Source: Selaginella moellendorffii (lineage: Eukaryota; Plantae; Lycopodiophyta). From it: a stretch of DNA of 64,000 nucleotides. How positions within the stretch are numbered: the first letter of the stretch is position 1; each line of letters starts with the position of its first letter. Both the position numbers and the translations under genes were made by a program. The stretch covers positions 1,069,702 through 1,133,701 of the forward strand of contig NW_003314291.1 in assembly GCF_000143415.4 (NCBI RefSeq), read 5' to 3'. Under the pieces are notes generated by a model. That model worked only from the letters and a program-made list of their open reading frames with translations. It ran no database searches and was not told the DNA's origin. Below are positions 1-64,000 of the stretch, piece after piece.

Positions 1-1400
1 CTTTTGTTCACCCAACCATTATACCGTTATTCTAGCTTGCTAGACTATGTTTGCAGCCATGAAATTATCCAAAGCACCCATATCAATAAAGATCTTAATA
101 AAGCTACTTTCGAGCTTCCCTCGAAGGGCTAGTAAATGTCGCAAATAACTCTTTACCAAAGTTGCTCGTGTAATGAGTAATTTTGAGTTAAAGACTGGAT
201 CATGTACCTCAGTTTGGATTTCACCCAACTTAATGGTCATATTAACTTTGGCCTTCTTTGGGTAGGGACATTCCCTCAAAAAGTGTCTTGCTTCACCATA
301 GTTGAAGTATATATTGTTTCTCACGCTACTAGCAAATTTGACTTTCTTATTAGTGGGTTTATTCCTTTTTACTTAACTCCCTCACGTACTTGCTTGCTAG
401 CCACTAAATTTGCCTTTCCAAAACTCTAAGGATTTATTTTTAAAAAAATTCATTTTGAATTTCCCTTTGCCATATGTCCCCCTTGGTTTGGCTTTTTTAT
501 TAAACATGGACCCCAACCTCGTTGTGTTCCCCTTTCGCAAATTATCATTGAAATGCACCTTGATAACAACATCAAATACTTCCTTATAGTTGGTTGAGTT
601 CCAATGCATCACCTTTCCTCAAACCCAATTCTATAAGCTTGATATGAAGGTATGGAACGCATTCATGTCGCCCATATCTGTGACAAGGATTCTCTTCGCC
701 ATGAACACATTCACATACTCTTGAATGGTTCCTGTCTATTTTAGCCTACTCAACTTATCCTTTAGGTGCAAAGTAACATTCGAAGGAACATAAGTTGCAT
801 AAATTCTCACTTTCATCATTTCTCAAGTGGCTACTGATCCTTTAATGACCTTTGTTATTCTCCACCAAGACTTAGCATTATTTGCCAAGTATAGTTTAGC
901 ATATAAGACCTTTTTCAAGCTCAGTAACCACAACACTTGGAAGTAATCCTCTATATTGTAAAATCAATCTTCCACCACTTTATAGTCATTCACTCCCTTG
1001 AAAACCGGTGGGGGCTTTAGTTTGTACTTGGGAACTACTTGAGGGATTGATTTCACTTTGGTTTATTTGACCTTATTCAGTTTCGCCTCAATCCCTACCA
1101 AAGGGTCCATGCCTTTTGCGTTGCCAGGATCTGCAATCTTTTGTTTTTTTTTCCACTTCTTGTCACGCTTTAGCTTGCATGTGAGGGTCTCCAGTAGGGC
1201 ATTAGTTTGTGCTAATTGTCCTTTTAAAACGCCCAGTTGAGCTTTGGTCACCATCGGACTCCTATTTTGAAGTTTCTTCACTAGAATCTTCTTTATGTAA
1301 AGATTCCTTATCTATAGCTTCTTGTTCAACCGAAGGCTTTAGCTTCGAAGGAGGTTCCATCTTTGTCTTGGTTCTCTTACACCCTGCCTTAGCTATCTCC
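1..1400 (-). pseudogene. gag: gag/protease pseudogene of Gypsy copy 1
   Basis: ORF fragments 1063-1281, 397-612 and 40-324 align with gag of copies 2-4; many stops. Confidence 0.85.
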
Positions 1401-2508
1401 TACCAATCCACCTCTATCCTTTGATAGAACTGAAGAAAAGACTTTAATACTAAATTGTAAGCCACAAATATTTCCTTTTCAATTTGCTAGTTTACTTCGT
1501 CTATTCAACCACTATGGCCTTGGCCTTAGTTAAGTTCCCTTGCCAAGGTTCTTTTCTATTGTATCAACTTCTACTTTGTCCTACTTGGTTTCAACAACTT
1601 ACTACACAAGCAACGGAGCATTAACCATCCATCCACGGATTCTCAATTTCTTTCCTAATCCCCCTCCTTGTGTTAGACTGGACTTAAAGTTCAACAACAC
1701 TCCCCATAAGCATAAGCAACTAAGTGCACCAAGCCTCCATGTTCCTAACATCCCTTGGTATAATAAAACTTGATCATAGGACCCTCTAAATCCCAAGCCT
1801 TGGGTGCAACACTTATTTCAAGATACCAAGGGGAAACACTGTGGCCTAACGACATAATATGGGTACCCCTACTTTCCCACTTCCAGCCTAAAGGGAAGGC
1901 CCAAGCCCCTAAAAAGGGGCAAGGACCAATGAGCCGCAAGGTACTTAAGTGAAGCACCATTCTATATGAGCCGAGAGCACCGCAATCGGTTTCCCTTCTA
2001 AGAGTGGGAGATACTCTTGAGCATTTCCTTAGGTAGCCCCTCTAGCACCACCCAAATCTATGCTCACTCCCACCCAAGGCCCTTAATCCCCAGTTTCAAC
2101 CTTAAGTCAGTTTAAAAACACCACTAGAGAATTCTTTCAAGAGTGGTTTTTGGACTTCACTATCCCTATTATAATTTTAGACCCCTTACATTCCCCCCCC
2201 CCCAAAGGAAACACAAACTTTTGGCTTTCACCCACAACTTATATTATATTCGGACTTGGTCTTGAACTTGATCTCAAACTTGACTTTAGTTTTGGTCTCA
2301 GACTCGATCTCACAATCGATCTCGGACCTGACTGTCTTAGACTCGATCTTGGACTCAGTCTTGGACCTGATCTCGGATCTTGGACACGGTCTCGAACTCA
2401 GTCTCAAAATTTGTTTCGGACTCGATCAAACTCAATCTCATCCGATGAACTCTTTATGCTTTCGAAGATCCTTTAGTCTACGACACCTTGGGGAGTTGGT
2501 TCCTTACA
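1..2508 (-). mobile_element. Ty3/Gypsy LTR retrotransposon copy 1 (old, degenerate; 5' LTR + gag, continues left of window)
   Basis: LTR 1456-2508 (TGTAAGCC...CCTTACA) homologous to the other LTRs. Degenerate PBS at ~1441-1452. Gag fragments with a decayed zinc knuckle (IYFNYGEARHFLRECP) and protease start (IFIDMGA). Confidence 0.9.
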
Positions 2509-3804
2509 GAAAGATGCCATTGATTAATGAGATATCATATTGAATTGACATAGAATACAGTGAAAAGATCCATTCCTCACTATGGTACAATAAAACGATT
2601 ATACAACTCTTATTTTCCAGAATATATTTGGCAAAAAATATATATTGAAAGAAAGGAAGTTACATTTAATATTTTATATAGTCATATTAAGCTATACAAT
2701 CAAGATAATACTATTATAGTAGATAGTATGAGGTACAAGTGTGCAGCTATGATGCTGTATACTAATATTAATGTAGTGGGATTTTGGTAGAAATTATATT
2801 GGTTTCAATCCAAACCACTTGCTCTTGTATATAAGTTAAAACAATTTTGGGTTAATTGATATACACATTTCTTGTAATCTTTTTCTATATTCCATCCATT
2901 CACATTGATCAAAATGAGGGGTAGCTTTGATTGCCCTTGAGAAGTGCTTAGATTTGGGATATTTGGTTTAAATCTAGCTTTTGTATTATCTAGATCTCCT
3001 TTTTCTTTTAGTTTTTTCTATTTCTTTTCTTTGCTTTTTGGTTTAGATCTAGCTTTTGCATTGTTTAGATCTTCCTTTCTTTCTAGCTTTTTCCATTTTT
3101 TTCTTTTGCTTTTTCCTTTTCATTCCTCTTCATAGTAAAGTAGTGGTCTCTTCCTCCTTTGACTCTAAAGTAGTAGTTGGTGCAATTGCTCAATACTATG
3201 CGATTGCAGTTGAACAACCAAACTTAGTTGATGGTAGCATTCATAGTGCATGGTATAGCTCCACTTGCTCTTGCTGCTAAATCCCATGTTGGACCAAAAA
3301 TTCCTTGGTGTCACGAATGTAACTTTAGGTATCGAAAGTTACCTATTAGCTATTCCTTTTGGATATTCTTTCCTTACTGCCACAACAGTAGGAGGTCGGT
3401 ATTGTTAATTCCCTATATCAGCCCCTCCTATTCAAGTGTTAGTAAATTAGGCTTAGCACCTATATTTAGCCAGATGGACATAAGGTAGAAACTCTTATAT
3501 ATTTTTAGCTGAGCATACTTGGCCTAGCTCTTGTTTCTCTTTTGCTCTATCTTGCACTGGCTTGACAAGAACCCTCGTGTATTAAGATTAGTCCCTCAAT
3601 AACACTGGATAATAGCTTATTATGTCTGCCAAACACCCTTGCTATCATGCCCTTTGTGTTAGTCTCATTCTAGTCCCAAATACTATTTATGGAAAGTGTC
3701 TTGGCATATTTACAGAATGTAAAGATTGTTTTGAACACAATGGTGTTCATCCCATGTTTAAATTCACAATCTAGGGACATTCCATATTTAGTAAGAGGGT
3801 GGTT

Positions 3805-3885
3805 AAGGGTGAAAGCCCAAAGCATGTATTCCTTGAGGGGGGGCAATAGGGGGTTCCAAATATATAGTAGGGATAGTGGGTGACT
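3805..3885 (+). repeat. Inverted fragment of the conserved LTR core block
   Basis: GGGTGAAAGCCCAAAGCATG...GGGGGTTCCAAATATATAGTAGGGATAGTG is the reverse complement of the block found in both LTR families. Confidence 0.7.
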
Positions 3886-4239
3886 TAGTTTAGCTCCGTT
3901 TTGTGTGCTGGTCTTGGCATTAGAATATTAGATGCTCTAGAACTATTCTAAGTCGCTCTGTGCTTCTATTCCTTTGCTCCTTGGGCTGTATGCTCAAAAG
4001 TTGCTATGTGGTTCAGTTCTATTGCTCCTTAACTCCATGCTTAGGAGTTTAGTTTTGTACCTTTGTTCAATGGCCCAAGGCCTTGAAACTCGGGTTCCAC
4101 ACCATTGTCTTTTACACACGTAGTATATGGCACGTGGCATGTGACATATGGTATATGGAGGGGTTAAGTTCTGCTTTGTGGTTATCCTATGGTAAATCAC
4201 CATAGGATAAAGGGTAAAAACCATGTGTGCTACACCTGG

Positions 4240-4900
4240 GGATGATATATAGCATTGGTTTGATCACTTCACGGTGATTGCCATATATCAATCTTGGGAT
4301 GATACTTGACGTTTGCATGAGTTCCCACGTATCTCTAAGGGACGGTGCTGTAGTGGTCCAATGGTTTAAGCGTAGCCACTTGTAGAGGATTGGAGTATTT
4401 TCCTGGACATCTTCAAACGCACATTTGAACATGCTGACAATTGTGATAATGCCTTCCAACAATTGCATCATCTTTGTCAAGGGCTATCTAAGTTAGTGAT
4501 GCAGTTTGGCATTTGTTTCCGAAGCCTTTTGCTTCATGTGGAGCCAAATATGTCAGAGCAAATCAAGTTAGGAATGTTGTGGTCAACATTTCGTCAAGAT
4601 CTTGTAGGACTTGTGCATGCATTTGCTCCAATCACCCTTAATAATGATACTATTCACCTAGCAATGTTATGAGATGTCACCTTTTCCACCACATGTCATT
4701 CAGCTCCACTTTTTATGAGAGATGGTCTTGTTCTAATAAAGGTTGATGTTGTTGCTGCCCGAGTTCAAGGACAAGGGCAAGGACGTGGTTATGGCCATGA
4801 TGTCCCTTATTGGGCATATGATAAAGTTGGTCACATTTATCAGCATTATCAGCATTTTCCAAATTGGTAACCTCCATTTCCTGGGTGGAGACTTTGGTGT
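4240..4900 (+). pseudogene. Degenerate retrotransposon gag of a different family
   Basis: Broken frames read WFDHF...EDWSIFLDIFKRTF...AFQQLHHLCQG...MSEQIKL, then an RG-rich tract and a decayed knuckle-like segment (YDKVGHIYQHY). Confidence 0.55.
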
Positions 4901-5620
4901 CAATAATGTTCTGTTAGTGCTATTGCAATGGAAGGTTTAGACATTGAGATGCATCTGGAAAATGAGGAGTCGCATGAGTAGTGGAGGGACCATGCTTAAA
5001 TAAGTCAGTGACCCCTTCATTTTTCTTTTGGGAGTATCATCAACGGGTTCACTTAGCACTAGTTTATCCAATGTTTATTTTCCAAGCTTGTTTTTACAAT
5101 AAAAGGTTTTCTATTATTCTTTGCATTTTTGTTGATACAGGTTCGAATTTATCTTCTATTGCTCGACCTATTGTATATAGCACATTTTATTATAAGCCAT
5201 AAATTTTTTCTTTCCAATTTGCCAGCTTACCTCGTCTATTCAACCAACCCCGTCTTAGCTTTAGCTAAATTCCCTTGCCAAAGTTCCCGCCTATGGTACT
5301 AGCTCCTACTTGGTCCTACTTGGTTTCAACTACTCATTGCACGAGCCACGGAGCGTTAACTATCCATCCACGGATTCCCAAATCTCTCCCAATCCCCCTC
5401 CCCGGGTTAGATTGGACTTAAGGTTCTGCTACACTCCCCACAGGCACAAGCAGCCAAGCACACTAAGCCTCCAGGTTCTTAACATCCCTTGGTACCACAA
5501 GACTTGATCATGGGACCCTCTAAATCCCAAGTTTTGGGTGCAACTCCTGCTTTGGGACGCCAGGGCGAAACACTGTGTCCTAACGACCTAATATGGGTAC
5601 CTCTACCCCCCCACTTCCAG

Positions 5621-6340
5621 AACCATACTTAGGTGCTTCAATCCCTTTCGAAAGCTTCCACAGTCAAACCATTTGCTTCTACATCCCAAACAAACCAGGG
5701 GATACCTCCAAACCATTCAAATGCCATTTTAGCAGCATTCACTCTCTGCGTTATCTCTTTGGCTTCTTCCGATCCACTCTCGTAGTCTGTCACGCATTTC
5801 CTCCAAGAAGACACAAGAGCATCGTACTCCTGCTTTTCCCACGCAGGCAGATAGCAAGTGAATGCTGTCCGCTTGGCTTTTCTGACATTCAACTCGTCTG
5901 GTGATGAAGCAGCAACAAGGGTTTTATTTCCAACCATCCGCCCCAAGTCCACTCACAGATCAATGAGATGGTATCTACTTTGTTGTCCAGCACAATCTCC
6001 TGAGGGAAGTCTTCTCTATTCACCACCCTGAGCTTGTTACCCTTGAACATCAAAACAGTCGCTCTGGACTCGTAGATCATGACCGGAAGTACCAGACGAA
6101 TGCAGATTTACCAACCCTCGAATTTCCATTCAAATGGCAGCACAACATCCACATGAACAGCACCAGAATCTTCCTGATCTCTTTGTACAACCCATCGAAT
6201 ATCTCCTTCACGTACAGCTTCAGAATATTGCTGTGGAATGTGGTCAGACAAGCACCTTGAGCAAGAAATTTCATCCATTCCAGATGGAACATTGATCCAC
6301 CATGCCTGCTGAGATCTCCTAACATAGATTGCATGTTCCC
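5621..6340 (-). pseudogene. Crinkler/RHS-type P-loop NTPase fragment captured inside an LTR
   Basis: Frames read LYVKEIFDGLYKEI...GNSRVGKSAFVWYF (decayed Walker A)...LVAASSPD...YLPAWEKQE...FEWFGGIPWFVW, the motif order of CR-NTPase/RHS proteins. Stops and frameshifts present. Confidence 0.6.
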
Positions 6341-6822
6341 ACAGGAGGCAAAGCATATTATTGTATGTTTTAATTGAAAAGCATTTAGCTCAAGCGTTAC
6401 AATGAGCTATCCAATAAGAGACAACTCCTTAAAATGGACATTCCAACAATGGCCTAATCTTCATTATTGAGCTTAGTCCTGGGTTCATTTTAAAAGATTG
6501 TAACCGAGCTTAGTCTTTGTACTGTGGGTTCCTTGTAAAAGATTGTAATTAGAAGCTCTATTAGCTAAAAGAGTGATGGAATCACAAGGAATCCAATCAC
6601 GGTGGCGTTCTTCAGGCCACTTTAGCACACGACAATGACATCCTCAATGTTAACAATCCACCTTGCGTGTACTAGTGCTCCACAATCGGGCAAGTCTCTG
6701 CATAGGTTCATCATTTGGCGAGGAGCCCCACGTAGCTACATGTTATAACTTATGCTCTAGCATTCTTGAGGCCAGTTTCGTCCTACTAGATGGTACATCC
6801 TGACAAAGAACTTTTCTGATTT

Positions 6823-6887
6823 CGGAAGTGAATGTGATCTAGTCGGGAGTCATTCCTTCCAAGACCATCTCCTGGTAGAGGATCAAA
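6823..6887 (-). pseudogene. PPR motif fragment
   Basis: Translates LILYQEMVLEGMTPD*ITFTS, matching a PPR helix-B/helix-A junction. Confidence 0.5.
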
Positions 6888-7893
6888 TTAAAGCGTGGAA
6901 GAAATTCCCAGTGAGAGCACTTTCTTGGGTGGCCCCTCCCGCACCATCGAGTCTATACATACTCCCACCCAAGGCCCCTTGGCCCCAGTCTCAACCTCAA
7001 CTCAATTTGAAAGCACCACTGGAAAGTTCTTTCAAGATTGGTTCTTGGACCTCACTATCCTTACTATACTTTTGGAACCCCCCCCCCCCCCTGGGAGACA
7101 CACGCTTTGGGCTTTCACCCCTTGACCTATATTAGTATTTGGACTCGGTCTCAGACTCGATCTCGAACTCGATCTTGGACACGACTTCGGACTCGGTCTC
7201 GAACTTGATCTCGGACCCGATCTTGGACCCGACTTCAGACTCAATTTCGGACTCGGTCTCGGATCTGATTTCGGATCTTGGACTCTGTCTTGAACTCGGT
7301 CTCGAACTCAGCCTCGAACTCGGTCTCCGAGTCAGTCTCGGACTCTATCCCAGACTCGGTCTTAGAGTCGGTCTTGGACTTGATCTCAGACTTGGTCCCA
7401 TCCGATGAACTCTTTGTCATTTCGGTCATGCTTTTGGGGATCCTTTAGCCTACGACACCTCAAGGAGTTGGTTCCTTACAACTCCACCACCCATAGAAGA
7501 AGTTCGATGCCCACATTGAACGTTTCGTTTTATCCTACGACTTGTTGACCATGTTTCTGGGGGCATGCCCCCACTTAACGGTGTGCCTAAGTTAGCCTCC
7601 CCGGCCAAGAGCCCATGACAACGGAGTATAGGTGTCCCTATACCTCTCACTTCACCACGCCCTAGTATGGGGTTGGGACTTGAACTCAGCCTTGCTTTAC
7701 TAGGGGGTTGGGACTTGAACCCAACCTCCGTAGAATACGTCTACGGATTCGACATCCCTACAAGGAGTCGAGCGTAGTTCCTTATGCCTGGTCGACCTAG
7801 TTAACCCATGCTAATTAACTTACCTTCGGCGCACCTTCGGGTCCCAACATATGCCATTGCTCAACTTCACAAATTGATACTTTTAATTGAACT

Positions 7894-10800
7894 TACCTTC
7901 CGCATCTACTTCCATTGTGGTGGGTATGAAATGTGCCATCTTCGAAAATCGGTCCACCACCACAAATATCGCATCACACCCCTCACTTGGGGGGAGTCCC
8001 GTGATGAAGTCCATCGTTAGACATTTCCACGGACGATTTGAAATTGGGATGCTTTGTAATAAGCCCCCATTAGCCTTAGTCACGGCTTTGACCTGCTGAC
8101 ATGTTGGACATGTCTTTACATAGTCTTGGATGTCTTTAGCCATATCTAGCCAGTGGTATTTACTCTTGAGTAAGCCCATTGTCTTGGGCACTTCACCGTA
8201 TCCCGCAAGAGGTTCGTCATGACACTCTTCTAAGGCTACCTTCCTTAGTTCCCCTTTTGGAACATACACTCTCGTTTGCTTGTAATAGATGAGTCCATTG
8301 CATTCCGCATAACCCGTTTTCTCTTTCGTTAACAGCTCACCTCTCTAGTGAGCTTCTTGTGTCTCTAGATTCCTCAGCAACACTTCCTGTGCTAGACCAT
8401 CGTTCTCATATGTCGTCCGCACGTCATCCCAAAAGGTTGCTGTTGCACTGGATATCGCCAACTTCAAGCTTGCTTTTCAACTTAGCACATCCGCCACGAT
8501 GTTGCTCTTCCCAGGCTTGTACAAAATCTCGCAATCAAACTCGACTAAAGCATTAGCCCACCGACCTTGTTTCCCTCTCATATTGGGCTGTGACAAGAAG
8601 TGTTTCGTTGCCATATGGTCAACCTTGAAGTGTCTCCCAAGGTAGTGTCGCCACTCCTTGAGCGCCTTAACCACCACAAAAAATTCCTTCTCGTGAGTAG
8701 GCCACTTCCTTTGAGCCTTATCTAACTTCTTCGAGAAGAATGCTACTGGATGGTTGTCTTGCTTCAAAACTGCACCCAACACAAAGTCTGAAGCATCCAT
8801 TTCTACCTCAAAGTCCTTACTAAAGTCTAGTAACGCCAACACGGGAACCTTCCTCAACTTCCCTTTGAAGTAGACAAATGCCACCTCACATTTTGTTGTC
8901 CATACCATCTTCCCTTTCCCGTTTGGTCCGTTAAGGGTAGGGCTACTCTCGAATAGTGTTTGATAAACTTTCAGTAGTAGTTGCATAGCCCCAAGAATGC
9001 CCTTAACTCGTGTACATTTGATGGTCGCTCCCAATCCTGTATCGCTTGGACCTTCTTAGGGTCCACCTTGAGCCCGTCCTTGCCCACCACATGCCTGAGA
9101 AACTTTACCTCTTGTTGAGCAAAGTCACATTTGCTCTCTTTAGCATACAGCTGGTGTTCCCTTAGTTCCTCAAACACCTTTGTCAAGTGTTCGGCATACT
9201 CCTCTAGCGTTTTGCTATAGATCAAGATGTCGTCAATATAGATGACCACAAAGTGATCTAGATAGGGTACAAAGATGTGGTTCATCAACGCCGAAAACAT
9301 TGCCGGTGCATTGCATAGCCCGAAGGGCATCACCAGAAACTCAAAGCTCTCATACCTTGTTCGACAGGTTGTCTTCTCGACATCTTCCTCTGCTACCCTA
9401 ATTTGGTAATATCCTGACCTTAGGTCAATCCTCAAGAAGTATTTTGCTTTTCCCAACTTATCGAACAGGTCTTCAATCCTTGGCAAAGGGTACTTGTTCT
9501 TCTTTGTATACTTGTTGAGCAACCGGTAGTTTATGCACATGCGCATAGATCCATCTTTCTTTTTCATAAATAACATCGGCGCCCCATACGGCGACTTGCT
9601 CAACCTAACATACCCTTTGTCTACCAACTCCTTTAATTGGCGCTTGAGCTCTTTGAGTTCTTTTTCATTCAAACGATAGGGGGGACGAACCACTGCCTCA
9701 ACACCCTCGACCAGCTCAATTTTATGTTCTCTCGGTGGTGCGGGGGGCAACCCCGCTGGTAGCTCCTCTGGCATGGTATCCTAGAATTGGTCTAACACTT
9801 GCTAGATCACTAAAGGCACTTCTTCCATTCCTGTCTTTTTGTCACTCTTCACCGAGAGTAAGCACAAAAATGCTGCCTTAGTTCCTTTAGTGAATTGTCC
9901 TCTCGTGGACACCAGGTTTAAGCAGGAGTCTTTGGCCTTGCATTGCCCTACCTTTAGATCCTGAGCCTCCATCCTGGATCTTCTTCCTTGGGCATTCGCT
10001 AGTACCACAAGGTTCCTACCTTGTCCATGTAGGGCTACCACGAACCGATTGAATCAATCCATCCCAAAGATCACGTCAAATCCCGCCATGTCCAACACGG
10101 TGAAATCCATGCCTATTTTCCATGTCCCTACTTCGACTCTCGTTTGTCGAAGTACCTCATCGGTGCTTTGGCTACCTTGAACAAACTCTATAGTCCTTGG
10201 TTCACCTAGCCACTACACCGTTAGTCCGGCTTGCCGGATTATGTCTACAGCCACAAAATTATCCGAAACACATGTGTCAATAAGGATCTTAACAAAGCTA
10301 CCTCTAAGCTTCCCTCGGAGGGCTAGTAGATGTTGCGAATGACTCTCTACCAAAGTTGCTCGTGTAATGAGTAACTTTGAGTTAGGGACTGGATCACATA
10401 CCTCATTTTGGATTTCACCCGACTTAATGGCCATATTGGCTCTAGCTTTCTTTGGGTAGGGACATTCCCTTGAAAAGTGTCCCGCTTCACCGCAATTGTA
10501 GCATACATTGTTTCCCACGTTGCTAAACGACTTGATCTTTTTATCAGTGGGTTTGTTTCTTTTTGCTTGACTTCCCCACATATTTGCTCATTGGCCACTG
10601 GATTTGCTTTTCCGGAACCCCAAGGACTCATTCTTAGAGAAACTCTTTTTGAATTTCCCTTTGCTATACGTTCCCCTTGGTTTGGCCCCTTTGCTAAATG
10701 TGGACCCCAACCCCGTCGTGTTCCCCTTTCGCAGATTATCGTTGAAGTGCACCTTAATAGCTGCATCCAACGCTTCCTTGTAGTTGGTCGAGTTTCAACA

Positions 10801-11601
10801 CATCACCTCACCGCAAGCCTAGGTTTGCAAGCCTGATATGAAGGCATGGAACACATCCATATCCCCCATGTCCGTGACAAGTATCCTCTTTGCCATAAAC
10901 CCATTCACATACTCTTGAATGGTTCCGGTCTGCTTCAGCCTACTTAGCTCGTCTCTTAAATGCAAAGTAGCATTCGGAGGAGCGTAAGTCGCGTGAATCC
11001 TTGCCTTCATCATTTCCCAAGTGGCCACCAGTCCTTCGTTAGCCTCTGTCGTTCTCCACCAAGACTTGGCATTATCTGCCAAGTATGGTTTTGCATATGG
11101 GACCTTCTCTGAGCTTGGTAACCTCAATGCTTGGAAGTAGTCCTCCATATCGTAAAACCAATCCTCCACCACCTTATAGTTGTTCACTCCCTTGAAAACT
11201 GGTGGGGGCTTTGGTTTGTACTTAGGAACTGCCTGAGGGACTGATTGCACTTCGGTCTATTTGACCTTGTTTGGTTCTGCCTCCATCCCTACTGAAGGGT
11301 CCGCACCTTTTGCACTACCAGCATCCGCAGTCTTTCGTTTTTTCTTCCGCTTCTTGTCACACTTTAGCTTGCGTACGAGAGTCTCGAGCAAGGCATTGGT
11401 CTGTGCCAATTGTCCTTCTAGAACGTCCAATCGAGCCTTGGATGACCGAACCTCGCCACCGGACTCCTGTTTGGAAGTTTCCTCACTAGAGTCCTCCTCA
11501 TGCAAGGATTCCTCATCCATAGCCTTTTGTTCAATCAGAGGCTCCAGCTCTGGCGGAGGTTCTGTCTCCGCCTTGGTTCGTTTATGCCTTGCCTTTGCCA
11601 T
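7894..11601 (-). pseudogene. gag-pol pseudogene of Gypsy copy 2
   Basis: Gag, CCHC knuckle (CYNCGEAGHFSREC), protease, RT (YIDDIL), RNase H and integrase N-half. A deletion junction at ~7894 removes the integrase C-half and chromodomain. Confidence 0.9.
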
Positions 11602-12406
11602 CTCCCAGAAATCCGCCTCTATCCTTCGCTAGAACAGAGGAAAAGGCTCTGATACCAAATTGTAAGCCACAAATTTTTCCTTTTCAATTTGCCAGCTTAC
11701 CTCGTCTATCTGACCAACCCCACCTTGGCTTTAGCTAAATTCCCTCGCCAAGGTTCCCGCTTATGGTACCAGTTCCTACTTGGTCCTACTTGGTTTCAGC
11801 TACTCACTGCACGAGCCATAGAGCGTTAGCCATCCATCCACAGATTCCCAAATCTCTCCCAATCCCTCTCCCTGGGTTAGACTGGACTTAAGGTTTGGCT
11901 ACACTCCCCGCAGGCACAAGCAGCCAAGCACACCAAGCTTCTAGGTTCCTAACATCCCTTGGTACCACAAGACTTGATCATGGGACCCTCTAAATCCCAA
12001 ATCTTGGGTGTAACTCCTGCTTTGGGACGCCGGGGCAAAACACCATGGCCTAACGCCCCAATATGGGTACCTCTACCCCCCCACTTCCATCCCGAAGGGA
12101 AGGTCTAAGCCCCTAGGAAGGGCGAGGACCAATGAGCCACAAGGTACTCAAGTGGGGCACCACTCCACATGAGCTGGGAGCACCGCACTCGATTTCTCTT
12201 TTGAGAGTGGGAGTTGCTCTTGAGCATTTCCTTGGGTGGCCCTTCCCACACCACTTGAGTCCATGCTCATTCCCACCCAAGGCCCCTCGGCCCCAGTCTC
12301 AACCTCAAGTCAATTTGGAAGCACCACTGGAGAGTTCCTTCAAGACTGGTTTCTAGACCTCACTATCCCTACTATACTTTTGGAACCCCCTGCAGCCCCC
12401 CCCCCC

Positions 12407-12789
12407 NNNNNNNNNNNNNNNNNNNNNNNNNNNNNNNNNNNNNNNNNNNNNNNNNNNNNNNNNNNNNNNNNNNNNNNNNNNNNNNNNNNNNNNNNNNNNN
12501 NNNNNNNNNNNNNNNNNNNNNNNNNNNNNNNNNNNNNNNNNNNNNNNNNNNNNNNNNNNNNNNNNNNNNNNNNNNNNNNNNNNNNNNNNNNNNNNNNNNN
12601 NNNNNNNNNNNNNNNNNNNNNNNNNNNNNNNNNNNNNNNNNNNNNNNNNNNNNNNNNNNNNNNNNNNNNNNNNNNNNNNNNNNNNNNNNNNNNNNNNNNN
12701 NNNNNNNNNNNNNNNNNNNNNNNNNNNNNNNNNNNNNNNNNNNNNNNNNNNNNNNNNNNNNNNNNNNNNNNNNNNNNNNNNNNNNNNNN
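12407..12789. other. Assembly gap; 12790-13080 is a low-quality re-read of the LTR segment left of the gap
   Basis: N run bordered by a poly-C tract. The right flank is a homopolymer-smeared version of ~12120-12406. Confidence 0.9.
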
Positions 12790-14375
12790 GGGGGGGCCCA
12801 ATGGCCCCCAAGGTTCCCAAGGGGGGCCCCCCCCCCCCAGGGGGGGGGGCCCCCCCCCTGTTTTTTTTTTGGAGAGGGGGGGTGGTTTTGGAACTTTTCC
12901 TGGGGGGGCCCTTCCCCCCCCCCTGGGGTCCAGGTTTTTTCCCCCCCAGGGCCCCTGGGCCCCGTTTTTAACCCAAAGTAATTTGGGAGCCCCCCCGGGG
13001 GGGTTCCTTCAAGGGGGGTTTTTGGCCCCCCCTTCCCCTATTAATTTTTGGGAACCCCGGGGGGCCCCCCCCCCCCCCCCCCCCCCCGGGAAACACACGC
13101 TTTGGGCTTTCACCCCTTGACCTGTATTAGTATTTGGACTCAATCTCGGACTCGATCTCGGACCCGACTTCAGACTTGGTCTCGGACCCAACTTCGGACT
13201 TGGTCTCGAACTCGATCTCGGACTTGATCTCGGACCCGATTTTGGACTTGACTTTAGACTCGATTTCGGACTCGGTCTCGAACCTGATTTCAGATCTTGG
13301 ACTCCGTCTTGAACTTAGTCTCGAACTCAGCCTCGAACTCGGTCTCCGAGTCGGTCTCGGACTTGATCCCGGACTCTATCACGAACTCGATCTCAGAGTC
13401 GGTCTTGGACTCGATCTCAGACTCGGTCCCATCCGATGAACTCTTTGTCATTTCGGTCATGCTTTCGGGGATCTTTTAGCCTACGACACCTTGGGGAGTT
13501 GGTTCCTTACACTTATCTCTCTCCCCTTAAGCTAATTGGAAAAGGGGCAATTGCTTCATGAGAGAGCCTTTATTGGCTATTTTATCCCATTTATCTCCCA
13601 AGGTTCCAAGAATCTATGGTGACAGTATATCCAAATTTCATCCCATAATCACATATGTTGCACTCACCCCCTCTTTAGAAATGTTAATGTCTTCATTGAC
13701 TATTGACTAACAACCTTTACTAAGCCAAGGGGAACTAACTGTAAGCCACAAATTTTTCCTTTCCAATTTGCTAGCTTACCTCGTCTATCCGTCCGACACC
13801 GCCTTGGCCTTTGCTAAGCTCCCTCGCCAAGGTTCTCGCCTATGGTACCAACTCCTACTTGGTCCTACTTGCTTTCAGCTACTCACTGCACGAGCAACGG
13901 AGCGTTAGCCATTCATCCACGGATTCCTAATCTCTCCCAATCCCCCTCCCCGGATTAGATTGGACTTAAGGTTCGGCTACACTCCCCGCAAGCACAAGCA
14001 GCCAAGCACACCAAGCTTCCAGGTTCTTAACATCCCTTGGTACCACAAGACTTGATCATGGGACCCTCTAAATCCCAAGTTTTGAGTGCAACACTTGCTT
14101 TGGGACGCCGGGGCGAAACACCGTGGCCTAGCGGCCCGGTATGGGTACCTCTACCCCCCCACTTCCATCTCGAAGGAAGGCCCAAGCCCCTAGGAAGGGC
14201 AAGGACCAATGAGCCGCATGGTACTCAAGTGGGGCACCACTCCACATGAGCCAGGAGCACCGCAATCGGTTTCCCTTTCGAGAGTGGGAGCTGCTCTTGA
14301 GCACTTCCTTGGATGGCCCCTCCGGCACCAACCAAGTCCATACTCACTCCCACCCAAGGCCCCTCGGTCCCAGTC

Positions 14376-15870
14376 TGTAAGCGACTAAATTTTCCATTCT
14401 ACTTTAGTCACTTAACCACACCTCCGACCACTTGGAGGAGTCTCATTCACAACCTCCATCAGTCCAATCCAGGACTTGGGACTTGCTAGCCCCGAGAATG
14501 GCATCCATGCCACTCAACATTTGCACTTGGTCCAAGTGCTCCACGTGTCCGATCCCATGACCGACACTCAAAGGTACCACCGACATAACAGCCCGTTACG
14601 CTAAGGCCATGCCCAATCACCTTTGCCACACTGGTAGTCCAATACCACTTGCATCACAGTCTTGGCTCTCCAAGACTAGGCAAACCATCCGTGAGTGGTC
14701 ATCTCAGATCCACTCCTTAGCATCCTTAGGATGCCCACCGACAAGGGGAATAGCCTTCCCCAATATCCCTCTATCAATCCCCACTAAGTCCCTTTCTGCC
14801 CCTGGCCGTGTTTGCCAACACTGCCACTGGATCGAGACCCACAGGCCCGACCACTAAGTCCCATGGTCCTCTGGGACTTCCTCACCACACGACTGTGTCC
14901 TTGGTCACTACCCCAGAGGATTGCTCCTCTTCCTTTCCACAGTCTGGGCCTTTGGGACAACATTTCGGAACACCGTGGCCTTACGCGAGCCACCTGGGTA
15001 CTCTCCTCGCCTTCTGCCCTTGGGTGCTCTAGCCATGGGCTTAGAGCGAGGTTCCGTTGAGCCACGCCTGGTATCCAAGTAGGTAGTGCCACCCACACTT
15101 GGACTGGGAGCATCGGCCAGTCGATCTCCCGGGGGAACTAGAGCCGGCTCTTGAACACTTCACCAATTGTCGGTCCGTGTTCACTCTAGTCTTGGACTTC
15201 CCAGTGGTCAGCTCATCACCCAACACTGGGTCTGGCCTTCCTGGGCCAAACTGGCCTTTCCTGGCCAAACTGGCTCCACTGGGCTCCAACCCCCACACTC
15301 TCCCTACTATACTTTTGGAACCCCCTGCAGCCCCCCCCCCCCCCTGGGGGACGATCGCTTTGGGCTTTCACCCAACTGCCTGTATTAGTATTCGGACTCG
15401 GACTCGGGCTCGAACACGGACTCGGACTCGGTCTCGGTCCCGGTTTTGGACTCGGACTCGGTCTCGGTCTCGGTCTCGGCCTCGGTCTCAGTTCCATCTC
15501 GGACTCCATCTCGGGTCCATCTCGGACTCCATCTCGGGTCCATCTCGGACTCCATCTCGGGTCCATCTCGGACTCCATCTCGGACTCCATCTCGGGTCCA
15601 TCTCGGACTCCATCTCGGACTCCACTTCGGGTCCATCTCAGACTCCAACTTGGGTCCGCCTCGTGCTTGCTCTTCGAGCATTTTGTTGGGAGTTCCACTC
15701 CCGCTCTCGACCTTCCAAGTCAGAGCTTTTAGTCCAAACATGTTACACTCGTTTGGCTTTCGTTTCGGCCACTACCACGTGGCACCCTTTCTGGCTCCAC
15801 TTTGGGGCCTAGGGATTTTGTGTCTCACAACTCCACCACCCATAGACGAAGTTCGATGTCCTCATCGAAC
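14376..15870 (-). mobile_element. Second Gypsy family LTR (14376-15828) with PPT and a short internal stub
   Basis: TGTAAGCG...GTCTCACA followed by the same PPT complement ACTCCACCACCCAT. Shares the core block and a CTCGGA-type array with family 1, otherwise different. Confidence 0.75.
15392..15655. repeat. 6/12-bp tandem array (CTCGGA/CTCGGT; CTCGGACTCCAT/CTCGGGTCCAT) in the family-2 LTR
   Basis: Directly visible. Equivalent CTCGGACTCGAT arrays lie in every complete family-1 LTR (~2250-2440, 7140-7400, 13135-13430, 17240-17510, 23610-23880, 44695-45000). Confidence 0.9.
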
Positions 15871-15956
15871 GATAAACTATTTTATAAAGTAACATCCGCA
15901 TATGTTACCATTTCCATCCTTGGCACCTAGCCAATATTTGTCAATAGTTTGACATT

Positions 15957-16243
15957 ATGCTTTATTTTGTTAAAGTGGAACTTTTCATTATCCCACTTAT
16001 GGTGTGTGGCCACATGCCATTTTTATAACAACAATAAAAAATTGAAGTTTTAGCTTTATAATTTATAAATTAAAAACTTTTCATATGATTTTGTGTTATA
16101 ATATTGTGAAATATAAAAAATAAATTAAAAAACTGATAGAAATATTAATAAATATTAATTAAGTACTAGGAAATGGCATGTGGACACATGCTAATTAATG
16201 TCCCACTTTATTGAATAAGTTCCACTTTAACGAAATAAAGCAT
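15957..16243. mobile_element. 287-bp MITE derived from the 13-kb Sola-like transposon
   Basis: TIRs ATGCTTTATTTYGTTAAAGTGGAACT, 4-bp TSD CATT (15953-15956/16244-16247), AT-rich core, two copies of the 22-bp palindrome. Confidence 0.88.
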
Positions 16244-16875
16244 CATTGAAGGCTCACCATGCCTTCTCCATATTCGTCAATGGTCTGACACCAAAGCCTC
16301 ACTATGCCTTGCCCATCCTCTAAGGAGCATAGCCCCTCCAACTTAGAGGCTCATTTGACCACTTGTGGTGGTTCTCTCTTTTTATTGGTTTAGTTCTCAC
16401 TAAACCTGTTAGAGACACCTTCTCTAACTCAATCTCACTACTCATTCTTGAGTGGTCTCACTTTCCAATGATATAACTTTTGCACTTTGGAACTTTAAAT
16501 TTTGACTTCTTGGAATCAATTTCCTAGGTGTCTCTGACACCTTGCCTTGCACCTTTTGTGCAACTCCACTTCCCATCCTAGGAAGTTCTCTACTTGAGGG
16601 CACCATCACCCTCTCTTCTATTTCGTGCCACCCTAGGGCACTAAATTCCAGTCATCATACTTTGTGTTAGGGCTGTTCATGGCCTTATCATTTGGCTACC
16701 TTACCACTCCCTCCTTTGGAGCTTCCCCTTTCGCCAAATCGGAGCAATTCAGAAACCATCCTTGGAAACACACTTCCTTTCCCGCAATTTGTTAGCCTCC
16801 AACACATTAGTGTTCCTCGCCTAACTTTGCCACTTGGATTCCTTCTAAGGGATTCCACGGCCATATCTTGGCCAA

Positions 16876-17071
16876 TGTAAGCAACCAAAGGGAACGACTT
16901 GAGAGACGATCCGTTGGGGTTCAAATATAGAGGGAAAGGGCCCATGAACAAGAGTGCACCCCCTTTTCCAATCGATTAAGGGTCTTGGGATATTTGGGGT
17001 TAAGCGTCCTTGGGTTTGAATAGTACTGGGCTGGGTGACCTCCCGGGAAGTCCAAATTCAAGGAGCTTACA
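16876..17071 (+). mobile_element. Cassandra-like short LTR carrying 5S rRNA sequence
   Basis: TGTAAGC...GCTTACA termini, 196 bp, with a 5S-derived segment 18 bp before the 3' end. Confidence 0.65.
16999..17053 (+). promoter_or_regulatory. 5S rRNA-derived Pol III internal control region (box A-IE-box C)
   Basis: GTTAAGCGTCCTTGGGTTTGAATAGTACTGGGCTGGGTGACCTCCCGGGAAGTCC matches the central/3' part of plant 5S rRNA; the 5' third of 5S is absent. Confidence 0.85.
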
Positions 17072-17993
17072 CAGTCCCAACCTTAAGTCGGTTTGGGAGC
17101 CCCATTGAAGAGTCCCTTCAAAACTGGTTCCTGGACCTCACTATTGTAAGCCATAAATTTTTCCTTTCCCCCTGCAGCCCCCCCCCCCCTGGGAGATGCA
17201 TGCTTTGGGCTTTCACCCCTTGACCCGTATTAGTATTTGGACTTAGTCTCTGGCTCGATCTCGGACCCGATTTCGGATCCGACTTCGGATTCGGTCTCGG
17301 ACTCAATCTCGGACCCGATCTCGGACCCGACCTCGGACTCGACCTCGGACTCGGTCTCGGACCCGATTTTGGATCTCGGACTCCGTCTCGAACTCGGTCT
17401 CGAACTCGGACTCGAACTCGGTCCCCGAGTCGGTCTCGGACTCGATTCCGGACTCTATCTCAAACTCGGTCCTAGAGTCGGTCTTGAACTCGATCTTCGA
17501 CTTGGTCCCATCCGATGAACTCTTTGTCATTTTGGTCATTCTTTCGGGGTTCCTTTAGCCTACGACACCTCGGCGAGTTGGTTCCTTACAACTCCACCAC
17601 CCATAGAAGAAGTTCGATGCCCACATCGAACGTCTCGTTTTATCCTACGATTTGTTGACCATGTCTCCGGGGGCATCCCCCCACTTAGCGGTGTGCCTAA
17701 GTTAGCCTCCCCGGCCAAGAGCCCATGACAACAGAATATAGGTGTCCCTATACTCCTCCCCTCACCACGCCCTAGTATGGGGTCGGGACTTGAACCCAGC
17801 CTTGCTTTACTAGGGGGTTGGGACTCGAACCCAACCTCCGTAGAATACATCTACGGATTCGACATCCCCGCAGGGAGTCGGGCGTAGCTCCCTACGCCTG
17901 GTCGACCTAGCTAACCCATGCTAATTAGCTTACCTTCGGCGCGCCTTCGGGTCCCAACATATGCCACTTGCTCAACTTTGCAAATTGATATTT

Positions 17994-20900
17994 TTAATTG
18001 AACTTTGCATAAGTACATAGAGTTCTGCCTTGCAGAAATTCCTCCACTAGATCTCGCGCGTTCGCTAGGTTCTCCTCCGGTTCCCATGTTGCTTCGCAGT
18101 GTGGAAATCCTTTCCACTTCACATGGAACTCTCTCACCTCGCGTCCTTGTCACTTGCTCTTGCGCGCATTGAGGATGGCCTCGACTTCGTATTCCTCTTC
18201 CCCTTGGATAACCTCAGGTAAAGGTCTTACTTGGTCCTTGCGAAGCGGATCCTCAAAGTACGGCTTGAGTAAGTTCACATGGAACACTGGGTGCATCTTC
18301 CCCATCTCTCGAGGAAGTCGGAGTCGGTAAGCCACTTTACCGATTCGTGCCTCAATCTCGTACGGCCCCGCGAACCTGCTTAAGGAACTCAAGATCAATT
18401 CATTTACATGAATACATGCATTTTTACCTTTGGGTCAACTTTCGGCTGATCCCACTTGGTAGCCTGAGGTTCTTGGTGTTCAGCCACACCTTCTCCCCAG
18501 CTTGGAACTCTACATCCTGGCGCTTTAGGTTCGCGTACTTGGTTTGCCTTTGTTGAGCTCGTTCCAAGGAATCCCTCACTAGATTCCAAATGTTGAGTCT
18601 TTCCGCCGTGAATGCCTCCACTGCGGGTAACTCTCCATGATACTCGGCCATGCCGAGTTCCACAGGACCTTCAATAGCTCGCCCATTGATGACTTCCCAT
18701 GGACTCACCCCGATACTCGAATGTGGTGAGTTGTTATAACACATTTCCGCAAGTCCCAAATGACTTACCCAATCGGTCTGGTCTCCCGAGACATAGCATC
18801 GCAAATAATCCTCCAGCTGCCTATTCACCCTTTCCGTTTGTCCGTCTGTCAAGAAGTGTTAGGACCACCAAACTTGACTTAATACCCCATACCTGTCTGT
18901 GGGTGATAGGCTGTACTGAATTTCAACTTGGTGCGATACTGTTCCAGGAAAGTCCTCCAGAACCTACTAGTGAAGATCTTATCTCGATCTGAGATAATCT
19001 CTTCTGGCCTTCCCCGCACTCGAACCACTTGTTCAAAGAACAGCTTCGCCACACCTTCCACATCCACTTCCGTTGTGGTGGGTATGAAATGTGCCATCTT
19101 CGAAAATCGATCCACCACTACGAATATCGCATCGAACCCCTTGCTTGGGGGTAGTCCCGTGATGAAGTCCATCGTAAGACATTTCCACGGACGATCTGGA
19201 ATTGGGATGCTTTGCAACAAGCCCCCACTAGCCTTAGTCACGGCTTTGACTTGCTGACATGTTGGACATGTCTTTACATAGTCTTGGACGTCCTTAGCCA
19301 TATCTGGCCAATGGTACTTCCTCTTGAGTAAGCCTATCGTCTTGGGCACTCCGTCGTGTCCCGCAAGAGCTCCGTCACGACACTCTTCTAAGGCTACCTT
19401 CCTTAGTCCCCGTTCTGGAACATATACCCTCGTTTGCTTGTAATAAATGAGTCCGTTGCGTTCCGCATAGCCCGTTTTCTCTTCCGTTGGCAGCTCACCT
19501 CTCTGGTGAGCTTCCCGTGCCTCCAGATTCCTCAACAACACTTCTTGTGCTAGACCATCGTTCTCATATGTTGTCCGCACATCGTCCCAGAAGGTTGCTG
19601 TTGCGCTGGATATCGCCAACCTCAAGCTCGCTTTTCGACTTAGCGCATCTGCCACGATGTTGCTCTTCCCAGGCTTGTACAGAATCTCGCAATCAAACTC
19701 GGCCAAGGCATTGGCCCACCGACCTTGTTTCCCTCTCAGGTCGGGCTGTGACAAGAAGTGTTTCATTGCCACATTGTCCGTGTAAACCTTGAAGTGTCTC
19801 CCAAGGTAGTGTCGCCACTCCTTGAGCGCCTTGACCACCGCAAACAATTCCTTCTCGTGGGCAGGCCACTTCCGTTGAGCCTTGTCCAACTTCTTCGAGA
19901 AGAACGCTACTGGATGGTTGTCTTGCTTCAAAACTGCGCCCAATGCAAAGTCCGAAGCATCCGTGTCTACCTCAAAGTCCTTACCAAAATCTGGTAATTC
20001 CAACACCGGAGCCTTCCTCAACTTCCCTTTGAGGTGGACGAATGCCGCCTCGCATTCCGCTGTCCAAACCATCTTCCCTTTTCTTGTTTGGTCCGTTAAG
20101 GGTAGGGCTACTCTCGAATAGTGTCTGATAAACTTTCGATAGTAGTTACATAGCCCCAAGAACGCCCTCAACTCATGTACATTCGAAGGTCGCTCCCATT
20201 CCTGGATCACTTGGACCTTCTCCGGGTCCACCTTGAGCCCGTCTTGGCCCACCATATGCCCGAGAAACTTTACCTCTTGTTGAGCAAAGTCACATTTGCT
20301 CTCTTTAGCATACAGTTTGTGTTCCCTTAGTTTCTCAAACACCTTCGCAAAGTGTTCGGCATGCTCCTCTAGCGTCTCGCTATAGATCAGGATATCGTCG
20401 ATATAGACGACCACGAAGTGATCCAGATAGGGTACAAAGATGTGGTTCATCAACGCCGAAAACGTTGCCGGTGCATTGCACAGCCCAAAGGGCATCACCA
20501 GAAACTCAAAGCTCCCATACCTCGTTCGACAGGTTGTCTTCTCGACATCTTCCTCAGCTACCCTGATCTGGTAGTATCCTGACCTTAGGTCAATCCTCGA
20601 GAAGTATTTTGCCTTTCCCAACCTATCAAACAGGTCCTCGATCCTTGGCAAAGGGTATTTGTTCTTTTTGGTATACTTGTTGAGCAACCGGTAGTCTATG
20701 CACATGCGCATAGATCCATCTTTCTTTTTCACACATAGCACCGGCGCCCCATACGGCGACTTGCTCAACCTAACATACCCTTTGTCCACCAACTCCTCTA
20801 GTTGGCTCTTGAGCTCCTTGAGTTCTTTTTCGTTCAATCGATAGGGTGGACGAACCACCGCCTCAGCACCCTCGACCAGCTCAATCTTATGTTCTATCGG

Positions 20901-22766
20901 TCGTGCGGGGGGCAACCCCGCCGGTAGCTCCTCCGGCATAGTATCCTGGAATTGGTCCAGCACCTGCTGGATCACTAAAGGGACTTCTTCCGTTCTTGTC
21001 TTTTTGTCACTCTTCACCGAGAGTAAGCACAAAAAGGCTGCCTTAGTTCCTTTAGTGAGTTGTCCTCTCGTGGACACCAGGTTTAAGCATGACTCTTTGG
21101 CCTTGCTTTGCCCTACCTTTAGATCCTGGGCCTCCACCCTAGATCTTCTTCCTTGGGCATTCGCCAATACCACAAGGTTCCTACCTTGTCCATGCAGGGC
21201 TACCACGAACCGATTAAACCAATCCATTCCGAAGATCACGTCAAATCCCGCCATGTCCAATACGGTGAAATCCATGTCCACTTTCCATGTCCCCACTTCG
21301 ACTCTCGCTTGTCGAAGTACCTCATCGGTGCTTTGGCTACCCTGAACAAACTCTATAGTCCTTGGTTTGCCTAGCCGCTGCACCGTTAGTCCGGCTTGCT
21401 GGACTATGTCTGCAGCCACAAAATTATCCGAAGCACCCGTGTCAATAAGAATCTTAACAAAGCTACCTCCGAGCTTCCCTCAGAGGGCTAGTAGATGTCG
21501 CGAACGACTCTCTACCAAAGTTGCTTGTGTAATGAGTAACTTTGAGTTAGGGACTGGATCACATACCTCAGTTTGGACTTCACCCGACTTGATGGCCATA
21601 TTGGCTCTAGCCTTCTTCGGGTAGGGACATTCCCTCGAGAAGTGTCCCGCTTCGCCGCAGTTGTAGCATATGTTGTTTCCCACGCTGCTATACGACTTGA
21701 CCTTCTTATCTGTGGGTTTGTCTTTTTTCGCTTGACTCCCCCACGTACTCGCTCGCTAACCACCGGATTTGCCTTTCCGGAACCCCGAGGACTCATTCTT
21801 AGAGAAACTCTTTTTGAATTTCCCCTTGCTATACGTTCCCCTTGGTTTGGCCCCTTTGCTAAATGTGGATCCTGACCCCGTCGTGTTCCCCTTTCGCAGG
21901 TTATCGTTGAAATGCACCTTGATGGCCGCATCCAACGCTTCCTTGTAGTTGGTCGGGTTCCACCGCATCACCTCACCGCGAGCCCAGGTTTGCAAACCTG
22001 ATATGAAAGCATGGAACGCATCCATATCCCCCATGTCCGTGACAAGTATCCTCTTTGCCATGAACCCATTCACATATTCTTGGATGGTTCCAGTCTGCTT
22101 CAGCCTACTCAGCTCATGTCTCAGATGCAGAGTGGCATTCGGAGGAACGTATGTTGCGCAGATCCTCGCCTTCATCATGTCCCAAGTGGCCACCGGTCCT
22201 TCGTTGGCCTCTGTCGTTCTCCACTAAGACTTGGCATTATTTGCCAAGTATGGTTTTGCACATGGGACCTTCTCCGAGCTCGGTAATCGCAACACTCGGA
22301 AGTAGTCCTCCATATCGTAAAACCAATCCTCCACCACTTTATAGTCGTTCACTCCCTTGAAGACCGGTGGGGGCTTTGGTTTGTACTTGGGAACTGCCTG
22401 AGGGACTGATTCTACTTCGGTCTGTTCGACCTTGTCTGGTTTTGCCTCATTCCCGGCCGAAAGATCCGCACCTTCTGCGCTGCCAGCATCCGCAGTCTTT
22501 TTCTTCTTCTTCCGCCTCTCGTCACGCTTTAGCTTGCGTACGAGAGTTTCCAATAGGGCATTGGTCTGTGCCAACTGTCCTTCTAGCACGTCCAATTGAG
22601 CCTTGGACTACCGAACCTCGCCACCGGACTCCTGTTTGGAATTTTCCTCACTAGAGTCCTCCTCATGCAAGGATTCCTCATCCATAGCCTTTTGTTCGAC
22701 CGGAGGCTCCAGCTCCGGCGGAGGTTCCGTCTCCGCCTGGGTTCGCTTACGCCCTGCCCTTGCCAT
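17994..22766 (-). pseudogene. gag-pol (Gag, CCHC, PR, RT, RH, IN, chromodomain) of copy 3, with two introns and several stops
   Basis: LIDTGAS protease, YIDDIL RT, DTDAS/HEKEL RNase [22 protein letters not shown] integrase triad, chromodomain EYEVEAIL...VKWKGF...TWEPEENL. Introns at 18846-18892 and 18376-18427. Confidence 0.93.
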
Positions 22767-22825
22767 CTCCCAGCAATCCGCCTCTATCCTTCGCTAGAAC
22801 TGAGATAAAGGCTCCGATACCAAAT

Positions 22826-23963
22826 TGTAAGCCACAAATTTTTCCTTTCCAATTTGCCAGCTTACCTCGTCTATCCGCCCAACACCGCCTTGGTTTTTGC
22901 TAAGTTCCCTTGCCAAGGTTCTCGCCTATGGTACCAGCTCCTACTTGGCCTCAGCTACTCACTGCACGAGCAACGGAGTGTTAGCCATCCATCCACGGAT
23001 TCCCAAATCACTCCCAATCCCCCTCCCCGGGTTAGACTGGACTTAAGGTTCGGCTACACTCCCCGCAAGCACAAGCAGCCAAGCACACCAAGCTTCCAGG
23101 TTCCTAACGTCCTTTGGTACCACAAGACTTGATCATGGGACCCTCTAAATCCCAAGTCTTGAGTGCAACACTTGCTTCGGGACGCCGGGGCGAAACACCG
23201 TGGCCTAGCGGCCCGGTATGGGTACCTCTCACCCCCCACTTCCATCCCGAAGGAAGGCCCAAGCCCCTAGGAAGGGCGAGGACCAATGAGCCGCATGGTA
23301 CTCAAGTGGGGCACCACTCCACATGAGCCGGGAGCACCGTAATCGGTTTCCCTTTCGGGAGTGGGAGCTGCTCTTGAGCACTTCCTTGGATGGCCCCTCC
23401 GGCACCAACCAAGTCCATGCTCACTCCCACCCAAGGCCCCTCGGTCCCAGTCCCAACCTCAAGTCAGTTTGGGAGCCCCACTGGAGAGTCCCTTCTAAAC
23501 TGGTTCCTGGACCTCACTATCCCTACTATACTTTTGGAACCCCCTGCAGCCCCCCCCCCCCCTGGGAGACGCATGCTTTGGGCTTTCACCCCTTGACCCG
23601 TATTAGTATTTGGACTTAGTCTCTGGCTCGATCTCGGACCCGATTTCGGATCCGACTTCGGATTCGATCTCGGACTCGATCTCGGACTCGATCTCGGACC
23701 CGATCTCGGACCCGACCTCGGACTTGACCTCGGACTCGGTCTCGGACCCGATTTCGGATCTCAGACTCGGTCTCGAACTCGGTCTCGAACTCGGTCCCTG
23801 AGTCGGTCTCGGACTCGATTCCGGACTCTATCTCGAACTCGGTCTCCGAGTCGGTCTTGGACTTGATCTTCGATTTGGTCCCATCCGATGAACTCTTTGT
23901 CATTTTGGTCATGCTTTCGGGGTTCCTTTAGCCTACGACACCTCGGCGAGTTGGTTCCTTACA
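22826..23963 (-). repeat. Family-1 LTR shared between tandem copies 3 and 4
   Basis: PBS abuts its left side and a PPT (from 23964) abuts its right side. Confidence 0.92.
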
Positions 23964-26900
23964 ACTCCACCACCCATAGAAGAAGTTCGATGCCCACATC
24001 GAACGTCTCTTTTTTATCCTACGACTTGTTGACCATGTCTCCGGGGGCATCCCTTCACTTAGCGGTGTGCCTAAGTTAGCCTCCCCGGCCAAGAGCCCAT
24101 GACAACGGAATATAGGTGTCCCTATACTCCTCACCTCACCACGCCTTAGTATAGGGTCGGGACTTGAACCCAGCCTTGCTTTACTAGGGGGTTGGGACTC
24201 GAACCCAACCTCCGTAGAATACGTCTACGGATTTGACATCCCCACAGGGAGTCGAGCGTACCTCCCTACGCCTGGTTGACCTAGCTAACCCATGTTAATT
24301 AACTTACTTTCTTGGCGCCTTTGGGTCTCAACATATGCCACTTGCTCAACTTTGCAAATTGATATTTTTAATTGAACTTTGCATAAGTACATAGAGTTCT
24401 GCCTTGCAGAAATTCCTCCACTAGATCTCCCGCGAACCACTTGTTCCACTCGAACCACTTTCCGTTTGTCTGTCTGTCAAGAAGTGTTAGTGTCACCAAA
24501 CTTGACTTAATACCCCATACCTGTCTGTGGGTGATAGGTGGTGCTGAATTTCAACTTGGTGCGATACTGTTCCAGGGAAGTCCTCCAGAACCTACTAGTG
24601 AAGATCTTATCTCGATCTGAGATGATCTCTTCCGGCCTTCCCCGCACTCGAACCACTTGTTCGAAGAACAGCTTTGCCACACCTTCCGCATCCACTTCCG
24701 TTGTGGTGGGTATGAAATGTGCCATTTTTGAAAATCGGTCCACCACCACGAATATCGCATCAAACCCCTCGCTTGGGGGAAGTCCCGTGATGAAGTCCAT
24801 CATAAGACATTTCCACGGATGATCTGGAATTGGGATGCTTTGCAACAAGCCCCCACTAGCCTTAGTCACAGCTTTGACCTGCTGACATGTTGGACATGTC
24901 TTTACATAGTCTTGGACGTCCTTAGCCATATCTGGCCAATGGTACTTCCTCTTGAGTAAGCCCATTGTCTTGGGCACTCCGCCGTGTCCCGCAAGAGGTC
25001 TGTCATGACACTCTTTTAAGGCTACCTTCCTTAATTCCCTTTCTGGAACATACACCCTCGTTTGCTTGTAATAGATGAGTCCGTTGCGTTCCGCATAGCC
25101 CGTTTTCTCTTCCGTTGGCAGCTCACCTCTCTGGTGAGCTTCTCGCGCCTCTAGATTCCTCAACAACACTTCTTGTGCTAGACCATTGTTCTCATATGTT
25201 GTCCGCACATCGTCCCAGAAGGTTGCTGTTGTGCTGGATATCGCCAACCTCAAGCTCGCTTTTCGACTTAGCGCATCTGCCACGATGTTGCTCTTCCCAG
25301 GCTTGTACAGAATCTCGCAATCAAACTCGGCCAAGGCATTGGCCCACCGACCTTGTTTCCCTCTCAGGTCGGGCTGTGACAAGAAGTGTTTCGTTGCCAC
25401 ATTGTCCGTGTAAACCTTGAAGTGTCTCCCAAGGTAGTGTCGCCACTCCTTGAGCGCCTTGACCACCGCAAACAATTCCTTCTCGTGGGCAGGCCACTTC
25501 CGTTGAGCCTTGTCCAACTTCTTCGAGAAGAACGCTACTGGATGGTTGTCTTGCTTCAAAACTGCGCCCAACGCAAAGTCCGAAGCATCCGTGTCTACCT
25601 CAAAGTCCTTACCAAAATCTGGTAATGCCAACACCGGAGCCTTCCTCAACTTCCCTTTGAGGTGGACGAATGCCGCCTCGCATTCCGCTGTCCAGACCAT
25701 CTTCCCTTTTCCTGTTTGGTCCGTTAAGGGTAGGGCTACTCTCGAATAGTGTCTGATAAACTTTCGATAGTAGCTGCATAGCCCCAAGAACGCCCTCAAC
25801 TCATGTACATTCGATGGTCACTCCCATTCCTGGATCGCTTGGACCTTCTCCAGGTCCACCTTGAACCCGTCCTGGCCCACCACATGCCCGAGAAACTTTA
25901 CCTCTTGTTGAGCAAAGTCACATTTGCTCTCTTTAGCATACAGTTTGTGTTCCCTTAGTTTCTCAAACACCTTCGCCAAGTGTTCGGCATGCTCCTCTAG
26001 CGTCTCGCTATAGATCAGGATGTCGTCGATATAGACGACCACGAAGTGATCCAGATAGGGTACAAAGATGTGGTTCATTAGCGCCGAAAACGTGGCCGGC
26101 GCATTGCATAGCCCAAAGGGCATCACCAGAAATTCAAAGCTCTCATACCTCGTTCGACAGGTTGTCTTCTCGACATCTTCCTCGGCTACCCTGATCTGGT
26201 AGTATCCTGACCTTAGGTCAATCCTCGAGAAGTATTTTGCCTTTCCCAACCTATTGAACAGGTCCTCAATCCTTGGCAAAGGGTACTTGTTCTTCTTTGT
26301 ATACTTGTTGAGCAACCGGTAGTCTATGTACATGTGCATAGATCCATCTTTCATTTTCACAAATAACACAGGCGCCCCATACGGCAACTTGCTCAACCTA
26401 ACATACCCTTTGTCCACCAACTCCTCTAGTTGGCACTTGAGCTCCTTGAGTTCTTTTTCGTTCAAACGATAGGGGGGATGAACCACCGCCTCAGCACCCT
26501 CGACCAGCTCAATCTTATGTTCTATCGGTCATGCGGGGGGCAACCTCGCTGGTAGTTCCTCCGACATGGTATCCTGGAATTGGTCCAACACCCGCTGGAT
26601 CACCTGGCTGCCTTAGTTCCTTTGGTGAGTTGTCCTCTCGTGTACACCAGGTTTAAGCAGGATTCTTTGGCCTTACTTTGCCCTACCTTTAGATCCTGGG
26701 CCTCCACCCTAGATCTTCTTCCTTGGGCATTCGCCAGTACCACAAGGTTCCTACTTTGTCCATGCAGGGCCACCACGAACCAATTAAACCAATCCATTCC
26801 GAAAATCACGTCAAATCCCGCCATGTCCAACACGGTGAAATCCATGTCTACTTTCCATGTCCCTACTTTGACTCTCGCTTGTCGAAGTACCTCATCGGTG

Positions 26901-28648
26901 CTTTAGCTACCTTGAACAAACTCTATAGTCCTTGGTTCACCTAGCCGCTGCACCGTTAGTCTGGCTTGCCGGACTATGTCTGCAGCCATAAAATTATCCG
27001 AAGCACCTGTGTCAATAAGGATTTTAACAAAGATACCTCCGAGCTTCCCTCGGAGGGCTAGTAGATGTCGCGAACGACTCTCTACCAAAGTTGCTCGTGT
27101 AATGAGTAACTTTGAGTTAGGGACTGGATCACATACCTCAGTTTGGACTTCACCCGACTTGATGGCCATATTGGCTCTGGCCTTCTTTGGGTAAGGACAT
27201 TCCCTCGAATAGTGTCCCGCTTCACCGCAGTTGTAGCATATGTTGTTTCCCATGCTGCTATACGACTTGACCTTCTTATCCGTGGGTTTGTCCTTTTTCG
27301 CTTGACTCCCCCACGTACTCGCTCGCTAACCACCAGATTTGCCTTTCCGGAACCCCGAGGACTCATTCTTAGAGAAACTCTTTTTGAATTTCCCTTTGCT
27401 ATACGTTCCCCTTGGTTTGGCCCCTTTGCTAAATGTGGATCCCGACCCCATCGTGTTCCCCTTTCGCAGGTTATCGTTGAAATGCACCTTGATGGCCACA
27501 TCCAACGCTTCCTTGTAGTTGGTCGGGTTCCACCGCATCACCTCACCGCGAGCCCAGGTTTGCAAATCTGATATGAAGGCATGGAACGCATCCATATCCC
27601 CCATGTCCATGACCAGTATCCTCTTTGCCATGAACCCATTCACATATTCTTGGATGGTTCCAGTCTGCTTCAGCCTACTTAGCTCATGTCTCAGATGTAG
27701 AGTGGCATTCGAAGGAACGTATGTTGCGCGGATCCTCGCCTTCATCATTTCCCAAGTGGCCACCGGTCCTTCGTTGGCCTCTGTCATTCTCCACCAAGAC
27801 TTGGCATTATCTGCCAAGTATGGTTTTGCACATGGGACCTTCTCCGAGCTCGGTAATCACAACGCTCAGAAGTAGTCCTCCATATCGTAAAACCAATCCT
27901 CCACCACCTTATAGTCATTCACTCCCTTTAAGACCGGTGGGGGCTTTGGTTTGTACTTGGGAACTGCCTGAGGGATTGATTCTACTTTGGTCTGTTCGAC
28001 CTTGTCTGGTTTTGCCTCAGTCCCTGCCGAAGGGTCCGCACCTTCTGCGCTGCCAGCGTCCGCAGTCTTTCTCTTTTTCTTCCGCCTCTCGTCACGCTTT
28101 AGCTTGCGTACGAGAGTTTCCAGTAGGGCATTGGTCTGTGCCAACTGTCCTTCTAGCACGTCCAATCGAGCCTTGGACGACCGAACCTCGCCATCGGACT
28201 CCTGTTTGGAAGTTTCCTCACTAGAGTCCTCCTCATGCAAGGATTCCTCATCCATAGCCTTTTGTTCGACCGGAGGCTCCAGCTCCGGTGGAGGTTCCGT
28301 CTCCGCCTGGGTTCGCTTACGCCCTGCCCTTGCCATCTCCCAGCAATCCGCCTCTATCCTTCGCTAGAACTGAGGAAAAGGCTCCGATACCAAATTGTAA
28401 GCCACAAATTTTTCCTTTCCAATTTGCTAGCTTACCTCGTCTATCCGTTCGACACCGCCTTGGCCTTTGCTAAGTTCCCTCGCCAAGGTTCTCGCCTATG
28501 GTACCAACTCCTACTTGGTCCTACTTGCTTTCAGCTACTCACTGCACGAGCAACGGAGCATTAGCCATCCATCCACGGATTCCCAATCTCTCCCAATCCC
28601 CCTCCCCGGGTTAGATTGGACTTAAGGTTCGGCTACACTCCCCGCAAG
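23964..28648 (-). mobile_element. Ty3/Gypsy copy 4 internal region + interrupted 5' LTR (28396-28648)
   Basis: gag-pol fragments 28336->~24370, deletion with filler at ~24433-24460, intron 24474-24520, PBS 28381-28392. The LTR is cut at 28648. Confidence 0.9.
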
Positions 28649-28665
28649 GAGCCCGGGTAGGTTTT

Positions 28666-28706
28666 GAGCTCATGAGCTCATGAGCTGAGCTCATGAGCTG
28701 AGCTTA
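28666..28706. repeat. Subterminal GAGCT(CAT) palindromic array
   Basis: GAGCTCATGAGCTCATGAGCTGAGCTCATGAGCTGAGCT; GAGCTCATGAGCTC is a perfect palindrome. Confidence 0.8.
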
Positions 28707-28849
28707 CGGCTTCTCAAACACAAGAAAAACATTGGTTTGTCCCGAACCAACATCTTTCCATTCTTCAAATTTTGATTTAATCTATATTTCCAAGTAAATT
28801 CGACTAATAAAATACAAATATAAATATAGATCCGAACACTAAAAGCAAT

Positions 28850-30428
28850 CTAAAAACACTTCTCAAGCTCCGCAACTGTAAGGCTTGCCTGGTGGATGTG
28901 ATGGTCGATCTTAGGATCTTGGTTTAGTTCCTGCATAAAAATGTAATAGATGTGCTTGCAGGCTAAATATACCTTTCCCCTGTTTTCCCGCTGTGTAAAA
29001 TCTGGACAGGTACAGGATGGATTTTCGCAGATTTTAACAGTATAGCTCGTACCCTTTGATGACTCAGTCACAATAATAAACTCCTTAGCCATAGCACTGA
29101 TGTAGTTTGTCTTTGTGATTGTGCACTTTAGCTCTTTTGCTAGCTTGATCTTCTCTTGTGCACCTTTTGAAATGGAAGACCTGTATTGTATAGCCTTCCC
29201 ATTCCTAGCTGGTCGTGTATGCCGGTCTAGTGTTGATATTGGTGGCATAGCAGTACTAACAGCAACATTTGAGGAAGTCTTTAGCTTGAAACTTGCTCTC
29301 TCCAGACTTTCAATCTCTTTTTTCAAAAGATTGCAGCTTCGCTCAACTGGCCACTCCTCTGGCACAGAATCTGGCTTCAAAATAATTGAGCTGTGGATCC
29401 GGCTTGTATGAGTAACATCAGTCCCACAACAGTAGATCCAGCTTGACTGGTGGCCCTTCACTCCTAGATCTCGACAGCCCCAAAAACATGGCACTGCTGA
29501 AGAACTTGAACCTGAGCGCACAAAAGCGAGACACTGACCTCGATTCCCAATCATTCCAGAGCAACATGCATTGCTCTTGGCACTGACTCTTTGAATTGCC
29601 CAGTTGATACGAGAAACTGGCTCGCGAGAAATAACCTTTTCAACCTCTGGCACTGGACTTACTTGTGTAACAACTGGCACCTCCTCCACTCCATGTTCCT
29701 TAGTTCTTTTCCGGTGTCGTGGAACAGAATGGTAGTCAAATTCTGGACGGTGAGAGCTAGAAGGAGTGATGTTTGACCCATCAAATGTCTGTTGACGCTT
29801 CATACGGGCTGTTCTCATGTCCCCAAGTGGCTCATAACTTGATTTCATAGGAGTTCCAGCAACAACTTCCTCCACCATCTTGGACATTGACCCTGCTGCT
29901 GGTGTTGTCCTTCTACCAACCCGCTCTTGAAGCCTGTCTAAGTTCAGACTTGTACCAGCAAACCTTGCTTCCTGTGCAGCCAAAGTTTTTGATGATTGCT
30001 CAAGAGATCTAGTGAGGTCGGAGAGTGTAGCTTCATAGAGGGACACTTTTCCTTTCCCTGCTTCGGAAGCTCTCAACCTCCAATGTTTGCTCTCAGAGAG
30101 ATTAATTGTTGGTGTAAGTGCAATATCATCAAGTGGTTGATCCTACAAAAAATGCAACATTTGAATGTGACAAGAAAGAAAATGAGAGAAAGCTTACATG
30201 GAGAGTATAATGACCCCACTGAAACATTCGAACTTCCCACCATGCAAGCCAGCATTCCATTTGTGGAAGGTTTTCAATTGGCACTTTGTCTCCTTCACAC
30301 CACCATATGCGCATTTCATTTGTCTTTGCCTCGTGCTCCTCTTTAGTTGGTGCATCCATCCATTTCCGACAAAGCTGTTTGAACTTGTGATGGAAGGTAG
30401 ACTTGATGCATCGGCAATGTTCATTGAC
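28850..30428 (-). pseudogene. MULE-like transposase, 3' exons with the catalytic Glu region and a SWIM finger
   Basis: Exon 30428-30198, GT-AG intron 30197-30143, exon 30142-28850 reading PTINLSESKH (NxxESxH) and CTCPDF...ACKH (SWIM). Confidence 0.8.
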
Positions 30429-30870
30429 AAGCTCTATTTCGTTAAAGTGGGAATTGTCATTATCCCACTTGTAAAATAAGGTTTCCAAACCTTTATATAG
30501 TATATAAATATAACAAAATTCAACTGCATTGAGGCACATGCCATTTTATTTTAAACAAGGAAATGTCTACTCAATCACTTCTCCTCCCCCTGCCACTGCT
30601 TCACCTCTCTCTTCTCCTTGTCATCGTCGTCCAATTTCTTTCCATCCTTTTAATATTGGCTCAGTTGCTCCGAGTCTAGGTGGAGCCCAAGTCCCCATTC
30701 AATCTTTACTTTCCCCTTAGTAATAAAATAACTTCGTAGACTTCCAATAACATGCTGTAACACTTCTAGTATAATGCAAATCCTCTCAAAGAATTGTCTT
30801 TTAATATTAATACAATGGCATGGAACCCCATGCCATAATAAGTTACATTTTTAAATAAATACATGCCATC

Positions 30871-31733
30871 TCAGACTGTTATTTTTTGCCTCCAACGCCT
30901 ATACAATAATCTTGGAATTTCATCACTCTCCACACTATCAGGATTTAAACCCAATAGTAATGCCATCTCTTCTCTAATACGTCCACGCTCATGTTCAGTG
31001 GTCGAAGAACCCATCCGGTTGAGCAGATTATGGAGATGCGGATAGTGCTTAGCTAGACAATATACATGCCATAAATGATGACTGGTGTCTGTCCGATCAA
31101 ATGGCTTCTGATATACCGTTCCATCTGCCATTTGGTTGATTTCTGCAGCCACCTCCTGGACTGGCCGGTTCTCTATCACCATCGCTTCAAGCCGTTTTGC
31201 AAGGTCCCCCAGAACATACGGTTTCTTCTCCCTGGTTTCCATACTGCAAGAGATGGGGTGCACTGCATATGTGTGCGTGTTCGCTGCAATTTTAATCGGC
31301 GAGTCATCGATGATGAGGATTTCACTTGACCTAGCAGTCCGGTTCATCACTACAGCCTCTGGCTTGACGAAGATGGGCTTGCTACCCCTCACATGGACCA
31401 TAGTCAAGCAATCCTCCTGCGTTAGGAGAAAGTCAAATGGTAATATTACTCGCGTTTGATCGTGCATTATCTGTAGCAACGTTAATGCATTGTGGCGCAT
31501 CATGGATGTCCAAACTCCCAATTGCAAATTGAACCCGGCCCTCTGTTTTAAGTGTCGCATGGTCATTATTAGATCCCGCAGTTTCTCCCGTGTGATTAAT
31601 GTGAATCTGTCTCTTTTGACCAACTTGCGACCGCAGGCTTTGGAGGGTGCAGTGACATTCGAGGACGAGCCACGCTCATGGGAGAAAAGGACACCGTTCA
31701 GATCAAAAACGATACAGTACTTTCGCCGTGACT
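30871..31733 (-). CDS. FCP1/NIF-family HAD phosphatase-like terminal exon
   Basis: CIVFDLNGVL (motif I variant), GVWTS (motif II), FVKP (III), LIIDDSPIK (IV). Confidence 0.8.
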
Positions 31734-34700
31734 CTGAAATGAAATGCGTCAGCATAAAAAATGGTACAAGTCAATTTTACCATCTACAATATTAGCGAAT
31801 GGTGCTCCCGATGGTCGTTCAGAGGGTTTTGGTCGAGGAAACGTGAAGGGCGGAAATACTCTCCTCTGCAATGTGGGGTCAATCGCATCCGATGGCGTGT
31901 GGGCACATGCCATTTCAGCTATAGACTCTGGTACAACTAGCTCAACAGTGGCATGGGGTGGTTCCGATGGCGTGTGATCACACGCCATTTCAGCTGGTGC
32001 CTCCGTTGGCAAAGTGGACATGACCGAACAGGCAGCAGGGGCGGTGTAGGGAGGTTCCAACGGCGCATAGTCAGACGATTGGGCACACGTTGAGTCCGTT
32101 GGAAATGAGGATACGACCGGCTCGGCGGCTGGGGCGGCCTCATGCGGGTCCAATGGCGCCTGGTCACCGTCAGTTGGATACGTGGACAAGATTGACTCAG
32201 TGGTATGGGCAGCATCAAGTGGAGCGTGGTCAGCTTGCTTGGCGTTGATATGGATAGTAGCCTCCACCAGCTCTGATGACTCTTGCAGGCAAGTAGAGTC
32301 CACTGGCGGATCCATATGCATGTCCAAATATCTCCCTTTGATTGAGATGGTATCCTCCCTACTGGCTACTAAAAACAAACTCATTAGCACATTGAATCGA
32401 CTATACTGTATTTACCATCAACTGCTATTGGGCGCATTGCTGATTCTGAAGGATTGGACATACATTTCGACCCTTGCTTGGCACTATCCTTCCTCGACAC
32501 TAAAGGCTAGAGTTTGTATCTTAATTCAACTGAATAATCTCTACTTACCATTTCTTCTGCGACCTACATGGACAATGTTAGAAATGGTAAAAGGTTAGGA
32601 ATGGATGTACTATTATTTACTTGATGGTTTGTCTTGTATGACCTTCCTCCGCTGCTCTTTGGCCACCTCAGGCTGGCCATCGTCGTCATCATCATCATCG
32701 TCGTTATTGTGATCGTCACCATTGTGAGGACCATCCAAGTCCTCTTCGTCCTCCTCTTCTTCGTCCTCCTCTTCTTTGTCCTCCTCTTCGTCCTTTTGCT
32801 CTTCCTGCTCATTATCTTTCTCTGGCTCCTCATCCCCCTCCTGCATTTCTTCCATAGGCTGCTCAGGCTGGATGGCTTGTTTTTCCAGGACCATCTTGGG
32901 AAAATCATCTGGCCGAGTCTCCATCTCAAAATACAAGACATTCATAGCCTGTTTCAGTGCTTGACCTAGGACCGTATCCTCACCCGACTGTCTTAACATG
33001 GTTTCTGCACGTTCTTGCACCCTTCGAAGACGACGAGATGAGAAAAACGTGGCCCTGACTTGAAAAGCATCCCTCATCCATTGTACCTCTCCATTGAGAT
33101 TGGGGAAGGGGAGTCCGCCATAGGAATCTGAGTCAGGAGGTGGTGACTGGCTCCTTTCACTCAGCCCTTGATCTGCAATGAATGGCATGAGCACACACGC
33201 CATAACCGCGAGGCATTACCTATCATCTTTTCTTTGCCCTTCTTCCTTTTCGAATCAAACGCCTCTGATCCCGACGACTGTCCAACGTGCTTTCGCTTTT
33301 TATGACCACTGTCAGTTTGAGCTTGGCTGGTGCTTGCCTGTTTTGCCTTTGAAGAAGTGTCTCCTGCAAGGAATGGCATGAGACCACACGCCATTGCAAA
33401 TATAATTTGTACCTCCTTTTTTCCTATTGCTTGTCTGTTTGTCCTTCTTCGACGCGCCACCAGTGCGCTTTTCAGTCCTCGTGTCTGAATATTCACAACG
33501 ATCTATAATCAAAATGGCGTGAGGCCTCACGTGACCTTACCTTGTGCAGGTTGTGAGCTCGGCCTAACATCAGTAGCTGTTAACGCCGTTTCAGCATCTG
33601 GGGGTGGCCACGCTCCTGCATATAGAGCTTGTGAGATAACATTTAAACTTAAAGTGCGTACTCACCAGGTTCGCAGAGAAGATATTGTTTTTCTTTGGCA
33701 ACTGTAATTATATGCTCCATTGAAGTCACCTCTTCAATGGAGTTTGTCACCACAACACACGGGACACCCTTGAGTAGTGCAACTCGAAAGAATAGTCCGC
33801 CGCAGTTGTACTCGATAACGCATTTGCCCTTGGTGTCACCCGCTATTGCATTGAAGACCCAGCTGAGCATTTCCCATGCTGCACCTGGAGCTTTCTTTGG
33901 ATTTGAAAGCTCCATAGCCGTCTTCAGTTCCTCAGGCACGGGTAAATTGACCTCCCTCAGATCAATTCGATCGGCCTTGTCGAACGAAGCTGGGAAGTCA
34001 CTCCAGTCCCACTCTGCTGCAGGACCAATAACAAGGGCGAGTGTGAAGATGCGGACATTCGTCGGTATCTTCTTCTTAGCCATTATCCCATGGATCTCCC
34101 GCATCTCCTTGCCTTTCAACCGAGCCTTCACCTCGTTCAAGGCCTTCCAGAACTTGTGATAGGATTCGGAGTCGTAGATCATATAGTGGACTGAAGATTC
34201 CACCTCCGCAAGTCCCACCATTAAGTCAATGATGGAGCTGACTTCGTCTGCATGAGTGATCTCTTCGTTTGTGAAGTCCATCACACAAAAGATGTTCTTG
34301 ACCTGCTCATCTCCGCGGGAAACGATGCTCCTCCACCTTTGATCCTCATCCGAATTCACGTATACCCGGTAAGGTTCTCGATAGGCCTCTGCTGTGGGGT
34401 CGAGCTGTTTCTGAAGTCGGCGGTCGACATCCCTCTTAATGAAATTTGGATACTGATCCAACTTCTTAGCTTTACTTTTCGTGGCATCCCGCAGCAGATC
34501 GATGAACTTGGGGGCCCACTTCACGTACTCGTCGATGTCTTCATTTGACAAGTCCAGCTCTTCCATCATCTCTTGCGTGGTGTCGATGCTCACCCTCTCC
34601 ACGGCCACTTGCTCGAAGATCCAATCCTTCAATAGCGCACGAGCTCTCAGAGTCGTGCACAAGTCCTCGTATGTCACAATATGGCCGGGAGTCATTTTGG

Positions 34701-36449
34701 TCTTGTTGAAGACTACCTCACCACATAGAAGAGCATTAGCCACTGTCAGAAGGTCGTCGTCGTCTAGAGACCGCGAGAAACGCAAGGCGTTGAGCTTCAA
34801 ATCATTGGGCTTCCGGCCGTCCTCCACACCCATTGAGTTTAGCAACTCCCCGTCATGGTACCTCCTCAGCACATCTACCCATTTGTCAAAAACAACTTTT
34901 GTCGCGAGTAGAATGTTATGGATGTTGAGTGTGTCATTGACCCCCAGTGTTTTCGAGAGAAGACTCGAGAATTCCTGCAATGGAAATGGCGTGAGGCCAC
35001 ATGCTATGCCACATGCAACGAGGCTTACCTGCCAGGCGCTAGTTGCTAGTGCACGTCCTTGTCCTGGTTTTTGTGGCTTCTTCAGTTGAACCCAGAGCTT
35101 CCGTGTTCGTGCCAATGTCTCGTGCAGACCCGATTTGTAGCACGTTTCTTGCTTGACATTCTGCGTGTGGGAGATGGATATGATAGATCGGAGGGGCGAG
35201 TTGCCTTTTATCAGGCGGACAACTCTTGTCTTGAAGACTTTCTTCACCTCCTCGCCCACCATAATATCCAGAACTATCTCTTGCATCGCCAAGCTAGAAT
35301 GCTGCCCGGAGACGGCATAGAACCGGATGTTCTGATCGTCCAACACCTTCCTATTGATCAAGTTTGGAAACCTCGTCTCGCCCTTCATTGTTTGGTAGTA
35401 GGGGATCACGTCTGCGATGTCGGGTGTTACTGGACTTGCCAGCATCTTCTGCTTCAGTTTCTCCACCCACTCATCAGATACTAGCCTGTGGTTGTATTTG
35501 CTTTGGATGTCGATACGGCTCACGTCGATTGTATATACTTTGTTGGAATAGTAACAAGTACTATTATCTGCGACGATTTTTGCTGCCTCTTCTTGCTCTT
35601 TCTGCTCTTTGCGGCTCTTCTTTTAGGTGGGTGTAGTGTTCAAACCCGAGGCAATGGCATCACCGAGTAGCTTCTTTTTTGGAGTAGCAGAGTCGGACGT
35701 CGGCTTGAGCTTGACCACCCTTTTCTGCTTCGGGATAGTTTCCAGATCGACCCCCTTCCCCTTCGCTTCACGAACTGGAGGCACTCTCAACGGCTCAATG
35801 TTGGAATATAGTTTTTGAACATCGCCGTAGGTGAGGTCCGTGGATTCCATGTGATCTTCATAGACCCGCAGCGTCTTTGAAATTGTGGGCCTTCTGGACA
35901 ACCTCTCCCTAGCTCCCTCTAGGAATTCCTCATAGCCGCTGCCCCCCTCCGGGAAGCCGCTAGGATGTGCAAGGTGGATCTTGAAGGCGGACGCTGTCTC
36001 TACCACAAGTGCCAGTCCATATTCTTGCATGGAACTGCATTGAGTGTCTGTCACTTGGATGAGGATCCCCATGCATTCTTTTCTCCCACCATCTGTGTTG
36101 TACAACATCAGATCCTCGCCTTCCATCCCGAAAGTCCAACTGGTGAGCTCCTCCCCCTTCTCTGCATCCACATTGACAGTGGCTGGAAGAAGAATGCAAT
36201 TCCTCACCTGTTCAGAAATGCACAACAATTAGAGCTGACAGATGAAAAGCTAGCAGCTGGAAATAACGTGAGGCCACACGCCATTCACCACTGCATCAGA
36301 TGTCTTGAGGCTGCATCCTAAGATGGCGTGAAGCTACACGCCATCTGTAACCGGACTGCACTCGAGAGCCCAATCGGTGCATGCCAATGTTGCTACTGAA
36401 TGGCATGTGGCCTCATGCCATTTTCTACTTGGCCTAAAAGACTTACCAT
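30871..36449 (-). CDS. Multi-exon cargo gene: ParB/Srx-like + methyltransferase-like fold + acidic linker + FCP1/NIF HAD domain (one premature stop at 35623-35625)
   Basis: Candidate ATG|GTAAG at 36449-36447, long exons ~36200-33666, short GT-AG introns that keep the frame where checked, intron 31734-31780 joins the HAD exon in frame. The 5' micro-exons and those at ~32370-32620 are not fully resolved. Confidence 0.7.
35280..35540 (-). CDS. ParB/Sulfiredoxin-like (DGQHR-like) domain within the cargo gene
   Basis: YTIDVSRI...NHRLVSDEWVEKLKQKM...DVIP...RFYAVSGQHSSLAM follows the ParB-N pattern with GxH; the usual Arg is Ser. Confidence 0.65.
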
Positions 36450-36664
36450 TTGAAGCCGAATGGAGGCCGTGACAATCAAGGCCGGACTCGCTGGCGAATG
36501 TGCACTGTGTGTGCAGCGGATCATAGCAGCAAGGCTACTCTGCCACTTACAGTTGGAGAGTGGCGCTGAAATCTCCCGGGACGCCAAGTGGGCTGCGTGT
36601 GGGTGGCGGAGTGGGCGGCGGAGTTGGCGGCGAAGTTACAAACTGGGTGTGTCTTGAAGTGGAC

Positions 36665-36840
36665 GCCGATGCACACGAGCGCGATGCAAGCGCGAGTGTG
36701 ATGCAAGCGCGAGTGGACGCCGATGCACACGAGAAACCTGTAGAGAAGTGAGCGTGATCGCGAGTGGGAGCGCGATACGAGCGGAAGCGCGAGTGTGATG
36801 CAAGCGCGAGCGCGAGTGTGATGCGAGCGCGAGTACGAAG
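36665..36840. repeat. CG-rich GCGAGTGTGATGCAAGC-type repeat array upstream of the cargo gene
   Basis: Directly visible; mirrored at ~60100-60275. Confidence 0.75.
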
Positions 36841-37174
36841 CAAAATGCAAAACCTAACCTCACACGCGCGAAATGTCACAACGGTTGGTAATCCCGCCAC
36901 GTCATCATTCCTCGGACTTGGGCGCCACCATTAATTTCTGGATTGCCGCGCGCATGCAAGCACGCAAAATCCAAAAGAAATCCGCAACGTCATCATTCCT
37001 CGGACTGCATGCACGCGAAATCCAAAAGAAAGATCATGATTGGGATATCATTTAATACCCTCGCTATATTTATACCATGCATGATTGGATATTCCAAAGC
37101 ATCTTGTATTTCCAAAAATGGCAGATGTTCAGCTAAATAAAGAAATTCTATCTGTTTCTATTTTTCTCTCAAAT

Positions 37175-38315
37175 CAATATTATAGCATATGGGCTCATGC
37201 AATTTTGAACCAAAGAAACCCAAAAAACGTTGGACCCAAAATATTTTGAAAAAACCCAAAAAACCCTAAACATTTTAAACCCAAAAATCCAGGCGTCCTG
37301 TGGCGTTATTCCTTGAATAGCGTGTGGGCGCATGCCATTTTCAGGGCCAAATGCTGAATGGAGAAAAATTCCCTTTCAGTGCAAATGCTGCAAGAGGCAG
37401 ATGCTGAGCACAAAGGACTGTAACTACCTCACATGACACAGATAAACTTTTCTCTATTTGGGAAAGATAAACTTTATAGCGTGTGGGCTCATGCAATTTT
37501 GAACCCAAAAAATGCACCAAAAAATTCTCGGCGTCATCTGGCGTTATCTCTTGAATGGCGTGGGGCCGCATGCCATTTTCAGGGGCACATAGGAGTATAT
37601 TCCTAGGATATTCTGACACGCGCGAGATTTTTTTGAGTTTTCTGGAGATCCAACCGTTAGATCGCAACTAGATTTTACAGAATGGTATACAATGTCTTTC
37701 TTGATGACCCTGCAAAGAAGCATCTCGATCGGACACCACATGAGACCACACGAGCCTTACAATGTTTCAGGGGCATTTGCCATAGATCCGACCGTTATTT
37801 TGCTCCAAGATTTTACAGTTTGGTGTGCATTGACCTTTCCATCGACACTGCAAAGGGACATCACAATCAGATGTGGGATCACAAGAAACTAACTTCACTA
37901 ACTCTGGTTTCACCAAGATCTACGTAAGGAGTTATGAAATGAAAGGACCCTCTCTATTGAATTGTGTTTATGGTCCTATAGCTATAAACAGCTATAAACA
38001 TGACGGGATGCAAATAGATTACTAGGCTGGTCCTGCGAAAATCAAAAACCATAATTGAAAACATTGAAAATGCAAAAAGAAAGGTTTATAATATTTTTGA
38101 ATTTTAAGCAACCAAAGGAATGTAAGTAGGGCATGTGTTTGTAAGTTTAAAAATGCCTCAACCACTTAAATTCCCAAGTAAATAAAGCTATTTCTATTTT
38201 TGGTACAGGTAAACTTTATAGCGTGTGGGCTCATGCAATTTTGAACCCAAAAATGCACCAAAAAATGCTTGACTAGCATTATTCTTTGAATGGCGTGTGG
38301 CCTTATATTGCCATA
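37175..38315. repeat. Three ~130-160-bp direct repeats, each pairing two palindrome copies
   Basis: TATAGCGTGTGGGCTCATGCAATTTTGAACC...TTGAATGGCGTG units at ~37180, ~37475 and ~38215; mirrored in copy 2. Confidence 0.75.
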
Positions 38316-38684
38316 AATGGACGTACACACAGAGCATAATTATTCCTTTACACGGCGAATAATCTTGGCGCAGATCGCTGACATGGCATGGCAAAGTTCG
38401 AATCACTGACATGGTACAGCTGGATCGAGGCAAGGACATGATGTGACAAAGTTCAACCTCCGACAGCAAAGTCTAGAAGCTACTCAGTTTGAAATTTGTC
38501 AGAGGAGTCATAAGATCTAGTTTGTCAGAGGATTTGATGTGACATTCAAGCGTGTGTTATTTTTGAATTCTCGAACTCATTCCTAGGTCTATCATTTTTG
38601 TGCGCCGTGTTCTTGGTTCCGCTGAGCGCAGTGAGCGCTGCTTGTGTAAGCGGCGTTGTGGGCTGTGGTTTATGCGTCTACGAG

Positions 38685-38812
38685 CGGTTGCGGCATTGCG
38701 AGCGCCATTGCGAGCGGCAGTTTATGCGAGTGGCAGTTTGTGCGAGCGGCGCTACGAGCAGTTGCGGTGTTGCGAGCGGCGCTACGAGTAGTTGCGGTGT
38801 TGCGAGCGGCAC
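38685..38812. repeat. 30-bp tandem repeat (GTTGCGGTGTTGCGAGCGGCGCTACGAG)
   Basis: Directly visible; mirrored at ~57900-58030. Confidence 0.75.
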
Positions 38813-39176
38813 TGTCTTTGGTGTGGCTACCGCTTCCTCTTGATATTCGGCACTTGTGCTTCCTGGTATGTTCACCATGGAATGGCTTAGGACCACATTT
38901 AGAAATGGCATGAGGCCACATGCCATCTTGGGCCCTTGCAATTTCATGGCTAGCGTATTGTCATGTATGTTTTTACTTGCCTACAGCTGTGTGTATATCA
39001 AGATGGCATGAGGCCTCATGCCAATTTTGTGAATGCGAAATTTCACGTGGGTGTCAATAGCATGTTTGAATAATGGCATGTGGCCTCATGCTATTGAGGT
39101 TGTTTGGTATGTTATGATTTAGGCCATTCTCCAATCATTTTTTGTATGGTCTTAACTTCTTTTTTGCACTTTCAGA

Positions 39177-42100
39177 ATGGCCTTCAGGGTTGGGGAAAAG
39201 GTTTACATTTTGAATGGTGGGAAAAGAGTTGCAAAAGGGACCCTTGTGTCTATGGATCGGAACTTTGTTATACACTGTCAAAGGCTTGGGGAAGGCAATG
39301 CTGCTGTATCAATAGAGACTGTCTTCGATGGGAATGTGGTCGTTATTGAACGAGGAGAGATGGTCGTCGGGGTAAATGTTGTTGTTGCCTTGAAAAATCT
39401 TCAGAAGAAAGCAGATGTTGGGGACAGTGCAAGTGCGACGCATGTTCCCTCCGTGGATCTTAAGAACCGTGCTACATGGATTCAGGCAAAGGTGTTTCTA
39501 AACAACCCCAAAGGGGAGGTGGTAGCTGAGGGCTTAGCCACAGTTGTCGATCCAAGAGATGCGGTTGCTAATCAAGAATTGGGCTGGGATGATATTGGAG
39601 TTGCGATTTTAGAGGTTGTTGACATAGAAGAAAACAGTCTGACTATTGGAAGCATTGTGCGGTTGAAATTGAGGCACTTAGTGTTTGAGAATGTGAAGGA
39701 TTCACAATCAAACACCACTACAATTGATGACAGAACATCTCTTCATGGGAAAAGAAAGTACACCTTCCTAAAGCGCAGCCAAAGGGATCTGAGCAATGAA
39801 CCGAAAAGGCAGAAAATGGCGATGGAGGTTCGAATGGTCTCGACAGTTGCTTGTTGCAAGAGGAGGTGCTGTCAACATGCTGATTGGGATGCTATTGAAG
39901 AGGAGAAAGCAAGATACAAGACATTGTCCTGGAAGGCAGCTCGCAATTTTGTGTATGAGGCATTACGGTCATCTGTTGATGCTTCAGAACATTAGGTGGG
40001 GGGCATGGTCTTCCAGAGGGGTTTGGTCTGCATGAAGGCATGGAGAATCATTTATTGAGTCCCTCGAACCACATTCTACAGAATCAAAACTGAGTTCGAG
40101 GAACAAAGGGTTCAACAGGCAATCCATGGGAACGACGGTACGCACAAAACCAGGGGTCATGTTGTATATGGAGAGGCAATCTTCAAGAGGTTTGTCGAGA
40201 CATGTAGCGAGCAGCAACCACATAAAACCCGCCTCTTGGAAGATGGAACACGAGACACCCAACGAGTTCTCCCTTCCATGTATACCAAGGGGGCCATATT
40301 GGAAGATGTGAATCGGGAACTCCAGAGTAATGGCTACAGGAAGCTGAGCCAATTTAGATTTAGTAGATTGTGGAGCAACAGGTTCAAGGATGTGAGTATA
40401 GGAAAGTACTCCAGCTTTTCAAAGTGTGACGAGTGCACTACTATCAAAATGGCTTTGTCGAAGAATTCTTGCATCGCTCAAGAGCGAGAGACGTTGGTTA
40501 GAAGGCGACTCGACCACAACATCGAGTAGAGAAGCTGCAGGACTGCATATTATCATAACAGGATTCTCTCCATGGAGAGACCTGACTCTTACCTCTGCAT
40601 CATCCACGACAAAATGGACCAGAAAAAGACGTGCTTACCTCGACTCAATCCTGCCCCCAAGGCAATCTCTTCATCCATGCAGCTGCCTGTGTCTCTGTTT
40701 GGCATAATCGCTCATGGGCATGGTGCCTAGAACTATGGGAACTTCTTTGTACCTCTATGGGGTGGCGGGGGTGCAAACATGATGATTGCGTCCCTAGCAA
40801 AACACTTAAGGTCTCTGCAAAGTGCGCAGACTGAGCTAAACGGCCAACCCTTGCATAAGGCCCTTGTCGATCGAACCCCATACAGGGTTCAGCTGGAGGA
40901 GGAGCAAAGGCTTGCAGTATCGCGTGGGGCCCCATGCCATCCCAGTGAATATGTTGCCGTCAGATTGTAGGGTTATCACGTGAGGCCTCATGCCATTCCG
41001 ACGAGGCTGGTCGCCCGGTGAATGCACAGTCTCATCCAAACGAAGCAGAATCTCAAGGAAGTTCTTGCGGCCGATGTGGCCTTCCACCCCATCTTCTGCT
41101 CCAAACAGACAATGCTAGCAGTGAGAACAAAAACATGTACGTCTTCGCGTACTTGGCGATGCTTGTTGCCAAAGGCATATTTGAAACGGTTACACTTGGC
41201 TTTCTCATGGTTGGGCACACTCATGAAGACGTCGATGCCATGTTCAGTCACCTGGCAGAGTCCCTCCGGCGATCCAATGTCCTCACCCTCCCACAACTCT
41301 ACGATGAATTCCAAAATTGCATCAAAGGCACTGTTGAAGCTGCACTTCTGACAAAGGTTCCAGACTTTAAGGGGTTTGTAAGAGGCTACATCAGGGACGG
41401 ATCCGAAACGCTGATTGGCCACTCCAAGCCTCTTCAGTTTCATTTCAGCATGCGTGACAGTGCTCCAATGATGAGGTACAAGATGAGAGAATGGGACACA
41501 GTGTGGCTGCCAGTGGACGGCATTGAACTCTTCAAGAGAGATCCCATAACTGGGGAACCTATGATTCCTCAGGGTTCCCCACGGCCGATGCACCCGGATG
41601 GACTCAAAGACCAGGAAAGTATAGTGGCCGGGATTAGACAGCATATTGCCTTCTGGAAGAGGGGGTTGGTGTTTAGTGGAGAATCCTATTTTCAGAGGTG
41701 CAAGCCTTTGCTCGAATACTGGGAGAAGATTATATCTGCTATCCAAAATGGGCCGGTTGTATATGAAGAATTGGAAGAGTCCTTTTGGCCAGAACCCAGA
41801 GCACCAGATAGTAGTGGAACAATGTTCTCTGGAAATGCAGTGACAGATAACGATGTTGAGGATCATTATTGTGAGCCGAGGAACAAGAAGCCGGATTCAG
41901 CATTCAATCCAGTACAGGTCTACAAAGGAATGGTCGTGCTTGTCAGACCCAGTAATAAAAAACAAATGATATGGGTGGGGCGCTGCATCACTGATGCAGA
42001 GGAGGACGCGGAAACTAACTCCTTCAATGTAACTGTGGAGTGGTTCAAGCCAAGTTCCGGATATACGAAGGATTGCCTAGAAAAGAGATGGGTGCTAAAT

Positions 42101-42244
42101 CCAAGGGATCTCAGCATGAGCATATCGGTGGATAATGTTGTGCATGGTTGGATGCGGAAGCAGAGTGCCACCATCACCTTGCCAGACCATGCAAGAGATG
42201 CAGCAAGAGCATTCATAACCCGGGTTCAAGGTGAGATTCATTAA
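39177..42244 (+). pseudogene. Sola-like DDD transposase, disrupted copy
   Basis: Colinear with the intact ORF 54467-57535 but has stops at ~39993, ~40056, ~40527 and ~40728 and a 1-bp deletion at ~40957. Confidence 0.9.
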
Positions 42245-43442
42245 TGTTCCTTTACTAAGTTTCTAATGTATTTTATTTCAAGGTGAACAATCCGAATCTG
42301 AATCAGAGGAGGCGTGATGGCATGTGGCCTGAGATGATGTGACATATGCATTTACCAATCACACGTGCATAAATCTAATAATATGGCGTGTGGCCCATAT
42401 TAATGGCACATAAACCCATATTGTGGGCTTACGTGCTTTATGTACCATTATTCCCTTGCAACGTGTGTGTTGGTTTCCTTTTATAACACAACAAACTCCA
42501 TATTTTAGGGTGAAGAGCATTCTCATGGCAAACACAAAATCTGTAAGTGAGGCAGAAAAGGAGACGGAAAAGGAGATAGGTGAAGATGTAGAATATATAA
42601 GTCTTCCAAACTCCCCGTACTATACTCTAGGTGATCATTTTTCTGAACAAACGGCAACATTAACAACTATCGAGAACGCCCCAGTAACGTCAGAGACAAC
42701 AATCCAAAGCAAAACAACTGACCTGGAGAAGGATGATAGTACCGCTGAGAGTACCAAAAAGGAGGTGTCCACTAGCGCTTAGGCTTATAATGGCGTGTGC
42801 CCTCATGCCATTTACTTGATCACCAAATACCTTTTTCCCTTTGCACTAGTATATCTTAATACCGGTCTGAGAAATAGAATGGCATGTGCCCTCAGGCCTT
42901 TTACTAAATCACCTTTGAAAGAAATGCAAGCCTCTATGTCGTAAAAAAAAGGTACTAGAGAAATTCCTTAATAATATGAATGTTATTTAGTTTCATGAAA
43001 ATACACTAAGGGTCAAATGAGTTAAATGACTTCTCCAGACTAGCAATGCCTCTTGCTACACCTTCACAATTAGATTCGTTAGAAAAAGATAACATTGAAT
43101 AATATCTAAATGTTCTCACCATTAAGTGATATGTCTGGCTAATAGGAATGACGTTCATCTTGGAAAGCTCACCACACGCTCAATGAACAAACAAATAGTG
43201 TGTGCGCACATGCCATCGCTCTTCTTTAGCTTCAGATTCGGCTTGTTCACCTTGACAATGAGATTTATTATACAACCAGATGGACTCAGTCTGGACATAA
43301 AGTCACCGCGCTAGTCACCATGCCCCAGATATGTCTAGCCTCTGGACAAAAAACATATAATTTCACGTCATTTTCAAATACTTGAAAATTTGTACTTAGT
43401 CCCATTTTACTGAATAAATCCCACTTTAACGAAATAGAGTAT

Positions 43443-43906
43443 TGACGCTCTTTGCCCAATGAAACTCACAACTCTTCTCTCTACCTTGTAATGGCTGACT
43501 TTTATCACCTCCGAATACTTGTCGTATAGCCAACCAGTTAGCACCAGCTGCATCTGCCATGAAACCACGGAAGTTGGGTTTCTTCCCGGTTCGCTGTTCA
43601 ACAACCTCGGATATACATGTCCAAAAGATGGTTTGTGCTTGAAAATCTTGAACCTTGAATTCAGCTATAGCTATAGTCAAATTGCACTACAACCTATAAA
43701 AGGAATGGTTATAATGTAAATTGGTATAGATCCTTAAAAAATGAAAAACCACTTACTTGTGATCATAAACATGAGCTCCCATTGTTGACCAGCTTGAAAC
43801 TTGTTCCATATGGTCAAAATGGATCCAGGAATTAGCTAAATCCCCATCTCCATCCATATCCATTCGTTGTACAAGGTCCACACCAGAAGCAGGACCAAGG
43901 GTAGAC
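43443..43906 (-). pseudogene. MULE-like transposase, upstream exons (two catalytic Asp, CxxH)
   Basis: GPASGVDLVQRM...WIHFDH...HVYD, intron 43756-43694, FRGFMADAAGANW...CEFHW; one stop and one frameshift. Confidence 0.75.
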
Positions 43907-46900
43907 TGTAAGCCACAAATTTTTCCTTTCCAATTTGCCAGCTTACCTCGTCTATCCGTCCAACACCGCCTTGGCTTTTGCTAAGTTCCCTTGCCAAGGT
44001 TCTCGCCTATGGTACCAGCTCCTACTTGGTCTCAGCTACTCACTGCACGAGCAACGAAGTGTTAGCCACCCATCCACGGATTCCCAAATCACTCCCAATC
44101 CCCCTCCCCGGGTTAGACTGGACTTAAGGTTCGGCTACACTCCCCGCAAGCACAAGCAGCCAGGCACACCAAGCTTCCAGGTTCCTAACATCCTTTGGTA
44201 CCACAAGACTTGATCATGGGACCCTCTAAATCCCAAGTCTTGAGTGCAACACTTGCTTCGGGACGCCGGGGCGAAACACCGTGGCCTAGCGGCCCGGTAT
44301 GGGTACCTCTCGCCCCCCACTTCCATCCCGAAGGAAGGCCCAAGCCCCTAGGAAGGGCGAGGACCAATGAGCCGTATGGTACTCAAGTGGGGCACCACTC
44401 CACATGAGCCGGGAGCACCGCAATCGGTTTCCCTTTCAGGAGTGGGAGCTGCTCTTGAGCACTTCCTTGGATGGCCCCTCCGGCACCAACCAAGTCCATG
44501 CTCACTCCCACCCAAGGCCCCTCGGTCCCAGTCCCAACCTCAAGTCAGTTTGGGAGCCCCACTGGAGAGTCCCTTCTAAACTGGTTCCTGGACCTCACTA
44601 TCCCTACTATACTTTTGGAACCCCCTGCAGCCCCCCCCCCCCCTGGGAGACGCACGCTTTGGGCTTTCACCCCTTGACCCGTATTAGTATTTGGACTTAG
44701 TCTCTGGCTCGATCTCGGACCCGATTTCGGATCCGACTTCGGATTCGGCCTCGGACTCGATCTCGGACTCGATCTCGGACCCGATCTCGGACCCGACCTC
44801 GGACTCGACCTCGGACCCAACCTCGGACTCGACCTCGGACTCAGTCTCGGACCCGATTTCGGATCTCGGACTCCGTCTCGAACTCGGTCTTGAACTCGGA
44901 CTCGAACTCGGTCCCCGAGTCGGTCTTGGACTCGATTCCGGACTCTATCTCGAACTCGGTCCTAGAGTCGGTCTTGGACTCGATCTTCGACTTGGTCCCA
45001 TCCAATGAACTCTTTGTCATTTTGGTCATTCTTTCGGGGTTCCTTTAGCCTACGACACCTCGGCGAGTTGGTTCCTTACAACTCCACCACCCATAGAAGA
45101 AGTTCGATGCCCACATCGAACGTCTCGTTTTATCCTACGACTTGTTGACCATGTCTCCGGGGGCATCCCCCCACTTAGCGGTGTGCCTAAGTTAGCCTCC
45201 CCGGCCAAGAGCCCATGACAACGGAATATAGGTGTCCCTATACTCCTCACCTCACCACGCCCTAGTATGGGGTCGGGACTTGAACCCAGCCTTGCTTTAC
45301 TAGGGGGTTGGGACTCGAACCCAACCTCCGTAGAATACGTCTACGGATTCGACATCCCCGCAGGGAGTCGGGCGTAGCTCCCTACGCCTGGTCGACCTAG
45401 CTAACCCATGCTAATTAGCTTACCTTCGGCGCGCCTTCGGGTCCCAACATATGCCACTTGCTCAACTTTGCAAATTGATATTTTTAATTGAACTTTGCAT
45501 AAGTACATAGAGTTCTGCCTTGCAGAAATTCCTCCACTAGATCTCGCGCGTTCGCTAGGTTCTCCTCCAGTTCCTATGTTGCTTCGCAGTGTGGAAATCC
45601 TTTCCACTTCACATGGAACTCTCTCACCTCGCGTCCTTGTCACTTGCTCTTGCGCGCATTGAGGATGGCCTCGACTTCGTATTCCTCTTCCCCTTGGATA
45701 ACCTCAGGTAGAGGTCTTACTTGGTCCTTGCGAAGCGGATCCTCAAAGTACGGCTTGAGTAAGTTCACATGGAACACTGGGTGCATCTTCCCCATCTCTC
45801 GAGGAAGTCGGAGTCGGTAAGCCACTTTACTGATTCGTGCCTCAATCTCGTAAGGCCCTGCGAACCTGCTTAAGGAACTCAAGATCAATTCATTTACAGG
45901 AATACATGCATTTTTACCTTTGGGTCAACTTTCGGCTGATCCCACTTGGTAGCCTGAGGTTCTTGGTGTTCAGCCACACCTTCTCCCCAGCTTGGAACTC
46001 TACATCCCGGCGCTTTAGGTTCGCGTACTTGGTTTGCCTTTGTTGAGCCCGTTCCAAGGAATCCCTCACTAGATTCCAAATGTTGAGTCTTTCCGCCGTG
46101 AATGCCTCCACTGCAGGTAACTCTCCATGATACTCGGCCACGCCGAGTTCCACAGGACCTTCAATAGCTCGCCCATTGATGACTTCCCATGGACTCACCC
46201 CGATACTCGAATGTGGTGAGTTGTTATAACACATTTCCGCAAGTCCCAAATGACTTACCCAATCGGTCTGGTCTCCCGAGACATAGCATCGCAAATAATC
46301 CTCCAGCTGCCTATTCACCCTTTCCGTTTGTCCGTCTGTCAAGAAGTGTTAGGACCACCAAACTTGACTTAATACCCCATACCTGTCTGTGGGTGATAGG
46401 CTGTGCTGAATTTCAACTTGGTGCGATATTGTTCCAGGAGGGTCCTCCAGAACCTACTAGTGAAGATCTTATCTCGATTTGAGATAATCTCTTCTGGCCT
46501 TCCCCGCACTCGAACCACTTGTTCAAAGAACAGCTTCGCCACACCTTCCGCATCCACTTCCGTTGTGGTGGGTATGAAATGTGCCATCTTCGAAAATCGA
46601 TCCACCACCACGAATATCGCATCGAACCCCTCACTTGGGGGTAGTCCCGTGATGAAGTCCATCGTAAGACATTTCCACAGACGATCTGGAATTGGGATGC
46701 TTTGCAACAAGCCCCCACTAGCCTTAGTCACGGCTTTGACTTGCTGACATGTTGGACATGTCTTTACATAGTCTTGGACGTCCTTAGCCATATCTGGCCA
46801 ATGGTACTTCCTCTTGAGTAAGCCTATCGTCTTGGGCACTCCGCCGTGTCCCGCAAGAGCTCCGTCATGACACTCTTCTAAGGCTACCTTCCTTAGTCCC

Positions 46901-47847
46901 CGTTCTGGAACATATACCCTCGTTTGCTTGTAATAAATGAGTCCGTTGCGTTCCGCATAGCCCGTTTTCTCTTCCGTTGGCAGCTCACCTCTCTGGTGAG
47001 CTTCCCGCGCCTCCAGATTCCTCAATAACACTTCTTGTGCTAGACCATCGTTCTCATATGCTGTCCGCACATCGTCCCAGAAGGTTGCTATTGCGCTGGA
47101 TATCGCCAACCTCAAGCTCGCTTTTCGACTTAGCGCATCTGCCACGATGTTGCTCTTCCCAGGCTTGTACAAAATCTCGCAATCAAACTCGGCCAAGGCA
47201 TTGGCCCACTGACCTTGTTTCCCTCTCAGGTCGGGCTGTGACAAGAAGTATTTCGTTGCCACATTGTCCGTGTAAACCTTGAAGTGTCTCCCAAGGTAGT
47301 GTCGCCACTCCTTGAGCGCCTTGACCACCGCAAACAATTCCTTCTCGTGGGCAGGCCACTTCCGTTGAGCCTTGTCCAACTTCTTCGAGAAGAACGCTAC
47401 TGGATGGTTGTCTTGCTTCAAAACTACGCCCAACGCAAAGTCCGAAGCATCCGTGTCTACCTCAAAGTCCTTACCAAAATCTGATAATGCCAACACCGGA
47501 GCCTTCCTCAACTTCCCTTTGAGGTGGACGAATGCCGCCTCGCATTCCGCTGTCCATACCATCTCCCCTTTTCCGGTTTGGTCTGTTAAGGGCAGGGCTA
47601 CTCTCGAATAGTGTCTGATAAACTTTCGATAGTAGTTGCATAGCCCCAAGAACGCCCTCAACTCATGTACATTCGAAGGTCGCTCCCATTCCTGGATCGC
47701 TTGGACCTTCTCCGGGTCCACCTTGAGCCCGTCCTGGCCCACCACATGCCCGAGAAACTTTACCTCTTGTTGAGCAAAGTCACATTTGCTCTCTTTAGCA
47801 TACAGTTTGTGTTCCCTTAGTTTCTCAAACACCTTCACCAAGTGTTC
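43907..47847 (-). mobile_element. Ty3/Gypsy copy 5 (3' LTR 43907-45080, PPT, chromodomain-IN-RH, cut in RT by the LINE)
   Basis: Near-identical to copy 3, including introns 45866-45917 and 46336-46382. The sequence diverges at ~47848. Confidence 0.92.
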
Positions 47848-49350
47848 AGGAAGTTAAAGTCCCAAAGTAGTTCAAAGGAGGCCCTTGCATGGGCAAAAGA
47901 GGTGGAGGAGTTCCTCCACGAGGAGGAAACGTGTTCTGAGGAGGACCAGGAGCAGCAGAAAGGTAGCACAGCAAAAGAAAAAGCACAGGGAGCCTTGGCA
48001 AGACGTGGGTGGGAAAAGGTGGAGGACAAGTGTCAGACCACACCACACCAAGGCCCGGAGGACCCAGGGGAGCAAGGGGACTTGAGAGTTGAGCAAGAAC
48101 AAGAAGGCTGCCCCGCACAAGGAAAGGTGGTAAAGGAAATCCCGCACACAGAAGCCTCTAAGACGAAGCCTCACGCCGGAGAGTCAGGGAAACGAGCTGG
48201 AACAGCGCTAGGTGCCAAGGGGATGGCAAAGGCAGTCAAGCTGGGCGAGGCTCTCAGCCAGGTGGTGGCGGCTAGGGAAGAAGAACTACGACATAGAGCA
48301 GTGATTGCAGTATTCAGGGGGAAGTTTCCCACTGGCCGCATGGCCATGGACTGGCTGAATGCTACGTTGGAGCAGGGGATTACAATCAAGAACTTGCTCC
48401 CACATGGTCGTGGATGCTACACAGTGGTGTTTGAGACAGAGGAGGCGCGGGCTCGAGCAGAGGTGCTGCATGGACTCATCGATGATAGCTGGGCGGTGTC
48501 CTTCCACTCGTGGATTCCAAGGTTCACGACAGATGACCAGGCACGGCTGAAGGGGGGAAGTGTCCCACTTAACGTGGCACTGTGGGACATCCCAATGGAG
48601 ATGAGGATTAAAGAGGTGATACGAGAGCTCGTCGAGGGAAGCATTGGGCAGATCGCCTCGGGACTAGACACCGTGGATGCGGAGGGCATTCTGGGCCCTG
48701 TGAGACTTAAGGTCTTTGTCTCATCCCCAGCAGAACTCCCTACGGAGATAGCAGTCCTGGGACAGTACGTTCGTATACAGGTGGAAAATGCAGCACCACG
48801 CTGTGGTTGGTGCCTACAGTCGGGGCACAGCGAGAATGCGTGCACGACCAAACGACCCAAGCTTGCTCCAGGACGTCCCTTTGAACTCCCAGAGGCCGTG
48901 GAGAAGCAGCTGAAGCAGCGTCCTCCAGAGCAGGCTCCACACATCCGGTTCCCAAGCGCACCACCTTTCTCGGGACCTGATTCACGGCCCAGAATGTTCG
49001 AGAGCCCGATTGCTGAAAAGGACGGAGAAGGCTTTCAGCAGGTTCTTCCTCGAACTGTGAACATGGTTGTCAGATGGATCCCACCCAGGAGAGAATTAAC
49101 AACCACAGAGGCGGGAGACTAGCTGATGTACCGAGGGCACACGGCCTTCCCAGAGGTCATCACGCTTGGCGATTACCAGACCCGAATGGAACGTGCCATC
49201 ACTGAGTGGACGGGATTTTTAGAATACGCGGTGCGGGGCTTCTCTTGGACTAAGTACAGGGGGAGGCTCACTGCAGTATGGACCATCTCCTCGGAATGGA
49301 GGGCGAGGCCTAGCAGCACGGTTTTCTCTTGGAAGTACGTTGCTCCATGA
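47848..49350 (+). CDS. LINE ORF1 (RRM/DUF4283-like + zinc knuckle), in-frame stop at 49120-49122
   Basis: GRGCYTVVF...SFHSWIPRF...ALWDIPME and CGWCLQSGHSENAC (CX2CX4HX4C). The same frame continues 49123-49350. Confidence 0.8.
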
Positions 49351-52300
49351 CCACGCTCACAGTGCTCACGTGGAACTGTCGGGGACTCAGCTCTGAGGAC
49401 AGTAGACTCAACAAGAGAGTACAGCTCAAGTCCCACATCCGGGAGATTGGCTTAGAGGGGAGGATCGACATACTGTGCATCCAAGAGCACAAGATGGTGA
49501 AGGCTCCAGACTTCAATTTGGGCATGCACGGGAGAATTTGGTGGAATCCGGCCACGCAAGTGAAAACACGGTGTGGAGGAGGAACAGCGATCATCGTCTC
49601 TACCAAGTGGTCAGCGCAGGTACGTGACCACAGGGTGCTGGTCCCAGGGAAAGCACAGCTGTTGGTCATACACCTACACTTTGGACGTGTTGGGATTGTC
49701 AACGTGTATGCACCCACTCGAAGAAGGGAGCGCGCACAAATGTGGACAGATATCCAGCAGAGCACTCAAGAGGTGGCGGACGAGTGGCTTGTGGTAGGAG
49801 ACTTCAACATGGTGGAGGGTTTGAGTGACCGGCGAGGTTCACTGGAAACCATACAGGGGAGAGAGAGAAAGAATTGGACAGCGCTAGTCGAAGCCTTGGG
49901 AGTCTTGGACCGCCAGCACGCAGAGGGGTTCGCTGCACACTCTCACCCATTCACGAGACGCCAATCGACAGGGTGCCAAGCTCGACTGGACAAGATTTAC
50001 GCTTCCACCAGGCTGCGACAAGACGGAGGGGGACTCAAGACGTGGCCCGCGTTTGCCACCTTTTCAGACCACGACCCACTCCGAGGCATTCTCAAGCTAC
50101 AGGCAGTGAAAGGAACAGCGGTGCAAAGGAAGATCACCAAAGCCACAATGGTCGACCCGGTAGCAGTGAAGCTCGTCCAGGAAACACTAGACAGCAGCAA
50201 AGGGGAACTTGTCTTGGCACTAGGCACTTGCTCCACTAAGCTCCGGGAAAGGCAAGCGGCTCTCAAAGGGGAAGTCCTGAAAGAGGTGAGACTGGCGAGA
50301 CAAAAGGTGGCGGCGGCTCAGAGAATGGTACTACATGCAAACGACAAGGCCAGATGGACAGCAACACTGGATGAGAGGGAAGCAGAGCTGCGGGACAAAG
50401 AATATGCAGCATGGAGTGCCGGACTCCGATCCATGGAGGATAGCTGGGTGATGAATGAACGGCTTCTCAACAAAGCATTCTACAAAGGGATCCGTCCAGT
50501 CACCGACTCCCCCCCGATCCTAGGACTGAAGAAGGACGATGGAGAAGTGGTCGAGGACCAACAGGGAATGCAGGGGCTGGCCCAGGAGTTTTACCAGAAG
50601 CTGTACACGGCCCAGCCCTGGTCCCCGGACAGGAGAGACGCCGCAGGCAGAGTGCTGTCTACTCTTCCACGCAGAGTTCCTGGCGAGTACCTGGAGATGT
50701 TGGTGGCCGACTTTTCATTGGAAGACCTCCATCGGGCCCTGGAGCAGCTGAACGATGACAAGATGCCAGGTATGGACGGCCTCCTTCCGGCATTCTATGA
50801 GGAGTATTGGGACGACGTTGGCCTGATGCTCCTAGAGACATGGCGAGACGCACAGAAAACAGGGATGCTGCCAGGAGAGATACTAGAGGGACAAATCGCA
50901 TTGATTCCGAAACGGGGTGACTTCCAGGAACTCAGGAACTGGCGCCCCATAACCATGCTCAACACGTCGTACAAGATATACGCAAAGGCGATGGCACTCA
51001 AGCTGCAACTAGTCATGCCCCTCATCATCAGAGAACAGCAAACTGGATTTGTGCCGGGACGACAGATCGCAGAAAACATATGGACATACCTCCTGGCACA
51101 GAGGTGGGCAAACGTCTCAAATCAACAGATTGTAGCATGGCTACTAGACTTTGAGAAGGCCTATGATCGAGTTGATTGGGACTTCTTGGAGGATTGCATG
51201 TGGAGGATAGGGATCCCGGCAAGGACTGTCTCGCGTATTTCACTTCTCTACAGGGGAGCTGCAAGCCGGGTCACACTGAATGGAGAGATAGGCCCGATCT
51301 TCCACTTGGGACGCTCAGTGAGACAGGGATGTCCACTCGCCCCCTACCTGTTCCTGATAGTAGCAGAAACACTGGGCTCTTTCCTCGCGCATGGAGAGGA
51401 TGTAAAAGGCCTCGTGCTGCCCTCTGAACGGCTACAACTCCCAGGAACTCAAGTTGTGACACAAGAGCTGCAAGACGGGGCATTTGCAGATGACACCGCA
51501 CTCTTTCTACTTGCCACCCCGAGGAATCTGGACGCAGCAAGGTCCAAGCTGGAGATCTTCAACAGGGCAGCGGGGGCAGCCATAAACTGGAACAAGTCAG
51601 TAGGCGTGAACTGGGGAAAGCCAGGCATTGAGACTTGGGGACAGGAGATAGGCTTTCAGTGGCTTCGCCTTGGCGAAGACACTCGGTACCTCGGCATCCA
51701 GGTTGGGACCCGGTACAATGCGGCTACACAGGATGACACGCTTCTCAGGAGGATCCGGACCGCAGTTCAGAAATGGACACCGAGGAAACTCGGACTCCCA
51801 GCCCGGATTGTAGTGGTCAAGAGTGTGATCCTCCCTAGCATCTGGTACCACCTCTCGATTTGGCCGGTGCTGGAAACTACACTGCAGAAGGTGAGACAGA
51901 TGGTGTGGACCTACGTATGGCGTGGAGCATTGGCTACAGGGCGAACCATGGCCAAGGTGGCGTGGCAATCTACAGCGAGGCCGCGCATTCTAGGGGGGCT
52001 GGGGATCATTGACCCCAGTGACATGGCAAAGGCGATGAGGTACAAGATTTTTCTCATGGGCTTGCAACAGGGGAGACAGCCGTGGCGGCTCATGTTCCGG
52101 CAGAGCCTCCTAGCGATACGCCCCAAACACAATGCAGCCAAACCGTGGGAGGAGGACCCACGGTGGCTCTTCGCAGAAGGACCGACGCAGGTAGTGAGGG
52201 GGGGCAACTTCGTCCAGAGCCTTCATCGACTGTGGAGAGCCTTTCCGCTAGAGCAAACACCACCGACCAGGGCCGAGGAGTGGCTCAACCAGCCTTTGTT

Positions 52301-53260
52301 TTTCAACGCACTGTTCAAAGAGGGAGGTGTGACACTAGGACGAGAGACACACCACACGATCTGGAGGAAAATGCACGCAAATGGATTCCGGACAATGAAG
52401 CAGCTGACGGGAGTGATTGACAGGGATTGGTGGCGAACAGCGAGAAGGACTCAAGTGTTTGGACCTTGGAAGCGACGTAACATCCTGCTGGACATTCTGC
52501 GACTCCTCCGAGTGGTGAACAACACGAAAGCAGGGACGAAGTGGCCGAGAAGATGCCTTCAAGCAGGGGACTTTGTGGCGATCCAGCGGCAAACAGAGTG
52601 GGAGGAACACGATGCTGTGCGACGTCCGCTAGGGACGTGGACTCGAGCATTCACCGCACCTACACCAGCATGGGAAGAAGGGGATGTTGAGGTGTGGTTC
52701 GTTGCTGCACCAGAGCTCAACATAGGACTGCTGTTTCGCATCACGAGAGGAGACACGCTTCTCCCGATGGGTGAGAGACAAGAGATGCCGGACGTCACGG
52801 ACGATGAGGTACGTGGGAGGATTCGTGTGCTTAGGCACTCACCCAAGAGGCTGGACGTGGTGGACTCGGAAGACCTGCTGGAGGGCGATGGATCACTGAT
52901 ATGGTGGCGACAGCAGCTACTAGAAGATCTGGACTGGGACCCTGCTGCATGGCGACGAGGGACAGGAAGCTTTTTCTCCTATGCAGTCAAGGAAGCGCGG
53001 AATGGACTACTGACATCACGAGAGGAGGCGAGAGAGGAGATTCCGAAGCTGTGGCAGAAATGGATAGCACAGGGGGTCGGCGCGGAGCAAGTGGTGGACA
53101 ACACGATTCACTTCTGGAAGTTGCCCGTGCAGGAAAAAGTGAAAGTCACCTCGTGGTTGGTAGCAAACAATGGACTTCCGGTTGGACAGCGATTCCAGGA
53201 CGACGCGAGTCGCAGGTGCAGGGAGTGTGACAAAATCGAGACAGTCAAGCATGCACTATG
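49347..53260 (+). CDS. LINE ORF2: APE endonuclease, reverse transcriptase, C-terminal Zn finger (interrupted)
   Basis: TWNCRGL, CIQEHK, VGDFN, FSDHDP; NWRPITML, LDFEKAYD, VRQGCPLAP, FADDT, RYLG; CREC...ETVKHAL is cut exactly at the TIR. Confidence 0.95.
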
Positions 53261-54466
53261 AAGCTCTATTTCGTTAAAGTGGGATTTATTCAGTAAAATG
53301 GGACTGGGTACAAATTTTCAAGTATTTGAAAATGACGTGAAATTATATGTTTTTTGTCCAGGGGCTAGACATATCTGGGGCATGGTGACTAGCGCGGTGA
53401 CCTTATGTCCAGACTGAGTCCATCTAGTTGTATAATAAATCTCATTGTCAAGGTGAACAAGCCGAATCTGAAGCTAAAGAAGAGCGATGGCATGCGCGCA
53501 CACACTATTTGTTTGTTCATTGAGCGTGTGGTGAGCTTTCCAAGATGAACATCATTCCTATTAGCCAGACATATAACTTAATGGTGAGAACATTTAGATA
53601 TTATTCAATGTTATCTTTTTCTAACGAATCTAATTGTGAAGGTGTAGCAAGAGGCATTGCTAGTCTGGAGAAGTCATTTAACTCATTTGACCCTTAGTGT
53701 ATTTTCATGAAACTAAATAACATTCATATTATTAAGGAATTTCTCTAGTACCTTTTTTTTACGACATAGAGGCTTGCATTTCTTTCAAAGGTGATTTAGT
53801 AAAAGGCCTGAGGGCACATGCCATTCTATTTCTCAGACCGGTATTAAGATATACTAGTGCAAAGGGAAAAAGGTATTTGGTGATCAAGTAAATGGCATGA
53901 GGGCACACGCCATTATAAGCCTAAGCGCTAGTGGACACCTCCTTTTTGGTACTCTCAGCGGTACTATCATCCTTCTCCGGGTCAGTTGTTTTGCTTTGGA
54001 TTGTTGTCTCTGACGTTACTGGGGCGTTCTCGATAGTTGTTAATGTTGCCGTTTGTTCAGAAAAATGATCACCTGGAGTATAGTACGGGGAGTTTGGAAG
54101 ACTTATATATTCTACATCTTCACCTATCTCCTTCTCCGTCTCCTTTTCTGCCTCACTTACAGATTTTGTGCTTGCCATGAGAACGCTCTTCACCCTAAAA
54201 TATGGAGTTCGTTGTGTTATAAAAGGAAACCAACACACACGCTGCAAGGGAATGATGGTACATAAAGCACGTAAGCCCACAATATGGGTTTATGTGCCAT
54301 TAATATGGGCCACACGCCATATTATTAGATTTATGCACGTGTGATTGGTAAATGCATATGTCACATCATCTTTGTTTTACCTCACACACTATATCAAGCC
54401 TCCTCTGATTCAGATTCGGATTGTTCACCTTGAAATAAAATACATTAGAAACTTTGTAAAGGAATA

Positions 54467-57400
54467 TTAATGAATCTCACCTTGAACCCGAGTTATGAAT
54501 GCTCTTGCTGCATCTCTTGCATGGTCTGGCAAGGTGATGGTGGCACTCTGCTTCCGCATCCAACCATGCACAACATTATCCACCGATATGCTCATGCTGG
54601 GATCCCTTGGATTCAGCACCCATCTCTTTTCTAGGCAATCCTTCGTATATCCGGAACTTGGCTTGAACCACTCCACAGTTACATTGAAGGAGTTAGTTTC
54701 CGCGTCCTCCTCTGCATCAGTGATGCAGCGCCCCACCCATATCATTTGTTTTTTATTACTGGGTCTGACAAGCACGACCATTCCTTTGCAGACCTGTACT
54801 GGATTGAATGCTGAATCCGGCTTCTTGTTCCTCGGCCCACAATAGTGATCCTCAACATCGTTATCTGTCACTGCATTTCCAGAGGACATTGTTCCGCTAC
54901 TATCTGGTGCTCTGGGTTCTGGCCAAAAGGACTCTTCCAATTCTTCATATACAACCGGCCCATTTTGGATAGCAGATATAATCTTTTCCCAGTATTCGAG
55001 CAAAGGCTTGCACCTCTGAAAATAGGATTCTCCACCAAACACCAACCCCCTCTTCCAGAAGGCAATATGCTGTCTAATCCCGGCCACTATACTTTCCTGG
55101 TCTTTGAGTCCATCCGGGTGCATCGGCCGTGGGGAACCCTGAGGAATCATAGGTTCCCCAGTTATGGGATCTCTCTTGAAGAGTTCAATGCCGTCCACTG
55201 GCAGCCACACTGTGTCCCATTCTCTCATCTTGTACCTCATCACTGGAGCACCGTCACACATGCTGAAATGAAACTGAAGAGGCTTGGAGTGGCCAATCAG
55301 CGTTTCGGATCCATCCCTGATGTAGCCTCTTACAAACCCCTTAAAGTCTGGAACCTCTGTCAGAAGTGCAGCTTCAACAGTGCCTTTGATGCAATTTTGG
55401 AATTCATCGTAGAGTTGTGGGAGGGTGAGGACATTGGATCGCCGGAGGGACTCTGCCAGGTGACTGAACATGGCATCGACGTCTTCATGAGTGTGCCCAA
55501 CCATGAGAAAGCCAAGTGTAACCGTTTCAAATATGCCTTTGGCAACAAGCATCGCCAAGTACGCGAAGACGTACATGTTTTTGTTCTCACTGCCAGCATT
55601 GTCTGTTTGGAGCAGAAGATGGGGTGGAAGGCCACATCGGCCGCAAGAACTTCCTTGAGATTCTGCTTCGTTTGGATGAGGCTGTGCATTCACCGGGCGA
55701 CCAGCCTCGTCGAAATGGCATGAGGCCTCACGTGATAACCCTACAATCTGACGGCCAACATATTCACTGGGATGGCATGGGGCCCCACGCGATACTGCAA
55801 GCCTTTGCTCCTCCTCCAGCTGAACCCTGTATGGGGTTCGATCGACAAGGGCCTTATGCAAGGGTTGGCCGTTCAGCTCAGTCTGCGCACTTTGCAGAGA
55901 CCTTAAGTGTTTTGCTAGGGACGCAATCATCATGTTTGCACCCCCGCCACCCCATAGAGGTACAAAGAAGTTCCCATAGTTCTGGGCACCATGCCCATGA
56001 GCGATTATGCCAAACAGAGACACAGGCAGCTGCATGGATGAAGAGATTGCCTTGGGGGCAGGATTGAGTCGAGGTAAGCACGTCTTTTTCTGGTCCATTT
56101 TGTCGTGGATGATGCAGAGGTAAGAGTCAGGTCTCTCCATGGAGAGAATCCTGTTATGATAATATGCAGTCCTGCAGCTTCTCTGCTCGATGTTGTGGTC
56201 GAGCCGCCTTCTAACCAACGTCTCTCGCTCTTGAGCGCTGCAAGAATTCTTCGACAAAGCCATTTTGATAGCAGTGCACTCGTCACACTTTGAAAAGCTG
56301 GAGTACTTTCCTATACTCACATCCTTGAACCTGTTGCTCCACAATCTACTAAATCTAGATTGGCTCAGCTTCCTGTAGCCATTACTCTGGAGTTCCCGAT
56401 TCACATCTTCCAATATGGCCCCCTTGGTATACATGGAAGGGAGAACTCGTTGGGTGTCTCGAGTTCCATCTTCCAAGAGGCGGGTTTTATGTGGTTGCTG
56501 CTCGCTACATGTCTCGACAAACCTCTTGAAGATTGCCTCTCCATATACAACATGACCCCTGGTTTTGTGCGTACCGTCGTTCCCATGGACTGCCTGTTGA
56601 ACCCTTTGTTCCTCGAACTCAGTTTTGATTCTGTAGAATGTGCTTCGAGGGACTCCATAAATGATTCTCCATGCCTTCATGCAGACCAAACCCCTCTGGA
56701 AGACCATGCCCCCCACCTGATGTTCTGAAGCATCAACAGATGACCGTAATGCCTCATACACAAAATTGCGAGCTGCCTTCCAGGACAATGTCTTGTATCT
56801 TGCTCTCTCCTCTTCAATAGCATCCCAATCAGCATGTTGACAGCACCTCCTCTTGCAACAAGCAACTGTCGAGACCATTCGAACCTCCATCGCCATTTTC
56901 TGCCTTTTCGGTTCGTTGCTCAGATCCCTTTGGCTGCGCTTTAGGAAGGTGTACTTTCTTTTCCCATGAAGAGATGTTCTGTCATCAGTTGTAGTGGTGT
57001 TTGATTGTGAATCCTTCACATTCTCAAACACTAAGTGCCTCAATTTCCACCGCACAATGCTTCCAATAGTCAGACTGTTTTCTTCTGTGTCAACAACCTC
57101 TAAAATCGCAACTCCAATATCATCCCAGCCCAATTCTTGATTAGCAACCGCATCTCTTGGATCGACAACTGTGGCTAAGCCCTCAGCTACCACCTCCCCC
57201 TCGGGGTTGTTTAGAAACACTTTTGCCTGAATCCATGTAGCACGGTTCTTAAGATCCACGGAGGGAACATGCGTCGCACTTGCGCTGTCCCCAACATCTG
57301 CTTTCTTCTGAAGATTTTTCAAGGCAACAACAACATTTACCCCGACGACCATCTCTCCTCGTTCAATAGCGACCACATTCCCATCGAAGACAGTCTCTAC

Positions 57401-57535
57401 TGATACAGCAGCATTGCCTTCCCCAAGCCTTTCACAGTGTATAACAAAGTTCCGATCCATAGACACAAGGGTCCCTTTTGCAACTCTCTTCCCACCATTC
57501 AAAATGTAAACCTTTTCCCCAACCCTGAAGGCCAT
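54467..57535 (-). CDS. Intact 1022-aa Sola-like DDD transposase (DUF7869-like core)
   Basis: CCxxxC / CxxAW / HGN, KCDEC, IIHDKMDQ, QTDNAGSENKN, VGHTHEDVDAMFS. It has a duplicated N-terminal beta-barrel-like unit and a C-terminal Tudor/SH3-like unit, and is flanked by TIRs with a 4-bp TSD. Confidence 0.82.
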   Translation of the reverse strand: MAFRVGEKVYILNGGKRVAKGTLVSMDRNFVIHCERLGEGNAAVSVETVFDGNVVAIERGEMVVGVNVVVALKNLQKKADVGDSASATHVPSVDLKNRATWIQAKVFLNNPEGEVVAEGLATVVDPRDAVANQELGWDDIGVAILEVVDTEENSLTIGSIVRWKLRHLVFENVKDSQSNTTTTDDRTSLHGKRKYTFLKRSQRDLSNEPKRQKMAMEVRMVSTVACCKRRCCQHADWDAIEEERARYKTLSWKAARNFVYEALRSSVDASEHQVGGMVFQRGLVCMKAWRIIYGVPRSTFYRIKTEFEEQRVQQAVHGNDGTHKTRGHVVYGEAIFKRFVETCSEQQPHKTRLLEDGTRDTQRVLPSMYTKGAILEDVNRELQSNGYRKLSQSRFSRLWSNRFKDVSIGKYSSFSKCDECTAIKMALSKNSCSAQERETLVRRRLDHNIEQRSCRTAYYHNRILSMERPDSYLCIIHDKMDQKKTCLPRLNPAPKAISSSMQLPVSLFGIIAHGHGAQNYGNFFVPLWGGGGANMMIASLAKHLRSLQSAQTELNGQPLHKALVDRTPYRVQLEEEQRLAVSRGAPCHPSEYVGRQIVGLSREASCHFDEAGRPVNAQPHPNEAESQGSSCGRCGLPPHLLLQTDNAGSENKNMYVFAYLAMLVAKGIFETVTLGFLMVGHTHEDVDAMFSHLAESLRRSNVLTLPQLYDEFQNCIKGTVEAALLTEVPDFKGFVRGYIRDGSETLIGHSKPLQFHFSMCDGAPVMRYKMREWDTVWLPVDGIELFKRDPITGEPMIPQGSPRPMHPDGLKDQESIVAGIRQHIAFWKRGLVFGGESYFQRCKPLLEYWEKIISAIQNGPVVYEELEESFWPEPRAPDSSGTMSSGNAVTDNDVEDHYCGPRNKKPDSAFNPVQVCKGMVVLVRPSNKKQMIWVGRCITDAEEDAETNSFNVTVEWFKPSSGYTKDCLEKRWVLNPRDPSMSISVDNVVHGWMRKQSATITLPDHARDAARAFITRVQGEIH

Positions 57536-60482
57536 TCTGAAAGTGCAGAAAAGAAGTTAAGACCATACAAAAAATGATTGGAGAATGGCCTAAATCATAA
57601 CATACCAAACAACCTCAATAGCATGAGGCCACATGCCATTATTCAAACATGCTATTGACACCCACATGAAATTTCGCATTCACAAAATTGGCATGAGGCT
57701 TCATGCCATCTTGATATACACACAGCTGCAGGCAAGTAAAAACATACATGACAATACGCTAGCCATGAAATTGCAAGGGCCCAAGATGGCATGTGGCCTC
57801 ATGCCATTTCTAAATGTGGTCCTAAGCCATTCCATGGTGAACATACCAGGAAGCACAAGTGCCGAATATCAAGAGGAAGCGGTAGCCACACCAAAGACAG
57901 TGCCGCTCGCAACACCGCAACTACTCGTAGCGCCGCTCGCAACACCGCAACTGCTCGTAGCGCCGCTCGCACAAACTGCCACTCGCATAAACTGCCGCTC
58001 GCAATGGGGCTCGCAATGCCGCAACCGCTCGTAGACGCATAAACCACAGCCCACAACGCCGCTTACACAAGCAGCGCTCACTGCGCTCAGCGGAACCAAG
58101 AACACGGCGCACAAAAATGATAGACCTAGGAATGAGTTCGAGAATTCAAAAATAACACACGCTTGAACGTCACATCAAATCCTCTGACAAACCAGATCTT
58201 ATGATTCCTCTGACAAATTTCAAACTGAGTAGCTTCTAGACTTTGCTGTCGGAGGTTGAACTTTGTCACATCATGTCCTTGCCTCGATCCAGCTGTGCCA
58301 TGTCAGTGATTCGAACTTTGCCATGCCATGTCAGCGATCCGCGCCAAGATTATTCGCCGTGTAAAGGAATAATTACGCTGTGTGTGTACGTCCATTTATG
58401 GCAATATAAGGCCACACGCCATTCAAAGAATAATGCTCGACATAAGGCCACACGCCATTCAAAGAATAATGCTAGTCGAGCATTTTTTGGTGCATTTTTG
58501 GGTTCAAAATTGCATGAGCCCACACGCTATAAAGTTTACCTGTACCAAAAATAGAAACAGCTTTATTTACTTGGGAATTTAAGTGGTTGAGGCATTTTTA
58601 AACTTACAAACACATGCCCTACTTACATTCCTTTGGTTGCCTAAAATTCAAAAATATTATAAACCTTTCTTTTTGCATTTTCAATGTTTTCAATTATGGT
58701 TTTTGATTTTCGTAGGACCAGCCTAGTAATCTATTTGCATCCCGTCATGTTTATAGCTAGCTTTCGTTCGTCCCCTTCACTAGCCTGAGATACATCTGCT
58801 CGGCATCTGCCTCTTACAGCATTTGCCCAGAAAGGGCATCTTTCTTCACGCAGCATTTGCCACATGTTTAGGGTTTAGGGTTTAGCAATTCAGTAGCTTG
58901 ATAAACATGCAAATACAGAACTTGATGCAAAATCCTTTGATATGTCACAATGCCCCTAGGACCATAAACACATTTCAATAGAGAGGGTCCTTTCATTTCA
59001 TAACTCCTTACGTAGATCTTGGTGAAACCAGAGTTAGTGAAGTTAGTTTCTTGTGATCCCGCATCTGATTGTGATGTCCCTTTGCAGTTTCGATGGAAAG
59101 GTCAATGCACACCAAACTGTGAAATCTTGGAGCAAAATAACGGTCGGATCTATGGCAAATGCCCCTGAAACATTGTAAGGCTCGTGTGGTCTCATGTGGT
59201 GTCCGATTGAGATGCTTCTTTGCAGAGTCATCAAGAAAGACATTGTATACCATTCTGTAAAATCTAGTTGTGATCTAACGGTTGGATCTCTAGAAAACTC
59301 AAAAAAATCTCGCGCATGTCAGAATATCCTAGGAATATACTCCTATGTGCCCCTGAAAATGGCATGCGGCCCCACGCCATTCAAGAGATAATGCCAGATG
59401 ACGCCGAGAATTTTTTGGTGCATTTTTTGGGTTCAAAATTGCATGAGCCCACACGCTATAAAGTTTATCTTTGCCAAATAGAGAAAAGTTTATCTGTGTC
59501 ATGTGAGGTAGTTACAGTCCTTTGTGCTCGGCATCTGCCTCTTGCAGCATTTGCACTGAAAGGGAATTTTTCTCCATTCAGCATTTGGCCCTGAAAATGG
59601 CATGCGCCCACACGCCATTCAAGGAATAACGCCACAGGACGCCTGGATTTTTGGGTTTAAAATGTTTAGGGTTTTTTGGGTTTTTTCAAAATATTTTGGG
59701 TCCAACGTTTTTTGGGTTTCTTTGGTTCAAAATTGCATGAGCCCACACGCTATAATATTGATTTGAGAGAAAAATAGAAACAGATAGAATTTCTTTATTT
59801 AGCTGAACATCTGCCATTTTTGGAAATACAAGATGCTTTGGAATATCCAATCATGCATGGTAGAAATATAGCGAGGGTATTAAATGATATCCCAATCATG
59901 ATCTTTCTTTTGGATTTCGCGTGCATGCAGTCCGAGGAATGATGACGTTGCGGATTTCTTTTGGATTTTGCGTGCTTGCATGCGCGCGGCAATCCAGAAA
60001 TTAATGGTGGCGCCCAAGTCCGAGGAATGATGACGTGGCGGGATTACCAACCGTTGTGACATTTCGCGCGTGTGAGGTTAGGTTTTGCATTTTGCTTTGT
60101 ACTCGCGCTCGCACACTCGCGCTCGCGCTCGCATCACACTCGCGCTCCCGCTCGCATCGCGCTCCCACTCGCGATCACGCTCACTTCTCTACAGGTTTCT
60201 CGTGTGCATCGGCGTCCACTCGCGCTTGCATCACACTCGCGCTCGCATCGCGCTCGTGTGCATCGGCGTCCACTTCAAGACACACCCAGTTTGTAACTTC
60301 GCCGCCAACTCCGCCGCCCACTCCACCACCCACACGCAGCCCACTTGGCGTCCCGGGAGATTTCAGCACCACTCTCCAACTATAAGTGGCAGAGTAGCCT
60401 TGCTGCTACGATCCGCTGCACACACAGTGCACATTCGCCAGCGAGTCCGGCCTCGATTGTCACGGCCTCCATTCGGCTTCAA

Positions 60483-63400
60483 ATGGTAAGTCTTTTAGAC
60501 GAAGTAGAAAATGGCATGAGGCCACATGCCATTCAGTAGCAACATTGGCATGCACCGATTGGGCTCTCGAGTGCAGTCCGGTTACAGATGGCGTGTAGCC
60601 TCACGCCATCTTAGGATGCAGCCTCAAGACATCTGATGCAGTGGTGAATGGCGTGTGGCCTCACGTTATTTCCAGCTGCTAGCTTTTCATCTGTCAACTC
60701 TAATTGTTGTGCATTTTTGAACAGGCGAGGAATTGCGTTCTTCTTCCAGCCACTGTCAATGTGGATGCAGAGAAGGGGGAGGAGCTCACCAGTTGGACTT
60801 TCGGGATGGAAGGCGAGGATCTGATGCTGTACAACACAGATGGTGGGAGAAAAGAATGCATGGGGATCCTCATCCAAGTGACAGACACTCCATGCAGTTC
60901 CATGCAAGAATATGGACTGGCACTTGTGGTAGAGACAGCGTCCGCCTTCAAGATCCACCTTGCACATCCTAGCGGCTTCCCAGAGGGGGGCAGCGGCAGG
61001 AATTCCTAGAGGGAGCTAGGGAGAGGTTGTCCAGGAGGCCCACAATTTCAAAGACGCTGCGGGTTTATGAAGATCACATGGAATCCACGGACCTCACCTA
61101 CGGCGATGTTCAAAAACTATATTCCAACATTGAGCCGTTGAGAGTGCCTCCAGTTTGCGAAGCGAAGGGGAAGGGGGTCGATCTGGAAACTACCCCGAAG
61201 CAGAAAAGGGTGGTCAAGCTCAAGCCGACGTCCGACTCTGCTGCTCCAAAAAAGAAGCTACTCGGTGATGCCATTGCCTCGGGTTCGAACACTACACCCA
61301 CCAAAAAGAAGAGCTGCAAAGAGCAGAAAGAGCAAGAAGAGGCAGCAAAAATCGTCGCAGATAATAGTACTTGTTACTATTCCAACAAAGTATATACAAT
61401 CGACGTGAGCCGTATCGAGATCCAAAGCAAATACAACCACAGGCTAGTATCTGATGAGTGGGTGGAGAAACTGAAGCAGAAGATGCTGGCAAGTCCAGTA
61501 ACACCCGACATCGCAGACGTGATCCCCTACTACCGAACAATGAAGGGCGAGACGAGGTTTCCAGACTTGATCAATAGGAAGGTGTTGGACGATCAGAACA
61601 TCCGGTTCTATGCCGTCTCCGGGCAGCATTCTAGCTTGGCGATGCAACAGATAGTTGTGGATATTATGGTGGGCGAGGAGGTGAAGAAAGTCTTCAAGAC
61701 AAGAGTTGTCCGCCTGATAAAAGGCAACTCGCCCCTCCGATCTATCATATACATCTCCCACGCGCAGAATGTCAAGCAAGAAACGTGCTACAAATCGGGT
61801 CTGCACGAGACATTGGCACGAACACGGAAGCTCTGGGTTCAACTGAAGAAGCCACAAAAACCAGGACAAGGACGTGCACTAGCAACTAGCGCCTGGCAGG
61901 TAAGCCTCGTTGCATGTGGCATAGCATGTGGCCTCACGCCATTTCCATTGCAGGAATTCTCGAGTCTTCTCTCGAAAACACTGGGGGTCAATGACACACT
62001 CAGCATCCATAACATTCTACTCGCGACAAAAGTTGTTTTTGACAAATGGGTAGATGTGCTAAGGAGGTACCATGACGGGGAGTTGCTAAACTCAATGGGT
62101 GTGGAGGACGGCCGGAAGCCCAATGATTTGAAGCTCAACGCCTTGCATTTCTCGCGGTCTCTAGACGACGACGACCTTCTGACAGTGGCTAATGCTCTTC
62201 TACTTGGTGAGGTAGTCTTCAACAAGACCAAAATGACTCCCGGCCATATTGTGACATACGAGGACTTGTGCACGACTCTGAGAGCTCGTGCGCTATTGAA
62301 GGATTGGATCTTCGAGCAAGTGGCCGTGGCGAGGGTGAGCATCGACACCACGCAAGAGATGATGGAAGAGCTGGACTTGTCAAATGAAGACATCGACGAG
62401 TACGTGAAGGGGGCCCCCAAGTTCATCGATCTGCTGCAGGATGCCACGAAAAGTAAAGCTGAGAAGTTGGATCAGTATCCAAATTTCATTAAGAGGGATG
62501 TCGACCGCCGGCTTCAGAAACAGCTCGACCCCGCAGCAGAGGCCTATCGAGAACCTTACCGGGTATACGTGAATTCGGATGAGGATCAAAGGTGGAGGAG
62601 CATCGTTTCCCGCGGAGATGAGCAGGTCAAGAACATCTTTTGTGTGATGGACTTCACAAACGAGGAGATCACTCATGCAGACGAAGTCAGCTCCATCATT
62701 GACTTAATGGTGGGACTTGCGGAAGTGGAATCTTCAGTCCACTATATGATCTACGACTCCGAATCCTATCACAAGTTCTGGAAGGCCTTGAACGAGGTGA
62801 AGGCTCGGTTGAAAGGCAAGGAGATGCGGGAGATCCATGGGATAATGGCTAAGAAGAAGATACCGACGAATGTCCGCATCTTCACAGTCGCCCTTGTTAT
62901 TGGTCCTGCAGCAGAGTGGGACTGGAGTGACTTCCCAGCTTCGTTCAACAAAGCCGATCGAATTGATCTGAGGGAGGTCAATTTACCCGTGCCTGAGGAA
63001 CTGAAGACGGCTATGGAGCTTTCGAATCCAAAGAAAGCTCCAGGTGCAGCATGGGAAATGCTCAGCTAGGTCTTCAACGCAATAGCGGGTGACTCCAAGG
63101 GCAAATGCGTTGTCGAGTACAACTGCGGCGGACTATTCTTTCGAGCCGCACTACTCAAGGGTGTCCCGTGTGTTGCGGTGACAAACTCCATTGAAGAGGT
63201 GACTTCAATGGAGCATATAATTATAGTTGCCAAAGAAAAACAGTATCTTCTCTACGAACCTGGTGAGTACGCACTTTAAGTTTAAATGTTATCTCACAAG
63301 CTCTGTATGCAGGAGCGTGGCCACCCCCAGATGCTGAAACGGCGTTAACAGCTACTGATGTTAGGCCGAGGTCACAACCTGCACAAGGTAAGGTCACGTG

Positions 63401-64000
63401 AGGCCTCACGCCATTTTGATTATAGATCGTTGTGAATATTCAGACACGAGGACTGAAAAGCGCACTGGTGGCGCGTCGAAGAAGGACAAACAGACAAGCA
63501 ATAGGAAAAAAGGAGGTACAAATTATATTTGCAATGGCGTGTGGTCTCATGCCATTCCTTGCAGGAGACACTTCTTCAAAGGCAAAACAGGCAAGCACCA
63601 GCCAAGCTCAAACTGACAGTGGTCATAAAAAGCGAAAGCACGTTGGACAGTCGTCGGGATCAGAGGCGTTTGATTCGAAAAGGAAGAAGGGCAACGAAAA
63701 GATGATAGGTAATGCCTCGCGGTTATGGCGTGTGTGCTCATGCCATTCATTGCAGATCAAGGGCTGAGTGAAAGGAGCCAGTCACCACCTTCTGACTCAG
63801 ATTCCTATGGCGGACTCCCCTTCCCCAATCTCAATGGAGAGGTACAATGGATGAGGGATGCTTTTCAAGTCAGGGCCACGTTTTTCTCATCTCGTCGTCT
63901 TCGAAGGGTGCAAGAACGTGCAGAAACCATGTTAAGACAGTCGGGTGAGGATACGGTCCTAGGTCACGCACTAAAACAGGCTATGGATGTCTTGTATTTT
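60483..64000 (+). pseudogene. Cargo gene, copy 2 (4-bp deletion at ~60997, stop at 63067-63069; continues beyond window)
   Basis: Introns 61900-61953, 63263-63312, 63388-63425 (or -63443), 63516-63564 and 63709-63755 are all GT-AG and frame-preserving. Confidence 0.8.

Follow-up and report, generated by a model that had tools for sequence, protein, structure and literature searches.

A Selaginella moellendorffii transposon with a ParB-like, methylase-like and NIF-domain accessory gene, and a dispersed 20-bp palindrome as its possible binding site

The DNA stretch analyzed here (referred to as the window) comprises 64,000 nt of Selaginella moellendorffii contig NW_003314291.1. It raises the question of what a multidomain cargo gene might do for the mobile element that carries it. 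The initial annotation considered positions 30871..36449 to be one spliced ORF combining a ParB-like domain, a methyltransferase-like domain, an acidic region, and an FCP1-like HAD domain, and suggested a chromatin or transcription modulator that protects the element. In our view, chances are about even that the predicted single product is a non-catalytic scaffold resembling VANC or TnpA, which would bind a palindrome of the element and keep the copies of the family active or mobile, the gene being broken in the copy studied.

The mobile-element context was borne out. The gene resides within a DNA transposon of 13,014 bp (copy 1, 30429..43442), which has short imperfect terminal inverted repeats (TIRs) and is flanked by a 4-bp target duplication (TGAC, 30425-30428 and 43443-43446). 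The host site is a MULE-type transposase/SWIM gene, and in silico excision of copy 1 together with one TGAC duplication restores an ORF across the insertion site. An inverted copy (copy 2, 53261..64000, plus strand) is 98.3% identical and extends past the end of the window. The transposase gene of copy 1 (39162..42244, plus strand) is divergent from the cargo gene, matches Pfam DUF7869 (E 5.8e-42), and carries four stops and a 1-bp gap; that of copy 2 (57535-54467, minus strand) is open for 1022 codons. A MITE with related TIRs (15957..16247, of which 287 bp at 15957-16243) is flanked by the 4-bp duplication CATT and is devoid of both element genes. The element transposes by cut-and-paste, duplicating 4 bp of its target, and the ParB/methylase/NIF gene is its accessory gene. 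Such duplications (TGAC for copy 1, CATT for the MITE) are typical of the Sola superfamily, as Bao and colleagues reportedly described in 2009; the transposase itself was classified here by Pfam DUF7869. A 4-bp target duplication is also recorded for Sola1-1_Ec32 from Ectocarpus (PMC12477816, supplement rows). No paper was found in a literature search under the term DUF7869, and an Rfam scan of the element returned no structured RNA at threshold.

Dispersed over copy 1 (30524..43215) is the 20-bp palindrome TGGCRTG-N6-CAYGCCA, with 22 sites at up to two mismatches and 25 by matrix scan. The window contains 44 matches compared to 0.70 expected, a number that none of 100 shuffles came near; 22 are in copy 1, 20 in copy 2, two in the MITE (16000 and 16174, one near each end), and none elsewhere in the window. 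When scored with a matrix that was derived from these same sites, those in the element copies and the MITE reach 9-41, the best elsewhere being 2.0. Coding DNA accounts for 61% of the element but holds just four of the 25 copy-1 sites (P about 1e-5), a bias that is slightly inflated because intron 2 of the cargo gene was recognized partly via its palindrome. Most sites are located in introns and spacers, seven of those in copy 1 falling within five of the ten cargo introns, with three-site clusters in cargo intron 1 and upstream of the transposase ORF. An element-specific short motif enriched in the non-coding DNA of the element is a VANC-like trait, and the proposed chromatin or transcription protection may thereby gain a concrete candidate target. 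Variation of the palindrome falls exactly on its CpG (CG or CA/TG), so that it might still be recognized once methylated or deaminated. A different short word is found in the first 50 bp of the element ends (8 of its 15 matches) and is a candidate site of the transposase itself.

It might be the palindrome that is the transposase site, with the cargo protein doing something else or nothing. The MITE retains palindromes near both of its ends, as mobilization sites should, and transposases can act without an accessory protein, AtMu1 alone being described as binding and activating its own family (10.64898/2026.08.24.746577). However, most palindromes are kilobases away from the ends, within cargo introns, the ends have their own repeated word, and ParB genes adjoin inverted-repeat arrays in the unrelated superfamily Plavaka/EnSpm, as reported in the available text of 10.1101/2025.02.11.637652. 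We consider this explanation unlikely.

Binding of the palindrome by the cargo protein would involve its ParB/Srx-fold domain (35140..35565, minus strand). The ParB-like assignment of the initial annotation gained support from an AlphaFold2 model with a pLDDT of 81.6, for which all 29 listed Foldseek rows represent ParB, Noc, KorB, PadC, sulfiredoxin, SbnI or Atu1540 (best E 1.1e-4), and which VIA aligned to PadC with a Z of 9.6 (rmsd 3.0, 99 aligned). We consider a ParB N-terminal (ParB-CTPase) fold to be present, as predicted by these models. Canonical ParB reads palindromic parS sites, and its Box II GxxR arginine is described as required for NTP binding in ParB CTPases (10.1101/2025.10.10.680097). 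This arginine is absent from all 15 ParB domains aligned, which have GQH followed by S or T (SGQHS in copy 1); another arginine (R126 of the ParB alignment) is nearly invariant and could substitute for it. Further hallmarks of ParB CTPases are an HTH domain, by which parS is recognized, and a clamp whose closure and spreading are NTP-gated. The ParB fold is followed by a conserved helical domain (exon 3, core pLDDT about 76-90), for which no fold match was obtained when modeled with its neighbors. A homodimer prediction for the ParB domain, in which the alignment was not used, scored 0.00, which speaks neither for nor against a dimer. The N-terminal 190 residues could not be matched convincingly to the corresponding domains of four relatives (probability 1%). 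The ParB and methylase parts were not recognized by Pfam, PHROGs, or NCBIfam, and PDB sequence searches with the cargo protein gave nothing useful. The initial annotation had commented neither on the replaced arginine motif nor on the algal ParB-methylase precedent described below.

Palindrome binding by the protein might serve transposition alone; as a cofactor acting like a ParB-type bridge or clamp, it would compact the 13 kb of the element and join its ends, with no effect on silencing. This would fit the predicted ParB fold, the distribution of sites over the full length of the element and close to either end of the MITE, and the reported requirement of maize TnpA for transposition (10.64898/2026.08.24.746577). 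It leaves unexplained, however, the acidic stretch and the NIF domain, which are kept in gene models from liverwort to lycopod, and the three-site clusters in cargo intron 1 and upstream of the transposase ORF. We judge it improbable.

A beta-class N4/N6 DNA methylase-like fold is predicted at 33676..34380 (minus strand), with motif IV reduced to VMDF and motif I to EYNCGG. Among 48,161 chains, the best nine VIA rows all represent N4/N6 DNA methylases (Z 6.8-8.2, rmsd 3.5-4.7), in line with the initial annotation, though the model is weak (mean pLDDT 60.7) and Foldseek returned no match for it at E<=0.001 in PDB or BFVD. Because of these two points, the call of a Rossmann-type fold in which motif IV precedes motif I is a prediction of moderate strength. 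Relative P0036 matches Pfam N6_N4_Mtase (E 5.8e-4, below cut-off). Beta-class N4/N6 DNA methylases have the catalytic motif (D/S/N)PP(Y/F), the aromatic residue of PPY being needed for catalysis, and the SAM-binding motif FxGxG. The methylase peptides that had been quoted do occur in the cargo translation, from which DPPY and FxGxG are absent. The assumption that the domain is probably inactive held up. In all five aligned sequences, motif IV has its Asp but has lost PPY, and the four that cover motif I show [DE]xxxGG there.

Activity of the methylase with a non-standard site is nevertheless conceivable; it would then mark the element with 4mC or 6mA, as has been suggested for the protein from Ectocarpus (PMC12477816, available text). 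Retention of the beta-class fold (as predicted), of the motif IV Asp (5/5), and of the acidic residue and GG of motif I (4/4) speaks for this, the absence of PPY in 5/5 sequences against it; none of the listed differences from the family majority, a listing that leaves out 36 further rows, restores PPY. We consider activity quite improbable and return to the non-catalytic scaffold.

The remaining domains agree with the initial annotation. The acidic stretch in exon 7 covers about 70 residues (59% D+E over residues 1030-1100). FCP1/NIF family proteins act on the Pol II CTD, so that a CTD role of the NIF domain may be surmised from its family. The NIF/FCP1 domain (31273..31719, minus strand) exceeds the Pfam cut-off (PF03031, E 2.6e-6, 27.7 bits vs 21.8), which it has in common with FCP1/SCP CTD phosphatases; unlike these, it has the motif DLNGV, with Asn replacing the second Asp of the DxDxT/V motif described for active CTD phosphatases (PMC7281111). 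No listed family-majority difference falls on DLNG. The first Asp is retained, as are what we take to be motif II (T/S), motif III (K), and motif IV (DD). The NIF domain of Diphasiastrum protein P0017 keeps DxD, which means that loss of the phosphatase motif is not common to all relatives. In the ESM Atlas, the clusters nearest to the NIF part are NIF proteins whose recorded sources are for the most part giant viruses (0.95-0.96); this similarity is no proof of transfer. The changes of the catalytic motifs (SGQHS for GxxR, D without PPY, DLNG for DxDxT) belong to the family and not only to the decay of one copy.

Are these domains parts of a single product? On the minus strand, 11 predicted exons form an in-frame GT-AG chain from 36449 to 30871 (1627 codons). 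Predicted exon 1 (36447..36449) consists of the ATG only, followed by GTAAG, and is the weakest exon call; it has no read support. Exon 2 (35029..36207) is predicted to code for the N-terminal region, a basic linker, and the ParB-like domain. Intron 2 (34975..35028, 54 nt) is in-frame, hidden within the longest ORF, and contains one palindrome; it is predicted from the sequence and from relatives, P0001 having a gap at this place and the models of several relatives ending at the matching W-K/Q-V. Exon 3 (33666..34974) would carry the helical and methylase-like domains, and exons 4-6 (33220..33615; 33615-33541, 33484-33413, 33363-33220) a basic low-complexity linker with a 12-nt indel relative to the family majority which keeps the frame. 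Acceptor 33502 was dropped in favor of 33484, because a 38-nt intron would result; both are in frame. Exon 7 (32621..33172) contains the acidic stretch. Exons 8-10 (31781..32563; 32563-32549, 32499-32416, 32368-31781) are predicted to code for a Pro/Ser/Thr-rich linker, with two palindromes within exon 10 and with 24-nt and 3-nt indels relative to the family majority, both multiples of three. Exon 11 (30871..31733) has the NIF/FCP1-type HAD domain (DLNG, WTS, K, IIDD) and a C-terminal tail.

The claim of one spliced ORF stood only in part: the in-frame GT-AG chain exists, but the copy 1 ORF is interrupted by TAA at codon 196 (35625-35623), and none of the eight sequencing runs searched against the cargo gene contained a splice joint. 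The stop is private to copy 1, a lysine codon being present at this site in copy 2 and in the DNA-type runs X2 and X3. From three RNA runs with the same species label, of which about 12% each was sampled, almost the only reads to align were rRNA-like ones at a single 40-nt spot. Contigs of X1 and X12, guessed to be RNA, continue uncut across predicted introns and may be DNA; a 26-nt loose end of run X12 is absent from the window. The initial annotation had been silent on the codon-196 stop, the 54-nt intron 2, and the palindrome.

Relatives of the cargo protein were taken from a full HMMER scan (18 matches), from which P0006 was dropped as an unrelated repeat protein. The Riccia (liverwort) protein P0036 has the same order of ParB, helical, methylase, acidic, and NIF regions, while P0017 has the ParB tail and NIF; these, like the long ESM Atlas cluster, are gene models and not transcripts. 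The Atlas has plant clusters with representatives of 813 aa (the top match) and 1673 aa, which leaves room for a possible shorter form lacking NIF; if intron 3 were retained, the product would have 835 aa. Word-index searches revealed no homologue with a single 638-residue query or among proteins of 882-2515 aa, and at near length one protein that was already known. Locus searches of metagenome and viral contigs gave 66 and 11 candidates with no confirmed relative; L001 was rejected as a bacterial glycosyltransferase locus. We consider a single spliced gene joining the ParB, methylase, and NIF domains likely on the basis of the predicted chain. That two products or genes, one giving a ParB-methylase protein of 835 residues and the other an acidic/NIF protein, were fused by a prediction artefact is very improbable: the missing splice joints and the 813-aa top match would fit, but the read-through stop at 33649 is only 33 nt from the next exon, too close for a promoter to fit in between, each of the ten introns is of the GT-AG type (nine of 47-57 nt), a stop-free chain was possible in 0/300 block shuffles of the spacer under splice rules fixed after the introns had been seen, and P0036 and the 1673-aa cluster, both gene models, match the long form.

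The single product is encoded by a decaying gene in the window. In the copy 2 cargo gene, the loss of 4 bp near 60997 shifts the frame, so both cargo copies are broken. Among 40 listed differences of the copy 1 cargo gene from the family majority, 10 are synonymous and 30 non-synonymous; copy 1 decays neutrally. Protection is thus not at work here. The dN/dS values between copies 1 and 2 (cargo 0.71 with 52 changes, transposase 0.50 with 39 changes) predate the recognition of intron 2 and are too thin to read. C-to-T type differences account for 32 of the 40, and 25 of these are at CG or CHG, which make up 35% of the available C; this bias indicates that host 5mC acts on the element.

Both cargo of the ParB-methylase type and the location of ParB next to inverted repeats have been reported before, in algal transposons. 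As far as the available text of PMC12477816 goes, Sola1-1_Ec32 resembles copy 1 in being a large TIR element with a 4-bp duplication and an accessory gene opposite to the transposase strand, whose product has a ParB-like domain fused to an N4C/N6A methylase and is proposed to bind the element itself. It differs in coming from a brown alga and in its dimensions (21.5 kb, 282-bp TIR, 1104 aa), and its methylase is predicted to be productive; a NIF domain, acidic stretch, or palindrome is not mentioned in that text, and the comparison was made by description, not by sequence. The Plavaka (EnSpm) elements of the red alga Bostrychia similarly have ParB-like accessory proteins (PAG2/PAG3), inverted-repeat units as proposed sites, and an N6 methylase gene on the same element (10.1101/2025.02.11.637652, available text). 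In Bostrychia, however, the fusion partner of ParB is a 2OG oxygenase, the methylase is encoded separately and has a SET domain, and the repeats form tandem arrays beside PAG3, whereas the Selaginella palindromes are single and spread across introns, spacers, and the MITE. Phage and prophage ParB-N6/N4 methylase fusions have the same two folds in the same order and are the nearest named ESM Atlas clusters (0.77-0.79, to be taken as leads only). No sequence match was obtained in PHROGs, NCBIfam, or the phage collection (searched with P0022), and the cargo protein has GxxR and DPPY replaced and introns, helical domain, linkers, and NIF domain added. In the main texts of the openly accessible literature that was searched, no description from a land plant was listed.

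In function, the closest parallels may be Arabidopsis VANDAL/VANC (PMC5735166) and En/Spm TnpA (10.64898/2026.08.24.746577), which are element-encoded accessory proteins with element-specific short motifs in introns or terminal non-coding DNA; VANC is described as binding such motifs of its own element. These belong to Mutator or CACTA elements with motifs of 8-10 bp, and the available texts name no ParB, methylase, or NIF domains. Binding and demethylation have been shown for the VANC/TnpA systems and would, by analogy, apply to the cargo protein. A dimer would read the 20-bp palindrome via the ParB domain together with the helical domain that follows, and the many sites in introns, promoter, and ends might let the protein coat all 13 kb. 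The methylase fold without DPPY would grip or shield DNA rather than methylate it, while the acidic stretch and the NIF domain without its second Asp may contact the transcription machinery, possibly the phosphorylated Pol II CTD. The net effect would be local relief from 5mC silencing and help in transposition, presumably also in trans on broken copies and MITEs.

Sequence-specific anti-silencing by transposons has been shown for few systems (VANC, TnpA, AtMu1), and the available text reports no test of the proposal that algal ParB-methylase cargo binds and marks the element carrying it. Here, a candidate protein and a sharply defined 20-bp site are found together, the family majority allele is free of the stop, and a liverwort has the same domain order. 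Should the protein turn out to act non-catalytically, the idea that cargo of this type functions by depositing a methyl mark would need revision, and a compact, programmable-looking tool to protect a locus from silencing would be at hand. A more far-reaching version, which we consider rather doubtful, is that of an old family in seed-free land plants in which three enzymes turned into readers: ParB would load on a parS-like intronic palindrome and spread, the methylase fold would shield from 5mC writers, and the FCP1-type domain would hold the phosphorylated Pol II CTD. If true, a ParB/parS system for self-recognition would exist in eukaryotes, with a direct link to the transcription cycle.

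The predicted spliced cargo gene of transposon copy 1 may encode a palindrome-binding reader or scaffold that would favour transcription or resist 5mC silencing. This reading is drawn from the palindrome, the fold and the motifs described below, and we give it an even chance. The observation in the initial annotation is confirmed in part; its interpretation is supported in part and becomes more specific.

The window is plant DNA rich in repeats, among them coding sequences of LINE and Gypsy type. At 1-28650 and 43900-47850, LTR retroelements of Gypsy type lie in tandem and nested, with 12-bp repeat arrays in LTR-side regions, and the LINE at 47821-53261, with its ORF1 and long endonuclease/RT ORF, has its 3′ end cut by copy 2. 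Copy 1 (30429-43442, 13,014 bp) has short imperfect inverted repeats at its ends, and TGAC is duplicated on both flanks. Excision in silico of the copy and one TGAC duplication yields an open frame spanning the insertion site. The split host gene, with parts at 28850-30428 and 43443-43760, gives a Pfam SWIM match (SWIM finger, E 0.12); from its motifs, we take it to be a MULE-type transposase gene. Copy 2, which is inverted and 98.3% identical, extends from 53261 beyond the end of the window. The two copies (32928-43439 and 53264-64000) point towards each other across about 10 kb. A MITE of 287 bp (15957-16243) has related ends and its own 4-bp duplication.

The transposase (Pfam DUF7869, E 5.8e-42) is oriented away from the cargo gene. 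The copies are complementary: the transposase frame is open in copy 2 and, in copy 1, interrupted by four stops plus a 1-bp gap; the breaks in the two cargo genes lie at different positions. The 4-bp target duplication is compatible with the Sola superfamily, of which the element may be a member. Sola1-1_Ec32, an Ectocarpus transposon with a ParB-methylase accessory gene, is also recorded with a 4-bp duplication in the consulted part of PMC12477816. CpG-rich short tandem repeats (36587-36853 and 38709-38813) lie on either side of the promoter region between the divergent cargo and transposase genes. Inside the right element end, behind the transposase stop, lies an inverted repeat of about 60 bp (42264-42326 / 43207-43270, 80% identical), with a short acidic ORF (42414-42782) between its arms.

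The element palindrome was overlooked in the initial annotation. TGGCRTG-N6-CAYGCCA has 44 matches in the window at up to 2 mismatches, compared to 0.70 expected and a maximum of 3 in 100 shuffles; copy 1 holds 22 of them, copy 2 holds 20 and the MITE 2, with 0 elsewhere in the window. A matrix scan, with the matrix derived from these same sites, added three copy-1 sites and showed a spacer that is palindromic on average. Only 4/25 sites in copy 1 fall in coding DNA, though 61% of the element is coding (P about 1e-5), and in the cargo gene only 2/9 do, though 87.5% is coding (0 of 200,000 draws); seven sites are distributed over 5/10 introns. The CpG is the core position with most variation (G 43%, A 54%), reflecting either decay or methylation tolerance. 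Two palindromes (31893, 31968) lie within a 75-bp duplication in exon 10 of the cargo gene, and two more are in frame where the transposase coding sequence has a low-complexity insertion (40920-40995).

The palindromes could instead be sites for the transposase, which we consider possible but unlikely. A separate repeated word has 8 of its 15 matches in the terminal 50 bp of the ends.

As to the reader or scaffold, a palindromic site implies a dimeric binder, and bacterial proteins of the fold encoded here recognise palindromes. The ParB-like domain claimed initially is confirmed at the level of predicted fold: a model from 15 sequences (pLDDT 81.6) matched Noc, ParB, PadC, KorB and sulfiredoxin in Foldseek (best E 1.1e-4) and gave Z 9.6 in VIA (rmsd 3.0, 99 aligned). 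The GxxR position reads GQH-S/T in 15/15 sequences; its Arg is required for nucleotide binding in tested ParB-fold proteins, according to the accessed section of 10.1101/2025.10.10.680097. The helical domain (residues about 395-590) is conserved and well predicted, and its search returned no fold match. That the cargo protein is a pure transposition cofactor is unlikely, slightly more so than the transposase-site reading.

The methylase-like region stands less firmly. Its model is weak (mean pLDDT 60.7) and had no Foldseek match in PDB or BFVD. Among 48,161 chains compared by VIA, the nine best are all N4/N6 DNA methylases (M.BceJIV, CcrM, M1.HpyAVI, MboIIA, M.RsrI, TTHA0409, EcoP15I, 6k0w and PvuII; Z 6.8-8.2); a single Z near 7-8 is commonplace, and the evidence is that one family occupies all top ranks. 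An active, non-standard methylase is improbable: motif IV retains its Asp but lacks PPY in 5/5 aligned sequences, and motif I is [DE]xxxGG in the 4/4 covering it. The FCP1-like domain lacking its second Asp was correctly recognized, since Pfam NIF passes the cut-off and Asn replaces this residue, which assists catalysis in CTDSP1 (PMC7281111, consulted in part). With all three catalytic motifs altered, the cargo protein is likely a reader and scaffold.

The best protein match is a Selaginella moellendorffii gene model (28% identity), and the host is taken as seed-free, probably a lycophyte. P0036 from Riccia sorocarpa (1064 aa) follows the order of the cargo protein: a ParB part (148-413), a helical part, a methylase part (Pfam N6_N4_Mtase E 5.8e-4, under cut-off), an acidic linker and a NIF part (24.8 bits, over cut-off). 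In P0017 from Diphasiastrum, a ParB tail is fused to a NIF domain that retains DxD, and further relatives come from Calypogeia and Selaginella. In the ESM Atlas, plant clusters represented by 813-aa and 1673-aa proteins (0.97, 0.93) are followed by phage ParB-methylase clusters (0.77-0.79), which are leads only. The fusion recurs in relatives, all of them known as gene models.

The predicted chain (36449 to 30871, minus strand) has eleven exons and 1627 codons; 10/10 introns are GT-AG and nine measure 47-57 nt. Over the stretch from the methylase to the NIF exon end, the real sequence allows no spliced path free of stops with fewer than 8 introns, as many as the predicted chain has there, and 300/300 block shuffles of the spacer had no stop-free path; the splice rules were fixed after the introns had been seen, so that this is support, not proof. 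Of the indels separating copy 1 from the family majority, the three in or at small exons measure 24, 12 and 3 nt. Intron 35028-34975 is concealed in frame within the longest ORF; there, the relative P0001 is gapped, and the gene models of several relatives break off at the matching residue. The lone ATG of exon 1 is the least secure exon call.

That all parts form one spliced ORF is favoured by this in-frame chain and by P0036; against it stand a stop at codon 196 in copy 1 and the finding of no splice joint in any of the 8 aligned read runs. Two separate products are very unlikely. Three RNA runs labelled with the same species were read to about 12% each and yielded 192, 119 and 254 matching reads; a single 40-nt rRNA-like spot took almost all of these. 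Contigs of X1 and X12, both only guessed as RNA, pass uncut through predicted introns.

The 40-nt piece (36514-36553) lies 65 nt upstream of the predicted start codon and matches the large-subunit rRNA 3′ end (weak Rfam LSU match, model positions 3338-3373, E 4.1). Very abundant RNA reads match it and then continue into unrelated sequence; it may be an rRNA fragment captured in the cargo gene 5′ region. An X12 contig joins 26 foreign letters, absent from the window, to 36441, directly behind AG on the minus strand; these letters may stem from an upstream exon used as an alternative, or from a different allele.

Codon 196, TAA in copy 1, is lysine in copy 2 and both DNA-type runs (X2, X3); the cargo gene of copy 2 has a separate 4-bp frameshift. 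Among the 40 shown of 76 differences between copy 1 and the family majority, 32 are of C-to-T type, 25 of these in CG or CHG context (35% of available C), and 30 change the protein. This profile is that of a methylated copy decaying neutrally.

Bostrychia Plavaka elements have a ParB protein adjoining inverted-repeat arrays (10.1101/2025.02.11.637652, part seen). VANC binds motifs in the introns and ends of its own element (PMC5735166), and TnpA and the AtMu1 transposase are described as acting like VANC (10.64898/2026.08.24.746577). Phage ParB-methylase loci and algal derivatives are treated in PMC4738411, with further related literature in PMC5751038, PMC4455052 and PMC6839031 (all consulted in excerpt). 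Our literature search, with most subscription journals outside its scope, returned no account of such a land-plant gene or of the NIF fusion. We propose that the cargo protein would bind the palindromes and coat the element, that its acidic and NIF parts would promote transcription or counter 5mC silencing, and that this effect may extend in trans to broken copies and MITEs.
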